Virus record (IMG/VR): IMGVR_UViG_3300027583_000001
DNA: 41,808 nucleotides
From: a virus
Reading direction: 5' to 3' (one strand)
Shown: piece by piece, positions 1 to 41,808 of the stretch
Layout of the letters: the number at the start of each line of letters is the position of its first letter
Position numbering within the stretch: position 1 is the stretch's first letter
The notes under the pieces: model-generated
The model's database searches: none
What the model saw: only the letters and a program-made list of their open reading frames with translations
What the model was told of the DNA's origin: nothing
Made by a program: the position numbers and the translations under genes

Positions 1-99
1 TGCGGGTTAGAGCCCTGGCCGGTCTGTAAGCCAACGCCTGTTTCCATATCGAGATACAGCAAGGATATGCGAATGCGGTTGAAGTTCGAGAGGATGTGC
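1..99. repeat. Terminal direct repeat copy 1, identical to 41710-41808 (circular-assembly overlap or physical terminal redundancy)
   Basis: Read base by base: tgcgggttagagccctggcc...gagaggatgtgc occurs at both window ends, 99 of 99 identical. Confidence 0.97.
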
Positions 100-1217
100 C
101 GGGTAATCAGTTCCCGAATGATCGTGACCCCGTTGTCGGTGTACTGAGTCGGGGACATGGTGTAAATCTGATTCGTGGCATAGTCCGATAGCAGAGTGGA
201 CCCGCCGTAATAGGTCGAGAGCAGCGCCGTATGCCTTACCGGAGTCACTGACGTACCTGTCTGCACCTCGCTCCACAGCCGGGTCGAACAGTCATAGAGA
301 AACGAACGGTTAGCCGTGGGAAAGGTCAATTGATAGAACTTGTGCGTGTCTTGCTCATAAGCCAATGCAGTCGCATCAGCGACGGTCGTGAACGTGGCCC
401 AAATCGCCTCCATGTCGGCATCGGAGATGATGTTGGCGTTATAGCCCACGATCTGAACGCACTGCACCGCTCCCGTCCGAGTCACTGCAAGGTGAATCAA
501 GGTCTGATCCACGTGCGCGCGGGAGTAAATAGCTGCTAGGCCGTACTCATTCGCAGCCGAGATCAGCGGCACGAAAGGCTCCGGTGAAAGGCCCTGATTC
601 GTCCAAAACTCCGTGTGCTGTTGAGAAAACACCACCAGAATGCCTAACAGGTTATCCACCGCCAAAACCGTGTCCGAATAGATCGAGGCTGACGCAAAGG
701 CTAAAGCGCTCCACGTGGAACCATCATTGTTGTTCGATACCCAAAAGACCTGCGTACCCGGCTGTTCGGCCACAAAGAAGCCTGACACGAAGGTACAGGT
801 CTGCGCATTGATCGCAGGGAAGGCCGCAATCGTGGTGAGTGTGTTGGTGGCAATCGTCCACAAATACCCCGTATTACCGTCCGTAATCACGATCTGAGTA
901 GGGCTTGCGGCTAAGGAACACAGCCCCGAAAAGGTGTTGAGCGTCCCCGAGGCGATAGTATTTCCGGTTGATCCTAAGCTTAGGAACTGGTTATACGCCA
1001 CCCCATAGAGCGTCGTTTGTGAGCCTAACAAGGCCCGCAAAGGCAGATTTGACGATCCCACCGTGAACTTAGCGACAAGCCCCGGTGTTCCGTAAATGCT
1101 GACCTTGGTCTTGTCTTGGTCCGGTCGGTTCTCGAAATAGCAGTTTAAGCGCCGTTGAGAGGTAACAACGAGGCTTTTCTGTCGAGTGCTACCCCCAAAA
1201 AGGCTGACGATCCTCAT
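1..1217 (-). CDS. P22 gp10-like tail hub / packaged-DNA stabilization protein, N-terminal ~405 codons (continues across the junction into 41487-41709; 479 aa in total)
   Basis: Absent from the ORF track because it has no stop on this side. ATG at 1217 overlaps the stop of 1214..2260 (ATGA). I hand-translated every codon from 1217 to 1 with no stop: MRIVSLFGGSTRQKSLVVTSQRRLNCYFENRPDQDKTKVSIYGTPG...ITRHILSNFNRIRISLLYLDMETG. It is in frame with ORF 41487..41771 through the 99-bp overlap. The size matches P22 gp10 (472 aa). Confidence 0.8.
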   Translation of the reverse strand, partial: MRIVSLFGGSTRQKSLVVTSQRRLNCYFENRPDQDKTKVSIYGTPGLVAKFTVGSSNLPLRALLGSQTTLYGVAYNQFLSLGSTGNTIASGTLNTFSGLCSLAASPTQIVITDGNTGYLWTIATNTLTTIAAFPAINAQTCTFVSGFFVAEQPGTQVFWVSNNNDGSTWSALAFASASIYSDTVLAVDNLLGILVVFSQQHTEFWTNQGLSPEPFVPLISAANEYGLAAIYSRAHVDQTLIHLAVTRTGAVQCVQIVGYNANIISDADMEAIWATFTTVADATALAYEQDTHKFYQLTFPTANRSFLYDCSTRLWSEVQTGTSVTPVRHTALLSTYYGGSTLLSDYATNQIYTMSPTQYTDNGVTIIRELITRHILSNFNRIRISLLYLDMETGVGLQTGQGSNP

Positions 1218-2260
1218 GGGTCATAGGGACTTCCAGCGTTAGGCTGGAAGTAGAAAGTCGTGGTTTCGCTGTCAGGTTCCCGTGCCATCGCCACAGACTC
1301 GAGATAGTTCTGCTGCATGTCCTCCGTCCATACCGCATCGAACATGCCGCAAATCTCTCTGGAACCGCCCCAACAGAGCGCCCGATACCACTGTTGCGGA
1401 TATTCCGGGTTATCTCCCGGATTGTTCAAGTCCATCACGGGACGCAAGAACACCATGTGCAGGCTCTTGGTCACATCCTGAGCGCCTCCACAGTCGATGT
1501 AGTAAGACCCATTGCCACTGGTGGGAGTGGCCGTTAAATTCGTTGCCGTGCCGATCTGACTCTCGTAGTAATACGCCGTAGGGTCTGCCGTGTTTGCGAC
1601 CATCGTCTTGGTCGGCAGCGCCTCATAATCCTCAAGGGTGACTGGGTTTTGCTGGACATCGTTGTTGTAAATGTCCCGCAGAACTGAAGTCACGATGCCT
1701 AAAGGCCGCTGCTGCTTGACCGTGTAGTTCCACACGTAGGCGTTCGCCCCCACCGGCCCCGTCAGCGCATTCGTGAGGGTCACGGTAGACCCTGTAGGAG
1801 CTCCGTTCACCGTGGTCCAGAAGATATCCGTATTGCCCGCGGGGCTTCCATACACCACCCCGATATAGTCCCCGTTGTTGATGTTGGTGATGGAGGACAC
1901 GATGAGCGAGGTTGCCCCGGTAATCGCACCCGCGGTGGTGGTCGTTTGGTTGTGGGTCTGTCCGTCACTGCCTCCCGTGACTCCGCCGGCCCACGCATCC
2001 CCCGTAGGCCCCAGCCGATACTTAAACTGCGCGGCGCCTAAAAAGAGCCGGCCCCGCTGGCGAGTCCACATCTTCAATCCCGGCGCAAAGTCCTGCTTGC
2101 CCATCCACTGCTTCACCAGCATGTTGAGCTTACGCAAGCAGTCGGTGTATTCCTGGGCTGTTGGCACTTCCGCCTCACCGATCGCACCGACATTGAGCAT
2201 CATCTCTCGCACGATGTCGGAGGCGTTGACGGTGAAATTAAACGTGCCAGAGGTCGTCAT
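1214..2260 (-). CDS. Head-to-tail adaptor, P22 gp4-like N-terminus with a large T/G-rich insertion
   Basis: 348 aa. N-terminal DIVREMMLNVGAIGEAEVPTAQEYTDCLRKLNMLVKQW resembles the gp4 N-terminal helices as I recall them. It lies immediately upstream of the gp10-like gene with ATGA coupling, as in P22. Confidence 0.6.
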   Translation of the reverse strand: MTTSGTFNFTVNASDIVREMMLNVGAIGEAEVPTAQEYTDCLRKLNMLVKQWMGKQDFAPGLKMWTRQRGRLFLGAAQFKYRLGPTGDAWAGGVTGGSDGQTHNQTTTTAGAITGATSLIVSSITNINNGDYIGVVYGSPAGNTDIFWTTVNGAPTGSTVTLTNALTGPVGANAYVWNYTVKQQRPLGIVTSVLRDIYNNDVQQNPVTLEDYEALPTKTMVANTADPTAYYYESQIGTATNLTATPTSGNGSYYIDCGGAQDVTKSLHMVFLRPVMDLNNPGDNPEYPQQWYRALCWGGSREICGMFDAVWTEDMQQNYLESVAMAREPDSETTTFYFQPNAGSPYDP

Positions 2261-3306
2261 GCGGTCATCCGCTCATCCAATTGAGCTTTCAGCACGTGCC
2301 AAATAACCCTGTACGCCTGATCCGGGGTGATATCCGCCTGACACTGTGCCACGCCTGACTCCGCTTTCTTGCAATGCTCCCACTGATAGTGGAGCTGGTG
2401 ACAGGCCGGCGCCTCGTTATTTCCCCTGCCCGGACAGACGGTATTCTCCGACCACAGCGGGTGGGTATTCACCCAATCCCGCGTCAAGTTCTCGTGGCTC
2501 GAATGCGAGAGAAACACGACTTTAGGATAGGACAATTGAGCCGCAGCGTTCATGAGACCCGTCTCAGGCCCGATCGCCATGTCAGCTTGACCCATGAACG
2601 CGAGTGATTCGCGAATCGACCACTTGCCACTGCGCCTATGCACGCGCGCTTCTTTCTCCCAGCCTTGCTCGAGGATCTGAGCCGCCTCACCGCCTAAAAA
2701 CGCGATATGCACCTGCGGGAAGTCGAGCATGATGGACGCTACCGCTGCATCCAGATAAGGCCATGTCTTGTGCACTGAGGAACCCGCGAGCGCCCACGCA
2801 ATGACGAATTCACCCATCTTGGCCCGCTCTTTCTTCGCCCAACTGCGCTCGGCCTCGGTTGCATAAAAATGCATCTTCGGTGCATATTTAACGCCGGCTA
2901 TCTCGTGCTGCACCTCGAGGTAATTGCGATCGAGCATCGAATGTCGCAAGGCAGGAGGCCAGAAGTGCATCGTCCTCCCAGGAAGCGCTAGGAACGATCC
3001 CTCGACCGACTCCGATAGATTCACCCACTTATCGTACTTCGCCTTGTGGTAAGCCCAAAACTCGCCCAGAAGGCCATTAGGAACTTGATCCTTGTCTTGG
3101 ATGTAAAAAGCATCGATGTTCGGGTCAAATTTGACTATGTCATCGCCGGGAGGGGAGGTGTATAGCGTGACGTGATAGCCCTCTGCCTTGAGAGCGGCGA
3201 ACACCGATGAAGCTTGGATAAGATCGCCGAAAGCACCGTAGCGGCAGACTCCTACGGTTTTTACTGGCTTTGGATCTTTAAAGCTAAATTTTCTGACGTG
3301 CTTCAT
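2257..3306 (-). CDS. Glycosyltransferase family 9 (ADP-heptose-dependent heptosyltransferase-like) with a C-terminal four-Cys cluster
   Basis: 349 aa. GT9 hallmarks: RYGAFGDLIQASSVFAALKAEG near the N-terminus, GSSVHKTWPY, and SLAFMGQADMAIGPETGLMNAAAQLSYPKVVFLSHS. C-terminal CPGRGNNEAPAC-x9-C-x9-C. Confidence 0.8.
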   Translation of the reverse strand: MKHVRKFSFKDPKPVKTVGVCRYGAFGDLIQASSVFAALKAEGYHVTLYTSPPGDDIVKFDPNIDAFYIQDKDQVPNGLLGEFWAYHKAKYDKWVNLSESVEGSFLALPGRTMHFWPPALRHSMLDRNYLEVQHEIAGVKYAPKMHFYATEAERSWAKKERAKMGEFVIAWALAGSSVHKTWPYLDAAVASIMLDFPQVHIAFLGGEAAQILEQGWEKEARVHRRSGKWSIRESLAFMGQADMAIGPETGLMNAAAQLSYPKVVFLSHSSHENLTRDWVNTHPLWSENTVCPGRGNNEAPACHQLHYQWEHCKKAESGVAQCQADITPDQAYRVIWHVLKAQLDERMTA

Positions 3307-3838
3307 GGAAAGCCTTGAGTGCTGCGCTTTGTTTCGCCTTTGTTTCCTCGGTGTGCTTCCGCCCTAACCACACTTTAGACTCCCTGTTTCTTTGGGCAAG
3401 CCAAGGTCTTTTTGATCCCTTTATTGAAGCTATGAGTTTTTTCTTATTTTCATCGGACATCGGGTGTCCAGGTTTTCCCGTGTTCGACCTGTTGCGGGCC
3501 GCAAGATCGGGTCTCTTCCTGCCCCTATTTCCTCGCCATCCAACAGTGCCTTCGCCACCTTCTGTATGATTGAGAAGCTTGACGCCTTCCATTCTCAAAA
3601 GACCGATGATCTCGATCTCATCTAAGTTGAATCTAGCTTGCTCGCACACCGAAGTTATAGAGATAACAAAACCTTCTTGCTGCTCTCTAAACATCCACTT
3701 GTGAACGGCAGTTTGCCTTCTCTTGGCGTAGTTACGGTGTTGGCACAATCGGGTTTTAAGTAACTGAGTAGTTTGTCCGATATAGCGCGGCTGATTGTTT
3801 CTAGACGAACTCAGCGAATAAATAGTGCAGCATTTCAC
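3284..3838 (-). CDS. GIY-YIG homing endonuclease with two NUMOD3-like DNA-binding repeats
   Basis: 184 aa. TIYSLSSSRNNQPRYIGQT...RLCQHRN (GIY-YIG), LLNHTEGGEG, then GHPMSDENKKKLIASIKG and GRKHTEETKAKQSAALK. Hand-counted 60-nt samples give about 40-48 percent GC against about 57 percent in the capsid region. Confidence 0.85.
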   Translation of the reverse strand: MKCCTIYSLSSSRNNQPRYIGQTTQLLKTRLCQHRNYAKRRQTAVHKWMFREQQEGFVISITSVCEQARFNLDEIEIIGLLRMEGVKLLNHTEGGEGTVGWRGNRGRKRPDLAARNRSNTGKPGHPMSDENKKKLIASIKGSKRPWLAQRNRESKVWLGRKHTEETKAKQSAALKAFHEARQKI

Positions 3839-4371
3839 GAAAGCACCTTAAACACGGCATAGTGTGAATATTCTTTGTCTTGGTTCCGTTTTTGGTAATC
3901 GACCAGATCCCACCCTCTTGGAACCGTCTCCATCCACTCGACTATTTTATCGTAGGTGATGTCTACTTTGTGGTCTGGATTGGCCCCTGGTTGACCTACT
4001 TTTGGGTACTCATCGGCATCGGGAACGTACAAAACCAAATAGCCATTAGGCTTAACTACACGGCACCATTCGGTCAGTACGCCGGGAATCTTGGACTCAT
4101 CGAAGTGTTCCAAAAGGTGCGAAGAGAACACAAAATCCATGGACTGCGAGGCGAAAACGTCCAACTTCTCGCAGGTTGGAACCCACACATCCGGCTTGAT
4201 CTGTGCTCCGAATAGCTGCGCATCAACACAGTTATCGACCCCAATCCAGTGTTGATAGGTCTTGGCGACTCCAGAGCCTAAGTCTAGGCCTCTACCCTTC
4301 GTGTATTGGACGATCTCCCACCGAATCTTATACGCTTCATTCCCTTGCGGATCGGCGATGTTCCAGGTCAT
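3835..4371 (-). CDS. Class I SAM-dependent methyltransferase
   Basis: 178 aa. Motif I GRGLDLGSG, then GVDN, SSHLLEHF and VKPNGYLVLYVPD. Low GC like the neighbouring GIY-YIG gene. Confidence 0.8.
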   Translation of the reverse strand: MTWNIADPQGNEAYKIRWEIVQYTKGRGLDLGSGVAKTYQHWIGVDNCVDAQLFGAQIKPDVWVPTCEKLDVFASQSMDFVFSSHLLEHFDESKIPGVLTEWCRVVKPNGYLVLYVPDADEYPKVGQPGANPDHKVDITYDKIVEWMETVPRGWDLVDYQKRNQDKEYSHYAVFKVLS

Positions 4372-4372
4372 T

Positions 4373-4891
4373 TCAGAACCTTATGTAGGTCTTTTCGGCG
4401 ACTATCGGTATCAATCGGTGAGTCTGACAGAATTCTTTTACCGCTGCATCTGCTCCCGCTAAACACCCCACATCGTCACACCAAATAACTCCCCCTTCGA
4501 CCATGCGGGGCTGAAAATATGCGAGGGCTTCTCGATAGGACCGATATTGATCAACGTCCAAGTGAACAAAGGCCACCGGCCCCATCTCAACCGCACTATC
4601 GGGAAAGATGCCAGCCACCACCGTGGCATAGGGAATGGCGGTTTTTACTTCCTCGACTGAGGTGTCCGCAAAATCACCTACCCGGTGACTGTCTAACTCA
4701 CCGCGGTAGGGTATCCCAGTAAAGGTGTCGTAGAGGTAGCAGGGCCTCCCTTGCGCTTGAGCTACTTGGGCAAGATGCCAAGCCGTGCCTCCGTGGTAAA
4801 CGCCTACTTCAACGAAAGCGCCGGCAGGTGTTGATTGAGCGAGCTTGGCTAACGCTCGAGCGCAGTCCTCACTGACTAGGCTGTGCAGCAT
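4373..4891 (-). CDS. TylF/MycF-type (macrocin O-methyltransferase-like) SAM methyltransferase
   Basis: 172 aa. FVEVGVYHGGTAWHL, YLYDTFTGIP, FVHLDVDQYRSYREAL and GGVIWCDD match the TylF-family pattern (E.G...G, D.F.G.P, D.D.Y.S, GG...DDY). Confidence 0.75.
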   Translation of the reverse strand: MLHSLVSEDCARALAKLAQSTPAGAFVEVGVYHGGTAWHLAQVAQAQGRPCYLYDTFTGIPYRGELDSHRVGDFADTSVEEVKTAIPYATVVAGIFPDSAVEMGPVAFVHLDVDQYRSYREALAYFQPRMVEGGVIWCDDVGCLAGADAAVKEFCQTHRLIPIVAEKTYIRF

Positions 4892-5087
4892 TCTTGCGCT
4901 TGGCCCACGCTGCTTTCATGGCCTCTGATCGGGTCTTGTCTTTGAATCCCTCCAAAGATAAATCAGGTTCGCCGACAGGCAACCCGTCAAACCCGTAGTC
5001 AATCCCGTCCTGCACAAAAGCAATATCGGGATGGTTGTACACGATGCCGTGATGGCGGGTTTTATCTAGTCCCATAGCACGTTCCAT
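4869..5087 (-). CDS. Hypothetical protein (72 aa; start may be the internal Met at 5075)
   Basis: Same-strand ORF bridging the 360-aa gene and the methyltransferase, overlapping both neighbours. Confidence 0.5.
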   Translation of the reverse strand: MERAMGLDKTRHHGIVYNHPDIAFVQDGIDYGFDGLPVGEPDLSLEGFKDKTRSEAMKAAWAKRKNAAQPSQ

Positions 5088-6148
5088 GAGCCGGCAGCGG
5101 TACCGGAAGTCACCACGACCAGCGAAGTGTTGAATTTAATACCGAGGCCGCCAGGCCCAGGCGACAGCGCTGATAATAGCGTGGTGGACGTGGACACCGC
5201 CATCAGCGTATTTGTCCCATCCAATACGCCAATTCCCGCTCCTGTTCCAAGTGCCCACAGATAGGAGCTGAAATAAATGCCGGGGCCATTGGCAACGGTG
5301 GTTGTCCCGCTCGTCGTAATGGCGGTGTAATTGGCCGCTTGAGCCATGTTGAGGGCTTTGGAATTGACCGAGGCTTTGCGAAACGGGTACACCCCATCAC
5401 TCAAGGAAATAGCACCGGCTGACGCATCGGCCATGGTCACCGCATTTTGTGTCACCGTCGCGGCAGCTCCCGCATTCGAGACGACAAGTACACCCGTGCT
5501 TAAGGTGTTGTTGACCGGCCCCGAGGCTCCTGTCGGATAACTCGCCACCACGTTGTATTCGTTGTCGATCGACCAAAAACAAATGTCGCCCCGAAAGCGA
5601 ATCCAGTACTTATGCACTCCCGCATCCGTAGGCTGAACCTTGCCCAAGTTGGCAACGACCAAGCGCACCCCGGCGCCCCAGGTCGCCGCAAACAGCACCC
5701 CATTGATCACATCGAACACCGCCCCATCGGTCACAGGTGCAGCATACGTGGGCGTTCCTGGGATGTTCATCAAACCCCAGGCACAGTAATTGTTGATCGG
5801 AATGGAGGCCGGGAAGTTGATCGCGTGATAGTTGATCAAATACCCTGGCTGGGAGGGCTGAAACTGCGGCTTACTGATGAGCGCCGAATAGCTGTTAGCC
5901 GTCGTACCACCATTTAAGGTGGTATTGCCGTTCGTTCCTGGAGAGCTCGGCGCTATTCCGGTTCCGCCGTTACTCGTCGTCCACAGATTGACCGTATCGA
6001 GAGTCGCCGCGCCAAAAAGATCAATGAAAATCTGACGCGCTAAGCTCTCAGTTAAGAATCCACCTGACGGAGATACGGACCCCAATATCCCGCTTGTCGG
6101 GTCGATCGGGATGACGCCTATCGGAGTCGGTGTTGCGGGGGCTGGCAT
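5066..6148 (-). CDS. Hypothetical virion-module protein, G/T/S/N-rich (360 aa)
   Basis: Long ORF in the late operon between the coat and adaptor genes. No motif recognised. Confidence 0.6.
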   Translation of the reverse strand: MPAPATPTPIGVIPIDPTSGILGSVSPSGGFLTESLARQIFIDLFGAATLDTVNLWTTSNGGTGIAPSSPGTNGNTTLNGGTTANSYSALISKPQFQPSQPGYLINYHAINFPASIPINNYCAWGLMNIPGTPTYAAPVTDGAVFDVINGVLFAATWGAGVRLVVANLGKVQPTDAGVHKYWIRFRGDICFWSIDNEYNVVASYPTGASGPVNNTLSTGVLVVSNAGAAATVTQNAVTMADASAGAISLSDGVYPFRKASVNSKALNMAQAANYTAITTSGTTTVANGPGIYFSSYLWALGTGAGIGVLDGTNTLMAVSTSTTLLSALSPGPGGLGIKFNTSLVVVTSGTAAGSWNVLWD

Positions 6149-6151
6149 AAC

Positions 6152-6583
6152 TCATACTCGATCTAGGTAGTTGTTGCGCTCCACAAACCCTTCAACGCCA
6201 TCGACATCGACCACATCATAGAACGCATCGTTATGCTCGCGCGTGTACATGTCGTCGGTAGAGAGCATCTTCTTGCGATCGAACCCCGTTCTCAACGACC
6301 GCTCCGTGATGTCGTTCGTAATCTGCGTGCCATTGCCGTTCATGGGCATCTGACGAATGTCGGCCATCTCCTGATCTTCAATGTCCATGCCGGGAGGGAG
6401 GCCATTGAAGAATGCCGCATTGTTCATCGGCCTGCTATCGGAATCTCCACCCGGAACGCCTTCACGCCCAGGCGTGCCTTTCTTAGCCCGCGCCTCGACA
6501 TCCGTGATCCAGCCCTCGCCCGGGTCGTCATTCGACTGCTGGGGGTATCGGATCTCGAATTTCTCTTGTACTACCTTGCTCAC
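6152..6583 (-). CDS. Hypothetical protein with LPPGMDIEDQE motif (paralog B, 143 aa)
   Basis: Contains DDPGEGW and FFNGLPPGMDIEDQEMADIR. ATGA-coupled to 6580..6972, which carries the same motifs. Confidence 0.65.
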   Translation of the reverse strand: MSKVVQEKFEIRYPQQSNDDPGEGWITDVEARAKKGTPGREGVPGGDSDSRPMNNAAFFNGLPPGMDIEDQEMADIRQMPMNGNGTQITNDITERSLRTGFDRKKMLSTDDMYTREHNDAFYDVVDVDGVEGFVERNNYLDRV

Positions 6584-6972
6584 CAGCCGTCTCCGGGATA
6601 GCCCAACCCTCCGCTGTAGGTCTTCATAGTCTCGACGCGAATGTCAGAGTTTTCTTGATCTTCGATGTCCATCCCAGGCGGCAAAGAGTTGTACATGGCA
6701 TTCACGCCAAACTCCAACCCCTTCTTCGTGAGGTAGCCATTATCCTTAATGCCCGTCTTATCGACGCTTTCTCCACCCGAGCTTGGCAACACATCCACAT
6801 CCGCCAAGGCTGAGCCTTTCATCTCGTGGCGCTTTTGCGCGCGAGCGTTCGCGGACTTGATCACGTCGTCTTTCGAGGGAGTCGAACCACCCACCATTGC
6901 CGTGGACAGCCCATCACGAGCGACCTGCGGACTTTCGTAAGCGCCCTTGTGACCTTGAGTTCTCTTAGCCAT
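6580..6972 (-). CDS. Hypothetical protein with LPPGMDIEDQE motif (paralog A, 130 aa)
   Basis: Contains MYNSLPPGMDIEDQENSDIR and ends in GYPGDGW. Confidence 0.65.
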   Translation of the reverse strand: MAKRTQGHKGAYESPQVARDGLSTAMVGGSTPSKDDVIKSANARAQKRHEMKGSALADVDVLPSSGGESVDKTGIKDNGYLTKKGLEFGVNAMYNSLPPGMDIEDQENSDIRVETMKTYSGGLGYPGDGW

Positions 6973-6982
6973 GTCTGCTCCT

Positions 6983-7609
6983 TTACGCCAACATTGAACT
7001 TAAGGGCGCGATACCCCACTGAACGATGGCCTGGTAGACCGCGGTTGCATCCGTTCCATTGACGAATTGCAGCGTGTCTCCGGGGTTCATGTACAACCCA
7101 CCTTGGCCCGCTTGGTTGCCACCCGCATACCCTGATGTATACGTCGCGGTTCCCCACACCTGAGAGGTGTTCGTTCCCCCTAGAGTGTTGAGCGCATAGG
7201 GGCCGTTCATGCCACCTGCTACGCCGCCTCCCATGCCGCCGACGTTCACATTGGCACCCGTGGTTGACGTACCCCCGATCACCGCCCAGGGCGTCGCTGC
7301 GGCGCCTAGAGTCGTGGTTGCGAGCGCTACTGAGTTGGTGGCCGTGTTGGTCACGAAGAGCGCATAACAACCCGTCGCCGGGGATGTCGCCGTACCGTTC
7401 ACCGTGTAGGTGGAAGTGCCGGCAGTCGTGGTGAAGAACGTAGCCCCGTAGATAATGAGCGAGGTCCACGCCGTGAACTTGCCTGACGTGGCACCCGAGC
7501 CTGCCGTGTTCGCGGTGAGTAGTTCGCTCTGCCGAGAGAGGTACGCCGGATTGTCATACGCAATGTTGCGGGTGACAACGTTCGTATTGCCTTGATTTTG
7601 AGTAGCCAT
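6983..7609 (-). CDS. T/G/A-rich protein immediately downstream of the coat gene (candidate capsid decoration or head fibre, 208 aa)
   Basis: Position 2 nt after the coat stop. Composition is dominated by T, G, A, N and S. No motif recognised. Confidence 0.55.
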   Translation of the reverse strand: MATQNQGNTNVVTRNIAYDNPAYLSRQSELLTANTAGSGATSGKFTAWTSLIIYGATFFTTTAGTSTYTVNGTATSPATGCYALFVTNTATNSVALATTTLGAAATPWAVIGGTSTTGANVNVGGMGGGVAGGMNGPYALNTLGGTNTSQVWGTATYTSGYAGGNQAGQGGLYMNPGDTLQFVNGTDATAVYQAIVQWGIAPLSSMLA

Positions 7610-7610
7610 G

Positions 7611-8582
7611 TTATGCCACCGAGTCCCATTTGACGATTCGTACGTTGATCGGATTCGTATGCACGATGCCGAAGCCTCCCAAGTAGTACCAGGCGATACC
7701 TTTGGACCGCCCGTAGTCGGTCGGAATCTTGCCGCGCATCTCCTCCGGTACCGCGATAGCCTCTGCTACCGTGTCATTGCCGAAGAAGAAGATCCAGTCC
7801 GACACACCGTTAACCCATGGCGTAGTCGTCACACCATCCGTGCCTAAGCCCTTCGGAATGTTGGTCTGCTCGATGTACCGCGTGTTCTCGTACCGGCCAA
7901 TCTCACCGTTCATGATGAGGTTGAAGCCCGTGTCAGAATACTGGTGGATCGTCTCGAGGTTGTTTTTGAAGGTACGAAGCGTAGTCGGCCAGGCGATCGC
8001 GTAGTAATCGTCCGCGATGTAAGCCGGGATGTTGCGCTCCTTCATCGCGTCCACGATCGACTTGGCGTGACCGTTGTTGTAGGCGACGTTGTTCGTTCCC
8101 GTAACCGTGCCGTTCGTGTACAGCGTTACCGCGGAGGTATTCGTGCCACCCGTGGGGATAACTCTTAGAAGCGTCTGGTTGAACTGGCCCCAGGCCAAAC
8201 GATCCACCGACTTAACGGTATCGTTCTTGAGCGCCTTCTTGATAATGTCCTCAACCGGGAACTTCGAGAGGTTATCGAGCTTGCCGGAGTAGGGGACCGA
8301 GTTACCTGCCTCGGTAATCGTCAGGGTGCCCTGAGTGATCGTGAAGTTGGTTTCCGGCATGGTGTTGGTTTCAATCAACACACCGCCTGCCGTTGCTACG
8401 TCTGAAACCACGTCCCAGGTGAACGTGTCACCCTTCTTTTTGCCCTGCTGTGAGATGTCGTGAACGTCGGCGAACTGGCGAAACTTCACCAGTGGCTGAA
8501 CGTTCATACGCAATACGTTAGAAAGCTGTCGGCTGTAGAGATATCCGCCGAGTGAACTGACCGCCCAAACTTGCCCAGCCAT
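7611..8582 (-). CDS. Major capsid protein (HK97 fold; resembles the N4 gp56-type family)
   Basis: 323 aa, directly after the scaffold gene. Starts MAGQVWAVSSLGGYLYS..LVKFRQFADV and ends in GIAWYYLGGFGIVHTNPINVRIVKWDS, typical of this coat family as I recall it. Confidence 0.85.
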   Translation of the reverse strand: MAGQVWAVSSLGGYLYSRQLSNVLRMNVQPLVKFRQFADVHDISQQGKKKGDTFTWDVVSDVATAGGVLIETNTMPETNFTITQGTLTITEAGNSVPYSGKLDNLSKFPVEDIIKKALKNDTVKSVDRLAWGQFNQTLLRVIPTGGTNTSAVTLYTNGTVTGTNNVAYNNGHAKSIVDAMKERNIPAYIADDYYAIAWPTTLRTFKNNLETIHQYSDTGFNLIMNGEIGRYENTRYIEQTNIPKGLGTDGVTTTPWVNGVSDWIFFFGNDTVAEAIAVPEEMRGKIPTDYGRSKGIAWYYLGGFGIVHTNPINVRIVKWDSVA

Positions 8583-8630
8583 GCGTGACTCCTTTGACCG
8601 GAGCCACTGTTGTTTAGGCTGCCGGCGCGC

Positions 8631-9584
8631 TTAATTCCGGCGAGAATGAACGTGCGGGTTTAAGCCCCTGGCTTTTGCCATCTGCTCGATGACATTGCCC
8701 ACGTCTTCCTCGCCCTCCGGTTCCTCTTCCGTTTGCTGCCGTGAGGCCGCAGTCGGAACATTCACCAGAGTTCGCTTCCGTTCGAGCTTGGTTTGAGTCT
8801 GAGCCTTAGTCAGTCCAGGGAAGGCCGTGCGCAGCTCTTTGTCGATCGAGGTGTAAGCCTCGCTGAGCCCCATCGTCGGATTTTCAGCTTTCAGCTCTTG
8901 TAGCCGAACGTTGAACAGACGCTTGGTGTACGGATTCTCTAGAAGGTCTTTGCTCTTGTCCTCTAACGTCGCCAGTTCGGTCCTGAACGATAAGCGCTGA
9001 TCAATCTGTCTCACAACGTCCGGAGTCACCTCGGATGGCCGTGCATCAATGACAGATGCCAACTTCTCAATCGCCTCTTCATCCCCCAAAACAGCCGCGC
9101 GGAGGATCGAACGCACATCGACTTTCTCGACGTTGCTTGGCTCGTCTTTCGATAGAGCTAGCCGTGAAGCATTTCTAACAGACTCAGCAGCGGTTTGCAA
9201 GTACTCGTCCGCTGCTTCCACTTTCGCAGACGATGTGCGAATTTCCTTGAGCGTTTGCCACTTTTCGCGACCGTTGACGATCTGACGATAGTACGTCTCG
9301 CCGTTCACCACTTTGGTGTCGGTGTCGGCTTCTTCTTTCGTCTCTTCCGTGGCTCCCTCGGTCTGCAAGAGTTTCGCCGCTTCTTCATCCTCTGCACGGG
9401 CGCGCGCTTCCTTCTCTTCGGAGTCGTCTTTGATCTCCATGCCTTCGAGGTCGTCTTTGCGGTTCTCATCAGCACCATCGGCGATGGCTTCCATGCGCGC
9501 GAGGCGATCGTTGTTCTTGCTGGTGTTGGCCTCTTTAGCCTTCGCCACAGCGTCGTCGTGGGCTTTCTTTTCTTCGGGAGTCAT
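8631..9584 (-). CDS. Scaffolding protein
   Basis: 317 aa. Strongly acidic, Lys/Glu/Ala-rich and helical-looking. Lies between portal and coat as in P22 (gp8, 303 aa). Confidence 0.7.
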   Translation of the reverse strand: MTPEEKKAHDDAVAKAKEANTSKNNDRLARMEAIADGADENRKDDLEGMEIKDDSEEKEARARAEDEEAAKLLQTEGATEETKEEADTDTKVVNGETYYRQIVNGREKWQTLKEIRTSSAKVEAADEYLQTAAESVRNASRLALSKDEPSNVEKVDVRSILRAAVLGDEEAIEKLASVIDARPSEVTPDVVRQIDQRLSFRTELATLEDKSKDLLENPYTKRLFNVRLQELKAENPTMGLSEAYTSIDKELRTAFPGLTKAQTQTKLERKRTLVNVPTAASRQQTEEEPEGEEDVGNVIEQMAKARGLNPHVHSRRN

Positions 9585-9593
9585 GGCAAACCT

Positions 9594-9743
9594 CTAATAC
9601 GTGGGCGGCTCTGGTACAAATTCCTCATCATCGCGCTCTTTGAATCCGTCAAACTTATCTCGACCCCTGGGCTGCAAGATCGGCTTCCGCCGTCTGCGTT
9701 CGATCATCTCATCCGCTATCGGCTGGGATGGGTCGTCATTCAT
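9594..9743 (-). CDS. Hypothetical small protein (49 aa, MNDDPSQPIADEMIERRRRK...)
   Basis: The track ORF 9594..9842 begins with TTG. The internal ATG at 9743 overlaps the stop of 9740..9934 (ATGA), which I take as the more likely start. Confidence 0.4.
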   Translation of the reverse strand: MNDDPSQPIADEMIERRRRKPILQPRGRDKFDGFKERDDEEFVPEPPTY

Positions 9744-9934
9744 AAGACCTCGGTGATTGACTGCGCACGCGCCATCTTGCAATAAGTGCCAGTTCTCGCC
9801 ATATGCGGCGTACTTTGCATTACACAGATCGAACCCACGCAATCACATGGATTGAGGTTTGCCATCCAATTAGGAACGAACGGCACCATTTCCTGGTGAC
9901 ATATAGAGCAGCGGCAGACATGTGGCAAACTCAC
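9740..9934 (-). CDS. Cys-rich small protein (64 aa)
   Basis: HVCRCSICHQE...NPCDCVGSIC. Start is coupled to the stop of 9931..10335. Confidence 0.5.
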   Translation of the reverse strand: MSLPHVCRCSICHQEMVPFVPNWMANLNPCDCVGSICVMQSTPHMARTGTYCKMARAQSITEVL

Positions 9935-10335
9935 TGCAATTCCCGTAGCTGCTGCTTGGATTGCTCGCCCATCTCAATGGCCTCCCTCAGCCATGACACG
10001 ATGGAATCGGCTACCTTGATGCGATTCTGAATGGCGCGGATGACTTCTGGCTGCGTGGGATCGGCGGTCACCAGTTCCTTCAAGGCTGCTTCGGCCTGTT
10101 CGTCCGCTCGCTCCACCATGTACACGCCAATGTCGGAGTTCAAGAACTGCTCGACCTGGGCGCCAAAGGTGGCCGCGCGAACGGTGGGGTCTTCGGGGTT
10201 AAGCTGCATTGGAATTCTCGATGGCATCAGATTGTGAGTGTATTTCGTCAAGCCGCGCTTCGGTATGAACGTCCACTGGCTCGCGAACTTCTCCGCATCC
10301 GCAGCACTCACCGTCCGCGTCGAAAAAGCAGTCAC
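9931..10335 (-). CDS. Hypothetical head-module protein (134 aa; GTG start, uncertain)
   Basis: By hand count, third-position G/C is high (about 70 percent) in this frame, like the coat gene. There is no clear SD before the GTG at 10335. Confidence 0.6.
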   Translation of the reverse strand: MTAFSTRTVSAADAEKFASQWTFIPKRGLTKYTHNLMPSRIPMQLNPEDPTVRAATFGAQVEQFLNSDIGVYMVERADEQAEAALKELVTADPTQPEVIRAIQNRIKVADSIVSWLREAIEMGEQSKQQLRELQ

Positions 10336-10373
10336 AATGCCCGCATGGGCAGCAATTGCATGGCTTCCTGAAT

Positions 10374-10715
10374 TTACACGCCATTCGCTTCTCCGCTGTT
10401 ACCGAAGCCGAGCGGCAATCGGCATGTCATGTTATCGATCTGCGATAGCCGTCCATCAAGATCGGGCAGCGCATGGAACCCTTCGACGGCAGGGAACCGC
10501 GCGGCGAGGGTGAGGACCAAGCGTAGAGCGTATTCGTTGGCACGCTGAATCTCTGCTCGCAAATGCTCGATCTTTTGCCAGTCATTCACGCACTCGGCGC
10601 CCATCTCCTCGAGGAAATTTATGCGCGCTTTGAGCGGCTTTACCGCATCCGTGATGGCATCGGCCAATTCGGATTTCTTGACCAGCAGCAGATCACTCAT
10701 GCTCAGTTCCTCCAT
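10374..10715 (-). CDS. Hypothetical head-module protein (113 aa)
   Basis: ORF directly downstream of the portal gene on the same strand. Confidence 0.65.
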   Translation of the reverse strand: MEELSMSDLLLVKKSELADAITDAVKPLKARINFLEEMGAECVNDWQKIEHLRAEIQRANEYALRLVLTLAARFPAVEGFHALPDLDGRLSQIDNMTCRLPLGFGNSGEANGV

Positions 10716-10723
10716 CGGAATGA

Positions 10724-12889
10724 TTAAGCTGCATTGGGTTTCGCCTTCGCTAACTGCTTCTGTTGCTTAAAGCCCTCATCTCGATCCTCGACTGCGGCCT
10801 CTCGCGAAGTATCGCGGTCCTCGACCTGATCCTCCCGCTCACCCTCAGCCACTTCCTTGCCGGCCACGTGCGCAAACAAGGCGAGTCGCGCCTTACTGTG
10901 ATGGGTCTTGTCCGCAATCGCGAGCTTCGTGAGGTTCGTCTCGTGCGTGGTCAATACCTTCGCCTTGTTGGCATCTTCCTTGTTCTTTTTCTCAAGCTGC
11001 AACTGCTGAATCATCTTGGTCATTGCTTGAATCTGCTGCTGCGCCTTCGCCAAGGCTGGATCTGAGCCATCCATCACAAACCTCGTGCCGTCCTGATAGC
11101 CTGAGAGTGCCATCAGTTCCTTGAACACCTCTTTCAAGTCTACGCCAGGGGGAGGCTGCTTTGCCACAATGTGCGAGTAGGTGTTTAAGGCAAAGGCGAA
11201 CTTCTGGACCTTCGCCGCGGGGTCGGTTGCACCCATGCCCACGTTCACTGTAACCGTCAGTTCCTTGTCCAGAATCGCGTCCGTCATCTGATTGACGCCG
11301 TACTTCTGATAGACCTTCGCCTTTTCGCCGGCTAGGGCAAGGATGACCATGTCAGTTTCGTAGTGCTGCTCGAGCATGACGAGCTGCCGAAGTACAGGTT
11401 GGACGAAAGTCTCCACAAAGGTTTTGAGCATGTACTCGGTAAGCAGATTGCTAGGTCCTTGGAGCATCCGCATGGTGTTTGTGGATTCTCGCCCACTGCG
11501 TTGGGCGGTGACTTGCATCGGGTTAAAATTACCGGCCAGGTCGCTAAAGTCTCCATCTATGCGGTCCTGTTCCAAGTAGGCGGAATTGGTAACGTCAGGC
11601 CAGTTGATTTCCTTGATATCGTTCTCAGGGTCATCTGCCAGGGTGATTCCACCAGGCGTGTTACGTACCAGGCTGGAGAGATCCACATTCTTTCCACGCT
11701 TGGCGATCCAGCGCTTATTGAGGACGAATTTGACGTTGTCTGACCGTTGATTCTGGACATCGTTGGCTTCCTCCTGGAGTGCTTTCGTGACCGTGGGAAT
11801 CGATGAGGGAATCGGCTTATGCGTCTCCAACATGGTAGTGCCCATCACATAGGGGCGCTTACCATGCCAAACGGTATCCTTTAAGGGCTCGGGATCGGTG
11901 AGGAGCCGTTCAGAAGCAATCGTGTAAAACTCCCAATCTTCTCCGTTGTACCGGTGGATATGACGATGTACCCACACGATATCGTAATCTGAGGTGTCTC
12001 GTTTCTGCTGAGTAGGGTCTTGACTAACTCCTCCTCTCGCTTGTCGAGTGGAATCATCAGAACTGTCGCTTCGGGCGAATACTTGGCTAGCACTGTACTT
12101 CCTCCACCGCTGACCCTTGGGGTTCGGATGCTCCATTCTATCCTTCACATCACACCAGTACATCGGCATCAAATGAATGATGTAGGGGCTGGAATTGATC
12201 GGGTCTGACCAATGCGCGCTAGGGTCAATCCGCAGGTTCTCGATGGGGATCAAGTCTAAGCACGGCTTGTCCTCTAAGCTCTCGGTCTGCCCGTCCTTAT
12301 CGTGCCGCTCGATAAACCGCCAGTACACATGGGCACAGGCTAAACCCTGCACCTGGGCGTCCTGAAAGCTCCCCAGTAGGAACATGAACCACGGGATGGT
12401 CTTGGTCAGCCGGTACTGCAACAGCTCTTTCGTTACTTCCGCCGAGACGAGTTCTTCCTTGACGCTCTGATTACTGGCAGCAACGTCAACCACGTCGAGG
12501 TTTGAAAAGAAGGCAGCAGCAGCAGCGGCCTCATTCTTGCGAATAACAGCACGGGTCTTCGGTCGATAAAGGTTTGACCGCTTACGGAATAACTCGCCGT
12601 TGTACTTGGAATCCGAGGAGTGCTGCGAATTGAAGGCGCGGATTGAATCATCCCAGGGCTTCCTATAGTTGCTGTCGATATAGGTCGTCGAGAACCGAAA
12701 CGAATCCTTCGCACGCTTGAGCCAGAAGCTATCCGAGGGCTTGGCCTGCTTCTCCTCACCCGAGGGGCTATCGCCTGTCTCAATGCCAGGGGATTCGTTC
12801 TCGGCCCCTAATTCGTCGCCTTCGTACTCTCCCTGCTCGGGATCGTTGATGCTAGGGGGCTGCGGCCTCCATGGCGTTGATTGACTCAT
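10724..12889 (-). CDS. Portal protein (P22 gp1-like size, with a long C-terminal helical extension)
   Basis: 721 aa (P22 portal is 725 aa). Lies between the terminase and scaffold genes. The C-terminal ~100 residues are K/E/Q/A-rich and coiled-coil-like (QQIQAMTKMIQQLQLEKKNKEDANKAK...). Confidence 0.85.
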   Translation of the reverse strand: MSQSTPWRPQPPSINDPEQGEYEGDELGAENESPGIETGDSPSGEEKQAKPSDSFWLKRAKDSFRFSTTYIDSNYRKPWDDSIRAFNSQHSSDSKYNGELFRKRSNLYRPKTRAVIRKNEAAAAAAFFSNLDVVDVAASNQSVKEELVSAEVTKELLQYRLTKTIPWFMFLLGSFQDAQVQGLACAHVYWRFIERHDKDGQTESLEDKPCLDLIPIENLRIDPSAHWSDPINSSPYIIHLMPMYWCDVKDRMEHPNPKGQRWRKYSASQVFARSDSSDDSTRQARGGVSQDPTQQKRDTSDYDIVWVHRHIHRYNGEDWEFYTIASERLLTDPEPLKDTVWHGKRPYVMGTTMLETHKPIPSSIPTVTKALQEEANDVQNQRSDNVKFVLNKRWIAKRGKNVDLSSLVRNTPGGITLADDPENDIKEINWPDVTNSAYLEQDRIDGDFSDLAGNFNPMQVTAQRSGRESTNTMRMLQGPSNLLTEYMLKTFVETFVQPVLRQLVMLEQHYETDMVILALAGEKAKVYQKYGVNQMTDAILDKELTVTVNVGMGATDPAAKVQKFAFALNTYSHIVAKQPPPGVDLKEVFKELMALSGYQDGTRFVMDGSDPALAKAQQQIQAMTKMIQQLQLEKKNKEDANKAKVLTTHETNLTKLAIADKTHHSKARLALFAHVAGKEVAEGEREDQVEDRDTSREAAVEDRDEGFKQQKQLAKAKPNAA

Positions 12890-12990
12890 GGCCTTTCCGT
12901 AGTATCGGTCGGTCGATCAACCCAGTTGAACAGCATCAGCCCAAAGCCAAGGCTGACGATGATCAATGAACCGATGAACCAGAAAATCAC
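12886..12990 (-). CDS. Micro-ORF, 34-aa single-TM peptide (VIFWFIGSLIIVSLGFGLMLFNWVDRPTDTTERP)
   Basis: Not in the track (under 60 aa). The GTG at 12990 overlaps the stop of 12987..13349 (GTGA), and its TGA overlaps the portal ATG (ATGA), so it exactly fills the gap. Confidence 0.4.
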   Translation of the reverse strand: MIFWFIGSLIIVSLGFGLMLFNWVDRPTDTTERP

Positions 12991-13349
12991 GCAAACCCCG
13001 CTTCCTGCTTAGGCGTCCAATCACTCGGAATCACAGGGTCACTACCATCCCACTTGCCCCGCTTCATGCCGAATAGCTCGAGCATCGCCCCGCCGGCCAT
13101 CACAGCGCTTTGCGTCACTTCCTTGGGGTTGTCGAGCTTCGACTTGTCCAAGAGAAACCCGAACCCCTCGCGCTTGAGCTTGACCGACACATCCGCATTG
13201 ATCACGGCGTGCCGCACGATCATGGCCCCGCCTTGGAAGCTCACCTGCCACGGGTGATCGGGATAGGCTTTGTCCAACTGCTGCCATATCTCAAGCGCAA
13301 GTTGCAGGTAGCTTGATTCCTCCGGGTCACCGCGCTCGATGAGTTGCAT
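12987..13349 (-). CDS. Hypothetical protein (120 aa)
   Basis: Same-strand ORF, coupled at both ends. Confidence 0.65.
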   Translation of the reverse strand: MQLIERGDPEESSYLQLALEIWQQLDKAYPDHPWQVSFQGGAMIVRHAVINADVSVKLKREGFGFLLDKSKLDNPKEVTQSAVMAGGAMLELFGMKRGKWDGSDPVIPSDWTPKQEAGFA

Positions 13350-13579
13350 CAGGGGAAGCCGGTGTACTTCTGTTTGGGCGTTAACGTACCGGGTGGCCCA
13401 TAAATGCCCGTAAAGCTCATATCCGTCGAATCCATCGAGCGCCCGTTGCTAAAGTTATAAATGCGATGATCCGGCGCTCGAAAGCTCGAGCCCCACTCGC
13501 GGCTTGCCATCTCAAGCAGGCTGAACTGGCGCGTGGTGACTTGGTGGCCGAGGGTACTAGGGAGGGGGGGCAGTGCCAT
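13349..13579 (-). CDS. Hypothetical protein (76 aa)
   Basis: Same-strand ORF. Its stop shares one base with the next ATG (TGATG). Confidence 0.45.
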   Translation of the reverse strand: MALPPLPSTLGHQVTTRQFSLLEMASREWGSSFRAPDHRIYNFSNGRSMDSTDMSFTGIYGPPGTLTPKQKYTGFP

Positions 13580-13979
13580 GCAATCTCCTGCTGCGAGTCA
13601 TTAACGAGTACTTGTTGTTACACTCGCTGTGATATAGCTGCCTGCCGCCAGATAGCTTATCCAGCGGCTCCCATACCTTGCATATCCAGCACTTACGCCA
13701 GTCCGCATGACCGCACGCGTCCAACGCTTCTGTGCGCGTATGCAGCAATTTATGATAAGCCCGATCAGGGCAAACTACTAGGTTTTCGTGCCTGTTGTCA
13801 GCAGGATCGACGTTGACATGATGAATCTCTTCCGGAGACTTAAGACGCCGGCCTAAGACTTTTTCCACAATCCAGCGATGTTCTCCCCGCTTTTCGCCAT
13901 TGATTTGAATGTTGCGATGGCCTGTACCGCTAATCGTCCCAGTGCCTTTTTTGTTATAGATATTCCGGGACTTGCTCAT
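13557..13979 (-). CDS. HNH endonuclease adjacent to the large terminase
   Basis: 140 aa. HRWIVEKVLGRRL..EEIHHVNVDPADNRHENLVVCPDRAYHKLLH is a classic HNH core. Start overlaps the terL stop. Confidence 0.85.
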   Translation of the reverse strand: MSKSRNIYNKKGTGTISGTGHRNIQINGEKRGEHRWIVEKVLGRRLKSPEEIHHVNVDPADNRHENLVVCPDRAYHKLLHTRTEALDACGHADWRKCWICKVWEPLDKLSGGRQLYHSECNNKYSLMTRSRRLHGTAPPP

Positions 13980-15598
13980 ATGTAAGCGGGCTCCAAGTCA
14001 TCCTGATTTACAACCTGTGGAGTTACGGGCGACATATCGTAAATTCTTGATGCAGCATCAATTATATCGACTAACCCCCCGTAAGGGAAAAAAGAAACAC
14101 ATATTCTCAGCCGGTCTGCAACGTCATATCTCACGTTGTTTTCATCTTTCCTCGTGATAGGCCGCGCAATGCGGTATTCATAGCCCTGGGCCTTCATATT
14201 GGCCTGGATCTTGGTCAGCTTCTCATCGTCTGTCGGATATGGCAGGTAGAACCGATGGCCCTTGATGTCAGGCACTAAGCGCTGTACCCGGTCGTTCTTA
14301 CTGCGCTCACCGTCCCGCGGCCACTCGAGCGGCTCTATCTCGAAAGACGCACCTTCGATCCTTTGGCGCTCCTGGAAGTAATCAAGGTCCGCAATAGCAC
14401 CAAACCGCTCATAACCCACGTGCAAGCCCATCATTCCAGGCGCTGACTTCCACTTGAACCAAAGGTCTCGCATCCACCGCCAACGGTCCATCAGGTCCAT
14501 CTTGTGGTCTACGCCGTCCAAGAGGTACTTGTTTCCCGCCGCATCCACCCCTAAAACGACCATAGCCGTATTGGCTGAATCTCGCTTGACTGACCGCGCA
14601 GGATCGATCATGAGATAGCCCATCAGGGTTAAGGGGCGGACCTCGTAGACTTGGAGGTCTCGGACATCGAACATTCTCTGGTGACCCGCGAGCGGATTAG
14701 CAAGTAATTGACAAGCGACTGTGGCCTCACCTTGATCCCTGATTCTACGGGCCCACTCTGTTGCAGTGAACAGAACAGGCTTGCCATCCATTTGCCCGGT
14801 GTCTGTTGCTGGGTAAATGCGAGCTGTTGCAGCCCCGCGCTTAATGATTTCGGAGTAAGTATCCGCGTAGTGATAGCGAGTGCCAATGATCCATTTCCGG
14901 CCCCCCATTGTTCCAAGGTTGTCGGACAGCTCCCAAGCTTCTGTAGTCTTTGCAATCTGCTCTGGCGTATTGACTGATTCACGGGTCACCACATCGTCAT
15001 AAATCATCAGTTGGAAGTGCTTGGAGGTGGGCTGGCCGTCCACGAGTCCATGAGCTTCGATAGTGCTTTCTTTAGGGTTTCCATCTCGACGGCAGATGAG
15101 TCCAGCATCAAGTGACCAGCTACGGCTTTCCTTAGCTGGGTTAGCGAATAAGACATCGGGGAAGCAGGCTTTGAGGTTTTCATTGCTCTCTAGCTCCCGC
15201 TGGATCTGCGAGAGGAACCCCTTCGCGATCGGCTTGGTGTGGCTAAAGACGCCAATAGTGATTTCTCTGTCTCTGATAATTTGTTGAATGCATCCAGCAA
15301 AAGTGATGATTGTGCTTTTGTAATGCTCGCGCGCCCAGATGTCACAATACCCATCAGGTGCTCCCTCAACTTCCCGACAGCGCTGATACAGCCAAGGATG
15401 CCAAGCGTCATATCTTTTGAGGAGCTTGACGAGTAGGTAATATCGGTCATTGAGACCTAGCCAGCGTATCCCTGGAATGTCCTTGCCCTTGCCGTCGATC
15501 TCATCCCAAACGGCCAGAAGCTCATTGAACGGTGTTTCCCTGACGAAGGCTACGTAGCTTGTCCAATCGGGGGCTGAGGCCTTCGGCTTCTCCGACAT
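13976..15598 (-). CDS. terL: Terminase large subunit
   Basis: 540 aa. N-terminal HPWLYQRCREVEGAPDGYCDIWAREHYKSTIIT block and position upstream of the portal. Confidence 0.9.
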   Translation of the reverse strand: MSEKPKASAPDWTSYVAFVRETPFNELLAVWDEIDGKGKDIPGIRWLGLNDRYYLLVKLLKRYDAWHPWLYQRCREVEGAPDGYCDIWAREHYKSTIITFAGCIQQIIRDREITIGVFSHTKPIAKGFLSQIQRELESNENLKACFPDVLFANPAKESRSWSLDAGLICRRDGNPKESTIEAHGLVDGQPTSKHFQLMIYDDVVTRESVNTPEQIAKTTEAWELSDNLGTMGGRKWIIGTRYHYADTYSEIIKRGAATARIYPATDTGQMDGKPVLFTATEWARRIRDQGEATVACQLLANPLAGHQRMFDVRDLQVYEVRPLTLMGYLMIDPARSVKRDSANTAMVVLGVDAAGNKYLLDGVDHKMDLMDRWRWMRDLWFKWKSAPGMMGLHVGYERFGAIADLDYFQERQRIEGASFEIEPLEWPRDGERSKNDRVQRLVPDIKGHRFYLPYPTDDEKLTKIQANMKAQGYEYRIARPITRKDENNVRYDVADRLRICVSFFPYGGLVDIIDAASRIYDMSPVTPQVVNQDDLEPAYI

Positions 15599-15830
15599 TA
15601 ACGGTTAGCTCTTGCTCGATGAAGACGTGCTCACTGGGCTTACCATCGAGTCTACATGCGATCTCTCGGATGGCGTCCATGTCGCCGGATCCTGCTGCAC
15701 TGACCACTTTATCAGCGATGGGGTCGAGTCCAAGATCAACCGTTGTCCCCACGCGAGCGAGGGCCCGTCTAAGAGCTTCCTCCCATCGCTTACCTTTAGC
15801 TCCGTTCTTGTTGCCATGCGGTGCGGCCAT
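15522..15830 (-). CDS. terS: Terminase small subunit (putative)
   Basis: 102 aa. N-terminal PHGNKNGAKGKRW resembles small-terminase N-termini. Lies immediately upstream of terL, which it overlaps by 77 nt. Confidence 0.6.
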   Translation of the reverse strand: MAAPHGNKNGAKGKRWEEALRRALARVGTTVDLGLDPIADKVVSAAGSGDMDAIREIACRLDGKPSEHVFIEQELTVNVGEAEGLSPRLDKLRSLRQGNTVQ

Positions 15831-15881
15831 TGGCTCAACCGTTAAGTCTCTGACTCTAAATCAGAATCATTCTCATCTTGT

Positions 15882-16103
15882 TCAGGCATATACGGGATCA
15901 TTTTGCGACTCCAAATATCCTTTTTTACGCAACCTATGAAGCCTGACTCTCTCGGTTGAATAGCTATGTGCCATTGCTGAGCATCTGGCGGAACAATGCT
16001 TAGATGGTCTGCCACCCTGCTTGCCGATCTTGAACTCGAATGAGTTGCCGCAGTACGCGCATCGATGGTCTGGAATCCAATTAACAGGCCCAACATAGAT
16101 CAC
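15882..16103 (-). CDS. Zn-ribbon-like small protein (73 aa, GTG start)
   Basis: CAYCGNSFEF...GGRPSKHCSARC. GTGA-coupled to the upstream micro-ORF. Confidence 0.5.
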   Translation of the reverse strand: MIYVGPVNWIPDHRCAYCGNSFEFKIGKQGGRPSKHCSARCSAMAHSYSTERVRLHRLRKKGYLESQNDPVYA

Positions 16104-16222
16104 GAGCGCGTCTTCTTACCCGGCTTCTCGTATTTCATGGGCTTGTGCATTTTGGGCGTCTCCTGAGCGTTGTGCTTGGACTTAGCCGGGGGAGGGGCGT
16201 TGGGGACGGGCTTGTAGGTCAT
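16100..16222 (-). CDS. Micro-ORF, 40-aa basic Pro/Lys-rich peptide (MTYKPVPNAPPPAKSKHNAQETPKMHKPMKYEKPGKKTRS)
   Basis: Not in the track. ATGA- and GTGA-coupled at both ends, exactly filling the gap. Confidence 0.35.
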   Translation of the reverse strand: MTYKPVPNAPPPAKSKHNAQETPKMHKPMKYEKPGKKTRS

Positions 16223-16446
16223 GTGTCGCCACTGTAATTGTGATAACCCGAGTAACCGGTCAACGGCCCGTAACTGCGCTTTTTGGTGTATAGCTCGAGC
16301 CTGTGAGGCAGGTCTTTGTTGTTTCGATGCAGAATCGTGGCGTCAAGGTCGTAATCTCCCGAGACGTTCGGAACATCGTTCCAGCCTCGAGGCGCGCACT
16401 GATGGCAGCCCCCGTGAGCGATTCTATGCATTTGATTGGGCTTCAT
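16219..16446 (-). CDS. Hypothetical protein (75 aa)
   Basis: Same-strand ORF in a coupled chain. Confidence 0.5.
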   Translation of the reverse strand: MKPNQMHRIAHGGCHQCAPRGWNDVPNVSGDYDLDATILHRNNKDLPHRLELYTKKRSYGPLTGYSGYHNYSGDT

Positions 16447-16634
16447 GACTCGACTTTAGCACTATTGCGTTTATCTTCAAGCACTTTGCGCCAGGAATCT
16501 GGCATTTCGTTCATGACTTCCTTGCTGCCAAACCCGAAAGCATCACGTACCGTCTTGACCATCTGCCACTCTGCATTGACCTTCTGGAGGCTATATTCCG
16601 TGATCATGCCGGTATTTTCGGGGTAAACAGCCAC
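16443..16634 (-). CDS. Hypothetical protein (63 aa)
   Basis: Same-strand ORF in a coupled chain. Confidence 0.5.
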   Translation of the reverse strand: MAVYPENTGMITEYSLQKVNAEWQMVKTVRDAFGFGSKEVMNEMPDSWRKVLEDKRNSAKVES

Positions 16635-16851
16635 AACTGCGCGATCTAGAGCGCCCGCTCGTATTAAGCGAACCTGAGCGTATCACGCGCTGCTGTCCGC
16701 AAGCGCAACGACACACCCAGTACGCATGCCGGCCCGAATTGCCTTGTCTCGCTCGATACTTCGAGTAAAGCCCAAGCACCCGCCATCGCCCGATCTGGTG
16801 GCCGGTCAGATCCTTGATGCAGCGATTCGGCGGCCTAATCCCGGTCGTCAT
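16591..16851 (-). CDS. Small Cys-rich protein with the LTG..GRW.V...W.C.C.CG....SCGC pattern (86 aa from the ATG at 16851)
   Basis: DLTGHQIGRWRVLG...HAYWVCRCACGQQRVIRSGSL...SCGC is a widespread phage zinc-binding N-terminal pattern. GAGAGG lies 7 nt upstream of the 16851 ATG. Confidence 0.55.
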   Translation of the reverse strand: MTTGIRPPNRCIKDLTGHQIGRWRVLGLYSKYRARQGNSGRHAYWVCRCACGQQRVIRSGSLNTSGRSRSRSCGCLPRKYRHDHGI

Positions 16852-16954
16852 AGCGATTCCTCTCGTTAAACGGGAATTGATCAATAGCTGCTATCAAATA
16901 CCACACGATAACCCCCGCAATGACCATCAAAGCAATTCCCATGGCCAATTTCAT
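16835..16954 (-). CDS. Micro-ORF, 39-aa TM peptide (MKLAMGIALMVIAGVIVWYLIAAIDQF...)
   Basis: Not in the track. ATG overlaps the stop of the upstream endonuclease gene (ATGA). Confidence 0.35.
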   Translation of the reverse strand: MKLAMGIALMVIAGVIVWYLIAAIDQFPFNERNRYDDRD

Positions 16955-17283
16955 TTTTGCTCCTGCAATAGTCGTTTCAATCCCTCAATCGCTTCCCCGT
17001 TCCTCACCTGGGACGGCGTATAACGCAATACGCGCCATCCTGAGAGGATTAGCAGGTTATGCTTCCCCATGTCGCGGATGATGCCGAGCGGCCTGCTATG
17101 GGCTCCTGCGGCGAATATAGCGCCTTCTATCTCGATTCCCACCTTCTGTTTGGGAAAGGCGAGGTCTAAACGGTACTTTCGGCTCGGCTCAAATCGATAT
17201 TCCTGCTCGAACTCCAAAAGGCCATCCGCTAGGCATTGGTAGGCGAGAACCTGCTCTGCTTCGTTACCGATCGCCTTAAGCAT
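16951..17283 (-). CDS. Vsr/DUF559-like (restriction-endonuclease fold) endonuclease, 110 aa
   Basis: EQEYRFEPSRKYRLDLAFPKQKVGIEIEGAIF..GAHSRPLGIIRDMGKHNLLILSGWRVLRY. The ATG at 17283 shares one base with the stop of the upstream ORF. The A/R/P-rich N-terminal extension in the track ORF looks non-coding. Confidence 0.7.
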   Translation of the reverse strand: MLKAIGNEAEQVLAYQCLADGLLEFEQEYRFEPSRKYRLDLAFPKQKVGIEIEGAIFAAGAHSRPLGIIRDMGKHNLLILSGWRVLRYTPSQVRNGEAIEGLKRLLQEQK

Positions 17284-17492
17284 TATTCTGGCCTCATCAA
17301 CATCAAACTGCGACGATGAAGGAACCCAATGGCCCATCGACCAATGCGCAGAATCTTGCGATGGCCGTATCGCTCTGAGAATGAAGGCCGCATATCTCGA
17401 TTGAACGCCAACCCGTAGCCGAAAATACGAAAATAGAGCCCGCGTTCGTGCTTGACTAAAAACGTGGTTTTCATGCGGCGGGTGTAGCTCAT
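17283..17492 (-). CDS. Hypothetical protein (69 aa)
   Basis: Same-strand ORF, coupled. Confidence 0.5.
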   Translation of the reverse strand: MSYTRRMKTTFLVKHERGLYFRIFGYGLAFNRDMRPSFSERYGHRKILRIGRWAIGFLHRRSLMLMRPE

Positions 17493-17704
17493 TTCCCCTC
17501 TGTTTCAGTGGTTGTGCCGACCGGCCTGGTGGTATTGCCAAACAAGCCGGCGAAGGGATTCGTGCACATGACGCGGTCATGCTTGCTGGCGCACCGAGCG
17601 CACATCTCGGACCAGCGCCCACCGAGTATCGACATCTTCTCGATACCTGAAAAAGTCTTGCGGTCTTTGCTGCACCAATTGCAGCGCCGCCATCCGCCCT
17701 TCAC
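17489..17704 (-). CDS. Zn-ribbon small protein (71 aa, GTG start)
   Basis: CNWC...CARC pairs of Cys. Confidence 0.55.
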   Translation of the reverse strand: MKGGWRRCNWCSKDRKTFSGIEKMSILGGRWSEMCARCASKHDRVMCTNPFAGLFGNTTRPVGTTTETEGK

Positions 17705-17808
17705 TTGGCTGATCCTGGTTCAAAAGTACTCAGCAGCATCCCAATGGTGATCCCGAACGTGAAGCACGAGACACACGCCACAAGCCAAAATATTGTTCCA
17801 GCGTTCAT
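17701..17808 (-). CDS. Micro-ORF, 35-aa TM peptide (MNAGTIFWLVACVSCFTFGITIGMLLSTFEPGSAK)
   Basis: Not in the track. ATGA- and GTGA-coupled at both ends. Confidence 0.4.
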   Translation of the reverse strand: MNAGTIFWLVACVSCFTFGITIGMLLSTFEPGSAK

Positions 17809-18011
17809 TTCGACTGCCCTTCTGGATTAGACTGTTTCAGTTTCTCCGCCCACCGCACCGCATCACCCTTCGCTTCACCTAGCGTTTTAGCCCTACCGAT
17901 GAGCTTGAGGGCTTTAGGGTGGGTAAACCAAAGCTGATAGTCCGAGACTCCGCGGTGGATTCGATAGAAGCCGCTCTCGGTTACTCCGTCGCTTGTTTGT
18001 GTCCAGATCAT
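17805..18011 (-). CDS. Hypothetical protein (68 aa)
   Basis: GGAGG lies 4 nt upstream of the ATG at 18011. First gene downstream of the non-coding island. Confidence 0.6.
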   Translation of the reverse strand: MIWTQTSDGVTESGFYRIHRGVSDYQLWFTHPKALKLIGRAKTLGEAKGDAVRWAEKLKQSNPEGQSK

Positions 18012-18018
18012 GCGTCCT

Positions 18019-18048
18019 CCGTAACAGACCGTAACTATTGCGTAACAG
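18019..18048. promoter_or_regulatory. Three helically phased (C)CGTAAC(AG) repeats overlapping the SD of 17805..18011
   Basis: GTAAC at 18021, 18031 and 18042 (spacing 10 and 11 bp). CCGTAAC occurs twice and CGTAACAG twice. Confidence 0.4.
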
Positions 18049-18078
18049 CATCCTGAGTTTCCCTACGGGACTGCGCTG

Positions 18079-18093
18079 TTTTAATCATTAAAA
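18079..18093. promoter_or_regulatory. AT-only 7-1-7 palindrome TTTTAATcATTAAAA in an otherwise GC-rich genome
   Basis: The arms ttttaat and attaaaa are exact reverse complements. Followed by tattac. Confidence 0.35.
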
Positions 18094-18219
18094 TATTACT
18101 CCCATAGTCCGCCTTCCGCTTACCCACCCACCTCCTGTGGATACGCGCCCTAGGTCTAACCTGCTATACGGTAGATATCTCTCGGTCACCTGCTACTCCG
18201 TAGTAACTCAACCCCGAAA

Positions 18220-18585
18220 GACCATACCGAAAGATACTTTGAAGCAGGACCAAGGTTCAGCGGGAATCGAACCCTTAACCTCTGACACCAGTCAGATGCC
18301 CTGATCCTGCTCGAAATACCCTTCGGTATGAAGTCCACCCTATCCCCCACCGGGTTAGCGGTTAGGAGGCGCTCGGAATCCTCATCTGCGAATGAGGCAA
18401 GTTCGCGGCACCAGACTTGCTGGCTATTCCGAGTTCTGTGACAGCAGCCCTCGGGCGGCCCATAGTCTCTCTCGCGGTCAAGCGGCAATTTCAAACGGGG
18501 GTAATTGACTGTAATGGCAGAACGCTTTACAGTTACATCCGTTCTTCTTCGCACGTAGAACATAAACCCAACTCCCTTGGTCGTC
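18220..18585. ncRNA. Candidate structured RNA (class and strand unresolved)
   Basis: No credible CDS. Nested long-range helices: 18223-18231 cataccgaa / 18322-18330 ttcggtatg; 18243-18249 agcagga / 18305-18311 tcctgct; 18372-18379 ctcggaat / 18426-18433 attccgag. Local hairpins at 18281-18296, 18380-18397, 18411-18423, 18508-18533 and 18541-18561. Confidence 0.4.
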
Positions 18586-18618
18586 AAGCCCCCTTTTCAG
18601 GGGGTTTTGGCGTTTTGG
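18586..18618 (+). terminator. Intrinsic terminator oriented for the plus strand
   Basis: aagccccc-ttttca-gggggtttt then ggcgtttt: GC stem plus T-run on the plus strand. The reverse complement has no T-run. Confidence 0.6.
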
Positions 18619-18624
18619 GGGTCA

Positions 18625-18650
18625 TAAAAAAGCCCCCAGTGAGGGGGCTT
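18625..18650 (-). terminator. Intrinsic terminator for minus-strand gene 18670..19308
   Basis: The minus strand reads AGCCCCC-tcact-GGGGGCT followed by TTTTTTAT, about 20 nt after the stop. Confidence 0.8.
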
Positions 18651-18669
18651 CATTGTTCCCGCGGGAACT

Positions 18670-19308
18670 TTACGCGGCTTTCTTCCTCCGCTCGTGCTGC
18701 GGCAGATCATCCAAGATATGCTGCAATCTCGCCATGCACTCCTCTACCGCTGCTCTCGCCTGATCCGGGTCTTCATCGACCCACGTCATAACGCGCTTCT
18801 CCACCTTCGATAGCGCAGCCATGACCAATTCCATTTTCGGGGCTTCTGGTTGCTTAGCCAGAGCGAAGGTCCGTAAGGCCGTCTTCGTGACAGTCAATAC
18901 GCTGAGGCTTCGCACATCCCCGCCGGCCTTGATGTAACTCTGCAGCGTACTTGCCGCTGATCGGGCAAAGTTCGCCCGACCATTCCTCACTCCCGCTCGA
19001 GCGCGTCGCTCATCAACGCTCAAAAGCTCGTCGTCCTTTACATCGTCACTCGTGACACCTCGTAACACCGCGTGGTAATATGTCGTGTGGATCTCATGCA
19101 CATATTCACTGTGGCTGTGCAGATCGGTGTCTTTCAGCTTGCGCTTACCCGGAAATTTCGCCTGTAGCGAGGCGATTAAGATCCGAAGGTAAGCACCGTC
19201 TACCCGCTTCGCTCCTTCTGAACAGGCGCGATAGTTGACGGCGAGTAATTCAACATCATGCTCATCCGCGAGATAATGAGCTTTTTCAACCTTGTCGATA
19301 GTCTCCAT
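18670..19308 (-). CDS. Hypothetical early protein (212 aa from METIDKVEK)
   Basis: GGAGAAACCC precedes the ATG at 19308. The protein looks all-helical. It is the largest early-left gene, with no motif recognised. Confidence 0.65.
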   Translation of the reverse strand: METIDKVEKAHYLADEHDVELLAVNYRACSEGAKRVDGAYLRILIASLQAKFPGKRKLKDTDLHSHSEYVHEIHTTYYHAVLRGVTSDDVKDDELLSVDERRARAGVRNGRANFARSAASTLQSYIKAGGDVRSLSVLTVTKTALRTFALAKQPEAPKMELVMAALSKVEKRVMTWVDEDPDQARAAVEECMARLQHILDDLPQHERRKKAA

Positions 19309-19348
19309 GGGTTTCTCCAGAACTTGAGTTCTCGAACAATCAACGTCC

Positions 19349-19552
19349 CTATCCTGTATCCATAGCATCACCTCCTGTTAGCGACTGACTCACGCACTCC
19401 GGTGCTGTATGTGTGACGACACCCGCCTTTGTGTAACGGTTAACCGGCATCCGATCGTTATCTGAGACGACGACCCGCGTTGCATTGCAACGGGAACAGC
19501 GCGACTTCGTGACGTGCGGATAACGCTCGACGAGTACCCAACTATGCCGCAT
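19349..19552 (-). CDS. Hypothetical small protein (67 aa) with CSRC...C
   Basis: Same-strand ORF downstream of the XRE gene. Confidence 0.45.
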   Translation of the reverse strand: MRHSWVLVERYPHVTKSRCSRCNATRVVVSDNDRMPVNRYTKAGVVTHTAPECVSQSLTGGDAMDTG

Positions 19553-19621
19553 CGCGCAATACCGTATACCAATAGAACGCGATCTCCTGACAGATGAGTT
19601 CCGTCAGGTCAATATCCACGA

Positions 19622-19801
19622 TCACGTCAGCTCGGACTCTTTGCACCCGAGGGCCTGACTGATTCGCGTTAATGTGTTCGGTCTCGGTACTGTCCATCCT
19701 TTTTCCCATTTCGATACGTTGGCCTGACTGGTTCTAAGTGCTGCCGCGAGGGCTGTTTGTGACAACCCGCGCTTTTTTCGTATCGAAGCTAACTTTTTCA
19801 T
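19622..19801 (-). CDS. XRE-family (Cro/CI-type) helix-turn-helix regulator, 59 aa
   Basis: Not in the track (59 aa). Hand translation: MKKLASIRKKRGLSQTALAAALRTSQANVSKWEKGWTVPRPNTLTRISQALGCKESELT, a textbook HTH_3 pattern (RGLSQ..LA..L..S...VS.WE.G...P....L..I...L). Confidence 0.8.
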   Translation of the reverse strand: MKKLASIRKKRGLSQTALAAALRTSQANVSKWEKGWTVPRPNTLTRISQALGCKESELT

Positions 19802-19865
19802 GAAGTAGAGTATTACATAGCTAAATACCTATTGCAAATGCTATAGCACTGTGTATATTGCAGTC
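19802..19865. promoter_or_regulatory. Divergent early control region with two back-to-back sigma70-like promoters sharing one palindromic -35 hexamer
   Basis: TTGCAA (19832-19837) is its own reverse complement. Plus side: 16-nt spacer, then TATATT (19854-19859), with the ATG 7 nt later. Minus side: 17-nt spacer, then AATACT (complement of 19809-19814), with the ATG 8 nt later. Neither ATG has an SD. The palindromes tagcta (19818-19823) and gctatagc (19840-19847) sit in the two spacers. Confidence 0.55.
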
Positions 19866-19964
19866 ATGGACATTTACAGCAAGCAAGAGCGCACTACCCT
19901 ATGGGTGATCAAGGGATTGATGGGGCTGTTTGTGGTGGCGACAATCATGGAGTTTTGCGTATGA
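19866..19964 (+). CDS. Micro-ORF, 32-aa TM peptide (MDIYSKQERTTLWVIKGLMGLFVVATIMEFCV)
   Basis: First ATG after the plus-strand promoter. Its TGA overlaps the next ATG (ATGA). Confidence 0.3.
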   Translation: MDIYSKQERTTLWVIKGLMGLFVVATIMEFCV

Positions 19965-20197
19965 ACTTAGCCGGTCGTATGGCGCGCTGTGGTTGCGGTA
20001 AGACTGTCGCGTCGTCACCTGACATCGCTTTCTTTGAGTTTACTGGCGACGGCTCGGCAGAGGCCGCTGATATCTGCAAATGCGGCTATCACAAAATAGC
20101 CCATAGGCCAGATTTCAAGCAGGCATGCCGCGAGTTCACGGCCAAAGGGCCACAAGCGATTGACCGTTACTACTGTGGTTGCAGAGGATGGGATTGA
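19961..20197 (+). CDS. Cys-rich small early protein (78 aa from MNLAGRMARCGCGK)
   Basis: Same frame as track ORF 19901..20197. The ATG at 19961 is coupled to the upstream micro-ORF. Contains CGCG...CKCGYH...CGC. Confidence 0.55.
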   Translation: MNLAGRMARCGCGKTVASSPDIAFFEFTGDGSAEAADICKCGYHKIAHRPDFKQACREFTAKGPQAIDRYYCGCRGWD

Positions 20198-20198
20198 C

Positions 20199-20330
20199 AT
20201 GGACGACGAAGACTTCAACGAGCTAGATCAGCTCGACATTGACGAAATGCTGGCAGACGAAGAGCGCCATGATGCGGCGATTCTGAATCTCGCCCTCCAA
20301 AGTTTAGCCTTAGTGGGAGATATAGAATGA
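20199..20330 (+). CDS. Highly acidic 43-aa early protein (MDDEDFNELDQLDIDEMLADEERHDAAILNLALQSLALVGDIE)
   Basis: Not in the track. Starts 2 nt after the previous stop, and its TGA overlaps the next ATG. It has 15 Asp/Glu against 1 Arg. Confidence 0.5.
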   Translation: MDDEDFNELDQLDIDEMLADEERHDAAILNLALQSLALVGDIE

Positions 20331-20515
20331 AATACCGATTGATACATGACCATGCATCCTTGATGCAACCTTGGTTTCGCATCGAGCAGTTTAGGGATAA
20401 TCGATGGGCTCTCGTCGATAGCGGAATGAACGAAAATCATCTGCGCCAACGCTTTCAAAATCTGATCGACGGCACGCCGGAATTCACGGTCCTCGAAGAG
20501 GCGGAAAGCGCATGA
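20327..20515 (+). CDS. Hypothetical early protein (62 aa)
   Basis: Coupled ORF. Confidence 0.6.
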   Translation: MKYRLIHDHASLMQPWFRIEQFRDNRWALVDSGMNENHLRQRFQNLIDGTPEFTVLEEAESA

Positions 20516-20787
20516 GCATCTTTTTCATGTTCCTTGTGATCATGCTCAGTGCCTGCCTTGCCGTGATCATTGCTGAGTTCCTAACCCGATGGTGGGATGA
20601 CCGGCAAGAGGCAAAAGCCTTATTGCTGCGGGATATCAGAGTCAAGGATGAGCTAATCACGCGATTGAACTTGCAGGTTGCCCAGCTTACGGCAAGGGCT
20701 CACATGCTGGAGTACGCTTTAGCAACGAAGACTAAGCGGGGGCTGTATTTGGCTGAAGCCCCCGCTTTGTTACGTAAGCAAATATGA
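20512..20787 (+). CDS. Hypothetical membrane-anchored coiled-coil protein (91 aa)
   Basis: N-terminal TM segment IFFMFLVIMLSACLAVIIAEF, then a helical region. Confidence 0.65.
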   Translation: MSIFFMFLVIMLSACLAVIIAEFLTRWWDDRQEAKALLLRDIRVKDELITRLNLQVAQLTARAHMLEYALATKTKRGLYLAEAPALLRKQI

Positions 20788-21284
20788 ATGACACCATAGA
20801 CGCGTGGTGGCATCACCAGGACAGCCTGGATTGGCAGCGTCACATTCAAGTAGTAGCAGAGTTCAACACGTACTTACACGAAGAGGGTTACATGAAAGTT
20901 AAAGATATGATCGAAAGCAAGTACCTGCGCAAAGAGGACTTCGACGAAGACGCCATTTGCACCATCAAGGGGCTGAAACTCGAAAACTTGGGCAAAGATG
21001 ACAAGGTAGAGGAACGCTGGATCATCTACTTTCGCGAACAGGCGAAAGGGATGGTTTTGAACATCACCAGCATTCGCGTACTGGAATCGGCCTTTGGGGA
21101 TGAGTCGGATAACTGGGTTGGCAAAAAAGTGACGGTCTACGTAGACCCGAACGTGAGCTTCCAGGGCCGGGTCGTCGGTGGATTGAGACTTCGGCCCATG
21201 AAGCCATCGAAAGCCGATGCAGTGCGTCCTGGGACGGCTCAGGAAACGGTTACACCTGAACTCGATGATGACCTCCCATTCTGA
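20784..21284 (+). CDS. SSB-like protein with a canonical SSB C-terminal tip (…PELDDDLPF)
   Basis: 166 aa. The last residues, DDDLPF, match the bacterial SSB tip DDDIPF. The preceding P/A/T-rich linker and beta-rich core (WIIYFREQAKGMVLNITS...KKVTVYVDPNVSFQGRVVGGLRLRP) are compatible with an OB fold. Confidence 0.6.
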   Translation: MNDTIDAWWHHQDSLDWQRHIQVVAEFNTYLHEEGYMKVKDMIESKYLRKEDFDEDAICTIKGLKLENLGKDDKVEERWIIYFREQAKGMVLNITSIRVLESAFGDESDNWVGKKVTVYVDPNVSFQGRVVGGLRLRPMKPSKADAVRPGTAQETVTPELDDDLPF

Positions 21285-21553
21285 TGGCTAAAGTCACTGA
21301 CATGATCGGTGACTATGCAGACCCCCGAGGCGACTCGGGGCGTTCTGTGGATGAAGAACGCGCGATTCAATTAGCCGGCGAGATGCGCCAGATATTGAAC
21401 CGCGATCTAGAGGAAGTGGATATAGCGCTTGAGGCGTATTTGTATAACTGTCAGGTGGATCAGGACGAAATGATTGCGGCTTGGGATCACTTGAATGCTA
21501 TGGAAAGACGTGCTTGGCGTGAATACGTAAGGATCGGAAAAAATGCTAATTGA
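21284..21553 (+). CDS. Hypothetical early protein (89 aa)
   Basis: Coupled ORF (TGATG). Confidence 0.65.
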   Translation: MAKVTDMIGDYADPRGDSGRSVDEERAIQLAGEMRQILNRDLEEVDIALEAYLYNCQVDQDEMIAAWDHLNAMERRAWREYVRIGKNAN

Positions 21554-21869
21554 TGATGAACGACTCGAAACTGCGTTAAAGCGTTTGGCAAAGTCCGATG
21601 CGCTGGTAGCCGAGTTGCACATGAAAGCCGAGCGCGCCGAGTTCAAAGCGAAAGCAACGAAGGACGCAATATTCCTACGCAGCGAAGGAAACGTAGCGGA
21701 AAGGAACGCGCTGGCTGGCATTCACGAGGACTATGCTAAGGCTATGGATGATTACTTCACGGCTTTGCAGGCCCATGACACGCTCAAGAACGAACGCAGC
21801 CGGGAAGTGATCATTATCGAATGCTGGCGGTCGATGAATTCCACCCGCAATAAGGGGCTGATTACGTGA
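21543..21869 (+). CDS. Hypothetical early protein (108 aa, helical)
   Basis: Coupled ORF. Confidence 0.65.
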   Translation: MLIDDERLETALKRLAKSDALVAELHMKAERAEFKAKATKDAIFLRSEGNVAERNALAGIHEDYAKAMDDYFTALQAHDTLKNERSREVIIIECWRSMNSTRNKGLIT

Positions 21870-22198
21870 GCAGCCGCGACCTTAAACGCTATGAAGCCTT
21901 ACGCGAACTGGGGTGCATTGCTTGTCATCACGAACGGGGAGCCGCTCACATCCTGCCGGCTGAAGTCCATCATTTGGTGGATAAGGGCTATCGGAAGCAT
22001 TCAGGCGGTAACCAGGCAACAATCCCGCTATGCCATTGGCACCACCGCGGCGAACCGATCATGAATCATTCTGTCACTTGGATGCGTGGCATGTTTGGCC
22101 CCTCGATGTTCCATGAATCAAAGGAATTCGCCAGAGTGTATGGCAGTCAGCGCGAACTGTTGGCGAAGGTTAACGAACTGATTAAGGGTATCCCCTAG
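21866..22198 (+). CDS. Ref-family (P1 Ref-like, RecA-dependent) HNH-type nuclease
   Basis: 110 aa. LGCIACHH...PAEVHHLV...IPLCHWHHRG...FARVYGSQRELLAKVNELI matches the Ref/recombination-enhancement pattern (GC..C, P.E.HH, PLC..HHRG). Confidence 0.8.
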   Translation: MSSRDLKRYEALRELGCIACHHERGAAHILPAEVHHLVDKGYRKHSGGNQATIPLCHWHHRGEPIMNHSVTWMRGMFGPSMFHESKEFARVYGSQRELLAKVNELIKGIP

Positions 22199-22255
22199 TG
22201 CATTTTCAGGGTGCAATTGTCAGCCGCTTAGGCACAATGACCCTACGACTTAAGG

Positions 22256-22282
22256 CCGTGCCGAGTCGAAAAATAGGCACGG
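22256..22282 (+). other. 7-bp GC-rich hairpin between the Ref-like gene and the PASTA gene
   Basis: ccgtgcc-13 nt-ggcacgg. No T-run follows. Confidence 0.4.
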
Positions 22283-22312
22283 TAATAAGACTAACTACAA
22301 AGGGAAATTGAC

Positions 22313-22921
22313 ATGAAGGCTCTATTTCTGGCTCTGCTTTTGACCGGTACCGCATCCGCTTTGAACCTACCGATACCGCCCGGCTACCCAATTCTGCTCG
22401 GGAGGTCATGCGGCAGCGTCTTCGTTGCCTCATACATTGAGGGTTTCGACACGGCCGGCAACGTCCACGGAGAGTTGAGGGCATCCACTCGATGTCCCAC
22501 GAGCGGGCGCGGGGGTGGCTCGATTACTTACACGTCATACCACGCCATCACCTGGGACTTCTTTGGCGGCTATGTGTTGAGCGCCTATGACGGCGGAGCG
22601 TTGAATCCCGCTGAAGTTGCCGTCGATGCCTACGGTAACGTGGCACAAGTCGTGAACAACGTACCGACGCTAACGCTCAATTACCTGCCGCCCACCGCAA
22701 AACACATCGCGGCCATCGTTCCGGTGACAGCCGGAAAAGCGCAGGCAATCGCGACGGCGCAATTAACGGCCTTGGGATTCGTGCCGAGCATTACCTACGT
22801 CTATACCGGGACGGCGCCCGCAGGGTCGGTGCTGTACACAACTCCCGCGGCGGGACTCATGGAGCCGGTAGGCGCCGCGATACAAGTCGTCGTCTCTCTA
22901 GGCGGCGGAAACAACGACTAG
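22313..22921 (+). CDS. Secreted protein with a C-terminal PASTA domain
   Basis: 202 aa. Sec signal MKALFLALLLTGTASA-LN. C-terminal VPVTAGKAQAIATAQLTALGFVPSITYVYTGTAPAGSVLYTTPAAGLMEPVGAAIQVVVSLG fits the PASTA consensus (vP.v.G....A...L...Gf.......G.V....P.aG......g..v.l.vS.G). Confidence 0.7.
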   Translation: MKALFLALLLTGTASALNLPIPPGYPILLGRSCGSVFVASYIEGFDTAGNVHGELRASTRCPTSGRGGGSITYTSYHAITWDFFGGYVLSAYDGGALNPAEVAVDAYGNVAQVVNNVPTLTLNYLPPTAKHIAAIVPVTAGKAQAIATAQLTALGFVPSITYVYTGTAPAGSVLYTTPAAGLMEPVGAAIQVVVSLGGGNND

Positions 22922-22927
22922 ATCAGC

Positions 22928-22953
22928 GCAGCGGGACGGCACACCGCTGCTTT
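22928..22953 (+). terminator. Hairpin with a short T-run after the PASTA gene (weak intrinsic terminator)
   Basis: gcagcgg-9 nt-ccgctgc followed by tttg. Confidence 0.4.
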
Positions 22954-22978
22954 GATAAGGGAAAAGAGGAGAAGTCTA

Positions 22979-23284
22979 ATGGCTAGTATGACGTTCAAGG
23001 GGAAGGCGGCGGCCGCCGTTCTGGATGCGCTCAGCAATCCACCCAAGCCCACCAAGGCCGAGCGCGTGGCTAAGGAGCTATGTGATGCCGCCGAGGCGTT
23101 CCAAGACGCAGCGAACCAATTGTGGTGGGCACAGAATCCTGATGAGCGCGACGGCGTACCACCGAGCGAGGAACACGCTATGGAGGTTCATAGCGAGCGC
23201 TTTCAACACTTGACGGCCAGTATCTACGAAGTTCGGAAGGCGTTTGGCTTTCCTACTGCAAAGACAGGAAACGACAATGGTTAA
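22979..23284 (+). CDS. Hypothetical early protein (101 aa from MASMTFKG)
   Basis: AGGAG lies 8 nt upstream of the ATG at 22979. The track start at 22952 is TTG. Confidence 0.6.
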   Translation: MASMTFKGKAAAAVLDALSNPPKPTKAERVAKELCDAAEAFQDAANQLWWAQNPDERDGVPPSEEHAMEVHSERFQHLTASIYEVRKAFGFPTAKTGNDNG

Positions 23285-23549
23285 GCGATACGGCCCATGG
23301 AAGGATCGCGGCGGTTGGTCCAGCGCAATGGACGAGGAAAAAGATGGTGCCTACGTCAAGCATTCCGACTACGCGAAACTTGAGGCCGAATTGCGTGACG
23401 CCGTTGTGTTGCTCGCGACGGCCAACCCAGGCGAGGATTTGCCGGATCAAGAGAGCGCCGATTTGTGGTGTACCGCAGTATCAAAGTTTCTGCTCAAGCA
23501 CGAGCACTTGGTGATATATGCGCAAAGACAAGGAAGGGACAATGGCTGA
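23277..23549 (+). CDS. Hypothetical early protein, SDY-motif family member a (90 aa from MVKRYGPW)
   Basis: Conserved junction GGAAACGACAATGG. Contains DGAYVKHSDYAKLEAELRDA. Confidence 0.55.
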   Translation: MVKRYGPWKDRGGWSSAMDEEKDGAYVKHSDYAKLEAELRDAVVLLATANPGEDLPDQESADLWCTAVSKFLLKHEHLVIYAQRQGRDNG

Positions 23550-23964
23550 GCTATTCGACATCGAAATGGACGGGTTCGGGAACGGGCTTGTGCGCAAAGA
23601 GAGTCCGACCGGATTGTATCGGTGGGCCTCCGACTACGACGCCCTCAACGCACAGAACTCCCGCCTACGCGGCGCCATTGAGGATTATCTCGACGGCGAA
23701 AGCCAGGGCAACGTCACGGGACTGCGCCAGGCGCTTGAGGCTGCGCAAGCACCGGACGAAGGCCGAGATTTTTGGATGAATGTTTATCCAAACGGACATT
23801 TCGTGATGTGGCCGACGAAGGAAGTTGCCGAAGAACACTATCAAACCGGCCGAGTTGCTTGCGTGCATCTGAGGATGTTTAAGGGGCAATTTATCCCCTA
23901 CACGTTCATGCCGGAATGCCAGGTGCTTGAGGCTGCGCGGGAGGGAGATGACCATGGTCAATAG
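23542..23964 (+). CDS. Hypothetical early protein, SDY-motif family member b (140 aa from MAELFDIEMDG)
   Basis: Junction GGAAGGGACAATGG. Contains TGLYRWASDYDALNAQNSRLRGA. Confidence 0.55.
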   Translation: MAELFDIEMDGFGNGLVRKESPTGLYRWASDYDALNAQNSRLRGAIEDYLDGESQGNVTGLRQALEAAQAPDEGRDFWMNVYPNGHFVMWPTKEVAEEHYQTGRVACVHLRMFKGQFIPYTFMPECQVLEAAREGDDHGQ

Positions 23965-24241
23965 TTTCCCGGTTGACGATACCGATGGTTGCCAACGGGA
24001 TGCGGTGTGGAAGTCAGACTACGAGGCCCTCGCCGCCGAACTGGCCGACAGTCGGCTAATCGCTCGCGAGCAGGAGGATGCGCACATAGCGGCAAACCTG
24101 CGCAACACGCACCTGCAAGAGCGCATTAGCCAGCTAGAGGCGTTTTTAAATCGCTGCTACGAAGGTCATCGTGCGCCATACGCGGAAGAAATGGACAACG
24201 AGCACATACCGATGCCGACACCATCGGAAACGCCAACATGA
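23954..24241 (+). CDS. Hypothetical early protein, SDY-motif family member c (95 aa from MVNSFPV)
   Basis: Junction GGAGATGACCATGG. Contains RDAVWKSDYEALAAELADSR. Confidence 0.55.
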   Translation: MVNSFPVDDTDGCQRDAVWKSDYEALAAELADSRLIAREQEDAHIAANLRNTHLQERISQLEAFLNRCYEGHRAPYAEEMDNEHIPMPTPSETPT

Positions 24242-24396
24242 CCGCCAGCGTGAAACGTCTCAATGAACAGCTTAGCGAGGCGCATGCAGCGCTGCGCGAG
24301 ATTGCCAGGGCGATTGATGAAGGGACCGACTTGGCCTATGTCCGGCGCGTAGCAGCAATCGCTTTGGCTGCTGAGGAAACCGGGGCGAATCAATGA
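24238..24396 (+). CDS. Micro-ORF, 52-aa helical protein (MTASVKRLNEQLSEAHAALREIARAIDEGTDLAYVRRVAAIALAAEETGANQ)
   Basis: Not in the track. ATGA-coupled at both ends. Confidence 0.45.
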   Translation: MTASVKRLNEQLSEAHAALREIARAIDEGTDLAYVRRVAAIALAAEETGANQ

Positions 24397-24575
24397 TCAA
24401 AACGCTGGTAGAGATTTCCGAGGCTAGGCCCTTGTTTCCGATGGCGGCCATCGAGGTCGACGGTGTATTGAGCGAATGCGAAGGTACCGAACTGTGGTCA
24501 ACCAATGACGTGCGTAATTTGATGATCGCGATGTGGTTGCGAGGGTTTGAGTGGAGGGGTCGTGTACCAAGCTAA
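24393..24575 (+). CDS. Hypothetical early protein (60 aa)
   Basis: Coupled ORF. Confidence 0.55.
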   Translation: MIKTLVEISEARPLFPMAAIEVDGVLSECEGTELWSTNDVRNLMIAMWLRGFEWRGRVPS

Positions 24576-24602
24576 CTCGCAAGCCAATCCAGGAGCAGCC
24601 AA

Positions 24603-24809
24603 GTGAGCGACGCCCGCACGATTGAAACGGTCGAAAGCCTTGAGGTCGATTTCGTGACCCACATCTGGCAAGTACGCCCATTTGACAATTATCACGTAGG
24701 CGCCGGGACTTACCTCATGGTGCCGGTAGCCAATAGGCGCGAGGCCGAAGAGATGAAAACGCACGTGATGAGTTTCGAGCCCGAAACACGCGCGGAGTCT
24801 AGCAAATGA
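24603..24809 (+). CDS. Hypothetical early protein (68 aa, GTG start)
   Basis: AGGAG lies 7 nt upstream of the GTG at 24603. Confidence 0.6.
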   Translation: MSDARTIETVESLEVDFVTHIWQVRPFDNYHVGAGTYLMVPVANRREAEEMKTHVMSFEPETRAESSK

Positions 24810-24913
24810 ACTGGCTGCGCAAACTGTTCGAGTGCCCGCTGGGGTGCGGCGCTCAATGGATTGGAATATTCACCGTGCATAGTTGCGCGCGTGAAACAGG
24901 AGTGAAGGGATGA
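24806..24913 (+). CDS. Micro-ORF, 35-aa Cys-containing peptide (MNWLRKLFECPLGCGAQWIGIFTVHSCARETGVKG)
   Basis: Not in the track. ATGA-coupled at both ends. Confidence 0.35.
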   Translation: MNWLRKLFECPLGCGAQWIGIFTVHSCARETGVKG

Positions 24914-25098
24914 AGATTCTAATTGCCGCGTGTCTACTGCTTGCTGGGTGCGACCAGATACCGACTTACAAGTGCATCGATGGCAATCTGTATCAGCGAA
25001 TGGGCGGCCCAGATAAACCATGGTCGGGCGTAGACGCTGCGCCGAGCCATAAAGGCTTCACGCCGACCCCGTGCAAACCTGCCGACACAGAAAGGTGA
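24910..25098 (+). CDS. Small lipoprotein (62 aa)
   Basis: MKILIAACLLLAGC-DQ: signal peptide with the lipobox LLAGC. Confidence 0.65.
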   Translation: MKILIAACLLLAGCDQIPTYKCIDGNLYQRMGGPDKPWSGVDAAPSHKGFTPTPCKPADTER

Positions 25099-25102
25099 AG
25101 TG

Positions 25103-25240
25103 ATGCGCGATTTATTGGCGGTTTGGTTCTTTGGTGTGTGCATTACGGCGTTGGCCGTCTTGGGCTTGTACTCTGCATTCATGTACTGCGGCCCCTACAC
25201 CAAAGATTCCGCGAACGACACAGGGGTGAAACAACCGTGA
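25103..25240 (+). CDS. Micro-ORF, 45-aa TM peptide (MRDLLAVWFFGVCITALAVLGLYSAFMYCGPYTKDSANDTGVKQP)
   Basis: Not in the track. Its stop shares one base with the next ATG. Confidence 0.4.
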   Translation: MRDLLAVWFFGVCITALAVLGLYSAFMYCGPYTKDSANDTGVKQP

Positions 25241-25551
25241 TGGAACTCACTCCCGATGTCGAGTGGATTCTCGGCCGTCCGAATTTTTGGTGCGCGCCGA
25301 TTGCCCATCGGTTGGTGAAACTGGGTCTCGCAACAATTAAGCCGCATGCCGAGGAGGAGCAAGCGTACGTGCTCCATTGGCTGCTCAGCCTGCACGAGAA
25401 GCACGGAGCGACTTTCCGCGCCGAGGCCGACAAAATCCTCAACACCAAACATCCCTTTACCGGGGATGGCGGCGAGCCATGCAAGAAATGCGGCCGGCTC
25501 CAGGCTGCGTTGATCCATGATTTCGCTGGCGATGGAGATTGTGTCAAATGA
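25240..25551 (+). CDS. Hypothetical early protein (103 aa from MELTPDVEW)
   Basis: Same frame as track ORF 25123..25551. The upstream part of that ORF overlaps the TM micro-ORF. Confidence 0.55.
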   Translation: MELTPDVEWILGRPNFWCAPIAHRLVKLGLATIKPHAEEEQAYVLHWLLSLHEKHGATFRAEADKILNTKHPFTGDGGEPCKKCGRLQAALIHDFAGDGDCVK

Positions 25552-25919
25552 AGATCGTCAAGCGTATCGACTTTGTGAAGCTGCCGCCGAACACGGTGTT
25601 CTCGGAATACACGCCCTGCTACTTCGGGCCGTTGCTGATCAAAGGCGAGACGATGCCGAACGGTAATGACTGGTACGAGCAGCAGATTGCCGATGCCGTG
25701 GCAGCACACAGCAGTGAAGAGTGGTCCAACATCCTGTTTCGCGCTACCGAGACCGGAGAATCGTTTGGGATGGACTTCGATTGCGAGGGGCGCGACGGCT
25801 CGTTTGATCCTGACGACAAGCTCTATGCGGTATGGGAGCCGCAGGACGTGCAGCACTTGATCAATAGGCTCAAGCGGTGCGTGGGAGCTACTAACAGCGG
25901 AGGAACTGAGCGTGACTGA
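25548..25919 (+). CDS. Hypothetical early protein (123 aa from MKIVKRIDF)
   Basis: ATGA coupling at 25548. Confidence 0.6.
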   Translation: MKIVKRIDFVKLPPNTVFSEYTPCYFGPLLIKGETMPNGNDWYEQQIADAVAAHSSEEWSNILFRATETGESFGMDFDCEGRDGSFDPDDKLYAVWEPQDVQHLINRLKRCVGATNSGGTERD

Positions 25920-26136
25920 TTTTGCTGCGAAGAGAATCAGCGATGCGGACGAATGGCGCATCATTCGAGTGGCATACGCAGAGACGTATCCGGTGCGATT
26001 GCTGCTCAACCACTACGATGAACTTGCAGCCCTGCTGCGTCGAGCCGCCAAGGCATTCCCGTACGACGACGGATGGCTGCATGAGGCGCAGTCCCTTTTC
26101 GATGGCTCACAGGCTGATGCCGGAGTAAAACCATGA
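25912..26136 (+). CDS. Hypothetical early protein (74 aa, GTG start)
   Basis: GGAGG lies about 8 nt upstream of the GTG at 25912. Confidence 0.55.
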   Translation: MTDFAAKRISDADEWRIIRVAYAETYPVRLLLNHYDELAALLRRAAKAFPYDDGWLHEAQSLFDGSQADAGVKP

Positions 26137-27515
26137 TTTCCAATTCCGCCCTCCCCTTTGCCATGCCCTCAAGCGATGTTTTCTTTGCATCTCCGAAGAA
26201 GGTGTTTGCGCACTACTTTCGCTCCTTCGGCCTGTCCATCGATAATCAGCCCGCGACAACTGATTACTACAATATGCAGTTCCTCTCCATCGGCGGAGAG
26301 AATGGCAAACACGCCGCCTATGGAGGCTATTTACGCCAACGTTCCCTTCCCGTGACACCGAGCATCCTTGCGACTTGGAAGCAGTTCAACATGGAGACGG
26401 AGGTACAGATGGCGATTGCCCGAGGCATCACGGGCTTTTGCTTCGATATCCTGTCTTTGACCGATGGGTTTTTGCAAACCATGCTATCGGCGGTCGAAGC
26501 GGCGGACCCCCGCTTTACCATCATCCCCATGCTCGATATGAGATCCTTGGGTGCCATCACGGTCGCCCAAGCGGCGACGTACTTAGAATCGATCGCAAGT
26601 TCCCCCGCCTTGAAGCGCCTTCCCGATGGGCGATTAGTGCTTGCTGCCTACAATGCGCCGCTACAACCACCCTCCTGGTGGCTCTCGCTCATCGAAACCT
26701 TGAACGCGCAGGGGATCAACGTGGCGTTTGTCCCTGTATTACCTGGAGCGCCCGCGGATGCCGGCGCACTGAATGCCATCAGTTACGGGACGGGCGGATG
26801 GGGTACCGCAACGCCTGCCCCGTCAGCAGCTCTGACCGCGGCTGGCGCTCATTTAGCGGGCCTTAAATACATGTCACCCGTGATCCCGCAACAGTTTCGG
26901 CCTAAGAATCAAATATTCTGGGAGGCATCCAACAGCGTGACCTTCCGTAATGCGTGGATGGCCGCCATCAATACCGGCGCTGACTGGGTTCAATGTGTCA
27001 CGTGGAACGATTTCAGCGAATCAGGGCAGGTTTGCCCTTACACGGATGCGACCTTAAACGGCGCAATTGGGACAGCGTTCTATGACCTCACTGCCTATTA
27101 CGCCGCCTGGTTCATCACGGGGATACAACCCGCCATTACCCAGGACGTGCTGTATTGGATTCATCGGCTGGAAACCGCCTCCAGTGCCCATCTGCAACCA
27201 GACGGCTTTACAGCGGTTGGGGGGCCAGAAGAGGACAGCATCGAGCTATTAGCCTTCCTGACGGCTCCTGGTGCGCTCCAGATCACGATTAACGGGGTTA
27301 CGCATACTCAGGCAGCGCCGACAGGCATCACCTCGTTCAAAGTCCCCTTAAGCGCTGGAATCCCGGTCTTCACCTTGCAGCGCAATGGCTCGAACGTCTT
27401 TTCAGGTCGCAGCGTTCAGATCCACGGACCCGAGGGACTGCCGAGTGGGGTGTTGGATATGACCTACTGGGGCGGGAGTATCACGAAAGCTGGCGCGACT
27501 GCTTATGGGCTCTAA
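26133..27515 (+). CDS. Glycoside hydrolase family 71-like (alpha-1,3-glucanase / mutanase-like), no signal peptide
   Basis: 460 aa. The blocks KKVFAHYF, ARGITGFCFDI, YMSPVIPQQF, VQCVTWNDFSESGQV, VLYWIHR and FKVPLSAGIPVFTLQRNGSNVFSGRS parallel fungal GH71 blocks I recall (VFCHF, GIDAFALN, YLAPVSPWFF, IVTWNDYGESHYV, LVYWYRR, FALTRNGQTVFSGTS). Confidence 0.7.
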   Translation: MISNSALPFAMPSSDVFFASPKKVFAHYFRSFGLSIDNQPATTDYYNMQFLSIGGENGKHAAYGGYLRQRSLPVTPSILATWKQFNMETEVQMAIARGITGFCFDILSLTDGFLQTMLSAVEAADPRFTIIPMLDMRSLGAITVAQAATYLESIASSPALKRLPDGRLVLAAYNAPLQPPSWWLSLIETLNAQGINVAFVPVLPGAPADAGALNAISYGTGGWGTATPAPSAALTAAGAHLAGLKYMSPVIPQQFRPKNQIFWEASNSVTFRNAWMAAINTGADWVQCVTWNDFSESGQVCPYTDATLNGAIGTAFYDLTAYYAAWFITGIQPAITQDVLYWIHRLETASSAHLQPDGFTAVGGPEEDSIELLAFLTAPGALQITINGVTHTQAAPTGITSFKVPLSAGIPVFTLQRNGSNVFSGRSVQIHGPEGLPSGVLDMTYWGGSITKAGATAYGL

Positions 27516-27704
27516 TAGCCCAAACCAGGATTTCCCCGCGCGCCGCGTGCGATGGATGCCGCACTTGTTCAGGAGCTTATGCACCTGTGTGCGATTCTTG
27601 CCGGACAGCTTCGCCGCTTCTTTGACATTGCCGCCGGTTTGTCTCAGTAGCTCCTCCCAGTAAAACATCTTGAAGCGCTTGAGCGCTTCATCATACGGAC
27701 TCAT
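27402..27704 (-). CDS. Fis/NtrC-type HTH (HTH_8) small DNA-binding protein with a ~50-aa low-quality C-terminal tail
   Basis: FYWEELLRQTGGNVKEAAKLSGKNRTQVHKLLNKCGI is a classic Fis-type HTH. The ORF then runs on into the 3' end of the convergent GH71 gene. Confidence 0.65.
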   Translation of the reverse strand: MSPYDEALKRFKMFYWEELLRQTGGNVKEAAKLSGKNRTQVHKLLNKCGIHRTRRAGKSWFGLLEPISSRASFRDTPAPVGHIQHPTRQSLGSVDLNAAT

Positions 27705-28153
27705 GTCACCTTGAACCCCGCTGGCGCGTTAGGAACTCCCTTCGATGGAATTGTGACGCAGGCTAAAGGACCGAGAACACTCTGCACCCCGACCTCAGAC
27801 ACCACAATTCCAAAGCACTGCACACTCCCCCACACGATTGGCTCATACCATGTCACGTTGAGCGATTGCACTGCATCGATCGCGTTCATGCTGCCGGGTA
27901 TCCCCCGGTAGATGACATAGGTCAAGGTTCCCGTGATGGGCGTCCCATCAGTGCGGGCGGTTGGCGGAATCCATGAAAAACTGATCTCCATCGTCGGCAT
28001 GGAGAGATTCTGAATCCCTACTTGGTTTGGCGAGGCAACCAGTACGGCTGTCACGAGTTTCGATACATCGGGAGGTGCGGAGGCAGCCGAAACCACCCCC
28101 GCAAGAAAAACCAGCCATAAGTGTTTCATCATGGACACCCGCATAGTTTGCAC
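27701..28153 (-). CDS. Secreted Fn3-like protein (signal peptide probably starts at MMKHLWL / MKHLWL)
   Basis: KHLWLVFLAGVVSAASA-PP signal, then FSWIPPTARTDGTPITGTLTYVIYRG (Fn3-like). Ends in VPNAPAGFKVT. Confidence 0.6.
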   Translation of the reverse strand: MQTMRVSMMKHLWLVFLAGVVSAASAPPDVSKLVTAVLVASPNQVGIQNLSMPTMEISFSWIPPTARTDGTPITGTLTYVIYRGIPGSMNAIDAVQSLNVTWYEPIVWGSVQCFGIVVSEVGVQSVLGPLACVTIPSKGVPNAPAGFKVT

Positions 28154-28193
28154 ATACTACACTTTCGTGGTAGCCAACGCCTGAATTTGCAGA

Positions 28194-28532
28194 TCAGGCG
28201 ACAGAAAAATTTGACGGCGGGTTCGGTACCGGCGCAGCGATCGTGAACGTGATTTCGGGCGAAAAGGGCGACACCTCCGGTCCTACGGTTTGAATCGCCG
28301 CGGCATAACTGCCAGGAGCGAGAACCGTTCCCAACGCCGTGAGAAGCTCGGAGCCAGCCGCCGCGCCTGAAACATTGGCAACGATGGGGTAAGTCCCTAT
28401 AACCGAGCCTGCGGCGGCAGTGTTGCGAATGCCTATGCTATAGCCCGTGATTTCCCCCGCCGTAATCGGCGAGCCATCCGTATTGGTCGTGGGGTCTGTC
28501 CAGGTAAATTGAGTCAGGGTTGTCATCATCAT
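28194..28532 (-). CDS. Fn3-like protein, paralog of 27701..28153, no signal peptide
   Basis: FTWTDPTTNTDGSPITAGEITGYSIGIR. Ends in VPNPPSNFSVA. Confidence 0.6.
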   Translation of the reverse strand: MMMTTLTQFTWTDPTTNTDGSPITAGEITGYSIGIRNTAAAGSVIGTYPIVANVSGAAAGSELLTALGTVLAPGSYAAAIQTVGPEVSPFSPEITFTIAAPVPNPPSNFSVA

Positions 28533-28550
28533 CTCCTTAAGGTTGTTTGG

Positions 28551-29069
28551 TCATTTAGCCGCAGCTATTTTGTTGATGGTATCGGTCTTGGCCGCACTGC
28601 CAGCACTCGATCCGAAGTAGTATTGGATGATCCCTGTCCACGCTGTACCGAGCGCGCCCATGAGGACGAGCATCACATCGCCGCCCGTATCCGGTTTTCC
28701 ATACACGACGAGATAGCCCAACACACCGAAAAAACCCAACGTAATGGCATAGGCCAGAATATGCGGGGTCGCGTCCTTAACCGTCATCTCTCGCGCTCGA
28801 GCATTGGCGGTATCGTCAAAGGCCAGTTTTTCCTCTTGGATTCCCAGTTCCTTCATGCGGATTGCGAAGTCCTGATCAGCCTTTTTCAGGGCTAGGAGTT
28901 GGTCAGGGGTCGCGTTGACCAATGCCTGTTCAGCAGACGCCTGATCGGTACTGCCGAGTGCCGCATGGATTGCTGCGGCGGCTAATGGCCCGAAAGGCCC
29001 CCCGACAGCAAGTGCCAGTGTCGGTGCAACGGTTTTCAATACTTGAAGTGCGGTTTGCCCAAAGTTCAT
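28551..29069 (-). CDS. Membrane protein of the lysis cassette, resembles the 3-TM GTA-type holin family
   Basis: 172 aa. Gly/Ala-rich N-terminus, LLALKKADQDFAIRMKELGIQEEK...DTANARARE, then hydrophobic segments ILAYAITLGFFGVLGYLVVYG and VMLVLMGALGTAWTGIIQYYFG. Confidence 0.5.
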   Translation of the reverse strand: MNFGQTALQVLKTVAPTLALAVGGPFGPLAAAAIHAALGSTDQASAEQALVNATPDQLLALKKADQDFAIRMKELGIQEEKLAFDDTANARAREMTVKDATPHILAYAITLGFFGVLGYLVVYGKPDTGGDVMLVLMGALGTAWTGIIQYYFGSSAGSAAKTDTINKIAAAK

Positions 29070-29070
29070 G

Positions 29071-29445
29071 TTATGCCTTCCCTACATCCTTCAAAAATAT
29101 CAGCGCAATCCCTAGAAAAAACTGAAACGCCAGCACGATACCTAAACCCACCCATACCATCTTCTGCAAGCCGCCGATCTTCCCTTCCAACGACCTGACG
29201 ATTTGCTCAACCTCCAACCGTGGCATGAGAAGCCTGGCGCTATCGGCAAGCGACCCCCTGAACTCATTGACCGACTCAAACCTTTTCTCTGACGCCGATT
29301 CCGCTTTAGCTACCGCTCGATCCGCAGCAGCTAGGGCGGACGATACTGCCTCTTTCTGCGCAGTGAGCGCCGTTAATACCGCTTTCTCTTGATCGTGAAA
29401 GCGCGTATCGACGTATTCCCGTAAGCTGATTCTCTCATCCGTCAT
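29071..29445 (-). CDS. Tail-anchored coiled-coil membrane protein (124 aa)
   Basis: Long helical region (..NEFRGSLADSARL..), then a C-terminal TM segment MVWVGLGIVLAFQFFLGIALIFL. Confidence 0.55.
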   Translation of the reverse strand: MTDERISLREYVDTRFHDQEKAVLTALTAQKEAVSSALAAADRAVAKAESASEKRFESVNEFRGSLADSARLLMPRLEVEQIVRSLEGKIGGLQKMVWVGLGIVLAFQFFLGIALIFLKDVGKA

Positions 29446-29633
29446 CTAAAGTTCAACGAGTGACCCCCTGGACCGCCCACGTAGTTCAAGCACCACAAGA
29501 GCAACACCACGCCGATAATGACGTAGGCCACGACTTTGACGATCTGCGGGATGCCGGGGATCTGATTGATTCCCCACAATATCAACCCGACGATGCAAAG
29601 AACGATGAATACATAAAGCAATGTGCTGATCAT
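29442..29633 (-). CDS. Two-TM small membrane protein (63 aa, holin-like)
   Basis: The ATG at 29633 overlaps the endolysin stop (ATGA). MISTLLYVFIVLCIVGLILWGINQIPGIPQIVKVVAYVIIGVVLLLWCLNYV. Confidence 0.55.
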   Translation of the reverse strand: MISTLLYVFIVLCIVGLILWGINQIPGIPQIVKVVAYVIIGVVLLLWCLNYVGGPGGHSLNFR

Positions 29634-29974
29634 GCGGTGACTCCATCTGGTGAAATTGAGAAATGATTCCCATCCGGCAGATGGTGAAAATCCCCACCCC
29701 ACCGGTAATTGGCCCCAAGCGACTTCCACCAGGCGCCAACGTCAGCGAGTTTCGATCCATCAGTAATCCACACGCCGTCCTTGAAGAAATCTAAGTCTAT
29801 TGCCAATCGATCGGTATGCAGGCTGTGCGCAATGCCGGTGCCATGCTGCGCATCCCATTGCGCTTGTTGTGGCGTGCGCCACGCCTCGCCGAACGTCACG
29901 GCATAGCCCAGTTCCGCTGCTTTCTGGATCAGCTTCGCGGCGGACTGGGCAAATTCCTGCTGAAGTGCGCTCAT
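29630..29974 (-). CDS. Endolysin, peptidase M15 (VanY / L-Ala-D-Glu peptidase-like)
   Basis: 114 aa. HSLHTDRLAIDLDF and RWGGDF...DGNHFS are the zinc-ligand motifs of M15 peptidases. Confidence 0.85.
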   Translation of the reverse strand: MSALQQEFAQSAAKLIQKAAELGYAVTFGEAWRTPQQAQWDAQHGTGIAHSLHTDRLAIDLDFFKDGVWITDGSKLADVGAWWKSLGANYRWGGDFHHLPDGNHFSISPDGVTA

Positions 29975-30168
29975 TTCAAGTTACAGAGTGCCCACGTAAA
30001 CGCCGCCGCCAAATCCTGCTTATCCCGCGCTACCCACGTTGACGGATCGCGCGCTAAGATCGCAGTAACGATCTCCTGAGTCCTCGGTGGCAATCCACCG
30101 TGTACCAAAGGATCAGTGAGTGCCGTTTTTGCATGCTGCACTATGATGCCTCCACTTGAACCCCCCAT
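29971..30168 (-). CDS. Hypothetical protein (65 aa)
   Basis: Coupled to the endolysin gene (ATGA). Confidence 0.5.
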   Translation of the reverse strand: MGGSSGGIIVQHAKTALTDPLVHGGLPPRTQEIVTAILARDPSTWVARDKQDLAAAFTWALCNLK

Positions 30169-30176
30169 AAAGCCTC

Positions 30177-30512
30177 CTAATGCGGTTTCATCCGCTGTAA
30201 ATTACCCGTAGGACCATGCTCATTGTCTGCCGGCAGTTTGGTGCCGTTCACGATGGCGTAGGCTTCTGCGTCCATCAATCGCCGCTCGACTAACCACGCC
30301 TGCGTCTTCATCGTCTTGTAGTCTGCGTCCATCTCGGCTTGCTTGGCGAGGTTTAATCCCATCACCGTACCGCACGCGGCGATAACGACCATGAGTACCA
30401 CGGCCACCATCAGAGTAGGCGCAGATGCCTCGATGACGACCTTGCTACTATTGTGAATACTGCCGTTGTCGAGTGCCACTGATTCGTCCCATATTGCTTG
30501 TTCAGGGTCCAT
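30177..30512 (-). CDS. Single-TM membrane protein (111 aa from MDPEQAIW; alternative start at 30578)
   Basis: TM segment TLMVAVVLMVVIAACGTVMGL, then a helical C-terminus. GAGAG precedes the ATG at 30512. Confidence 0.5.
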   Translation of the reverse strand: MDPEQAIWDESVALDNGSIHNSSKVVIEASAPTLMVAVVLMVVIAACGTVMGLNLAKQAEMDADYKTMKTQAWLVERRLMDAEAYAIVNGTKLPADNEHGPTGNLQRMKPH

Positions 30513-30855
30513 GCCGCTCTCGAGTCTCGCGCTTGAGTTCGTTGATGTCCTGATCCCATCGAGTCGCGTCACGGTCAAATTCCTCCTTGGAAACCCCTAA
30601 CGGTCGAGCGAGCAAAACGGCAATATCCTTCTGTACGGTGACCATGCTGTTAGCCATCCAACAGATGGCCGTCGTCATCAGTCCTGCCAAAATAACGCCG
30701 CACCAGGCTAGAAACGTAGAGAAGCGGTTATCTTGATAATACTCCAGAGACTGAGCATATTTGGGCTTTCGTTCTCGATCTTTCACTGCGTCACGCAAGT
30801 CGTCTAACTCCTTTCCTTGAGTAACGGATGGGCGAGTGAGGGGAGAGATGGTCAT
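30502..30855 (-). CDS. Single-TM membrane protein (117 aa)
   Basis: TM segment FSTFLAWCGVILAGLMTTAICWM. Charged N- and C-termini. Confidence 0.55.
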   Translation of the reverse strand: MTISPLTRPSVTQGKELDDLRDAVKDRERKPKYAQSLEYYQDNRFSTFLAWCGVILAGLMTTAICWMANSMVTVQKDIAVLLARPLGVSKEEFDRDATRWDQDINELKRETRERHGP

Positions 30856-31029
30856 CAGTTGGGTACATCCGCAGCGTTACGGGGTCGTCCTTCGTAGCAA
30901 CGGGGATCACTCTCAAAGGGTCTGGCGTGCATATCGAATCCCTGTTTAGGCCCAGGCTCCCTCTATTTGCCATTCATCATGAATTCGATAAGCATCAGCA
31001 TAGAAGAAATAATCCATCACATTCTCCTT

Positions 31030-32790
31030 TTAGGTTCCATAATAATTCATGGTCGGCAGACCGGTATAAGTAACAACGACAGCTTGACCATTCGGTAAAA
31101 TAACACTGGTATTAGTGGCAAAGGCGGCAACATTGCCGAATTGAACGCTACTGACCGTGCCGCTACTCACTTGCACAATAATTGCATCCCCCGTGAGATT
31201 GGTATACGTGAAAGGGGATGCGCCTACTGTAATGGCTGTGGATGGTAACGGGTTATAGCCCTGGTTCTTCGATATCATCTTGGAGGCCACCGTTGGCACA
31301 TCTAAAATGGCTCCGGTAATGTTTCCGCGAGCGTTAATCCCGATGATCTGATAGTTGGTACACAGCGTATCGACCATCACGCCGTATCCCTGCTTGTTGG
31401 AAATGCGCGCGTTGTTAGCCCCGTATGATCCCCCGATGATTGACCAATCGGTAGTGTTCATATAAGCGCCGTGATAGGCGCCTGAGCTTGCTTGACTGTT
31501 CGCGCCAACTTGGCAATTAACAAGTCCTATCTTTGTGCCAGCGACGCATGAAATCCCAGGGCCTTGATTGTTCTCAGCAATAAAATTGGTGAGCGTCACG
31601 CCTTGTACAGTTCCTCCCGCTACGATGGAGAAACCAGCGCCCCCTGCGTTGGTGCAGGAAGAACCCCAGCAATTCACCAAGGAAATGTTGGTAATGACTC
31701 CGGTGCCCGTGGGTGCGAGCAGCCAATTATTTGTGGGGCATGTGTCGGCAATCACTTGATCGCAGAAAAGCGCCGTGACGTACTGACCATTGCCGGGGTT
31801 GATCAACACACCATTATTTCCGGCCGCCACGAGTTTCGAGAGATAAACACCGCTCGCGTTGACGACGTTGATTCCCGGCCCCGTAGTTCGGTTCATGGTC
31901 GAATTGGCAATTCTCAATTCTTGTACGAGCCCGCCAGAAGCTCCTATCAAGATTCCATTCGTTCCTGACTGGATAGCGAACGTGTTGAGAAAATAAAACA
32001 GTTGTTGGGCTCCGCCATCAAACTGAAATCCCGTAAATAAATTAAGGCCGAGAATGATGTTATCGAGAAATACGTAGGAACTATTCTGTACACGAATCGC
32101 TGCACCGCTTGACTTGGAAACAGAGGCAGTCACCGTGAATCTACTAACGCCCACATAGGATGGCGCGGTAACACCATCTCCGATTGAGATCAAATCTCCT
32201 GTCGAATTGGCAAATGATAGAATAGAAACCTGCTGAGTCACACCCGCCAAATAGACCTTAGTCGAGGTCCATTGAAGCGTAGAGGATATTTTATAAGTGC
32301 CAGCGGGGACAAAGACTGTCCCACCATTAACTGCCGCTACGGCAAGGGCATTATTAAATGCAGCAAGACTGTCCGTGACATTCGAAGGATCAGCGCCGTA
32401 ACGAAGGACGTTTAATGATGGATACGTGTAGTTCGTCGGTGTTACGCCCGCGGTCGTCTCGGCGCCGGTCAGTGGGTAGACACTAGAGATATTAAGCGAC
32501 GGATAGACGTTATCAATCGTCTTAATGGGACTCGTCGGCGGGTCCGTATCATTCGCAGGCGCGAGAACAAACTTATAGACAAGCGCCGGATCGAGCCACA
32601 CATTCGCGCTCGCATCCGAGGCCAAAATGATGGGGTTCGTGTTCATCGTCCCCATGGTGGAATCGGTGTACGTGACTTGCTTGGTGCTGGTTCCAGCAAT
32701 GTACGTAAAGAGCTTTCCGCCCACCAACGGCGCCACGCCAGAGGCGTTCTGGAACCGCTGAAAAAGCTCTGGAGCTAGGACGGCGGTCAC
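31030..32790 (-). CDS. Tailspike with a pectate-lyase-type right-handed beta-helix (probable polysaccharide depolymerase)
   Basis: 586 aa. LNVLRYGADPSNVTDSLAAFNNALAVAAVNGGTVFVPAGTYKISSTLQW is the Pectate_lyase_3-type entry motif. The N-terminal anchor is shared with 33089..34717. Confidence 0.8.
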   Translation of the reverse strand: MTAVLAPELFQRFQNASGVAPLVGGKLFTYIAGTSTKQVTYTDSTMGTMNTNPIILASDASANVWLDPALVYKFVLAPANDTDPPTSPIKTIDNVYPSLNISSVYPLTGAETTAGVTPTNYTYPSLNVLRYGADPSNVTDSLAAFNNALAVAAVNGGTVFVPAGTYKISSTLQWTSTKVYLAGVTQQVSILSFANSTGDLISIGDGVTAPSYVGVSRFTVTASVSKSSGAAIRVQNSSYVFLDNIILGLNLFTGFQFDGGAQQLFYFLNTFAIQSGTNGILIGASGGLVQELRIANSTMNRTTGPGINVVNASGVYLSKLVAAGNNGVLINPGNGQYVTALFCDQVIADTCPTNNWLLAPTGTGVITNISLVNCWGSSCTNAGGAGFSIVAGGTVQGVTLTNFIAENNQGPGISCVAGTKIGLVNCQVGANSQASSGAYHGAYMNTTDWSIIGGSYGANNARISNKQGYGVMVDTLCTNYQIIGINARGNITGAILDVPTVASKMISKNQGYNPLPSTAITVGASPFTYTNLTGDAIIVQVSSGTVSSVQFGNVAAFATNTSVILPNGQAVVVTYTGLPTMNYYGT

Positions 32791-33092
32791 ATCACACCTT
32801 CAGCGGGTAGCGTGTCATAGCCTTCAGGCTCCCCGTTCAAAAAGAGATTCAGTATCTCGCACGGTTCATTCGCGACAATTCTATGCCTGACCGTACCGTC
32901 AAAATCAAACACCTCACCCGCGCTTAAACGTACCGTGCGCCCCTCTTCCACAAAGTCACACGACCCTTTAAGGACAATTGTGTTATGCACGCTCGTGGCA
33001 TCGTGAACATGCGCAGGCAGTGACTCGCCCGCCTCGAAGCGGTAGCGAATGCCGAATAAAGCGCCTGATCGGTAGAATTGAAAGTGCGTCAT
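32787..33092 (-). CDS. Small cupin-domain protein (101 aa)
   Basis: LPAHVHDATSVHNTIVLKG (HxH...) and SAGEVFDFDGTVRHRIVAN resemble cupin motifs 1 and 2. Overlaps both neighbouring RBP genes by 4 nt. Confidence 0.6.
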   Translation of the reverse strand: MTHFQFYRSGALFGIRYRFEAGESLPAHVHDATSVHNTIVLKGSCDFVEEGRTVRLSAGEVFDFDGTVRHRIVANEPCEILNLFLNGEPEGYDTLPAEGVM

Positions 33093-34717
33093 ATGAACTT
33101 CGCAATCACTTTGCCGGCCTGTCCAGTTGCACCCGCATTTGCTGCCGTATTGCCGCCGAGGCCACCGGGGTTACCCGTGCCATTAGTGCCCGCGATACCT
33201 AGTCCGCCCGCGCCTCCAGAGTTACCTAGTCCGCCCGTAGTGCCAGCATTACCCGTGGTGTTGGTCGTGTTGCCGCCCGATGCCGTACCGCCCGCACCGC
33301 CCGTGCCTAAGCCTCCCGACACACCACCATTGCCACCGTTCAACGTCATGGTCGGGATGGCAAAGGTTCCGCTTGAGATAGTTGTTACGCCGCCATTGCC
33401 ACTCGACGCAATCCCCGCCGCACCAATAACAACGGTGATCGTTTGTCCATTGAAGGCCGCGACATTGAGTACAGTCTTACCATAGCCGCCTGATCCGCCT
33501 CCACCGCCACCGTGCGCAGTACAGCCAGAACCGGAGCCAGAACCACCAGCACCCGTAGTGCCCCACCCTTCGAGCGTCATGGTGGACGCCCCCACGGGGA
33601 TCGTGATGGCGAATGTCCCTTGAGTGTTCAAGGTCGTGGTAACCGGCGTAAATCCACCCGTAGCCGATGAGATGCGAGTGATGCGAAGGTAAGAGCCGAT
33701 ACCTAATACGCTCGCGGTCGCGTTGGATGCGTTTTGCGCCCACTGGAAGCTTAAGGTGCCTCCCGTGGTACAGAGAAGCGTCGCCTCGATCGGCATAAAT
33801 CCCACTGCGGTCTGAGCTGTTTGCAGCGTCGCCGTGGTGTTGATGTTGGTGAGGGAGACGGGAGTGACCGCAGTCCCAACCCCGTTCATGCCCCAAGAGC
33901 CGGTGGAAATGGTACCCGAGTAGTTGATCTGGCCTTTGAGCCCCCCCGCGGACGTGCCGGAGCCGTCATTGAGCATGCCTTTGATGACATACGTACCACC
34001 CGCGGGCAGTGTGACAGTCAAATCAGGATCATTCGCGACCGTGATATTCGCGGCAATCGAAGTCACCGTATTTTTGACGATGTACCAGTCGATAGAGGGA
34101 TAGCGGCGTAAGTACCGACCGGGGTTGCCACTCCCAATGGCGTTCGGCTTGATGACGTTGATCCCATCATCCGTCGCCGTGCTTAAAACGTTCCAGTAGA
34201 ATTCACCCCCCAGGCTATCGCTGACACTCGTTCCGCCCTCGAACTCTACGATGAGCGTCTGACCCGCGGCAAACACAGGTACGTTGGCTGACCGTGCGCT
34301 TGAGAAAAGGTCATAGGAGCGCACCGCATTGGCAACCAAATCCGCACCGAAGCCTGTGGCGGGATTTGCTAAAGCGGTATTCGTGAATGACACATCGTTG
34401 ATGCCTGAGAGCTGGTCGAGCGTAGGGCCTATCTGCGTGCCAAAGACCGGTGAACCGGATGTCCCCGCATTGGTGCTGATCTGCACCTTGATCGAAACGC
34501 CCGCAGCTTGCCAGATCGCCACATTCGGCAGGCGGCCTGCACTGTTGAACTGAATGGGGTTACCGTTCGGCGTGGCTCCGGTCGAATCCGTGTAAGTCGC
34601 GACAGGGGTCGAAGTGCCCGCGGCATACGTCCATAGCAGCGCATTGGTTAATACCGCGCCCGAGTCCTGAAAGACCTGAAGGATGGTCGAGAGAGGACAG
34701 AGGTAAAAACTAGCCAT
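33089..34717 (-). CDS. Tail fibre / second receptor-binding protein with a Gly-rich C-terminal domain
   Basis: 542 aa. N-terminal LLWTYAAGTSTPVATYTDSTGATPNGNPIQF parallels KLFTYIAGTSTKQVTYTDSTMGTMNTNPII of the tailspike. The C-terminal ~150 aa are GGxGG-type repeats. Confidence 0.75.
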   Translation of the reverse strand: MASFYLCPLSTILQVFQDSGAVLTNALLWTYAAGTSTPVATYTDSTGATPNGNPIQFNSAGRLPNVAIWQAAGVSIKVQISTNAGTSGSPVFGTQIGPTLDQLSGINDVSFTNTALANPATGFGADLVANAVRSYDLFSSARSANVPVFAAGQTLIVEFEGGTSVSDSLGGEFYWNVLSTATDDGINVIKPNAIGSGNPGRYLRRYPSIDWYIVKNTVTSIAANITVANDPDLTVTLPAGGTYVIKGMLNDGSGTSAGGLKGQINYSGTISTGSWGMNGVGTAVTPVSLTNINTTATLQTAQTAVGFMPIEATLLCTTGGTLSFQWAQNASNATASVLGIGSYLRITRISSATGGFTPVTTTLNTQGTFAITIPVGASTMTLEGWGTTGAGGSGSGSGCTAHGGGGGGSGGYGKTVLNVAAFNGQTITVVIGAAGIASSGNGGVTTISSGTFAIPTMTLNGGNGGVSGGLGTGGAGGTASGGNTTNTTGNAGTTGGLGNSGGAGGLGIAGTNGTGNPGGLGGNTAANAGATGQAGKVIAKFI

Positions 34718-36032
34718 ACTGCCAATCTAGGGCAAAGCCATGCGCCTGGAGCTTGGGGATCGATTCCTCGAGCGACTCCCCTACATCGTCGCGGTACATG
34801 AGATTAGGCACATGGACCTCTTTGACCGTCCCATAAGCCCGTTCGCAGGCCTTTTTGACGGTTTTCCCGAGGCCGGTAGCGACCGCCAGGTAATCACCCG
34901 TAGTGACCCAAATGTCCCGCTCTACCACGTTATCCCCTTCCATGTCGGGCATCGTGTCAATTTTGACACACTGCGGGGAGAGATACTTACTGTTCTCCTT
35001 CGTCACGCCGTAAATGGGAATGTCAGCCACCTCGGCCTTGGTGAACTTGCTATTGGGATAATCAGGTTGCGCTAGAACAATGCCGCAGGCGACCGCTGGA
35101 GAGGTTAAGAGCGTATCTTTCCCCTCGCAGGCATCAAGCATCCACTCGATAGGATCGCCCTTGTGAGTGGCCCACAGGATGTTAGCCGCGGGCCAGCCTA
35201 GCCGAGTCGTGAACTCCAAGGGCCAGGCCTTACCCTTCTCATCAATGATGCAGTTCACGTCGATATCGCCAAAGTGGCCCATCTTGACGAGATCGTCCTC
35301 TAACGGGGCCAGAACGTCGTCGAACAGCTTTGAATCTGCTGTGTACTTGAGCAAAGTGCCAGATTCTCCGCAATTGGGGCCACAGTTACCAGAGAGTAAC
35401 TTTTTGAACTCGAAGTTCTCGTTAGGCTCACCGATAAAGCCCTCAGACCCCATCCAACGCGAGACAGCAAACTCAATCCCATCCACCACCGTTTGGAGCA
35501 TAAACGGGCCTTTGCCGGCCACTTTTAAGCGTTGCCACCGCTGCAAGCGCGCGATCATGTCAGCGGGAGACTTACCGACATACGACAGGCTTTTGTCGTC
35601 CTCGCTGCCTAAAGTTTTGAAGACGTACCGCTCACCCGTCTTTCGCACGTGCGCCTCGGCTTCGGCGAGGGTCGCAAATTGCTTCCACTCGGGACATTCG
35701 ATGTCGTGATCCTCGAAAAACTTCATCCCCTCGGCGCGTTTAACCTCAAGGTTCGCAGACTCGACAGACGGGCCAAACACGTTCACCCCGGCCTTTCTGA
35801 GCATCTGTAGCTTGGGCATGAATTCGTGGTTGCCCGATGGAACGACCAAATCAGCCCATTTGACAGATGACAGCCAGTTATCGACTTTTTCAATTCCTTT
35901 GAACCCGGTCGCAGTTTCTTTGTGATTATCAGGGGCTAAATAAAGGCGTACCTGATGACCCGCTTTGACAGCGCGGATCGCCAGGGGTAGAAGTTCGCCG
36001 ACTGAATCCATGGAAATTAGGAGTACCTTCAT
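34710..36032 (-). CDS. PurD-like (glycinamide ribonucleotide synthetase family) ATP-grasp enzyme
   Basis: 440 aa. MKVLLISMDSVGE.., VNVFGPSVESANLEVKRAEGMKFFEDHDI, NFEFKKLLSGNCGPNCGESGT, PLEFTTRLGWPAANILW and GDYLAVATGLGKTVKKACERAY align block for block with E. coli PurD as I recall it (IFGP..AAQLEGSK.F.K.F, DHKRVGDKDTGPNTGGMG, IEFNCRFGDPETQPIM, GGRVLCVTALG.TV.EAQ.RAY). Confidence 0.75.
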   Translation of the reverse strand: MKVLLISMDSVGELLPLAIRAVKAGHQVRLYLAPDNHKETATGFKGIEKVDNWLSSVKWADLVVPSGNHEFMPKLQMLRKAGVNVFGPSVESANLEVKRAEGMKFFEDHDIECPEWKQFATLAEAEAHVRKTGERYVFKTLGSEDDKSLSYVGKSPADMIARLQRWQRLKVAGKGPFMLQTVVDGIEFAVSRWMGSEGFIGEPNENFEFKKLLSGNCGPNCGESGTLLKYTADSKLFDDVLAPLEDDLVKMGHFGDIDVNCIIDEKGKAWPLEFTTRLGWPAANILWATHKGDPIEWMLDACEGKDTLLTSPAVACGIVLAQPDYPNSKFTKAEVADIPIYGVTKENSKYLSPQCVKIDTMPDMEGDNVVERDIWVTTGDYLAVATGLGKTVKKACERAYGTVKEVHVPNLMYRDDVGESLEESIPKLQAHGFALDWQYG

Positions 36033-36144
36033 GTGCTACGTGGTTTGTTTATTTATCGGTATGGTCATCGGCAAATGGCTGTACGAACCTAAACCACAAG
36101 TGTATGAGGGAGTTCGCTATACCGTGTCGAAGGACGGCACTTAA
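36031..36144 (+). CDS. Antisense-oriented micro-ORF, 37-aa TM peptide (MCYVVCLFIGMVIGKWLYEPKPQVYEGVRYTVSKDGT)
   Basis: Not in the track. It exactly fills the 112-bp gap between two minus-strand genes. AGGAG (36019-36023) lies 7 nt upstream of the ATG. Confidence 0.35.
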   Translation: MCYVVCLFIGMVIGKWLYEPKPQVYEGVRYTVSKDGT

Positions 36145-38088
36145 TCACTGCTGATCCTGCAAGGTAGGCGCGGCGGACGGCGCAGCTCGCTGCAAATCCT
36201 GTAAGGTGTTTTTGCGCTTCACTGCCTGATTTGCGTCTTTAGCCGCTTGCTCTAACGGGTTGACCGTAGCAGCTTTCGCATCAGCTGCTTCGTGGAGCTT
36301 CTCGGCTCCCTTCTTGATGACAGTCCCAATCGTGTGCATCCCTGGCACATGCGAGAGTTTATCGATCATGGCAATCATGCGAGGGGTCGTGTTAGGCCCT
36401 GCAATGCGATCAGCCGGCTTAGTCCGTAAGTCTCGCGTCGCTTCCCTCAATTGCCGCAATGTTGCCTTTGCGGCGGGACCAAAGAGCGTGTCTAGCTTGC
36501 CATCCTTGTCCAGTTCATCGACCGCATCGATAAAGCTCGAGTTGAACTGCAATTGCTCATCCTCACCCCGAATCGCACGCTTGCCTGCTGCTTTCTCTTT
36601 GAGGTAATCGATGGTCGCCGCCCGAAGGTCATCGACCGCAACCGCACCTCGCGCCTGGGTTTTCTTCGTGCCGCCCTTCGTGAGCGAGTCAATCAGCCCT
36701 TTCAATTGCTCGTTAGAACCCGACCGCACTACCTTGTCAAACGTATCCTCTAGCGCTACTGCGCGATCTGTGGTGCGGCCTTTCTCGCTGGTCAATGACT
36801 TGATGAGCCCCTGACGATCAAACTCTGCCTTCGTCTTGGCAAAGGCCTTGCGAGCGGTCTTATAGGCATCCCCACCCGCTTGATCCAAAATGTCATCAAT
36901 GACCTTAACCGCTTGTTTGGCGTAGTGCGCTTCTGTCTTATCGGCAGAGCCTACCTTGACGTTCGCTTCCTTACGCACTTCCTCAAGGTCATTGATGCGA
37001 ATCGACCCGGAGGCGTCCTTTTTATAGTCCTCCAATGCCTGTCGAAGAAAGCCAGCATTGCGCTTATTCGCCGGCACGTTGAGCCAATCATCTAGCGGAG
37101 TGGCGTCCACGGGAGAGGCAGTTTCCCCTCCTTGCTTGGCCTTTCGATACTTCGCCCGGTAATCAGCCTCCAAGGTGCGCAATTTAGCCCGTTCCGCCCC
37201 TTGAACGCTTTCGCCCAGTTGAGAACGAGTTTCGACCTTACTCGGCGGTCGTACCGTGTCTAACTTTTTGTGAAGCGCCAAATCCTGAGCGGTATTGATC
37301 TCGCGCACAGGCTTTCCAGACGCAGCACGGGAGATGTTCTCTTCATGCGTCAGTTGCTCTAGGCTTCGGGTCGCTTGCCCTCGGGAGATGGGAGCGCCAA
37401 CGGCTTGCGCACGGGCAACTCGTTTGACGGCGGTGGGATCGAGATTATCCAGGTTCTTTGAGTCTTTCGCGATGCTCGTGAGCGTCTCACGTGTCTTAGC
37501 AGCCAAATCATTCCATACAAGGCCAATACGTCCGGCATAAGCCTCCGCTGCTTTGGCCGCTGTTGCTGCACCGGCCCCTGATGCTACCTTAGCCCCTTTC
37601 AGTCCGAGCAACATCGGAGCGGCTTGAATGGCCGTATTAGCTCCCGCGGCCATCGCAGGAGTAACAGTGCCTTTTGTGGTATCCCCAAAAGTCGCCATCT
37701 CCGGGTCTTGGTAGCCCTTGTCCATCAGGGCTTGACCCGCCGCATCGGCACCCTTGGCAAGAGCATTGAATGGTGCAGCAATGGCCCCTGAAATCATCTT
37801 TCCTGAGTCGGTGCGCGGCTGATAGGTCATCGACTCCTGAATGGCTTTGGGATCGCCGCCAGCAAGTCCAGCTAACCCGCCGACAACGGCTCCCGCCGCA
37901 CCCGTGACCATCTGGGCTGCGGCTTCCGTGGGGCCGAAAATCTCAAAAGCAGGGTGAACTTTGTCCGACTTCTCGCCCGTGTCCTTGGCGGCAATATGAG
38001 TCTTTACCACCTGCTGAATGACGGAGGGATCAGTTCCATCTGGAAACTCCATGGTACCGATCCCTTCCACCTCGGCTTTGATCGACAT
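36145..38088 (-). CDS. Ejection / internal virion protein (P22 gp16 position and size class)
   Basis: 647 aa (gp16 is 609 aa). Third gene of a 223/475/647-aa trio in the gp7-gp20-gp16 order. Ala/Lys-rich and helical. Confidence 0.6.
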   Translation of the reverse strand: MSIKAEVEGIGTMEFPDGTDPSVIQQVVKTHIAAKDTGEKSDKVHPAFEIFGPTEAAAQMVTGAAGAVVGGLAGLAGGDPKAIQESMTYQPRTDSGKMISGAIAAPFNALAKGADAAGQALMDKGYQDPEMATFGDTTKGTVTPAMAAGANTAIQAAPMLLGLKGAKVASGAGAATAAKAAEAYAGRIGLVWNDLAAKTRETLTSIAKDSKNLDNLDPTAVKRVARAQAVGAPISRGQATRSLEQLTHEENISRAASGKPVREINTAQDLALHKKLDTVRPPSKVETRSQLGESVQGAERAKLRTLEADYRAKYRKAKQGGETASPVDATPLDDWLNVPANKRNAGFLRQALEDYKKDASGSIRINDLEEVRKEANVKVGSADKTEAHYAKQAVKVIDDILDQAGGDAYKTARKAFAKTKAEFDRQGLIKSLTSEKGRTTDRAVALEDTFDKVVRSGSNEQLKGLIDSLTKGGTKKTQARGAVAVDDLRAATIDYLKEKAAGKRAIRGEDEQLQFNSSFIDAVDELDKDGKLDTLFGPAAKATLRQLREATRDLRTKPADRIAGPNTTPRMIAMIDKLSHVPGMHTIGTVIKKGAEKLHEAADAKAATVNPLEQAAKDANQAVKRKNTLQDLQRAAPSAAPTLQDQQ

Positions 38089-39515
38089 CAGGTCACCGGG
38101 TTGCCTTTGGCATCGAACTTAAGAACCTTGGGGGCATCGTCTTTAGGGGTGTCCCCGCCCTTACCCGTAACCCCTGCAATGCTTTCCTCAACACCCGACT
38201 TAGACGCCTCGATACCCTGCCGAACCGTCTTTTTGATCGACTTGAACTGATCTTTCGTGATGAGGTCCGGAATCACCTTCTCCGCCTCGTGGCGGGCCGC
38301 ATCCGTGACCTGACCACCCTTGGATAGCACAATGGAGTATTCCGCCCTCAACTCAGCTACGGCGGCTTTGTAGGCCGTTAACGCGGGGTCGCTGTTCTGT
38401 TCCTTGCTCCAGGCTGAAAAAGCACCCGCCGCTTTGAGCTTCGAGAAATCGACTGCGTTGACCGCTTGTTCGGCTTGATCCAAGAAGCCACCGGGTTTCG
38501 TGATGGACTTCTCGACCGGGAGAATTGCCGCCTCGCGCCGGCCCAAAACACCGCTTTCAGTCTTTGCCACCTGCATACTGATCGTGCCGTCTTTGATCCC
38601 TTGTGCAATCTCATCGGTTGTCTTGTCGGGATATTTTCGGATCAGGCCGTCAAGGGTCGAATTCTGCGTTTCCTTGTTGCGAAGTCCAGCCGGAAGGGTC
38701 GCCCCGATTGCGGCTATCGAGGCAAGCAAATCCCCGCGCTTGGCCTGAGCGTCGGGAGTTCCGCCGCCCGTGCCCTTAGCCTCCATCGCCCGATCATGCC
38801 GCTCTCGTTCCGCCTCTCCGCGCTCGGCTATATCCGCTTTCTTGGCCCCAGTTTGAGCGGTCAAATCATCACGCATGGACTTTAATTGCGCCTGTCCCTG
38901 TTTGGTCGAGCGCTCGATCTGCGTCAACGTGTCGTAGGTCACCTGACCGTTCTGCGCGGTGAATTGCTGCATCCCCTGCAAAGCTGTCTTTTTGACAGGT
39001 TCCGGCAAGCCTGAGTCACTTTGAACCGCGTTCAAGGTAAGCGGCACTTGACCCTGAATCCAGGCATTGATACTCGCGTCCGTGTACTTAGGCCGACCGT
39101 CTGGGGTCTTTTCGTTCTTCATGGCGGTCGCTTGCATCCAAATCTTATCGACCGACTGCGCGATGATGTCCTGAGCTGCTGAATGCAATTCGACCTTTTG
39201 CCGCTGATTATCGAGTTCGCCAGATTCTTGTTGCTGCGCGTACTTCATCACTTCCATGGCGCGGCCCGCCTGACCTGACTTGGTGAGTTTTTGTGCGAAT
39301 TCCGCTACCCCCTCTTTCGTCGTAAGATTCGCGCCCTTTGACAATGTTTTAAACTGCTCATCATCGGCAAGGGTGGCTTTTTCCTTATTCAGTTTCAGTT
39401 GATTGAGTTGCTGGGTATCAACCATATCCTTGAGCTGAAATCCCTTCGCCATGGAGCCCGTGATATCGGGGCCGGAAGCGCCAATGTCAGCAATCACTGA
39501 GGGGTCAAAAGCCAC
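38088..39515 (-). CDS. Ejection / internal virion protein (P22 gp20 position and size class)
   Basis: 475 aa (gp20 is 471 aa). Its stop shares one base with the start of the next gene. Confidence 0.6.
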   Translation of the reverse strand: MAFDPSVIADIGASGPDITGSMAKGFQLKDMVDTQQLNQLKLNKEKATLADDEQFKTLSKGANLTTKEGVAEFAQKLTKSGQAGRAMEVMKYAQQQESGELDNQRQKVELHSAAQDIIAQSVDKIWMQATAMKNEKTPDGRPKYTDASINAWIQGQVPLTLNAVQSDSGLPEPVKKTALQGMQQFTAQNGQVTYDTLTQIERSTKQGQAQLKSMRDDLTAQTGAKKADIAERGEAERERHDRAMEAKGTGGGTPDAQAKRGDLLASIAAIGATLPAGLRNKETQNSTLDGLIRKYPDKTTDEIAQGIKDGTISMQVAKTESGVLGRREAAILPVEKSITKPGGFLDQAEQAVNAVDFSKLKAAGAFSAWSKEQNSDPALTAYKAAVAELRAEYSIVLSKGGQVTDAARHEAEKVIPDLITKDQFKSIKKTVRQGIEASKSGVEESIAGVTGKGGDTPKDDAPKVLKFDAKGNPVT

Positions 39516-40186
39516 TATCCACCTCCCGCACTTTGCGTGTCTGCGATAACAGTGGGCGGGGCCGGGTTATTGAGCCCCTGAAGGGTGTTGTAGGTCGCGT
39601 ATTGATTGACGCCGCCCGATATCGCTTTTGTAACGCCTGCCGCGGTATTGGCATCGATGCCGGCCAACGTATTACCCTGATTCATCAGAGTGCTCGATAT
39701 GCCCTGGCCGGTCTGCATGATGCCCGCACCCGTACCCGCTGCAGCGTTTTGACCGATGCCCACTGCGTTCTGCGCATTACCGACCGCATTTTGATAGGTG
39801 GAGTCGGCAAGCCCAGTCGAAAACTTATCGAGAGATTCGAGCGTATTGCCAGAGAGGGACATGCCAGACGCACTGGCTGCGTTTTTGGTTGCATCGAGCC
39901 CTTGCTGTTTGGCGAACTGATAGCCGGGAGTCGCTGCTAGAGTTGATTGAATCCCCGCCGATCCTTGCGGGCCAATGCCTAACAGGTTCTGGTACTGCTG
40001 GATCGCACCCCCAGTCCCAATCGCGGCATAGGGCGCATTTAATGCCTCTTGCTTGGCTTGAGCGGCTTGCTGTGCGGCGATGGAAGCATTGGTCGCATCC
40101 TTGGTTGCACCCGCGGCCATGCTGCCCGCTGCCATACTCGCCCCGCCTGCAATGACTGCCCCTCCAATGACCGCTGCCGCTACCAT
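39515..40186 (-). CDS. Ejection / internal virion protein (P22 gp7 position and size class), Gly/Ala/Gln-rich
   Basis: 223 aa (gp7 is 229 aa). Hydrophobic Gly/Ala N-terminus MVAAAVIGGAVIAGGASMAAG. Confidence 0.6.
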   Translation of the reverse strand: MVAAAVIGGAVIAGGASMAAGSMAAGATKDATNASIAAQQAAQAKQEALNAPYAAIGTGGAIQQYQNLLGIGPQGSAGIQSTLAATPGYQFAKQQGLDATKNAASASGMSLSGNTLESLDKFSTGLADSTYQNAVGNAQNAVGIGQNAAAGTGAGIMQTGQGISSTLMNQGNTLAGIDANTAAGVTKAISGGVNQYATYNTLQGLNNPAPPTVIADTQSAGGG

Positions 40187-40187
40187 G

Positions 40188-40643
40188 CTAATCTCCCAAC
40201 CACTTCGAGTAGAATTTCTCGACTTCGGTGTATTTCAGCCTCTCAAAAAGCCAAGACGCATCCTTATGCATCTTAGACCCTACAAACATGCGCTGCACGC
40301 CTCTATTACGGGCTTCCTGCTCGACAAACCGAAAGAGTTTTACCCCTGCCATGCCGCCGCGGGCTTTAGGGTGTATCCAGAAAATATCCATTTGCAAGGT
40401 GAGGCAGGTCTTGTAATGCAGTCCTGGGGCCACGAACCCGACAAAATAGCCGACGATTTCCCCCGCCTCTCGCGCGCAAATGAACATCACTTGACCCAAT
40501 GCTTCCCGGTCGAGATACACGTCGTACTGGGGGTCTAAGGGTACTTTGTCCTGATTGAGCGCCAACTCTTTCCAGTGCTCAGGAAACAACGGGATGAGAT
40601 TTGGCAGCTCATCAGACAGAAGTTCTACGGCGAAGGTAATCAT
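40188..40643 (-). CDS. GNAT-family N-acetyltransferase
   Basis: 151 aa. GEIVGYFVGFV...LQMDIFWIHPKARGGMAGVKLFRFVEQEARNRGVQRMFVGS has the GNAT beta4-alpha3-beta5 layout. Confidence 0.7.
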   Translation of the reverse strand: MITFAVELLSDELPNLIPLFPEHWKELALNQDKVPLDPQYDVYLDREALGQVMFICAREAGEIVGYFVGFVAPGLHYKTCLTLQMDIFWIHPKARGGMAGVKLFRFVEQEARNRGVQRMFVGSKMHKDASWLFERLKYTEVEKFYSKWLGD

Positions 40644-41227
40644 ACGGGCTGCGTCGGCAGTTCCCCCTTGAATGAGAGGTGTTGAGTGCGAATGTCGATA
40701 ATGAGGTGGATTCGATCCCCGGCGCTGTTATTGAACACCTCATGCTCAATAGCGTTTTGAAACCACCACACCTCCCCCGTTGCCATCTGTACGCGCTCAT
40801 CCCCGCACCTAAAGTCCACTCCTGGGGTGCTTTGAACCACGTAGTGAAACCGATCCCAGTAATCAGCATGTACGGGGGTGTCGGCATGAGGAAATATCCG
40901 CCCACCGGGCCTGATCTTGTTCAGCATCACTCGTCCTAGACGCTCCCCCTCAACCGTGGTCATCAGATTGAAGATAAGCCCCCTGGAAGCCGGTAAATGC
41001 AGCGTCCCATCCATCCACGCGCATTCGTGCTGATCCTTCGTACCGCGCTCTAATTCGCTTAGCGAGGCTGGCGGAAAGCGCAAGAAGATCGTCTCCACGT
41101 CATTAAACGGCCCTTGCGGATAGTCGCGAAGGTAGGTATCGGCCTTCCACAGTTCAGGTTGCCGCTGGATCTGCACCATCAGCGGGGTCATGTTGATGCC
41201 TTGGGCAAGCCTCAGAAAGTTCTTCAT
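40640..41227 (-). CDS. Aspartyl/asparaginyl beta-hydroxylase-family (cupin-fold Fe(II)/2OG) oxygenase
   Basis: 195 aa. IFPHADTPVHADYWDRFHYVV...GEVWWFQNAIEHEVFNNSAGDRIHLIIDIR matches the Asp_Arg_Hydrox pattern (H.D....R.H, GE.W.F....H.V.N.S...R.HL..D). Confidence 0.75.
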   Translation of the reverse strand: MKNFLRLAQGINMTPLMVQIQRQPELWKADTYLRDYPQGPFNDVETIFLRFPPASLSELERGTKDQHECAWMDGTLHLPASRGLIFNLMTTVEGERLGRVMLNKIRPGGRIFPHADTPVHADYWDRFHYVVQSTPGVDFRCGDERVQMATGEVWWFQNAIEHEVFNNSAGDRIHLIIDIRTQHLSFKGELPTQPV

Positions 41228-41490
41228 ACCACCGCCCCGCTGGCGTTATGCCACACGATAGACGGGCTGATTTGATGCACGAACACCGGATACCCTAGTG
41301 TTTGGTCGTAATAGGATAGGCCTATCCACAGGTTCTTCGTCGGTCGAGCGGCCGTCGTTCCGAACTGCCCGATAGGCCCTAACCACTGCTGAATACCCCC
41401 GAACCACGCCTGATAGAGCTTATCGAGCAAATCCCCCTTTTGCGTGATGATGGGCCGGGTCGGGATGGGAGTTGTGCTATTGAAGCTCAT
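41224..41490 (-). CDS. Hypothetical virion-module protein (88 aa) directly after the gp10-like gene
   Basis: Coupled at both ends. Contains GTTAARPTKNLWIGLSYYDQTLGYPVFV...VWHNASG. Confidence 0.55.
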   Translation of the reverse strand: MSFNSTTPIPTRPIITQKGDLLDKLYQAWFGGIQQWLGPIGQFGTTAARPTKNLWIGLSYYDQTLGYPVFVHQISPSIVWHNASGAVV

Positions 41491-41808
41491 CCCATCTTCT
41501 CCGCGGGAGGTCTTTCGGCAATCTTGATCGCCCCTTCGGTAATGACGAACTTCACCGGGTCACTCATGCGAATTTTGAACACGTAGTCCCGTGCCGAGCC
41601 AAACCGTCTCCACAAAACCCTGGTCAGATAGGTGCCCACCGCTCCCAACGTCACCCACCGCTCGGCTGACCATGTTCGACCGTTATCCTTGGAGGTTTGC
41701 AGCATGATCTGCGGGTTAGAGCCCTGGCCGGTCTGTAAGCCAACGCCTGTTTCCATATCGAGATACAGCAAGGATATGCGAATGCGGTTGAAGTTCGAGA
41801 GGATGTGC
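41487..41808 (-). CDS. C-terminal part of the gp10-like tail hub gene (continues from 1..1217 across the circular junction)
   Basis: The track ORF 41487..41771 starts at a TTG that is simply an internal Leu codon of the wrapped gene. It ends ...RVLWRRFGSARDYVFKIRMSDPVKFVITEGAIKIAERPPAEKMG, compared with the P22 gp10 end ...RVLWKRVGRIRRLIGFKLRVITKSPVTLSGCQIRLE as I recall it. Confidence 0.8.
   Translation of the reverse strand, partial: HILSNFNRIRISLLYLDMETGVGLQTGQGSNPQIMLQTSKDNGRTWSAERWVTLGAVGTYLTRVLWRRFGSARDYVFKIRMSDPVKFVITEGAIKIAERPPAEKMG
41710..41808. repeat. Terminal direct repeat copy 2 (identical to 1-99)
   Basis: 99 of 99 identical to the window start. Confidence 0.97.

What the first reader, a model, noticed from the sequence alone, without database searches (positions are those of the whole stretch)
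2257..7609. 5.3-kb cargo island between coat and adaptor: GT9 with a four-Cys tail, a TylF-type O-methyltransferase, a class I methyltransferase and S/T/G-rich virion proteins - candidate virion-protein glycosylation system
In P22 the coat gene is followed directly by gene 4. Here nine genes are inserted between them in the same late operon. Three are sugar-chemistry enzymes. The first is a GT9 (heptosyltransferase-family) enzyme. GT9 normally acts on LPS cores, but the TibC/AAH class heptosylates Ser residues of beta-helical proteins. This copy ends in C-x10-C-x9-C-x9-C, a metal-finger-like cluster I do not associate with WaaC/WaaF, and TibC-type enzymes are reported to hold a Cys-coordinated iron. 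The second is a TylF-family O-methyltransferase, a family that methylates sugar hydroxyls. The third is another class I SAM methyltransferase. The remaining genes include a 208-aa T/G/S-rich protein right after the coat, a 360-aa G/T/S/N-rich protein and two motif-sharing small proteins. Late co-expression with these plausible acceptors suggests the phage decorates its own capsid or fibres with a (methyl)heptose glycan. Virion glycosylation is known for some mycobacteriophages, but a GT9/heptose route would be new as far as I know. An alternative is modification of host LPS.
Basis: partly seen in the sequence, partly recalled or inferred. Interest (0 to 1): 0.85.

Follow-up and report, generated by a model that had tools for sequence, protein, structure and literature searches.

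The report
Split methyltransferase–glycosyltransferase in phage head operon
The head-assembly operon of this uncultured phage carries a methyltransferase plus family-9 glycosyltransferase, normally one protein but here cut in two by a selfish endonuclease gene, and it probably puts methylated sugars on the virus particle, although that function is inferred rather than shown.

Summary
The described genes are real. Nine tightly packed minus-strand ORFs lie between the coat gene and an adaptor-position gene.

Three corrections:
- The region is not inserted cargo. Every relative chosen by coat similarity that has enough downstream DNA carries the methyltransferase (MT) and GT9 just before the adaptor-position gene.
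- The class I MT (3835-4371) and the GT9 (2257-3306) are halves of one gene. Most of more than 3,200 homologues are about 523-aa MT–GT9 fusions.
- The TylF-type sugar O-methyltransferase is accessory.

The GT9 is far below the LPS heptosyltransferase cut-offs. It aligns full-length with WaaF. It lacks TibC's β-barrel and thumb. Its four family-wide cysteines (ancestrally CxxC…C…C) align with TibC's iron-finger cysteines.

In unrelated siphophage-type contigs the fusion lies directly after the major capsid gene, or between terminase and portal. No GenBank phage has this GT9.

Best reading, with confidence about 0.45: late glycosylation of virion proteins with a methylated sugar. Acceptor, donor and metal are unproven. 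Interest 0.65.

The parts
7611..8582 (-). Major capsid (coat) protein, 323 aa. It is the upstream boundary of the region and a candidate acceptor.
   Evidence: 53% identical to the annotated putative major capsid protein of Vibrio phage 219E41.1. 83-95% identical in more than 600 IMG/VR contigs.
6983..7609 (-). 208-aa low-charge T/G/S-rich all-β protein directly after the coat gene. Possibly a head decoration protein (inferred).
   Evidence: S+T 24%, G 15%, charged 3%. 340 homologues, all unnamed and from this phage group. 29-86% identity in relatives, and replaced by another gene in some. AF2 pLDDT 66, all-β. No significant fold match.
6580..6972 (-). 130-aa conserved head-module protein of unknown role. 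It shares the LPPGMDIEDQE motif with the next gene.
   Evidence: Present in nearly all coat relatives. Motif 16/21 identical with the 143-aa protein. No Pfam or PHROG hit.
6152..6583 (-). 143-aa conserved head-module protein. It resembles the 130-aa protein only in the shared motif.
   Evidence: No family hit.
5066..6148 (-). 360-aa G/T/S/N/A-rich protein. It has a conserved N-terminal module of about 90-130 aa and a lineage-specific C-terminal extension, which is a fibre-like architecture (inferred).
   Evidence: Only the N-terminal 20-29% is conserved. In other phages this part is a stand-alone 111-145 aa protein, or the N-terminus of 700-930 aa low-charge proteins. No Pfam, PHROG or PDB sequence hit.
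4869..5087 (-). 72-aa ORF of unknown function.
   Evidence: Weak homologues in 3 relatives, at 30-38% identity. No family hit.
4373..4891 (-). TylF/NovP/MycF-type SAM-dependent sugar O-methyltransferase, 172 aa. It is an accessory gene.
   Evidence: Pfam TylF 2.5e-15. PDB O-methyltransferases 5i10/4cdz at 8e-6, also MycF and NovP, with the LDxDxY motif kept. Present in only a minority of relatives.
3835..4371 (-). Class I SAM methyltransferase (Methyltransf_11), 178 aa. It is the N-terminal half of the split MT-GT9 gene.
   Evidence: Pfam 2.8e-9. It corresponds to residues 1-~180 of the ~523-aa fusions.
3284..3838 (-). Free-standing GIY-YIG + NUMOD3 homing endonuclease gene inserted in the inter-domain linker of MT-GT9.
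   Evidence: Pfam GIY-YIG 23.9 bits and NUMOD3 30.1 bits. PHROG 314 homing endonuclease 5e-12. GC 0.467 against 0.547. No intron model matches. A 62%-identical endonuclease gene sits at the same site in L019, and a 120-aa remnant in L018. Start and stop overlaps are shown.
2257..3306 (-). GT9-family GT-B glycosyltransferase, 349 aa. It is the C-terminal half of the split MT-GT9 gene.
   Evidence: Pfam GT9 23.8 bits. AF2 and Foldseek best matches are 3tov, WaaF, WaaC and TibC. hhalign to WaaF gives 96% over 305 columns. G27-D28 and K180 are invariant.
2341..2436 (-). Four-cysteine finger (Cys291, 302, 312, 322) inserted before the C-terminal helix of the GT9.
   Evidence: The four Cys are nearly invariant in 114 diverse family members. 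The family consensus is C-x-P-C-H-x-L-H-x5-6-C-x9-11-C, and this clade has an 8-aa insert in the first knuckle. All four align with the TibC iron-finger Cys. WaaF has none there.
1214..2260 (-). 348-aa protein in the head-to-tail adaptor (P22 gp4) position. It is the downstream boundary of the region.
   Evidence: It is followed by a PF11134 (P22 gp10-like) gene that wraps the window ends. It has only a weak 42-column N-terminal match to P22 gp4, E 0.008. PHROG 12985, unknown function.

Best explanation
The region is the conserved distal part of the head-morphogenesis operon of a complete ~41.8-kb podophage genome. The genome has an SU10-type portal and a P22-like gene order.

**Anatomy**
- The enzymatic core is a bifunctional SAM methyltransferase-GT9 glycosyltransferase with a four-cysteine metal finger.
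- In most relatives this is one ~523-aa polypeptide. Here a free-standing GIY-YIG homing endonuclease gene has invaded the inter-domain linker.
- As a result the MT (3835-4371) and the GT9 (2257-3306) are translated separately. Both halves keep their conserved motifs and probably still work together.
- An accessory TylF-type sugar O-methyltransferase lies just upstream.

**Proposed mechanism**
1. Late in infection the GT9 domain transfers a sugar from a host nucleotide-sugar onto hydroxyl groups of virion proteins. ADP-heptose is the default donor for GT9.
2. The acceptor would be the coat protein or head-associated low-charge S/T-rich proteins.
3. The fused MT O-methylates that sugar.
4. Where present, the TylF-type enzyme adds a second methyl group.

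**Shown:** the domain identities, the split, conservation across relatives, and the head-module location.

**Inferred:** cooperation of the two halves, late timing, the donor sugar, the bound metal and the acceptor.
For: **Fusion and split**
- The GT9 has more than 3,200 homologues, and most of the 120 listed are ~523 aa with Methyltransf_11 at the N-terminus. There are 756 clusters at 50% identity.
- Stand-alone GT9 relatives are also interrupted at the same linker, by a GIY-YIG gene or its remnant.
- No intron model matches.

**Sugar chemistry**
- The fold is GT9.
- The catalytic G-D motif and the K-x-W-P motif are conserved.
- In another lineage the GT9 is fused to a different methyltransferase family, FkbM.
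- Extra MT genes lie next to it in L013 and L019.
- The TylF-type enzyme matches the sugar O-methyltransferases MycF and NovP.

**Link to the head**
- Among 80 loci chosen by coat similarity alone, every one with enough downstream DNA has MT-GT9 just before the adaptor-position gene.
- This holds even where the spacer after the 143-aa gene shrinks to 170 bp.
- In unrelated siphophage-type contigs the gene lies immediately after the protease-capsid fusion gene (L011, L012, L016).
- In L013 and L014 it lies between terminase and portal.

**Protein-acceptor hint**
- The Cys4 finger aligns with TibC's iron finger. In TibC that finger contributes to dimerisation and substrate recognition (PMC4358343).

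**Precedents**
- The chlorovirus A064R GT-GT-MT fusion plus the stand-alone MT A061L build a methylated capsid glycan (PMC9614988).
- Mycobacteriophage capsid and tail-tube subunits are glycosylated (as cited in PMC12619734).

**Operon structure**
- Gene overlaps are tight and no convincing internal promoter or terminator was found.
Against: - There is no direct evidence for any acceptor.
- The acceptor-side N-lobe is strongly conserved between phages with unrelated capsid proteins. This would fit a common non-virion acceptor equally well.
- The catalytic core resembles WaaF, an LPS enzyme, more than TibC.
- The S/T-rich proteins are variable or absent in relatives.
- The D-S/T-G...H donor motif is changed to E-T-G...N, so heptose is not assured.
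- The hhalign probabilities for TibC are low, at 7-21%.
- No cultured relative exists, so there are no virion proteomics.
Confidence: 0.45

Rival explanations
1. The enzyme modifies a host envelope glycoconjugate, such as the LPS inner core, another lipid-linked glycan or a surface polysaccharide, during infection. The purpose could be to block re-adsorption of progeny to debris or to exclude other phages. The MT and the TylF-type enzyme would methylate the added sugar.
For: - GT9 enzymes are classically LPS-core enzymes.
- The family profile aligns full-length with WaaF at 96% probability and E 3e-9. Foldseek's top hits are GT9/WaaF/WaaC.
- The N-lobe is conserved across phages with unrelated virion proteins.
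- The MAG labels of related contigs are mostly Gram-negative taxa.
- The phage also carries polysaccharide-active genes, a pectate-lyase-like spike and a GH71.
Against: - Scores are 13-20 bits against the curated cut-offs of 135-185 for heptosyltransferases I-III.
- The gene is translationally embedded in the late head operon rather than in a lysogeny or moron position.
- The same head-module position recurs in unrelated backbones.
- LPS made late in infection would have little time to reach the surface (my own reasoning).
- WaaF lacks the Cys4 finger.
Confidence: 0.2
2. The enzyme is a capsid-packaged or otherwise non-virion-modifying late protein. It could be an injected effector acting on host or phage targets at the next infection, or it could make a small methylated glycoside.
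For: - The head-module position, including between terminase and portal, is also where genes for packaged internal proteins can lie (my own knowledge of P1 Dar and T4 internal proteins).
- The conserved N-lobe suggests a common acceptor.
Against: - No capsid-targeting signal or proteomic evidence exists.
- Nothing in the sequence specifically supports packaging.
- The MT families involved are typical of sugar and small-molecule O-methylation, which fits glycan tailoring.
Confidence: 0.1
3. The enzyme glycosylates phage DNA as a hypermodification before packaging. The MT and the nearby Asp/Asn-hydroxylase-like dioxygenase would prepare the base.
For: - Phage GT-B enzymes can put heptose or Kdo on 5hmC (bioRxiv 10.1101/2023.12.21.572611).
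- The window also has a 2OG-oxygenase-family gene (PF05118) and a GNAT in the same operon.
- A position next to packaging genes occurs in some lineages.
Against: - Methyltransf_11 and FkbM are not DNA C5-methyltransferase families.
- No TET/JBP-type oxygenase or hydroxymethylase was found among the ORFs scanned.
- T4 β-glucosyltransferase is not among the top 50 structural matches, which are led by GT9 enzymes.
- The hydroxylase-GNAT pair is absent from several relatives and from the siphophage-type lineages that still carry MT-GT9.
Confidence: 0.05

Closest known systems
Bacterial autotransporter heptosyltransferases (TibC/AAH, BAHT family)
   Same: - Both have a GT9-type GT-B catalytic domain.
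- Both have a four-cysteine finger inserted in the C-lobe before the last helix. All four Cys align, and the ancestral CxxC...C...C spacing is similar.
- TibC is a GT9 enzyme that glycosylates a protein (PMC4358343).
   Different: - This family has no PF21129 N-terminal β-barrel. Relatives carry a methyltransferase domain there instead.
- It has no β-hairpin thumb, and its N-lobe is a normal Rossmann lobe.
- The profile match covers the C-lobe only, at 7-21% probability.
- There is no adjacent autotransporter gene.
- The metal and the oligomeric state are unknown.
LPS-core heptosyltransferases WaaF/WaaC (GT9)
   Same: - There is a full-length profile alignment with WaaF (96%, 305 columns).
- The G-D catalytic motif and the K-x-W-P motif are shared.
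- The fold is the same.
   Different: - Scores are far below the equivalog cut-offs.
- There is no match to WaaC.
- E-T-G...N replaces D-S/T-G...H.
- This family has a Cys4 finger and an MT fusion.
- It lies in a phage head operon rather than a waa cluster.
Chlorovirus PBCV-1 A064R (GT-GT-methyltransferase fusion) plus stand-alone methyltransferase A061L
   Same: - Both are virus-encoded fusions of a glycosyltransferase and a class I SAM methyltransferase.
- Both have a separate second sugar O-methyltransferase.
- In PBCV-1 these enzymes build the methylated end of the major capsid protein glycan (PMC9614988).
   Different: - The GT folds and families are unrelated (GT-A type against GT9).
- PBCV-1 is a eukaryotic giant virus.
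- The function is demonstrated there and only inferred here.
Mycobacteriophage virion glycosylation
   Same: - Phage-encoded glycosyltransferases decorate capsid and tail-tube subunits (Freeman et al. 2023, as cited in PMC12619734).
   Different: - The hosts differ, and from memory so does the GT family. I could not read that paper.
- No fused methyltransferase is known to me there.
- No sequence relation was found: the GT9 domain is absent from all 50,697 GenBank phage records.
Genes-in-pieces created by free-standing homing endonucleases (e.g. the split nrdA of Aeromonas phage Aeh1, from my own knowledge)
   Same: - A free-standing GIY-YIG-family endonuclease gene sits inside a coding region and splits it into two translated halves at a domain boundary.
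- The same site is occupied in other relatives.
   Different: - The target gene is different.
- Function of the split product has not been tested here.

Membership tests
CAZy GT9 / Pfam PF01075 | Pfam score at or above the gathering threshold | tested here: met
   23.8 bits against a cut-off of 22, which is marginal. L008 scores 23.8 and L015 scores 20.7.
CAZy GT9 / Pfam PF01075 | GT-B fold of two Rossmann lobes, closest to GT9 structures | tested here: met
   AF2 pLDDT 83.8, pTM 0.85. Foldseek: 3tov 3e-15, WaaF 7e-13, WaaC 6e-10, TibC 5e-8.
CAZy GT9 / Pfam PF01075 | N-terminal G-D catalytic-base motif and K-x-W-P phosphate motif | tested here: met
   G27, D28 and K180 are invariant in 114 members. 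They align with WaaF VGD and AKRWP.
CAZy GT9 / Pfam PF01075 | D-(S/T)-G...H donor-sugar motif and ADP-heptose as donor | tested here: inconclusive
   The family has E248-T249-G250 and Asn253 where WaaF has D-S-G...H. The donor cannot be determined with these tools.
LPS-core heptosyltransferases I/II/III (NCBIfam TIGR02193/02195/02201) | Score above the curated equivalog cut-off | tested here: not met
   12.9, 20.0 and 17.8 bits against cut-offs of 185, 135 and 170.
LPS-core heptosyltransferases I/II/III | Location in an LPS core (waa) gene cluster | tested here: not met
   The gene always lies in phage head modules.
BAHT (TibC/AAH) | N-terminal β-barrel domain (PF21129) | tested here: not met
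   All 120 listed TibC relatives carry PF21129. The window GT9 has no such hit. The model starts with a Rossmann strand at residue 17. Relatives have an MT domain there.
BAHT (TibC/AAH) | β-hairpin thumb inserted in the C-lobe | tested here: not met
   The region aligned to TibC 255-275 is a helix at 207-213 followed by a short strand, with no insertion.
BAHT (TibC/AAH) | Four-Cys iron finger inserted in the C-lobe | tested here: inconclusive
   The four Cys align with C339/C342/C358/C370 at the same topological place. The overall hhalign probability is only 7-21%. AF2 confidence in the loop is low. The identity of the metal is not testable here.
BAHT (TibC/AAH) | Atypical four-stranded N-lobe | tested here: not met
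   The N-lobe aligns over its full length with the WaaF N-lobe. The model has four strands, each followed by a helix. The TibC alignment does not cover the N-lobe.
BAHT (TibC/AAH) | Dodecameric ring; adjacent autotransporter substrate gene | not testable with these tools
   The oligomeric state is unknown. No autotransporter gene is present in the window.
TylF/NovP/MycF sugar O-methyltransferases (PF05711) | Pfam score above the cut-off, similarity to solved sugar O-MTs, and the metal-binding LDxDxY motif | tested here: met
   56.9 bits against a cut-off of 23. 5i10/4cdz at 8e-6, plus MycF and NovP. HLDVDQY aligns with RLDGDLY. At 172 aa it lacks about 80 N-terminal residues of the solved enzymes.
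Free-standing GIY-YIG homing endonuclease | GIY-YIG catalytic domain plus a DNA-binding module | tested here: met
   GIY-YIG 23.9 bits against 22.6, and NUMOD3 30.1 against 20.4. PHROG 314 at 5e-12.
Free-standing GIY-YIG homing endonuclease | Sporadic presence at a site that is uninterrupted in most relatives, and not within an intron | tested here: met
   Absent from 80 coat-selected loci and from the fused homologues. Present at the same site in L019, with a remnant in L018. No Rfam intron match. Low GC. Cleavage activity and target are not testable.

The most novel reading that the evidence does not exclude
This would be a phage-specific, metagenome-wide family of bifunctional methyltransferase-GT9 enzymes with a TibC-like metal finger that O-glycosylates capsid or other head proteins with a methylated heptose (or other sugar). 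It would be the first virion glycosylation system in phages of Gram-negative-type hosts. It would also be the first GT9 protein glycosyltransferase outside the autotransporter heptosyltransferases. It occurs in the head modules of several unrelated phage lineages.
Probability: 0.4. Interest if true: 0.8.

Novelty: new variant of a known kind. Interest (0 to 1): 0.65.

Why it matters
- If the enzyme glycosylates virions, self-glycosylation of phage particles would not be a mycobacteriophage curiosity. It would be widespread in environmental phages and would use a different enzyme family and methylated sugars.
- That would affect particle stability, adsorption to soil and biofilm matrices, and recognition by hosts and predators.
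- The family is large: more than 3,200 clusters at 90% identity and 756 at 50%. It has no cultured representative and no characterised member, so a single biochemical assay would annotate thousands of genes.
- The Cys4 finger shared with TibC gives a testable handle on how GT9 enzymes moved between lipid and protein acceptors.
- The endonuclease-split version is a natural experiment on whether the two domains must be covalently linked.

Tried and rejected
- **Group I intron around the endonuclease gene.** No Rfam match in 2000-8000 even at E ≤ 1, so the gene is treated as free-standing.
- **Cultured relatives.** Megablast of 12 kb found nothing. tblastn of three divergent family members against 50,697 phage records matched only the MT domains, never the GT9.
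- **Sequence-only PDB searches.**
  - The GT9 alone and profile A1 gave no GT hit.
  - Only the more diverse profile A2 reached 3tov and WaaF.
- **Identity of the 208-aa protein.** There is no Pfam, PHROG or PDB sequence hit. The medium-confidence all-β model gave no significant fold match, with a best E of 0.02.
- **The 360-aa protein, the coat and the 348-aa protein against PDB sequences.** Nothing was found.
- **Adaptor assignment.** Only a weak 42-column match to P22 gp4 was found, so the assignment is kept as positional.
- **Functional coupling of MT-GT9 with the Asp/Asn-hydroxylase-like, GNAT and ATP-grasp genes.** Rejected, because these are missing from several close relatives and from the siphophage-type lineages.
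- **The large S/T-rich proteins as obligatory acceptors.** Rejected, because the slot that holds them shrinks to 170 bp in L048 while MT-GT9 stays.
- **Literature.** No paper in the library links GT9 to phage capsids. Freeman et al. 2023 could not be read.

Full report
**What is in the sequence**

All genes in the region lie on the minus strand in one tight array. In order they are:
- portal, 10724-12889 (Pfam SU10_portal)
- a scaffold-position gene, 8631-9584
- coat, 7611-8582
- nine ORFs: 208 aa (6983-7609), 130 aa (6580-6972), 143 aa (6152-6583), 360 aa (5066-6148), 72 aa (4869-5087), 172 aa (4373-4891), 178 aa (3835-4371), 184 aa (3284-3838) and 349 aa (2257-3306)
- a 348-aa gene, 1214-2260

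Neighbouring ORFs range from a 23-nt overlap to a 10-nt gap. A simple scan finds no convincing internal promoter or terminator. This is consistent with one operon but does not prove it.

The gene after the 348-aa ORF runs off the window start and continues at the window end as one reading frame with a duplicated 33-aa stretch. The window is therefore a circularly assembled complete genome of about 41.8 kb. That wrapped gene is the PF11134 (P22 gp10-like) gene seen in relatives.

The 348-aa protein is therefore in the P22 gp4 (adaptor) position. Direct similarity to gp4 is only a weak 42-column N-terminal match.

**Family assignments**

Pfam and PHROGs give the following.
- 349 aa: Glyco_transf_9, marginal at 23.8 bits against a cut-off of 22.
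- 184 aa: GIY-YIG plus NUMOD3, and PHROG "homing endonuclease" at 5e-12.
- 178 aa: Methyltransf_11.
- 172 aa: TylF, at 2.5e-15.
- The other five ORFs have no hit.

The TylF-type protein matches solved sugar O-methyltransferases (5i10/4cdz, MycF, NovP) and keeps the LDxDxY motif.

It did not recognise the homing endonuclease.

**The MT and the GT9 are one gene in pieces**

The GT9 has more than 3,200 homologues at 90% clustering. Most of the 120 best are about 523 aa with Methyltransf_11 at the N-terminus.

Their sequences show the window MT and GT9 to be the two halves. Fused relatives read ...EYSLxFVFQK(V/T)GSGQH...KTCG(I/V)VRYGAFGD. The window MT ends ...EYSHYAVFKVLS*, and the GT9 starts MKHVRKFSFKDPKPVKTVGVCRYGAFGD.

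At the junction:
- The MT stop overlaps the endonuclease GTG start (GTGA).
- The GT9 ATG lies 23 nt inside the endonuclease 3' end, with AAGG 7 nt upstream.

No Rfam intron model matches, so the endonuclease gene is free-standing. Its GC is 0.467 against 0.547 for the window.

Other stand-alone GT9 relatives are interrupted at the same place. L019 has a GIY-YIG/NUMOD3 gene that is 62% identical to this one. L018 has a 120-aa ORF with a weak GIY-YIG match. This points to a homing endonuclease lineage that targets this linker.

Both halves keep the family's invariant residues. I infer that they still function, probably as a non-covalent pair.

**Not a cargo island**

I fetched 80 IMG/VR loci by coat similarity alone (83-95% identity, more than 600 available) and mapped the window proteins onto them.
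- The order is constant: coat, 208-aa, 130-aa, 143-aa, a variable slot, MT-GT9, then the 348-aa gene.
- Every locus with enough downstream DNA has the fused MT-GT9.
- In the three apparent exceptions the slot is filled to the contig end: with 700-930 aa proteins in L040 and L076, and with a 532-aa protein followed by a divergent MT gene in L095.
- The TylF-type gene is present in only a minority.
- The 208-aa gene is very variable (29-86% identity) and is replaced in one sub-lineage.
- Only the N-terminal quarter of the 360-aa protein is conserved. Elsewhere this part is a stand-alone 111-145 aa protein, or the head of much larger low-charge proteins.
- The slot ranges from 170 bp to 4.3 kb.

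MT-GT9 is therefore a core gene of this phage group. The S/T-rich proteins are the variable part.

**Other phage backbones**

A scan of species-representative genomes found 13 more loci with GT9 identity down to 34%.
- In L011, L012 and L016 the MT-GT9 gene lies immediately downstream of the capsid gene. These loci have a protease-major-capsid fusion gene and a tape-measure or tail-tube gene. L011 also has a lambda-type portal.
- In L013 and L014 the gene lies between the large terminase and the portal.
- In L014 the N-terminal domain is an FkbM-type methyltransferase rather than Methyltransf_11.
- L013 and L019 have extra MT genes beside the fusion.

The pairing of a GT9 with a methyltransferase, and placement inside the head or packaging module, therefore recur in unrelated phages.

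No GenBank phage has the GT9 domain.

**TibC-like or WaaC/WaaF-like?**

- NCBIfam scores for heptosyltransferases I-III are 13-20 bits against cut-offs of 135-185. It is not an LPS-core equivalog.
- The AF2 model (pLDDT 83.8) matches 3tov, WaaF, WaaC and TibC with similar TM-scores of 0.56-0.61. The fold alone does not discriminate.
- A profile of 114 diverse members (A2) aligns with WaaF over 305 columns covering both lobes, at 96% probability and E 3e-9.
- The same profile gives nothing for WaaC.
- It aligns with TibC over the C-lobe only, at 21% probability and E 1e-3. Against a 31-sequence BAHT profile it gives 7% and E 5e-3.
- BAHT enzymes all carry the PF21129 β-barrel, which is absent here. 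The thumb is also absent.

In both TibC alignments, however, all four cysteines align with TibC Cys339, 342, 358 and 370. These coordinate Fe(III) in TibC and are needed for assembly and activity (PMC4358343).

The family consensus is C-x-P-C-H-x-L-H-x5-6-C-x9-11-C. This is a CxxC knuckle as in TibC, and the window's clade has an 8-residue insert in it. WaaF has no cysteines there.

My reading is a WaaF-like GT9 core carrying a finger that is positionally equivalent to TibC's. Homology of the finger is suggested, not established. The enzyme is not a BAHT member.

**Mechanism**

Shown: a bifunctional MT-GT9, an accessory sugar O-MT, a head-module location and a metal-finger motif.

Inferred: late in infection the GT9 transfers a sugar onto virion proteins, the fused MT methylates that sugar, and the TylF-type enzyme adds a second methyl group.

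The closest functional precedent is chlorovirus PBCV-1. Its GT-GT-MT fusion A064R and the stand-alone MT A061L build the doubly methylated terminal rhamnose of the capsid glycan (PMC9614988). Mycobacteriophage capsid and tail-tube glycosylation is a second precedent (cited in PMC12619734).

Weak extra hints:
- The coat of GT9-bearing phages has a 9-16 residue loop (KGxGTDGVTTTP) that is missing in the GT9-less Vibrio phage coat. This rests on a single comparison.
- One variable-slot protein has a weak β-helix hit.

Against this reading:
- The acceptor-side N-lobe is highly conserved across phages with unrelated capsids.
- The core is WaaF-like.
- The donor motif is altered, with E-T-G...N in place of D-S/T-G...H.

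I give virion glycosylation 0.45. The rivals are a host envelope glycoconjugate at 0.2, a packaged or other late role at 0.1, and DNA hypermodification at 0.05. The DNA precedent is, but no matching base-modifying enzymes were found.

**Novelty and verdict**

The kind of system, virus-encoded glycosylation of its own particle by fused GT-MT enzymes, is known. This enzyme family, its Cys4 finger, its spread through head modules of uncultured phages, and the endonuclease-split form appear undescribed in the library searched.

I rate it a new variant of a known kind, with interest 0.65. The direction is plausible and is strengthened by the comparative data. The "cargo island", the TibC-class membership and the named acceptors are not supported.

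Noticed in passing
window 26133-27515 (+): A 460-aa protein hits glycoside hydrolase family 71 (the α-1,3-glucanase family) at 7e-29. This is unusual for a phage. It may be a depolymerase for a host exopolysaccharide.
   Followed up: no
window 40188-41227 (-): An Asp/Asn β-hydroxylase-family (PF05118) gene and a GNAT acetyltransferase gene sit as a pair between the gp10-like and gp7-like structural genes. The pair is present in many close relatives but not all. It is absent from the siphophage-type lineages, so it is not coupled to MT-GT9.
   Followed up: partly
window 34710-36032 (-): An ATP-grasp enzyme (GARS_A/GARS_C-like, 440 aa) is embedded between the ejection-protein-position genes and the tail-fibre/tailspike-like genes. 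It is conserved in several relatives (L002, L005, L019).
   Followed up: partly
window 1-1213 and 41487-41808 (-): The P22 gp10-like (PF11134) gene wraps around the window ends as one frame with a duplicated 33-aa stretch. The window is a circularly assembled complete genome with an assembly overlap of about 99 nt.
   Followed up: yes
window 7815-7853 (-), coat residues ~244-256: The coat proteins of GT9-bearing phages carry an extra loop (KGLGTDGVTTTPW). This loop is absent from the 53%-identical coat of Vibrio phage 219E41.1, which lacks the GT9. It is a possible glycosylation site, but there is only one GT9-less comparison.
   Followed up: partly
window 6152-6972 (-): The 130-aa and 143-aa proteins share a near-identical 21-residue motif (N.LPPGMDIEDQE..DIR) but little else. 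Both are conserved across the phage group and have no known function.
   Followed up: partly
L014:7852-9624; L013:8865-11023: In lambda-type-portal phages the GT9 lies between the large terminase and the portal. In L014 it is fused to an FkbM-type (Methyltransf_21) methyltransferase instead of Methyltransf_11. This indicates independent MT-GT9 fusions.
   Followed up: partly
L005 (contig CAVVLX010000006.1, 942 kb) and L016 (149-kb contig): Related phage regions lie inside very long contigs. One is labelled Thermoplasmata archaeon and one Gammaproteobacteria. This suggests prophages, and so a temperate lifestyle, or a mis-assembly or mis-binning. No integrase was seen among the window ORFs scanned.
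   Followed up: no
L040:5260-5442; L076:4636-5202: Small ORFs with an RGLC..HW motif, which looks HNH-endonuclease-like by eye, sit in the variable slot of relatives. This suggests that further selfish endonuclease genes are present in this head operon.
   Followed up: no
window 22313-22921 (+): A 202-aa low-charge protein in the region transcribed in the opposite direction (+ strand) has a C-terminal PASTA domain (3.8e-6).
   Followed up: no

What the first reader, a model, noticed from the sequence alone, without database searches (positions are those of the whole stretch)
18220..18585. ORF-poor, helix-dense island in the early-left region: candidate large structured RNA
Between minus-strand genes ending at 18670 and starting at 18011 lie about 650 bp with no credible CDS. 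The only long ORF (18186..18587) starts with TTG and is full of AGG/AGA/CGA Arg codons. I can pair several exact long-range complements. 18223-18231 pairs with 18322-18330 (9 bp). Enclosed within that, 18243-18249 pairs with 18305-18311 (7 bp). Those two enclose a 6-bp/tetraloop hairpin (18281-18296) and a GGTT...AACC stem (18254-18280) capped by GGG-aatcgaa-CCC. Further on, 18372-18379 pairs with 18426-18433 (8 bp), enclosing hairpins at 18380-18397 and 18411-18423. More hairpins lie at 18508-18533, 18541-18561 and 18567-18581. On the minus strand the capped stem reads GGGTTCGATTCCC, a T-loop-like motif. On the plus strand the island ends in a plus-oriented intrinsic terminator, although all flanking genes are on the minus strand. 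Large ornate RNAs of unknown function (the ROOL and GOLLD classes) are known to reside in phages, so this deserves a covariance test. The strand is unresolved: one G-T extension favours plus, while the T-loop favours minus.
Basis: seen in the sequence. Interest (0 to 1): 0.75.

Follow-up and report, generated by a model that had tools for sequence, protein, structure and literature searches.

The report
New large structured phage RNA
The gene-free island in this soil phage genome encodes a conserved, intricately folded RNA of about 450 bases and a small antisense RNA facing it; neither matches any catalogued RNA family, and what they do is unknown.

Summary

- **Not a protein.** Translating the only long ORF and searching 1.84 billion proteins gave 11 look-alikes. 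Their similarity is at the nucleotide level: it crosses a stop codon and a frameshift, and one T-loop is read in three different frames.
- **Conserved RNA.** DNA from four other phage contigs aligns over about 485 nt (78% identity), although the flanking genes differ.
- **Promoter and extent.** A promoter, TTGACG-N17-TATGTT, is essentially invariant. It predicts a minus-strand RNA at about 18552-18104.
- **Structure.** The consensus fold has 119 pairs in 20 helices. Thirty-six pairs show compensatory changes, against 16±2.7 in shuffles and 3-7 in slid controls.
- **Strand.** G·U outnumbers A·C 74 to 11, and the consensus energy is -121 against -89 kcal/mol. Both point to the minus strand.
- **Antisense RNA.** A second conserved promoter faces the first. 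It predicts a plus-strand RNA of about 77 nt (18540-18616) with three covarying hairpins. This explains the plus-oriented terminator.
- **No known family.** Rfam 15, ARAGORN and the phage, plasmid and E. coli collections gave no match.
- **T-loop hairpin.** It is an optional apex, absent in two of five members.
- **Context.** Close relatives lack the cassette. One carries a replication-initiator gene in the same slot.

Function is inferred only.

The parts
18104..18552 (-). Large structured RNA, about 450 nt. The 5' end is predicted from the conserved promoter. The 3' limit is where conservation stops (GGCGGACUAU).
   Evidence: Five-locus alignments A4 and A5, 78% mean identity. RNAalifold gives 119 pairs in 20 helices, 36 with compensatory changes. 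nhmmer E-values are 1e-125 to 1e-140 in L043-L046.
18559..18587 (-). Promoter of the large RNA: -35 TTGACG (18587-18582), 17-nt spacer, -10 TATGTT (18564-18559).
   Evidence: Found by the consensus scan. The -35 hexamer is invariant in all five loci. The -10 hexamer is identical in four, and L046 has a 1-nt insertion giving TAGTGT.
18494..18543 (-). 5' hairpin domain of the large RNA (helices H1 and H2). The antisense promoter lies inside it.
   Evidence: H1 has 3 of 6 and H2 has 4 of 9 pairs with compensatory changes. Coordinates.
18109..18485 (-). Core of the large RNA. It is closed by long-range helices H3/H4 (18485-18474 with 18119-18109). It contains H7/H8 (18454-18429), H9 (18424-18410), H10/H11 (18409-18371), H12/H13 (18369-18344), H14 (18343-18334 with 18175-18166), H18/H19 (18222-18177) and H20 (18145-18123).
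   Evidence: In H11, five of the seven stem pairs (all but the two end pairs) covary and the loop UCGCAG is invariant. H7, H9, H12, H13, H18 and H19 also carry compensatory changes.
18223..18330 (-). Long hairpin H15. The basal 16-bp stem is conserved and covaries. The apex (about 18314-18239) is variable. In the window it holds a 14-bp extension, the hairpin UCUGAC-UGGU-GUCAGA and the T-loop-like hairpin GGG-UUCGAUU-CCC (18274-18262).
   Evidence: MFE -57.2 kcal/mol, z = -6.87, on the minus strand. The basal stem has compensatory changes in L044. The apex is present in the window, L043 and L046, and is deleted or replaced in L044 and L045.
18505..18533 (+). Promoter of the small antisense RNA: -35 TTGACT (18505-18510), 17-nt spacer, -10 TACAGT (18528-18533).
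   Evidence: Found by the consensus scan. Conserved as TTGACN-N17-TAnnGT in all five loci, read from A5 columns 22-50.
18540..18616 (+). Small antisense RNA, about 77 nt, both ends predicted. It has three hairpins: 18541-18561, 18568-18580, and the terminator 18582-18612 followed by UUUU at 18613-18616. Its 3' hairpin contains the complement of the sense -35 element. It overlaps the first 13 nt or so of the large RNA.
   Evidence: Alignment A6 gives 22 consensus pairs, 9 with compensatory changes. The wobble pairs fit the plus strand. There is a weak architectural match to Rfam RNAI: 25.9 bits against a gathering score of 47, local E = 0.016.
18624..18652 (-). Intrinsic terminator of the upstream 212-aa gene. 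It marks the upstream boundary of the cassette.
   Evidence: Terminator scan. Homology to the close relative L015 ends at about 18655.
18012..18103 (-). Non-conserved spacer between the RNA and the 68-aa gene. It contains an AT-rich stretch, three CGTAAC repeats and the gene's Shine-Dalgarno sequence. Position 18012 is the downstream boundary of the cassette.
   Evidence: Conservation stops at 18104. Homology to L020 resumes exactly at 18012. Repeats.

Best explanation
The island is a self-contained RNA cassette carried by a small group of soil phages. The window phage was binned with an Acidobacteriota MAG.

**Shown by the data**
- A conserved sigma-70-type promoter on the minus strand lies directly upstream of a conserved region of about 450 nt.
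- That region folds into about 20 helices with abundant compensatory changes. It comprises a 5' hairpin domain, a multi-helix core closed by a long-range helix that pairs its two ends, and an optional apex with a T-loop module.
- A second conserved promoter faces the first. The predicted start sites lie about 12-13 bp apart.
- Downstream of the second promoter lie three covarying hairpins, the last of them a terminator. Together they predict a plus-strand RNA of about 77 nt.
- The ORF across the region is not a gene.

**Inferred, not shown**
- Both transcripts and their ends are predictions from the promoters. No transcript has been observed.
- The two promoters are too close to be occupied at once, so they would act as a competitive switch. 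The antisense transcript would occlude the sense promoter and could also pair with the first 13 nt or so of the sense RNA.
- When the sense promoter fires, the large RNA would fold as it is made and transcription would continue into the downstream genes.
- I think the large RNA most likely works in trans. It would be a stable, compact RNA, alone or with protein, acting on a conserved host machine, in the way proposed for other large ornate phage RNAs. I put the trans-acting part at about 0.4.
For: **Nucleotide-level rather than protein-level conservation**
- The 11 translated look-alikes share a near-invariant core, with flanks rich in indels. Similarity continues past the window's stop codon in another frame. 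The T-loop is read as RVRFP, GFESP or VVGSNPS in different hits.
- Variable columns are spread evenly over codon positions: 58/101, 54/104 and 59/102, p = 0.63. Gap lengths are not multiples of three.
- Codon log-odds for the ORF is -0.13 bits per codon, in the range of the spurious ORFs.

**Structure**
- 93.7% of cells are paired, against 84.2±0.8 in shuffles and 36-44% in slid controls.
- 36 pairs have double changes, against 16±2.7 in shuffles and 3-7 in slid controls. Eleven of 20 helices covary.

**Strand**
- Searches agree on the minus strand.

**Antisense unit**
-.

**Independence from neighbours**
- Flanking genes differ between the five loci.
- There is one copy per locus.
- The close relatives L015 and L020 lack the cassette, with homology breaking at about 18655 and at 18012.

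**Support for a stable folded RNA**
- A 5'-3' closing helix, invariant loops and junctions, and much higher conservation than the surrounding proteins.
Against: - No transcript data exist. Both start sites and both RNA ends are predictions.
- There are only five DNA sequences, and they are related (78% identity). One of them, L044, shows frameshifts in its protein genes that I attribute to long-read assembly errors.
- The family was found through ORF translations, so the sample is biased towards members with an open frame.
- No terminator follows the large RNA. In L044 and L045 a protein gene starts about 25-35 nt after it. This fits a cis-acting leader at least as well as a trans-acting RNA, and a trans-acting RNA would need processing.
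- Helices H3, H4, H14 and H20 show only invariant pairs or one-sided changes.
- Nothing in the data identifies a molecular target.
Confidence: 0.6

Rival explanations
1. Cis-acting operon leader. The 450-nt RNA stays attached to the transcript and controls the downstream genes. It could modify RNA polymerase for processive read-through, as the put RNAs of phage HK022 do, or it could protect or gate the mRNA. The antisense promoter would switch the operon off.
For: - The RNA starts at the promoter.
- No terminator separates it from the next gene on the same strand.
- In the window the downstream operon runs into the terminase and structural genes.
- In L044 and L045 a gene begins about 25-35 nt after the RNA.
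Against: - The downstream genes are unrelated between loci: a 68-aa protein in the window, a different small protein in L044 and L045, and a nuclease-like gene further on.
- No intrinsic terminators that would need bypassing were found on the minus strand at 13000-18000.
- From my own knowledge, put is about 70 nt and the Bacillus eps-associated RNA (EAR) about 120 nt. Both are far smaller and simpler than 20 helices.
Confidence: 0.2
2. RNA-primed replication origin that depends on host enzymes, with countertranscript control, working like ColE1 RNA II and RNA I. The large RNA would form a persistent hybrid with the template through its invariant G-rich 3' end and prime DNA synthesis. The small antisense RNA would set the initiation frequency.
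For: - In the close relative L015 the same slot holds a 295-aa protein that matches PHROG primosomal and replication-initiation families, E = 8e-10 and 1.5e-8.
- In L006, L009 and 9 of 10 IMG/VR relatives, a primase-polymerase/helicase gene lies 1-4 kb downstream of the 212-aa homolog.
- The complete 41,709-bp genome has no recognisable replication protein by Pfam, PHROGs or tblastn.
- The antisense RNA has three hairpins and a weak RNAI match.
- The 3' end GGUGGGUGGGGAAGCGGAAGGCGGAC is invariant and purine-rich, and AT-rich DNA follows it.
Against: - The predicted overlap between the sense and antisense RNAs is only about 13 nt. From my own knowledge, RNA I is complementary to RNA II along its whole length.
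- The RNAI score is far below the gathering score (25.9 against 47 bits).
- The G-rich 3' end is predicted to be paired within the folded RNA (H3, H4, H20).
- Protein genes follow directly on the same strand.
- L020 has a third, unrelated ORF in the slot, so position alone does not imply replication.
- Many ORFs in the genome have no assigned function, so a novel replication protein cannot be excluded.
Confidence: 0.15
3. A real protein-coding gene: the 125-aa (or 133-aa) ORF at 18563-18186 on the minus strand. It has a Shine-Dalgarno-like AAGGGAG 8 nt upstream and was called as a gene in two public assemblies.
For: - The gene is called in L001 and L002.
- There are 11 translated homologs with E-values down to 1.6e-22.
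- One frame is open for more than 100 codons in all five loci.
Against: - There is no third-position excess of substitutions (p = 0.63), and indels are not multiples of three.
- Similarity continues across the stop codon in another frame, and the same nucleotides are read in three frames in different hits.
- Codon usage resembles the spurious ORFs.
- There is no Pfam or PHROG match.
- The ATG lies inside the conserved -10 hexamer, upstream of the predicted transcription start.
- The open frames are expected from the way the family was found.
Confidence: 0.02
4. A tRNA-derived sequence: an attP core copying the 3' half of a host tRNA, a decayed phage tRNA gene, or a tRNA or tmRNA mimic such as a YrlA-type Y RNA.
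For: - GGGUUCGAUUCCC on the minus strand is a canonical T-loop sequence.
- There is a weak tRNA-Sec hit, E = 1.5.
- The same T-loop is conserved in L043 and L046.
Against: - ARAGORN finds no tRNA or tmRNA.
- The T-stem has only 3 bp.
- The 21-mer from the T-loop through the would-be acceptor strand has no match in 185,579 species genomes.
- No integrase was found.
- There is no Y RNA (YrlA) or tmRNA match in Rfam.
- The module is absent in two of five family members.
- The motif GTTCRANNC is not enriched in the window.
Confidence: 0.02
5. A type I toxin-antitoxin locus of the hok/sok kind: a structured toxin mRNA with 5'-3' fold-back, plus a small antisense antitoxin RNA.
For: - There is a sense/antisense pair, the sense RNA is about 400-450 nt, and a long-range closing helix pairs the two ends of its core.
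Against: - No small hydrophobic ORF is conserved. The only ORFs with a shared start have variable ends and are not hydrophobic.
- No Rfam toxin-antitoxin RNA family matches.
- The antisense RNA mostly overlaps the promoter, not a ribosome-binding site.
Confidence: 0.03

Closest known systems
ROOL and GOLLD (large ornate RNAs of phages and prophages; PMC5737381, PMC12286853)
   Same: - Phage-borne.
- Several hundred nucleotides long.
- Many helices supported by covariation.
- Invariant loops and junctions.
- No known biochemical function.
- This is the best analogy for the kind of object.
   Different: - Neither covariance model matches, even at E<=10.
- It is shorter, at about 450 nt.
- No tRNA gene is present in the window.
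- It is coupled to a conserved face-to-face antisense RNA.
- It has been seen only in soil metagenome phage contigs and not in IMG/VR.
ColE1 RNA II / RNA I primer and countertranscript
   Same: - A long untranslated structured RNA from a sigma-70-type promoter.
- A small three-hairpin antisense RNA ending in a terminator.
- It occupies the place of a replication gene in a genome with no recognisable initiator.
- Its 3' segment is G-rich.
   Different: - The predicted overlap is only about 13 nt.
- RNAI scores 25.9 bits against a gathering score of 47.
- There is no sequence similarity in 72,556 plasmids.
- Priming has not been tested.
Face-to-face promoter switches with a small antisense RNA (IS10 pIN/pOUT and RNA-OUT; coliphage 186 pR/pL; P2 Pe/Pc). 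This comparison rests on my own knowledge.
   Same: - Two convergent promoters sit close enough to interfere with each other.
- The small RNA is a stable hairpin RNA.
   Different: - Here one arm produces a 450-nt structured RNA rather than an mRNA for a transposase or repressor.
- Each promoter carries a covarying hairpin within its spacer.
tRNA T-arm and T-loop modules in large RNAs
   Same: - The apex hairpin GGG-UUCGAUU-CCC has the T-loop consensus.
- It is conserved in three members.
   Different: - The stem has 3 bp.
- There is no acceptor stem or CCA end.
- It is dispensable in two members.
- It is more likely a tertiary-contact module than a tRNA mimic. This is an inference.

Membership tests
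ROOL / GOLLD / OLE / HEARO / raiA and every other Rfam 15 family | Match to the family covariance model at or above its gathering score | tested here: not met
   - No match at gathering threshold in the whole window.
- Only chance-level hits at E<=10 in 17950-18750.
- Nothing in the four homologous loci at E<=1 apart from one unrelated snoRNA hit.
tRNA / tmRNA | Cloverleaf or tRNA-like domain with acceptor stem, detectable by ARAGORN; T-arm with a 5-bp stem | tested here: not met
   - ARAGORN finds 0 genes in the window.
- The T-stem has 3 bp.
- No tmRNA family matches in Rfam.
attP core in a tRNA gene | Sequence identity to the 3' part of a host tRNA gene | tested here: not met
   GGGTTCGATTCCCGCTGAACC has 0 matches in 185,579 species genomes. 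Host genomes absent from that set cannot be excluded.
attP core in a tRNA gene | An integrase gene in the phage, usually adjacent | tested here: not met
   No integrase or recombinase domain in about 40 ORFs scanned with Pfam.
ColE1-type replicon | RNA I recognisable by the Rfam RNAI model | tested here: not met
   25.9 bits against a gathering score of 47. Local E = 0.016 for an 801-nt search only.
ColE1-type replicon | Antisense RNA complementary over its whole length to the 5' part of the primer RNA | tested here: not met
   With the predicted start sites (about 18552 minus, about 18540 plus) the overlap is about 13 nt. The start sites are predictions, not measurements.
ColE1-type replicon | No element-encoded initiator; replication relies on host enzymes | tested here: inconclusive
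   No replication protein was recognised in the complete genome, but many ORFs have no assigned function.
ColE1-type replicon | Persistent RNA-DNA hybrid, RNase H cleavage and priming of DNA synthesis | not testable with these tools
   Needs experiments.
Protein-coding gene | Substitutions concentrated at third codon positions; indels in multiples of three; reading frame kept across homologs | tested here: not met
   - Variable columns by codon position are 58/101, 54/104 and 59/102, p = 0.63.
- Gap runs are 1, 2, 8, 22 and 30 nt.
- Frame changes occur between conserved blocks.
Type I toxin-antitoxin (hok/sok-like) | Conserved small hydrophobic toxin ORF in the sense RNA | tested here: not met
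   No such ORF is shared by the five loci.
Bacterial Y RNA (YrlA) | Rfam model match; association with an Rsr/Ro (TROVE) gene | tested here: not met
   No Rfam hit. No TROVE domain in the ORFs scanned.
Structured non-coding RNA (general) | Base pairs kept through compensatory changes beyond control levels; strand-specific wobble pairs | tested here: met
   - 36 of 119 pairs have double changes, against 16±2.7 in shuffles (0 of 500 reach it) and 3-7 in slid controls.
- G·U 74 cells against A·C 11.
- Consensus energy is -121.4 kcal/mol for the sense strand and -89.4 for the antisense strand.

The most novel reading that the evidence does not exclude
The cassette is a replication module made only of RNA. 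The 450-nt transcript would be a primer or origin RNA, and the 77-nt countertranscript would set its firing rate. On this reading it stands in for the initiator or primase-helicase genes that relatives carry at this position, in a phage with no replication protein of its own. I know of no phage described with a ColE1-style origin.
Probability: 0.15. Interest if true: 0.85.

Novelty: new variant of a known kind. Interest (0 to 1): 0.72.

Why it matters
**Rarity.** Bacterial and phage RNAs longer than about 400 nt with complex conserved folds are few. Apart from rRNA, RNase P RNA, tmRNA and the self-splicing introns, the well-known classes are OLE, GOLLD, ROOL and HEARO. Each has opened a line of work; cryo-EM recently showed OLE, ROOL and GOLLD as RNA-only assemblies (PMC12286853).

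**What this case offers.**
- Clear covariation from only five sequences.
- A promoter that defines the predicted 5' end.
- A built-in antisense partner.
- A natural contrast: close relatives lack the cassette, and one carries a replication-initiator gene in its place.

**What follows from it.**
- It gives a starting alignment for a covariance model that could be used to search soil metagenomes.
- It gives concrete constructs for structural and genetic tests.
- It shows a practical way to find such RNAs. Spurious ORF translations can be used as handles to pull nucleotide-conserved RNAs out of very large protein databases.

Tried and rejected
**Searches that found nothing**
1. Nucleotide searches with the island against 50,697 phage records, 72,556 plasmids and 20,395 E. 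coli records gave no match. Megablast of 10000-30000 against the phage records also gave none.
2. Anchoring on the neighbours. The 212-aa gene has 42 homologs, and 30 loci of relatives were fetched (L004-L011, L021-L042). None contains the island by blastn, nhmmer or a covariance model of the hairpin. The 68-aa gene has 3 homologs (L015-L020), and they also lack it. This first suggested an orphan element.
3. The word-indexed protein search with the ORF found only the ORF itself. The exhaustive phmmer search then found the family.
4. IMG/VR scans found no family member. These used a 27-mer, a 19-mer, a 22-mer with degenerate positions, and patterns back-translated from the family alignment. The three 19-mer hits were two tRNA-Gly genes and one lone T-arm.
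5. The genome collection gave no hit for the tRNA-like 21-mer and no relative of the 212-aa protein.
6. One family member (P0054) could not be used because its contigs have no DNA on file.

**Ideas considered and dropped**
- attP or tRNA remnant.
- Y RNA.
- Retron or diversity-generating retroelement RNA: no reverse transcriptase domain was seen in the scanned ORFs.
- CRISPR-like or toxin-antitoxin repeats: no repeat arrays.
- Group I or II intron: no Rfam hit and no conserved GUGYG 5' end.
- RNase III site only: this does not explain 450 nt of conservation.
- Kissing between the antisense loop CUCCC and GGGAG motifs near the RNA's 3' end: not consistent across the five loci.
Full report
**1. 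The observation**

The window is a complete phage genome from a circular assembly. Its first 99 bases repeat exactly at its end, giving a unit of 41,709 bp. Three independent public assemblies of about 41.8 kb carry the island with 100% identity. One protein of this phage is recorded in NCBI from a MAG labelled Candidatus Acidoferrales, phylum Acidobacteriota.

Between the minus-strand gene ending at 18670 and the one starting at 18011 lie 658 nt.

Folding energies beat dinucleotide shuffles for the whole island, with z = -4.2 on the plus strand and -4.9 on the minus strand. Taken piece by piece, only 18218-18334 is exceptional. On the minus strand it gives -57.2 kcal/mol and z = -6.9; on the plus strand z = -5.4. 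The three other pieces score z between +0.3 and -1.1.

The T-loop-like motif is not enriched in the genome: 17 copies against 12.3 expected.

**2. First round: an apparent orphan**

Four lines of search came back empty.
- ARAGORN found nothing.
- Rfam 15 found nothing at gathering threshold and only noise at E<=10.
- The island matches nothing in the phage, plasmid or E. coli collections.
- Thirty loci of relatives, found through the neighbouring 212-aa protein, hold nothing similar. Neither do the relatives found through the 68-aa protein. This was tested by blastn, nhmmer and a covariance model of the hairpin.

The close relatives were still informative.
- L015 aligns at 81-87% nucleotide identity on both sides. 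Homology breaks at about 18655 and resumes inside the 68-aa gene.
- L020, 96% identical in the 68-aa gene, breaks exactly at 18012.
- In L015 the slot holds a 295-aa ORF that matches PHROG primosomal and replication-initiation families.
- In L020 an unrelated ORF abuts the 68-aa gene.

The island is therefore an exchangeable cassette.

**3. The turn: the ORF as a handle**

The public gene callers had called a 125-aa ORF (18563-18186, minus) in two assemblies. A word-indexed search found only the ORF itself. An exhaustive phmmer search of 1.84 billion representatives found 11 more sequences, with E-values from 1.6e-22 to 7e-4.

Their alignment does not look like a protein family.
- A near-invariant core of about 36 residues is flanked by indel-rich regions.
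- A second conserved block continues, in the window, past the stop codon and in another frame.
- The T-loop nucleotides are translated as RVRFP or RVRLP, as GFESP, or as VVGSNPS in different hits.

DNA could be fetched for four of them: L043, L044, L045 and L046. All sit in phage contexts, with ERF or RecT operons nearby.

The five DNA sequences align over about 485 nt at 78% mean identity, although the flanking genes differ.
- Variable columns are spread evenly over codon positions (58/101, 54/104, 59/102; p = 0.63).
- Gap lengths are 1, 2, 8, 22 and 30 nt.
- Codon usage of the ORF resembles the spurious ORFs.

The ORF is not a gene.

**4. The large RNA**

The alignment starts with a promoter, CTTGACG, then 17 nt, then TATGTT. 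In the window these lie at 18588-18582 and 18564-18559. The -35 is invariant in all five loci. The -10 is identical in four, and L046 has a 1-nt insertion. This places the predicted start near 18552 on the minus strand. Conservation stops abruptly after GGCGGACUAU at 18104.

RNAalifold predicts 119 pairs in 20 helices, and 36 pairs carry compensatory double changes. Counting with controls gave the following.

| Measure | Observed | Shuffles | Slid partners |
|---|---|---|---|
| Cells forming a standard pair | 93.7% | 84.2±0.8% | 36-44% |
| Pairs with double changes | 36 | 16±2.7 | 3-7 |

None of 500 shuffles reached the observed value on any of the five measures. Eleven of 20 helices covary. 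The clearest is the hairpin at 18397-18380: five of its seven stem pairs change in concert, while the two end pairs and the loop UCGCAG never change.

The strand is the minus strand.
- G·U outnumbers A·C by 74 cells to 11.
- The consensus energy is -121.4 kcal/mol with a covariation term of -7.5. The opposite strand gives -89.4 and -2.4.

The architecture:
- a 5' hairpin domain (18543-18494);
- a core closed by a long-range helix (18485-18474 with 18119-18109);
- five hairpins, at 18454-18429, 18424-18410, 18409-18371, 18369-18344 and 18145-18123;
- a sub-domain closed by 18343-18334 with 18175-18166, which holds the long hairpin (18330-18223) and the hairpin 18222-18177.

L044 has ACCUAAUGGUCUU/AGGAUCAUUAGGU where the window has ACCGAAGGGUAUU/AGUAUCUUUCGGU. 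Its apex, with the T-loop, is present only in the window, L043 and L046. It is deleted or replaced in L044 and L045.

Helices H7 and H10 replace it in the consensus: H7 covaries, while H10 is invariant and so neither supports nor contradicts the fold.

**5. The small antisense RNA**

Inside the 5' hairpin domain, on the plus strand, all five loci keep TTGACN, then 17 nt, then TAnnGT. In the window these are at 18505-18510 and 18528-18533. The predicted start is near 18540.

Downstream on that strand lie three hairpins: 18541-18561, 18568-18580 and 18582-18612, followed by a short U run. Nine of their 22 pairs carry compensatory changes, and their wobble pairs fit the plus strand.

The first two hairpins lie in and upstream of the sense promoter, so they cannot be part of the large RNA. 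Rfam's RNAI model gives a weak architectural match: 25.9 bits against a gathering score of 47.

The two predicted start sites face each other 12-13 bp apart.

**6. What it most likely is and does**

*Shown:* a conserved, strand-specific, covarying region of about 450 nt lying directly downstream of a conserved promoter, and a conserved covarying antisense unit with its own promoter and terminator. Both form a cassette that moves independently of its neighbours. Neither transcript has been observed; both are predictions from the promoters.

*Inferred:*
- Two polymerases cannot occupy promoters this close together, so the pair should behave as a competitive switch.
- The large RNA has features typical of stable RNAs that act through a compact fold: a helix pairing the two ends of its core, long invariant single-stranded stretches, an optional T-loop module, and conservation far above that of nearby proteins.
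- I therefore favour a trans-acting structured RNA of the ROOL/GOLLD kind, at about 0.4.

Two rivals stay open.
- **Cis-acting leader (about 0.2).** No terminator follows the RNA, and in L044 and L045 a gene starts 25-35 nt after it.
- **RNA-primed origin in the ColE1 manner (about 0.15).** Relatives carry an initiator or a primase-polymerase/helicase at this place. The complete genome shows no replication protein. The 3' end is invariant and G-rich. Against this reading, the antisense overlap is only about 13 nt, the G-rich end is paired in the fold, and L020 shows that the slot is not always a replication slot.

These readings are rejected: protein gene, attP or tRNA remnant, tmRNA, Y RNA, and type I toxin-antitoxin.

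**7. Comparison and novelty**

It works most like the large ornate phage RNAs and, in layout, like countertranscript systems. It is a member of none of them: every membership test that could be run failed. I found nothing matching it in two targeted literature searches; a survey of candidate structured RNAs in viruses and phages (PMC10690425) came up but I did not read it. The family is absent from IMG/VR by four pattern scans. I rate it as a new family within a known kind of object, with an unusual coupled antisense unit.

**8. Caveats**
- There are five related sequences, and one of them (L044) shows frameshifted protein genes, which I attribute to long-read assembly errors.
- The family was ascertained through open reading frames.
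- All transcript ends are predicted.
- The host is unknown apart from one MAG label.

Noticed in passing
window 1-99 and 41710-41808: An exact 99-nt terminal repeat. The window is a circular assembly of a complete genome of 41,709 bp.
   Followed up: yes
window 18020-18048: Three direct repeats of CGTAAC(AG), spaced 10-11 nt apart, lie just upstream of the Shine-Dalgarno sequence and ATG of the 68-aa gene. This may be a protein-binding or operator site. It is not conserved in the other RNA-bearing loci.
   Followed up: partly
L015:428-1315 (JGI 3300086438, Ga0683331_0241427): A close relative of the window phage carries a 295-aa ORF matching PHROG primosomal and replication-initiation families, exactly where the window has the RNA cassette. 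L020 has yet another ORF there. The slot between the 212-aa and 68-aa genes is a hot spot for module exchange.
   Followed up: yes
window, whole genome: Pfam, PHROGs and tblastn (with the relatives' proteins as queries) recognised no integrase, polymerase, primase, helicase or replication initiator. Most relatives carry a primase-polymerase/helicase gene (NrS-1 HBD plus DUF5906 domains).
   Followed up: partly
window 3284-3838(-), 13557-13979(-), 16951-17283(-): Three nuclease genes of the homing-endonuclease type: GIY-YIG with NUMOD3; HNH next to the large terminase; and a DUF559/Vsr-like protein (weak Pfam match below cutoff, PHROG family of unknown function).
   Followed up: no
window 26133-27515(+), 34710-36032(-), 40640-41227(-), 2257-3306(-): Unusual auxiliary genes for a 42-kb phage: glycosyl hydrolase family 71, an ATP-grasp (GARS-like) protein, an Asp/Arg beta-hydroxylase and a family 9 glycosyltransferase. 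A GH71-like gene also lies just downstream of the RNA in L044.
   Followed up: no
window 22881-23000(-), 21241-21440 (both strands), 20681-20840(+): Other 120-nt windows with strong folding z-scores (-5.7; -4.2 to -5.0; -4.4) in the early-right operon. The inverted repeat at 20731-20770 looks like a terminator.
   Followed up: no
window 19622-19801(-) against the public gene call at 19542-19697(-): An ORF with a clear Cro/CI-type HTH_3 domain (E = 2e-14) overlaps a 51-aa gene called in the public annotation. The public call is probably wrong.
   Followed up: no
L012:9973-9990 (IMGVR_UViG_3300034403_000144): A lone perfect T-arm, GCGGGTTCGATTCCCGC, follows a terminator and a promoter-like site in an unrelated viral contig. 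ARAGORN finds no tRNA there. It may be a tRNA fragment or an att site.
   Followed up: partly
L044:6755-9557: The GH71-like, VRR-NUC-like and glycosyltransferase-like genes are broken by frameshifts, and the region looks gene-poor. I attribute this to long-read assembly errors (the contig name ends in np1212). Small indels of L044 within the RNA alignment should be treated with caution.
   Followed up: partly
L045:5404-5949: In one RNA-bearing phage the gene directly upstream of the cassette has a weak precomputed hit to the RNA ligase family RLIG1 (PF17720). The neighbouring genes at the other loci do not share it.
   Followed up: no

Follow-up and report, generated by a model that had tools for sequence, protein, structure and literature searches.

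A PurD-like ATP-grasp ligase encoded directly after the ejection proteins of uncultured podophages

Why should the late structural operon of a podophage carry a single gene resembling purD? The question is raised by IMG/VR record IMGVR_UViG_3300027583_000001, a stretch of 41,808 nucleotides analysed at its full length and termed here the window. The preliminary description placed a 440-aa open reading frame, of unspecified strand, at 34710-36032, between ejection proteins and a tail fibre, and regarded its product as a divergent homologue of PurD. The reading frame is real and lies on the minus strand; its product is called PurDL below. The order of genes along the coding strand is hydroxylase-like cupin/GNAT, E1, E2, E3, PurDL, fibre, 101-aa cupin and tailspike, confirming the location within a late structural operon. 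The features are:

40640..41227 (-), Asp/Arg beta-hydroxylase-like cupin of the 2-oxoglutarate oxygenase family (PF05118, E 2.8e-15)
40188..40643 (-), GNAT acetyltransferase at the 5′ end of the ejection cassette (PF00583, phrog_1249)
39515..40186 (-), ejection protein E1, 223 aa (phrog_598 'DNA ejection', E 9.6e-23)
38088..39515 (-), ejection protein E2, 475 aa, in the position of P22 gp20 (by synteny)
36145..38088 (-), ejection (internal virion) protein E3, 647 aa, in the position of P22 gp16 (by size and order)
34710..36032 (-), PurDL, PurD-like ATP-grasp ligase, 440 aa, ATG start (open reading frame; matches to GARS_C, GARS_A, GARS_N, TIGR00877 and PurD structures in the PDB)
34710..34717 (-), overlap of the PurDL stop with the tail-fibre start, 8 nt, ATGGCTAG (from the reading-frame coordinates)
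33089..34717 (-), tail fibre, 542 aa, with a glycine-rich C-terminal domain (weak PF21722 Gly_rich_2, 19.8 bits against a cut-off of 24.3)
32787..33092 (-), cupin, 101 aa (PF07883, E 4.9e-11)
31030..32790 (-), tailspike, 586 aa, pectate-lyase-like beta-helix (phrog_2234, PF12708)

The ejection-type proteins of 223, 475 and 647 aa come after a Phage_stabilise protein, and E3 is named from this series of sizes and its order. E3 itself has no match in Pfam or PHROG; the equivalent upstream protein in distant loci matches phrog_511 'internal virion protein' or contains a Phage_lysozyme2 domain. The 542-aa reading frame is named a fibre from its position and its N-terminal similarity to the tailspike. 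A spacer of 112 nt separates E3 from PurDL, while on the other side there is no spacer, the 8-nt overlap with the fibre gene described previously being borne out by the coordinates. The overlap suggests translational coupling of the two genes. No promoter or terminator signal was found between E3 and PurDL, and the GC content of the gene equals the genome mean, which suggests that it is a native late gene. The operon also encodes a methyltransferase, a TylF-like O-methyltransferase and a GT9 glycosyltransferase. Purine-pathway families gave no match among the ~48 reading frames of the window that were scanned, which include every one of at least 169 aa, in agreement with the earlier statement that no other purine gene accompanies PurDL.

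The homology of PurDL to PurD is far beyond chance. TIGR00877 matches with an E value of 3.3e-24, at 85.5 bits against an equivalog cut-off of 288, and the Pfam domains likewise score below their cut-offs (GARS_C 33.9 against 34.8 bits, GARS_A 19.8 against 27, GARS_N 12.8 against 29.5). PurD chains in the PDB match with E values from 6.5e-20 to 1e-11, and alignment of the family profile to that of true PurDs with hhalign (probability 100%, E 2.9e-42) extends over residues 1-418. The AlphaFold2 model has a pLDDT of 91.8. Its top 15 Foldseek matches in the PDB are all PurD (TM 0.69-0.75), followed by PurT, PurK and biotin carboxylase (TM ~0.55-0.65). Besides the N, B, A and C domains the chain has a C-terminal helix particular to the family, with a Gly-aromatic motif that is conserved. 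In the tree, the phylogeny that had been proposed as a check, true PurDs form an outgroup to the PurDL family on a long branch. PurDL is derived from PurD and has the complete four-domain PurD fold, yet is not PurD.

Residue conservation was counted by alignment column in 54 diverse PurDL relatives, down to 27% identity. Three segments are central to the comparison with PurD:

35985..36014 (-), residues 7-16, SMDSVGELLP, in the slot of PurD GxGGREHA (profile alignment)
35358..35381 (-), residues 218-225, GPNCGESG, the catalytic loop, equivalent to PurD GPNTGGMG (alignment)
35190..35219 (-), residues 272-281, LEFTTRLGWP, the Mg/acyl-phosphate site, equivalent to PurD EFNxRxGDPE (alignment; roles from PMC8880213, PMC2978367)

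Ten residues are invariant in the 54 sequences, namely E96, R99, K139, E187, E208, K210, G225, E273, R277 and R414. The counterparts of invariant residues in PurD are E102, K105, K145, E194, D214, K216, E286 and R290, the roles of which have been described (PMC8880213, PMC2978367). The ATP-binding Lys and Glu, the Mg-binding acidic residue and the acyl-phosphate Arg of an active ATP-grasp enzyme are all kept. Within the catalytic loop E223, which is specific to the family, is present in 49/54 sequences and G225 in 54/54; the loop has a low pLDDT, as expected of a flexible ATP-grasp loop. At the metal site E273 and R277 are each found in 54/54, T275 in 53/54 (with S in the other) and an aromatic W, Y or F at position 280 in 51/54. 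The preliminary description had quoted these motifs correctly. The C domain contains GDYLAVATGLGKTVKKACERAY, for which the pattern given earlier was one position short between V and G. Its label of 'E/N metal site' does not hold, for the site carries T; the canonical second Mg ligand, the Asn of E-x-N (N288 of PurD), is replaced by T275. This exchange at a Mg-ligand position is unusual among ATP-grasp enzymes. D258/N260 sit at the first Mg-ligand position, where PurD has Gly.

The N-to-T exchange, taken with the location in a structural cassette, might be read as the mark of an enzymatically dead PurD fold that has become a structural or assembly part of the ejection apparatus. We consider this extremely unlikely. 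Conservation of the ten catalytic residues is complete down to 27% identity, and nearly so for T275. Moreover, relatives have inteins in the catalytic loops, a cellular branch of the family keeps the same residues, and one related phage lacks the gene at this locus.

The residues that bind the PurD substrates have been replaced. In the GGREH columns R11 is changed to D, L, E, V or N, E12 to G, A or S, and H13 to L, and GGREH occurs in none of the top 150 family representatives. The Arg and Glu of GxGGREHA are the proposed binders of the phosphate and ribose of phosphoribosylamine (PMC2978367). Of the residues contacting the glycine amine, D293 corresponds to W280 and E295 to a small or hydrophobic residue (A, L, T or S). 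R383 in GGRVL of PurD, another of the residues that bind phosphoribosylamine, becomes Y381, with Y in 42/54 sequences; this arginine is R385 of the human enzyme, conserved with the GAR-binding Arg of PurT. All of the top 150 representatives from an exhaustive search have EFTxRxG[W/Y]P. The set found family-wide in PurDL is R99, Q180, E208, E223, D258/N260, T275, W/Y280 and usually Y381, and on this signature PurDL appears as a family separate from PurD.

These replacements bear upon the way in which metagenome pipelines and auxiliary metabolic gene (AMG) surveys annotate the family, by which PurDL would be a true if divergent glycinamide-ribonucleotide (GAR) synthetase boosting the purine synthesis of the host. 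It has the full-length homology and the fold of PurD, and of the four positions that contact glycine two are retained, R277 and E208; members of the family carry the JGI label 'phosphoribosylamine--glycine ligase', and viral purD/GART is reported as a purine auxiliary gene (PMC11097641, PMC11360552, PMC12647753). Yet GGREH, R383, D293 and E295 are all replaced family-wide, and because these include the residues for both phosphoribosylamine and the glycine amine, synthesis of GAR is very unlikely. The full conservation of substrate-binding residues that would speak for a plain metabolic gene is not seen, and the earlier doubt about a role in purine synthesis is upheld. Scores fall far short of the equivalog cut-off both for PurDL and for its cellular relatives (106-113 bits), no other purine gene was found among the ~48 reading frames scanned, and the gene, nearly universal in its clade (40/41 loci, see below), lies in a late structural operon. 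Auxiliary purine genes are orthologs of the host enzyme with intact substrate residues, typically outside structural cassettes, a description that PurDL does not fit. A lone, re-tooled PurD would in any case gain little from phosphoribosylamine, a compound that survives for seconds (half-life) and that PurF is believed to pass on (PMC2978367).

The family is large, uncharacterised and routinely mislabelled as a purine gene. It comprises at least 193 clusters at 50% identity and 504 IMG/VR contigs. Among 50,697 phage records no cultured phage carries it; the sole true match (36% identity) is to a metagenomic genome, all other hits being purD of the host in records with contamination. In some relatives LAGLIDADG inteins are inserted at three sites in catalytic loops, after N220, G225 and T275. 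A sporadic cellular branch occurs in Terriglobia, Gemmatimonadota, Woeseiaceae and others as stand-alone chromosomal genes, near which ejection proteins were not found. Its members are ~30% identical to the window protein, read EFT[AS]RFGYPT, lack GGREH and have the same invariant residues; NCBI names them by domain only. The branch is a shallow clade, with 63-70% identity across phyla and domains, nested in diverse and largely viral sequences. Metagenome-assembled genomes (MAGs) assigned to CPR and DPANN lineages also carry PurDL, although these bins may be contaminated. CPR and DPANN mostly lack de novo purine synthesis, a further point against a GAR synthetase. Family size, cellular branch and inteins were not mentioned in the preliminary description, nor were the methyltransferase, TylF-like O-methyltransferase and GT9 genes.

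The location of the gene is conserved over a wide range of phages. The order [stabilisation protein]-(GNAT)-E1-E2-E3-PurDL is found in close relatives, in MW202796 (36% identity) and in loci at 27-45% identity, where the protein upstream of PurDL is an internal-virion protein of 900-1340 aa. Of 101 loci, 98 have their upstream neighbour on the same strand, and in 70 loci this neighbour has at least 450 aa. PurDL is fixed at the 3′ end of the internal-virion cassette in many phage lineages. It is also far better conserved than the neighbouring ejection proteins, being 59-78% identical where the adjoining E2 is only 22-49% identical. In a sample of 41 loci picked via the unrelated 'stabilisation' protein, PurDL lies 5.6-8.9 kb downstream of that gene in 39, and further away in one more (40/41). 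Almost all members of this podophage clade thus have this late gene, and it is under strong constraint. On the contig of one related phage (L134) the spike gene comes straight after E3 and PurDL is missing from all 21 kb, so the gene is not indispensable for building the virion.

The fibre gene is a less constant neighbour. A fibre or spike homologue lies directly 3′ of PurDL in 52/59 close relatives, whereas in MW202796 and most distant relatives PurDL is the last gene after the internal-virion proteins and fibres are encoded elsewhere. What is conserved is therefore not a linkage to the tail fibre. The same distribution weighs against PurDL being an enzyme of protein crosslinking or of RiPP type (graspetide-like) whose substrate would be the neighbouring fibre or a short precursor peptide. 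The 8-nt overlap and the fibre or spike downstream in the close clade are what such an enzyme would lead one to expect, and ATP-grasp chemistry can act on side-chain carboxylates. But the fold and sequence are of PurD type with no signal of RimK or graspetide ligases, the homologues in cells are not accompanied by a fibre, the genes on either side are long (647 and 542 aa), and the 112-nt upstream spacer contains no reading frame with a start codon that might be a precursor. The analogy with graspetide clusters drawn previously finds no support, and a crosslinking or RiPP-type function is hardly credible.

Companion genes were counted in 90 related viral loci, those in which sufficient DNA lies upstream. 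GNAT is present in 42/90, including loci at 27-45% identity, the hydroxylase in 25/90 and the small cupin in 1/90. GNAT is thus often, though not always, the companion of PurDL, and these numbers do not sustain the idea that ligase, GNAT, hydroxylase and cupin form a fixed, dispersed tailoring set.

We favour, with moderate confidence, the reading that PurDL does not serve purine synthesis as an auxiliary gene but is a catalytically competent ligase, expressed late, which uses ATP to couple carboxylates and amines, has taken on new substrates and is functionally tied to the ejection module. As is general for ATP-grasp enzymes, a carboxylate would be activated with ATP as an acyl-phosphate and joined to an amine. 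The acid would not be glycine as bound by PurD, nor the amine phosphoribosylamine. PurDL might be made, and perhaps packaged, with the ejection proteins to act in the newly infected cell, or it might modify the ejection proteins or the virion before release. The synteny with the ejection genes is linkage and not mechanism. The cellular branch shares the family signature in the absence of ejection genes, which makes a common molecule of the cell a more probable substrate than an ejection protein and weakens the version in which ejection proteins are modified.

The stand-alone cellular homologues, with their family-specific residues and no phage partners, are also what would be expected of a small-molecule or nucleic-acid ligase unrelated to the virion. 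The position after the ejection genes would then reflect only late timing or an accessory slot; the interval between ejection genes and tailspike is a known site of accessory genes in P22-like phages. Such a ligase might amidate a sugar acid in glycan tailoring, or make a modified nucleotide, cofactor or polyamine conjugate. The operon includes the methyltransferase, TylF-like O-methyltransferase, GT9, GNAT, hydroxylase and cupin genes, one relative lacks PurDL at the locus, and the aromatic W/Y280 and Y381 in place of charged PurD residues might suit a sugar or base ligand. Apart from two distant loci, however, only the close clade has the glycosyltransferase and methyltransferases, which are absent from the annotated MW202796, and GNAT, hydroxylase and cupin are variable. 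Retention of the place after a large internal-virion protein at 27-45% identity would be unusual for a freely placed metabolic gene. A ligase of this kind is possible, if somewhat doubtful.

A more specific version of the ejection-linked ligase can be envisaged, which we regard as speculative and rather unlikely. PurDL, often with GNAT, would be ejection cargo, packaged with the internal-virion proteins and entering with the DNA, and at the very start of infection would couple a group with a carboxylate covalently to some conserved molecule of the host, at the expense of host ATP. Proteins, nucleotides and counter-ions of polyamine type are candidate targets, the modification would aid DNA entry, host takeover or counter-defence, and the cellular copies would be single-gene captures.

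The assignment matters for the reading of viral metagenomes. In pipelines and AMG surveys viral 'purD' or 'GART' counts as a sign of phages enhancing purine synthesis, and one ocean survey (among PMC11360552, PMC11097641, PMC12647753) reports more viral than cellular purD/GART copies. If much of that signal is the PurDL family the inference would be wrong, since the PurD substrate residues are lacking. In many lineages of uncultured podophages a strongly conserved ATP-dependent ligase closes the ejection cassette, and an acetyltransferase often stands at its opposite end. This arrangement points to a hitherto unstudied step of enzymology tied to the internal proteins of the virion or to the first moments of infection. 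With three intein sites and a cellular branch that crosses phyla, the family should be tractable for biochemistry. PurZ is a homologue of a purine-pathway enzyme that phages have put to new use, a repurposing that PurDL would parallel.

PurD (EC 6.3.4.13; TIGR00877; PDB 2YW2, 1GSO, 2QK4) is the closest known system. It has in common with PurDL the full-length N-B-A-C architecture, the ATP-binding lysines and glutamates, the Mg-binding Glu, the acyl-phosphate Arg, the C-terminal YRxDIG and presumably the ATP-grasp acyl-phosphate mechanism. PurDL differs in being only ~22% identical, far below the equivalog cut-off; in having no GGREH, with EFNxRxGDPE changed to EFTxRxG[W/Y]Px and GGRVL to GxY; in the new conserved acidic E223 and D258/N260; in the extra C-terminal helix with its Gly-aromatic motif; and in lying in a phage late operon devoid of purine genes. 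With Asp/Asn as its first Mg ligand PurDL is nearer to PurT and biotin carboxylase than to PurD (PMC2978367), but in sequence and profile it is clearly closest to PurD, GARS_C is present and there is no biotin-carboxylase or PurK signature. Phage-borne ATP-grasp enzymes of the R2K clade are predicted to modify host proteins and have been proposed as effectors in phage-host conflict (PMC4431377); the PurDL clade is PurD-like and not RimK/R2K. The cellular 'phosphoribosylglycinamide synthetase C domain-containing protein' belongs to the same family, but is a stand-alone gene with no phage context. Enzymes delivered with or internal to the virion include the transglycosylase domain of T7 gp16, the ADP-ribosyltransferase Alt of T4 and the virion RNA polymerase of N4. 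The gene of PurDL is similarly placed with those of internal proteins, following E1-E2-E3 without a gap in gene order both here and in relatives down to 27% identity, and in some relatives the internal protein upstream bears a lysozyme domain.

The phage genome that makes up the window is circularly closed at ~41.7 kb and has a repeat of ~100 nt at its ends (1-100 and 41709-41808). The gene for the stabilisation protein, a protein of the P22 gp10 type, crosses these ends (3-1217 and 41490-41807, minus strand). A 'Candidatus Acidoferrales' MAG includes a near-identical contig (protein HXN95984.1). When 25 kb of the window was compared by megablast with 50,697 phage records, there were zero matches. 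The PurD-like ATP-grasp ligase (PurDL) is encoded in the late operon, between the ejection-type (internal-virion) proteins E1, E2 and E3 and a fibre.

Late operon of the window in gene order, all on the minus strand
Terminase (-)
Portal (-)
Major capsid protein (-)
4373-4891 (-), TylF-like O-methyltransferase
3835-4371 (-), class I methyltransferase
3284-3838 (-), GIY-YIG/NUMOD3 homing endonuclease
2257-3306 (-), GT9 heptosyltransferase-like glycosyltransferase
348-aa protein (-)
Stabilisation protein (-)
88-aa protein (-)
40640-41227 (-), Asp/Arg-hydroxylase-like cupin
40188-40643 (-), GNAT
Ejection-type E1, E2 and E3 (-), 223, 475 and 647 aa
34710-36032 (-), PurD-like gene
33089-34717 (-), glycine-rich fibre, 542 aa
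Cupin, 101 aa (-)
Tailspike (-)

The PurDL ORF (34710-36032, minus strand) begins with ATG and encodes 440 aa; its stop codon and the ATG of the fibre gene lie in an 8-nt overlap of the two ORFs (ATGGCTAG). Its GC content is that of the genome. The spacer between E3 and PurDL is 112 nt long (36033-36144), and ~470 nt in the relative L003 (9530-10000); it contains no obvious ORF, promoter or terminator. Scanned for promoters and terminators, the surroundings of the gene yielded fewer sites than shuffled sequence, and no signal divides PurDL from E3. The TylF-like O-methyltransferase, the methyltransferase and GT9 are candidates for virion or cell-envelope glycosylation. Relatives have the methyltransferase and glycosyltransferase joined in a single protein of ~500-530 aa; in the window the homing endonuclease lies between the two. 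Outside the structural operon are two genes unusual in phages, encoding a 460-aa glycoside hydrolase family 71 protein of the alpha-1,3-glucanase type (26133-27515, plus strand) and a PASTA-domain protein (22313-22921, plus strand).

PurDL has a complete PurD fold. Sequence searches match PurD alone, with E values of 6.5e-20 and weaker for PurD chains in the PDB. The match to TIGR00877 (E 3.3e-24) scores 85.5 bits where the cut-off is 288, and each of the three Pfam GARS domains is under its gathering threshold. True PurDs align over the whole length with a profile built from 54 family members (probability 100%, E 2.9e-42). The AlphaFold2 model has a pLDDT of 91.8 and a pTM of 0.90, low confidence being confined to two flexible catalytic loops. 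The best 15 PDB fold matches are all PurD (TM 0.69-0.75), followed by biotin carboxylase, PurK and PurT. Among viral proteins, a PHROGs scan gave zero families at E <= 0.01, and the BFVD fold search found no close structure, the best match (TM 0.46) being to unrelated ATP-grasp types. The ORF, the overlap and the profile and fold matches all agree with the preliminary description of a divergent PurD homologue overlapping the fibre gene by 8 nt. The motifs it quoted are present, i.e. GPNCGESG (residues 218-225), LEFTTRLGWP (272-281) and, in the C-domain, GDYLAVATGLGKTVKKACERAY; the pattern written for the last of these was one position short, and the supposed E/N metal site has threonine in place of asparagine.

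The residues of the active site are compared below, numbered as in E. coli/Salmonella PurD, with roles taken from PMC8880213 and PMC2978367 and counts made over the 54-sequence family alignment.

PurD residues and their counterparts in the PurDL family
Kept machinery, 54/54 at each position: E102 to E96; K105 to R99; K145 to K139; E194 to E187; D214 to E208; K216 to K210; E286 to E273; R290 to R277; R416 to R414
Replaced substrate residues, GGREH motif: R11 to variable; E12 to G/A/S; H13 to L
Other replaced substrate residues: D293 to W/Y/F (51/54); E295 to small or hydrophobic; R383 to Y (42/54); N288 to T (53/54)
Newly conserved in the family: Q180 (52/54), E223 (49/54), D258 (51/54), N260 (48/54)

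Judged from the alignment, the ATP-grasp catalytic machinery is intact throughout the family, and both PurD substrate sites are systematically replaced. These counts argue that ATP, Mg and acyl-phosphate chemistry would be preserved, and that both substrate sites have undergone the same remodelling family-wide. A true GAR synthetase, to which the fold might point, is unlikely on this evidence. As the preliminary description had noted, PurDL is accompanied by no other purine gene, none being found among the ~48 window ORFs scanned. The idea that PurDL is a dead structural fold is unsupported, and with the nine catalytic positions kept in 54/54 sequences it seems very improbable.

The family is large. 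When 1.84 billion cluster representatives were searched exhaustively, 1851 matched with E <= 1e-3, 193 of them at E <= 1e-30. Word-indexed searches returned hundreds more family clusters, on contigs of ~40 kb, and 504 IMG/VR contigs encode a relative. Over the top 150 representatives, extending down to 29% identity, EFTxRxG[W/Y]P occurs in 150/150 and GGREH in 0/150, and in a neighbour-joining tree the true PurDs are an outgroup on a long branch. PurDL makes up a separate family, as yet unnamed, that is sister to PurD in the ATP-grasp superfamily and comprises a viral radiation and a cellular offshoot. No paper describing it was found in the literature, and searches combining ATP-grasp with virion or ejection, or phosphoribosylglycinamide synthetase with phage and virion, found nothing relevant. 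By tblastn against the 50,697 phage records the gene is in no cultured phage; the one true relative is in the metagenomic phage genome MW202796 (36% identity), and the other matches come from 'phage' records contaminated with host purD.

Inteins are usually found where an important gene has a functionally critical motif. They lengthen at least 14 of the 150 representatives to 750-816 aa (family members P0255, P0267, P0268, P0271, P0275, P0278, P0281, P0285-P0287, P0358, P0385, P0388 and P0392). The inteins are ~320-340 aa long with LAGLIDADG homing endonuclease domains and canonical splice junctions, and occupy three sites, all in catalytic loops: after GP[N/A], after TGExG and after EFT (N220/C221, G225/T226 and T275/T276 in window numbering). 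The gene is thus an intein hotspot, though neither a replicative nor a packaging gene. Some large phage contigs (L187, L197 and L221; IMG/VR, 77-160 kb) carry two PurD-like copies a few kb apart, and in L221 an intein lies inside one of them. A 395-aa Gly/Ala-rich N-terminal extension on P0311 was considered as an ejection-protein fusion and dropped; it has no domain match and looks like a frameshifted high-GC call.

Among close relatives (PurDL 59-78% identical) the gene order is conserved, running from the stabilisation protein through a small protein, hydroxylase and GNAT (these two not always present), E1, E2 and E3 to PurDL and the fibre. A fibre or spike homologue is directly downstream in 52/59 close loci. 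For an unbiased test, loci were picked by alignment of the stabilisation protein alone, which is unrelated to PurDL, and counted where the downstream DNA was sufficient (n = 41). PurDL lies 5.6-8.9 kb downstream of the stabilisation gene in 39 of these. In L138 an insertion places it further along. The sole clear exception among the 41 is L134 (IMGVR_UViG_3300007735_000729, 13618-19590), where a longer, 873-aa E3 is followed directly by a tailspike, and no PurD-like gene is present in the 21 kb examined. PurDL is therefore near-universal in the close clade. It is also much better conserved than its neighbours, E2 being only 22-49% identical in the same loci, and is under strong purifying selection; a locus search with a single E2 protein found one locus, because the ejection proteins diverge too fast. 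L226 (CAVVLX010000006.1, 531472-552788) is a further phage of this clade, embedded midway along a 942-kb contig from a MAG labelled Thermoplasmata archaeon; its PurDL is 57% identical and its order from GT9 to fibre unchanged. Such a position suggests an integrated prophage; the host assigned to the MAG looks doubtful.

Beyond this clade, too, PurDL keeps its place behind the internal-virion proteins, at the 3′ end of their cassette. In MW202796 it is the last late gene, preceded by the stabilisation protein, a GNAT and three proteins of 212, 491 and 505 aa, with the fibres upstream of the adaptor. In loci at 27-45% identity it again follows a large same-strand protein, of 900-1340 aa in many, that matches 'internal virion protein' or has a tail-lysozyme domain and is itself preceded by a conserved smaller protein and often by a GNAT. 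Overall the upstream neighbour shares the strand of PurDL in 98/101 loci and reaches >= 450 aa in 70. Of 90 loci counted, 42 have the GNAT along with PurDL, 25 the hydroxylase and 1 the small cupin, and on this co-occurrence the tailoring set of these three proposed earlier is rejected as a fixed unit. From synteny and companion counts, therefore, the conserved link is to the ejection cassette and loosely to the GNAT, not to the fibre or a fixed tailoring set. General linkage to the GT9 and methyltransferase genes is ruled out, since it occurs in the close clade only, as is a tail-fibre chaperone role, the fibres being elsewhere in MW202796 and distant loci. The graspetide analogy drawn initially finds no support, the fold being that of PurD; a graspetide-like or fibre-directed ligase is likewise unsupported and scarcely probable.

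Cellular homologues are also found. A scan of GTDB species representatives gave 355 relatives, most ~30% identical to the window protein, with EFT[AS]RFGYPT present, GGREH absent and scores of 106-113 bits, under the purD cut-off. Terriglobia/Acidoferrales, Gemmatimonadota, Woeseiaceae and Hyphobacterium carry them on chromosomal contigs of Mb scale, and they are also present in MAGs classed as CPR or DPANN (GTDB loci L234-L305, e.g. L291:9980-11263, L298:9947-11272 and L301:9881-11278). All are stand-alone genes with lineage-specific neighbours (BamD, PLD-like protein, SDR, GyrA, PP2C) and no conserved operon. MgtE lies within 2.7 kb in L237, L238 and L304, and CorA adjoins in L294; this association with Mg2+ transporters, in about 4-6 of ~72 loci from a few unrelated lineages, is too weak to build on and may be chance. 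The homologues are 63-70% identical across phyla and even domains (Acidobacteriota, Gemmatimonadota, Gamma-/Alphaproteobacteria, CPR and archaeal MAGs), far too similar for vertical descent, and in the tree form a shallow cluster within a much more diverse, largely viral set of sequences. Such a pattern suggests that a self-sufficient function, encoded by a single gene, has spread horizontally, and the substrate is therefore probably not a phage protein but a common cellular molecule.

The stand-alone cellular branch, the extra sugar-tailoring enzymes of the close clade and the one relative lacking the gene are all points in favour of a small-molecule, glycan or nucleic-acid ligase whose position serves timing only. 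We regard this as a real but lesser possibility. Our leading reading, held with about even confidence, takes in the conserved placement: PurDL would be an active ATP-dependent carboxylate-amine ligase with new substrates, expressed late together with the ejection proteins and with a function tied to the ejection module. It might be co-packaged or co-ejected as cargo and act in the new host, or it might modify virion components. Either would point to an unexplored enzymatic activity linked with phage ejection proteins.

Many family clusters carry the JGI label 'phosphoribosylamine--glycine ligase', and the cellular homologues are named by NCBI only as 'phosphoribosylglycinamide synthetase C domain-containing protein'. 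In surveys of auxiliary metabolic genes in viruses, 'purD' or 'GART' count as purine genes (PMC11097641, PMC11360552, PMC12647753); some of the sequences counted there may belong to the PurDL family. The present finding corrects what is likely to be a systematic mis-annotation. PurD is the closest known family, and shares its fold and chemistry with PurDL; yet every substrate-defining feature of PurD that was tested fails in PurDL, and for that reason PurDL is not filed as a PurD.

Follow-up and report, generated by a model that had tools for sequence, protein, structure and literature searches.

The short-tailed phage analysed here carries, immediately upstream of the gp7-family gene of its ejection-protein module, a gene for a predicted Fe(II)/2-oxoglutarate (2OG) oxygenase followed by a gene for a GNAT-fold acyltransferase. 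The GNAT is the positional counterpart of P22 gp14 and T7 gp13 (IVP-A) and not an intruder, and the hydroxylase appears to be a widespread, undescribed and functionally linked partner of this IVP-A-type GNAT, the slot of which was itself already known. The explanation that we consider most likely for this pair, and that we hold tentatively, is a coupled tailoring or assembly step for the ejection proteins, performed by enzymes that would not be packaged.

The module is read from the minus strand of what we call the window, meaning the whole 41,808-nt stretch of DNA that was analysed. The assembly is circular, the two ends of the window sharing an exact 99-nt terminal repeat, and the junction falls within the gp10-like gene (Table 1).

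Table 1. Genes of the ejection-protein module and its surroundings in the 41,808-nt window.
Feature	Position	Strand	Basis or remark
gp10-like hub / head-closure (Hc3), N-terminal 405 codons	1..1217	-	starts MRIVSLFGG; runs across circular junction into 41487-41709
gp10-like Hc3, C-terminal part	41487..41808	-	bases 41710-41808 duplicate window bases 1-99
88-aa small protein, P22 gp26 (needle) position	41224..41490	-	weak phrog_20787 match
195-aa PF05118 Fe(II)/2-oxoglutarate oxygenase	40640..41227	-	Pfam, AspH alignment, AF2 model
151-aa GNAT-fold acyltransferase, IVP-A position	40188..40643	-	PF00583, phrog_1249, AF2/Foldseek
223-aa P22-gp7-family ejection protein (IVP-B equivalent)	39515..40186	-	phrog_598
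475-aa presumed ejection protein, gp20 position	38088..39515	-	size and synteny only
647-aa presumed ejection protein, gp16 position	36145..38088	-	size and synteny only
440-aa PurD-like ATP-grasp enzyme, after third ejection gene	34710..36032	-	TIGR00877 and weak GARS_C/GARS_A Pfam matches

An earlier sequence-only reading of this DNA had placed an 88-aa protein, a hydroxylase and a GNAT, all translationally coupled, between the gp10-like and gp7-like genes, and all of these ORFs are indeed found there. The coupling is apparent as ATGA-type 4-nt overlaps at the gp10-like/88-aa, 88-aa/hydroxylase and hydroxylase/GNAT junctions and as a 1-nt gap between the GNAT and gp7-like genes, and it continues further downstream with 1-nt overlaps at the gp7-like/475-aa and 475-aa/647-aa junctions. 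Between positions 33000 and 41808 no sigma-70-like promoter site was found (4.3 were expected by chance), terminator-like sites were not more frequent than chance, and a megablast of the same interval against GenBank phages gave no match.

In phages and prophages, about 45 loci have the hydroxylase gene ahead of the GNAT gene. The order hydroxylase, GNAT, gp7-like is found in 34 of 38 IMG/VR loci (one of the other four ends at the hydroxylase, and in the last three a distant relative of the hydroxylase lies within a replication module), and it is shared by Pseudomonas phage PfAn1 and by prophage regions or contigs of Ralstonia, Cupriavidus, Paraburkholderia, Edaphobacter and a Burkholderiaceae MAG. 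With median identities to the window proteins of 54% for the hydroxylase and 52% for the GNAT, against 38% for the gp7-like and 31% for the gp10-like protein, the two enzyme genes surpass all others of the module in conservation. One lineage has them fused in frame into a single 368-aa protein (P0408), found on three contigs; a phrog_598 gene follows, and an opposite-strand cassette lies between the fusion and the gp10-like and needle-position genes, the pair staying with the ejection genes in this split module. A sequencing artefact was rejected as the source of the fusion: all three assemblies carry the same ORF, and ~30 residues link the two complete domains in frame. Because the DNA of the three contigs is identical, all of them may come from one phage population. 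The pair of Limnohabitans phage DC33 is encoded between the TerL and portal genes, inside the head-morphogenesis genes, and the GNAT adjoins TerL or portal genes, not ejection genes, in DC33 itself, in BPP-1 and in Aeromonas phage HJG. Across three different module architectures, the pair is kept within head or ejection genes. The sequence-only reading had missed the conservation of the pair in a large clade of phages and prophages, its rank as the best-conserved part of the module and its fusion in one lineage. Beyond Hardies 2016 and the Cobavirus paper, nothing useful came from literature searches on a hydroxylase in ejection modules, on PfAn1 and on the function of T7 gp13.

The 195-aa hydroxylase matches PF05118 (Asp_Arg_Hydrox) with an E-value of 2.8e-15 and 56.9 bits, against a gathering cutoff of 22.6, and by alignment it contains the metal triad His114-x-Asp116...His162 and the 2OG-binding Arg172. 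No loss of catalytic residues was seen: none of the four positions varies among 38 close and 34 distinct homologues, at identities as low as 25%. The AF2 model (pLDDT 85.3) has the DSBH fold, which agrees with the enzyme class first proposed, and its Foldseek matches are proline hydroxylases, AspH and other 2OG oxygenases, with E-values down to 2e-9. No transmembrane segment was detected in the protein (maximum Kyte-Doolittle 19-residue mean 0.73), and an NCBIfam search matched no family. Taken together, alignment and model predict a soluble DSBH oxygenase with intact catalytic residues. The name Asp/Asn β-hydroxylase, given to the protein by the sequence-only reading, is a Pfam family name and not a substrate call; the PF05118 oxygenase fold stands, but to assume an Asp/Asn substrate reads too much into that name, as the match is limited to the DSBH core (residues ~92-181) and proline hydroxylases score alike (profile E-values of 2.7e-8 to AspH and 3.7e-7 to L-Pro cis-4-hydroxylase). 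A small-molecule substrate is conceivable, because the protein is about equally similar to hydroxylases of free amino acids and to those of proteins.

In the case of the GNAT, the fold assigned in the sequence-only reading is borne out by a PF00583 match above cutoff (E=2.8e-7, 31.3 bits versus 20.7), by a match to phrog_1249 'acetyltransferase' (2.9e-13), and by an AF2 model (pLDDT 86.4) that Foldseek pairs at probability 1.0 with many viral N-acetyltransferase-domain proteins. The pyrophosphate-binding region between beta4 and alpha3 reads R95-G-G-M-A-G100, against a consensus of Q/R-x-x-G-x-G/A, the +3 Gly being missing; R95 reaches 97% conservation in the family, all of 40 close homologues keep G100, and some 12 polar residues show >90% conservation among GNAT representatives at 20-55% identity. 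Conserved positions of the GNAT also include E7, H23 and Y66. VpV262 ORFS (Q8LT55; Foldseek TM 0.83, E=1.2e-10), which is encoded directly upstream of the VpV262 internal-protein genes, falls in phrog_1249 too, as does BPP-1 Bbp24; the GNAT and the acetyltransferase at the IVP-A position of VpV262-type podoviruses are, in other words, members of one family. The idea that it is an extra gene put in place of gp14 had to be abandoned on these grounds and on those of length and position: P22 gp14 and the window GNAT are both 151 aa long, and the gene of the former directly precedes gp7 as that of the latter, across a 1-nt gap, precedes the phrog_598 gene, which makes the GNAT a positional equivalent and not a replacement. 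A GNAT toxin of the AtaT, TacT or ItaT type was also considered and rejected, as the neighbors are the hydroxylase and gp7-like genes with no antitoxin gene among them, and NCBIfam gave only sub-threshold generic GNAT matches.

An acetyltransferase-like 'IVP-A' in this podovirus slot was, in fact, published in 2016 and 2019 (Hardies et al. PMC4819975; Bischoff et al. PMC6775973). The link of gp13 and gp14 to acetyltransferases was based on HHpred (PMC4819975), and the Cobavirus paper stated that a GNAT beside the IVPs 'could correspond to gp13 from T7' (PMC6775973). When the window GNAT was compared with P22 gp14 and T7 gp13 directly, BLASTP gave E>2, and hhalign gave probabilities <1% in three rounds (36-162 GNAT and 22-55 gp14 sequences). 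The window GNAT, P22 gp14 and T7 gp13 fall in different PHROGs (1249, 651 and 308), and neither of the latter two is among the top 50 BFVD fold matches of the window GNAT. Searched against the PDB, the gp14 profile had the GNAT PseH as its best natural match, at only E=0.09, and the rest were spurious matches to designed repeat proteins. Single distant GNAT queries yielded nothing new or the same loci again. Our own profile tests returned no homology, and the case for equating the window GNAT with gp13 and gp14 is therefore one of position, fold and published HHpred results.

If the hydroxylase and the GNAT are a functionally coupled pair heading the operon of the ejection (internal virion) proteins, both would act in the infected cell late in infection and, like T7 gp13, would not be kept in the virion. 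They might hydroxylate and N-acylate an ejection or internal protein, or a small virion protein, the group transferred by the GNAT being an acetyl or a longer acyl; alternatively, they might prepare the ejection proteins in some other way for loading into the procapsid. A link of the enzymes to the ejection proteins is plausible, both genes being embedded in the late operon that runs from gp10 to the ejection genes, and the tailoring role put forward in the sequence-only reading is retained as a candidate role only. We are more doubtful of the stronger proposal, that of a dedicated two-enzyme PTM system for podovirus ejection proteins, in which hydroxylation and N-acylation would be needed for procapsid loading or for membrane insertion on ejection.

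Other readings of the pair deserve to be weighed against a tailoring or assembly step. Its genes sit among those of packaged and ejected proteins, and a conservation much above that of the structural neighbors would fit a conserved host target, as expected if both enzymes were loaded with the ejection proteins and injected to modify the host at the start of infection. The published counterparts at the IVP-A position, however, are non-structural: they are described as morphogenesis proteins that are not retained in the virion (PMC4819975, PMC6775973), which argues against a packaged effector, and the GNAT lies beside TerL or portal genes in DC33, BPP-1 and HJG. This option, also raised in the sequence-only reading, is thus disfavored, and we regard it as quite unlikely. 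Slightly more credible, but still unlikely, is that these are late metabolic or host-directed (AMG-like) enzymes acting on a free amino acid, a polyamine or a host protein, their place in the operon being incidental. Such a role would suit the top PDB fold match of the hydroxylase, L-proline cis-4-hydroxylase, and the high rank of a nucleoside-antibiotic hydroxylase and of proline 3-hydroxylase; it would also suit the profile E-values given above, the better conservation of the pair relative to the virion genes, and the listing of the hydroxylase under metabolic genes in the DC33 paper (PMC12195039). It is harder to reconcile with a pair that is found within head or ejection genes in all three architectures and follows the ejection genes when the module is split, with the translational coupling to virion genes, and with the T7 gene 13 product, which is reported to be needed for morphogenesis and absent from the mature virion (PMC4819975). 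T7 gene 13 mutants are reported to produce non-infectious particles in which ejection proteins are missing or wrongly loaded.

That the two proteins are non-catalytic assembly chaperones, with enzyme folds serving as scaffolds that bind the ejection proteins and chemistry being irrelevant, strikes us as improbable, even a little more so than injected effectors. P22 gp14 and T7 gp13 match no GNAT Pfam models, a sign that the slot tolerates loss of the canonical motifs, and the P-loop of the window GNAT is itself non-canonical; a scaffold-only role may in fact apply to the highly diverged T7 gp13 and P22 gp14. The invariance of the metal triad and the 2OG-binding Arg in every hydroxylase homologue, however, and the conservation of the GNAT polar residues noted above speak against such a role for the pair. 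Finally, PF05118 includes LpxO, and relatives of the window phage occur as prophages, both of which could favor LpxO-like or lysogenic-conversion enzymes that modify the lipid A or LPS of the host. Because the hydroxylase has no hydrophobic membrane segment, and hence not the membrane anchoring that is a trait of LpxO and OlsC, the lipid A role suggested by the sequence-only reading is very improbable; in addition, the genes are co-oriented and overlap with late virion genes, have no promoter of their own, and the NCBIfam search gave no family match.

To our knowledge, the role of the IVP-A protein (T7 gp13, P22 gp14) in the loading of ejection proteins has never been explained biochemically. 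The IVP-A proteins of the model phages are too diverged to reveal whether they are enzymes. The window lineage offers a clearly GNAT-like protein with many conserved polar residues, coupled and once fused to a 2OG oxygenase that is predicted to be catalytically intact, and this combination points to chemistry rather than mere scaffolding. Tractable systems are available in Pseudomonas phage PfAn1, whose host is P. fluorescens, in Limnohabitans phage DC33 and in the prophages of cultured Ralstonia and Paraburkholderia strains such as Ralstonia chuxiongensis 21YRMH01-3 and Paraburkholderia saeva LMG 31841. If the two-enzyme system proved to be true, enzymatic maturation would have been described for a phage ejectosome for the first time, and the long-enigmatic T7 gp13 / P22 gp14 slot would gain a biochemical function; models of ejectosome assembly and membrane insertion would also change, should the ejection proteins turn out to be hydroxylated or acylated. 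If not, the pair would simply be a widespread enzyme cassette that is expressed late.

In comparison with known enzymes, the phage hydroxylase shares with AspH (PDB 5apa, 5jqy) the DSBH core, in which residues 92-181 align, and its H114, D116, H162 and R172 align with human AspH H679, G681, H725 and R735, so that H114 and H162 correspond to the metal ligands and R172 to the 2OG-binding arginine. The phage protein, however, has a canonical His-x-Asp where AspH has Gly681, resembles AspH only modestly in fold (TM 0.53-0.59), lacks both the TPR domain and the EGF-type substrate context, and carries a unique, highly conserved 90-residue N-terminal half. An AspH orthologue was rejected, as a 195-aa protein with no TPR domain is about equally similar to proline hydroxylases. 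The latter, L-proline cis-4-hydroxylase (4p7w) and proline 3-hydroxylase (1e5r), include the best PDB Foldseek E-value (2.1e-9, TM 0.61), but the phage protein is ~90 residues shorter and only 16-18% identical to them, and their context is secondary metabolism whereas that of the phage hydroxylase is virion assembly.

The synteny with the P22 module (gp10, gp26, gp14, gp7, gp20, gp16) that had been described earlier holds, with the hub, a small tail-tip gene, the IVP-A-position gene, a gp7-family gene and two large proteins in the same order. Significant PHROG matches were obtained for the joined 479-aa gp10-like protein, which matches phrog_578 'head closure Hc3' over its full length (E=7.6e-86), and for the 223-aa protein, which matches phrog_598 'DNA ejection' (E=9.6e-23), the PHROG of P22 gp7. 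When gp7-like proteins were aligned in search of a conserved site that might be modified, nothing but the generic gp7 motif emerged. The 475-aa and 647-aa proteins had no family match in Pfam and PHROG searches; P22 gp20 and gp16 have 471 and 609 aa, the last two ejection-position proteins thus being of ~470 and ~610-650 aa in the two phages. One difference lies at the needle position, where an 88-aa protein of a different family takes the place of the gp26-type coiled-coil needle. As the sequence-only reading had stated, no tail needle is recognisable: no ~230-aa trimeric coiled-coil needle follows the gp10-like gene, nothing in the window matches P22 gp26, and the 88-aa ORF does not match phrog_1219 or phrog_1030, both of which P22 gp26 itself matches. 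The slot is nonetheless occupied. The 88-aa protein matches phrog_20787 'virion structural protein' weakly (E=2.8e-4) and is 38% identical to the N-terminal part of a 197-aa gene that follows the gp10-like gene in one relative (L068) and matches the same PHROG at 2.7e-7, and in relatives this position holds variable proteins of 82-372 aa. Judging from these similarities, the 88-aa ORF is a short member of the variable family that fills the needle position in relatives, and its product is probably a small tail-tip or virion protein. The module also differs from that of P22 in the hydroxylase gene inserted upstream of the IVP-A-position gene and in the PurD-like ATP-grasp gene after the third ejection gene. 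The PurD-like protein matches TIGR00877 with E=3.3e-24, yet far below cutoff, and its gene, which has counterparts at the corresponding place in L004 (65% identity) and MW202796 (36%), is possibly, but not necessarily, part of one functional unit with the ejection module.

The closest parallel to the window GNAT is the IVP-A slot itself, as occupied by T7 gp13 (PF11090), P22 gp14 (PF11039/DUF2824) and the VpV262/SIO1-type proteins (pfam00583), with which it shares a size of 138-160 aa, a place just upstream of the IVP-B/gp7-family gene and an acetyltransferase fold. We know of no described IVP-A with a 2OG oxygenase partner. The window protein differs from the others in that it still reaches the score of a bona fide GNAT and has many polar residues conserved, and in that it is preceded by a 2OG oxygenase and, in one lineage, fused to one.

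The stretch carries an exact 99-nt terminal repeat (1-99 is identical to 41710-41808), which shows it to be the complete genome of a phage, assembled as a circle of about 41.7 kb with some 55% GC. Because the gp10-like gene straddles the circular junction, it is absent from ORF lists. The gene layout described in the sequence-only reading proved accurate: on the minus strand there are 4-nt overlaps at each junction from the gp10-like gene through the GNAT gene, a 1-nt gap between the latter and the gp7-like gene, and 1-nt overlaps at the gp7-like/475-aa and 475-aa/647-aa junctions. No sigma-70-like promoter site was found in 33000-41808, against 4.3 expected by chance. In NCBI, the three proteins of the 88-aa/hydroxylase/GNAT region are HXN95978-HXN95980, from a 'Candidatus Acidoferrales' MAG. 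As for the ejection genes, the 223-aa protein shares its family with P22 gp7 (phrog_598), and the 475-aa and 647-aa proteins, which returned no match in Pfam or PHROG searches, resemble P22 gp20 (471 aa) and gp16 (609 aa) in size and order only. The sizes of the trio agree with the P22/epsilon15 pattern tabulated in PMC8954989.

Genes of the ejection/tail module and two further ORFs of the phage genome
Feature	Position	Strand	Match
gp10-like hub/head-closure protein, 479 aa	1-1217 joined to 41487-41709	-	phrog_578 Hc3, E=7.6e-86
ORF resembling homing endonuclease	3284-3838	-	phrog_314, E=5e-12
ORF resembling methyltransferase	4373-4891	-	phrog_6608, E=6.6e-8
Gly-rich fibre, 542 aa	33089-34717	-	PF21722 Gly_rich_2, weak (E=8.4e-4)
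ATP-grasp protein, 440 aa	34710-36032	-	PurD-like, below cutoff
647-aa protein	36145-38088	-	no family match
475-aa protein	38088-39515	-	no family match
gp7-like protein, 223 aa	39515-40186	-	phrog_598
GNAT, 151 aa	40188-40643	-	PF00583, phrog_1249
Hydroxylase, 195 aa	40640-41227	-	PF05118
88-aa ORF	41224-41490	-	phrog_20787, weak

The ATP-grasp gene, with the third ejection gene on one side and that of the tail fibre on the other, represents a third enzyme embedded in the ejection/tail module. It matches TIGR00877 with E=3.3e-24, but at 85 bits versus a cutoff of 288, and the same gene recurs at this position in the IMG/VR locus L004, with 65% identity, and, with 36% identity, in MW202796, where it is unannotated and there is no hydroxylase. 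The fibre-like gene, whose product ends in a long Gly-rich domain, overlaps the ATP-grasp stop by 8 nt. The ORFs resembling a homing endonuclease and a methyltransferase are located between the capsid genes and the tail hub gene.

The 195-aa protein scores 56.9 bits against PF05118 (cutoff 22.6). In an alignment with AspH, its H114 and H162 fall on the metal ligands H679 and H725, its R172 on R735, which binds 2-oxoglutarate, and its D116 on G681, which gives the phage enzyme a canonical triad. The His-x-Asp...His arrangement that the sequence-only reading had proposed to look for is, in fact, present, and none of H114, D116, H162 and R172 varies among 38 close homologues or among 34 distinct ones reaching down to 25% identity. 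The predicted structure agreed as well, as the AF2 model (pLDDT 85) has the double-stranded beta-helix fold. Its PDB neighbours, all at TM 0.53-0.62 and with only residues about 92-181 alignable to any solved structure, are L-proline cis-4-hydroxylase, a nucleoside-antibiotic hydroxylase, AspH and proline 3-hydroxylase. The proposed name of Asp/Asn beta-hydroxylase, however, did not hold as a substrate assignment: profile matches to AspH (E=2.7e-8) and to a free-proline hydroxylase (E=3.7e-7) are about equal, and the 195-aa sequence contains neither a TPR domain nor a hydrophobic segment, so that the name is a family label. Presumably, the substrate is defined by the N-terminal 90 residues, a unique and strongly conserved stretch that bears the motif DYPQGPF...RFPP...DxHEC...MDG.

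Hydroxylase homologues form 1551 clusters at E<=1e-3, many of them on contigs of about 40 kb. Among the 38 IMG/VR loci retrieved with the hydroxylase as query, 34 have the GNAT gene following that of the hydroxylase, usually with a gp10-like gene before and a gp7-like gene after; one more ends at the hydroxylase, and the other three (L039-L041) are distant relatives adjoining an exonuclease gene. The same order is seen in Pseudomonas phage PfAn1 and in prophage regions or contigs of Ralstonia chuxiongensis, Cupriavidus basilensis, Paraburkholderia saeva, a Burkholderiaceae MAG and an Edaphobacter MAG. Relative to the window, median identity reaches 54% for the hydroxylase and 52% for the GNAT, versus 38% for the gp7-like and 31% for the gp10-like protein, and the two large ejection proteins mostly escape detection; the two enzymes are hence under the strongest constraint in the module. 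Limnohabitans phage DC33 has the pair flanked by TerL and a T7-type portal gene; in MW202665, where a GNAT could not be recognised, the gene immediately downstream of the hydroxylase is a 'DNA ejection' gene. Conversely, the hydroxylase is absent from 24 of 26 GenBank phage records with this GNAT. Two public records are annotated wrongly: 9780-11618 of MW202665.1, labelled 'putative terL', is a P22-like portal (PF16510, E=4.6e-83), and DC33 (PQ492659.1) carries an Inoviridae taxonomy line, yet its TerL and T7-type portal are those of a tailed podovirus.

Most tellingly, in one lineage the two enzymes are a single protein. P0408 (368 aa) joins a hydroxylase and a GNAT domain, both complete, through a linker of about 30 residues, and its gene is found, with identical DNA of 38% GC, on three contigs from three samples. 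Downstream lie a phrog_598 gp7-like gene and two more large genes; upstream, L068 carries a gp10-like gene and one for a 197-aa protein related to the 88-aa ORF. The hydroxylase-GNAT unit thus travels with the ejection genes, and the two very probably work together. Between P0408 and these upstream genes L068 has a four-gene opposite-strand cassette (2846-5916; 120-3190 in L066, of the same low-GC lineage) encoding a cupin (PF00190/PF07883), a PfkB-family kinase, a 518-aa and an 82-aa protein.

As the sequence-only reading had remarked, no tail needle is recognisable where P22 has gp26, and nothing in the window matches that protein or its families, phrog_1219/1030. In relatives, the interval from the gp10-like gene to the hydroxylase is filled by at least one variable gene. 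The first usually encodes 150-370 aa, with coiled-coil-like segments and an N-terminal motif in common (G..s..W..f...l..rTGG), and next to it comes, in many cases, a beta-rich protein of about 112 aa. The N-terminus of the 88-aa ORF is related to that motif, with 38% identity to the start of the 197-aa gene of L068 (2059-2652), and its C-terminal motif, GTTAxRPT...YyDqTLG.P (in related form GTTAxRPT...YFDTTLGKPIW), recurs in a 'virion structural protein' of Acinetobacter phage Ab1-TPeters and in a pectate-lyase-domain protein of a TM7 phage. We take the ORF, which has a counterpart at L004 2147-2395, for a probable minimal tail-tip protein, a weak assignment.

Against PF00583, the 151-aa protein scores 31.3 bits (cutoff 20.7); its family comprises 3436 clusters (50% identity) at E<=1e-3 and 1239 at E<=1e-10. 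Conservation exceeds 90% at about a dozen polar residues, among them E7, H23, E26, Y43, R58, Y66, H76, D86, R95 and K124, which suggests an active enzyme with a conserved acceptor. A GNAT of this family lies between the large terminase and portal genes in BPP-1. In Aeromonas phage HJG (which has no small gene between tail tubular B and the next protein) it comes immediately ahead of the portal gene, and in Zobellviridae Vibrio phages and MW202796 it follows the hub gene and precedes the internal proteins; in all these lineages, it is within head or ejection morphogenesis genes. Two other members, P0398 (277 aa) and P0473 (279 aa), represent another domain architecture, with an N-terminal extension of about 130 residues without Pfam match.

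With position, fold, catalytic residues, conservation, coupling and fusion shown, we tentatively favour, by analogy with T7 gp13, a role in the infected cell during particle assembly. Both enzymes would act there, rather than being packaged, and might modify an ejection or internal protein by hydroxylation and N-acylation, or ready such proteins for incorporation in some other way. A pair of enzymes expressed late and directed at a small molecule or a host target is, in our view, somewhat unlikely for genes that travel with the ejection module. That the enzymes are packaged and injected as effectors, as had been proposed, seems to us doubtful; the acetyltransferase-family gene at the equivalent position of phiRIO-1/VpV262-type phages is non-structural (PMC4819975). 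Non-catalytic chaperones are quite improbable alongside invariant active-site residues, and the suggested LpxO-type modification of lipid A, or of LPS in general, is very hard to credit for a hydroxylase without a hydrophobic segment.

The favoured assembly-stage role draws on what is known of the slot itself. The GNAT is no insertion between hub and ejection genes but the usual occupant of the IVP-A slot: P22 gene 14, annotated 'head morphogenesis', is directly upstream of gene 7 and also encodes 151 aa, and T7 IVP-A (gp13) has an HHpred match to acetyltransferases (Hardies et al., PMC4819975). The AF2 model of the window GNAT (pLDDT 86) matched Q8LT55 in a structure search (TM 0.83, E=1.2e-10); this is VpV262 ORFS, a pfam00583 protein encoded directly upstream of ORFT and ORFU, and phrog_1249 is common to the window GNAT, ORFS and BPP-1 Bbp24. 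Against P22 gp14 (PF11039, phrog_651) and T7 gp13 (PF11090, phrog_308), BLASTP returned nothing and hhalign probabilities were below 1% throughout, and the best natural PDB match of the gp14 profile was the GNAT PseH, at E=0.09 only. The real addition to the module is the hydroxylase, a conserved and sometimes fused 2-oxoglutarate oxygenase partner of IVP-A of which we found no description in the literature searched on ejection modules; the DC33 paper lists the gene merely as metabolic (PMC12195039). The pair is no categorical novelty, as a GNAT in this slot is already in the literature, but it makes the old question of IVP-A function experimentally approachable. The window GNAT is the positional and fold equivalent of IVP-A, and its sequence-level kinship with gp13 and gp14 is the literature's claim.
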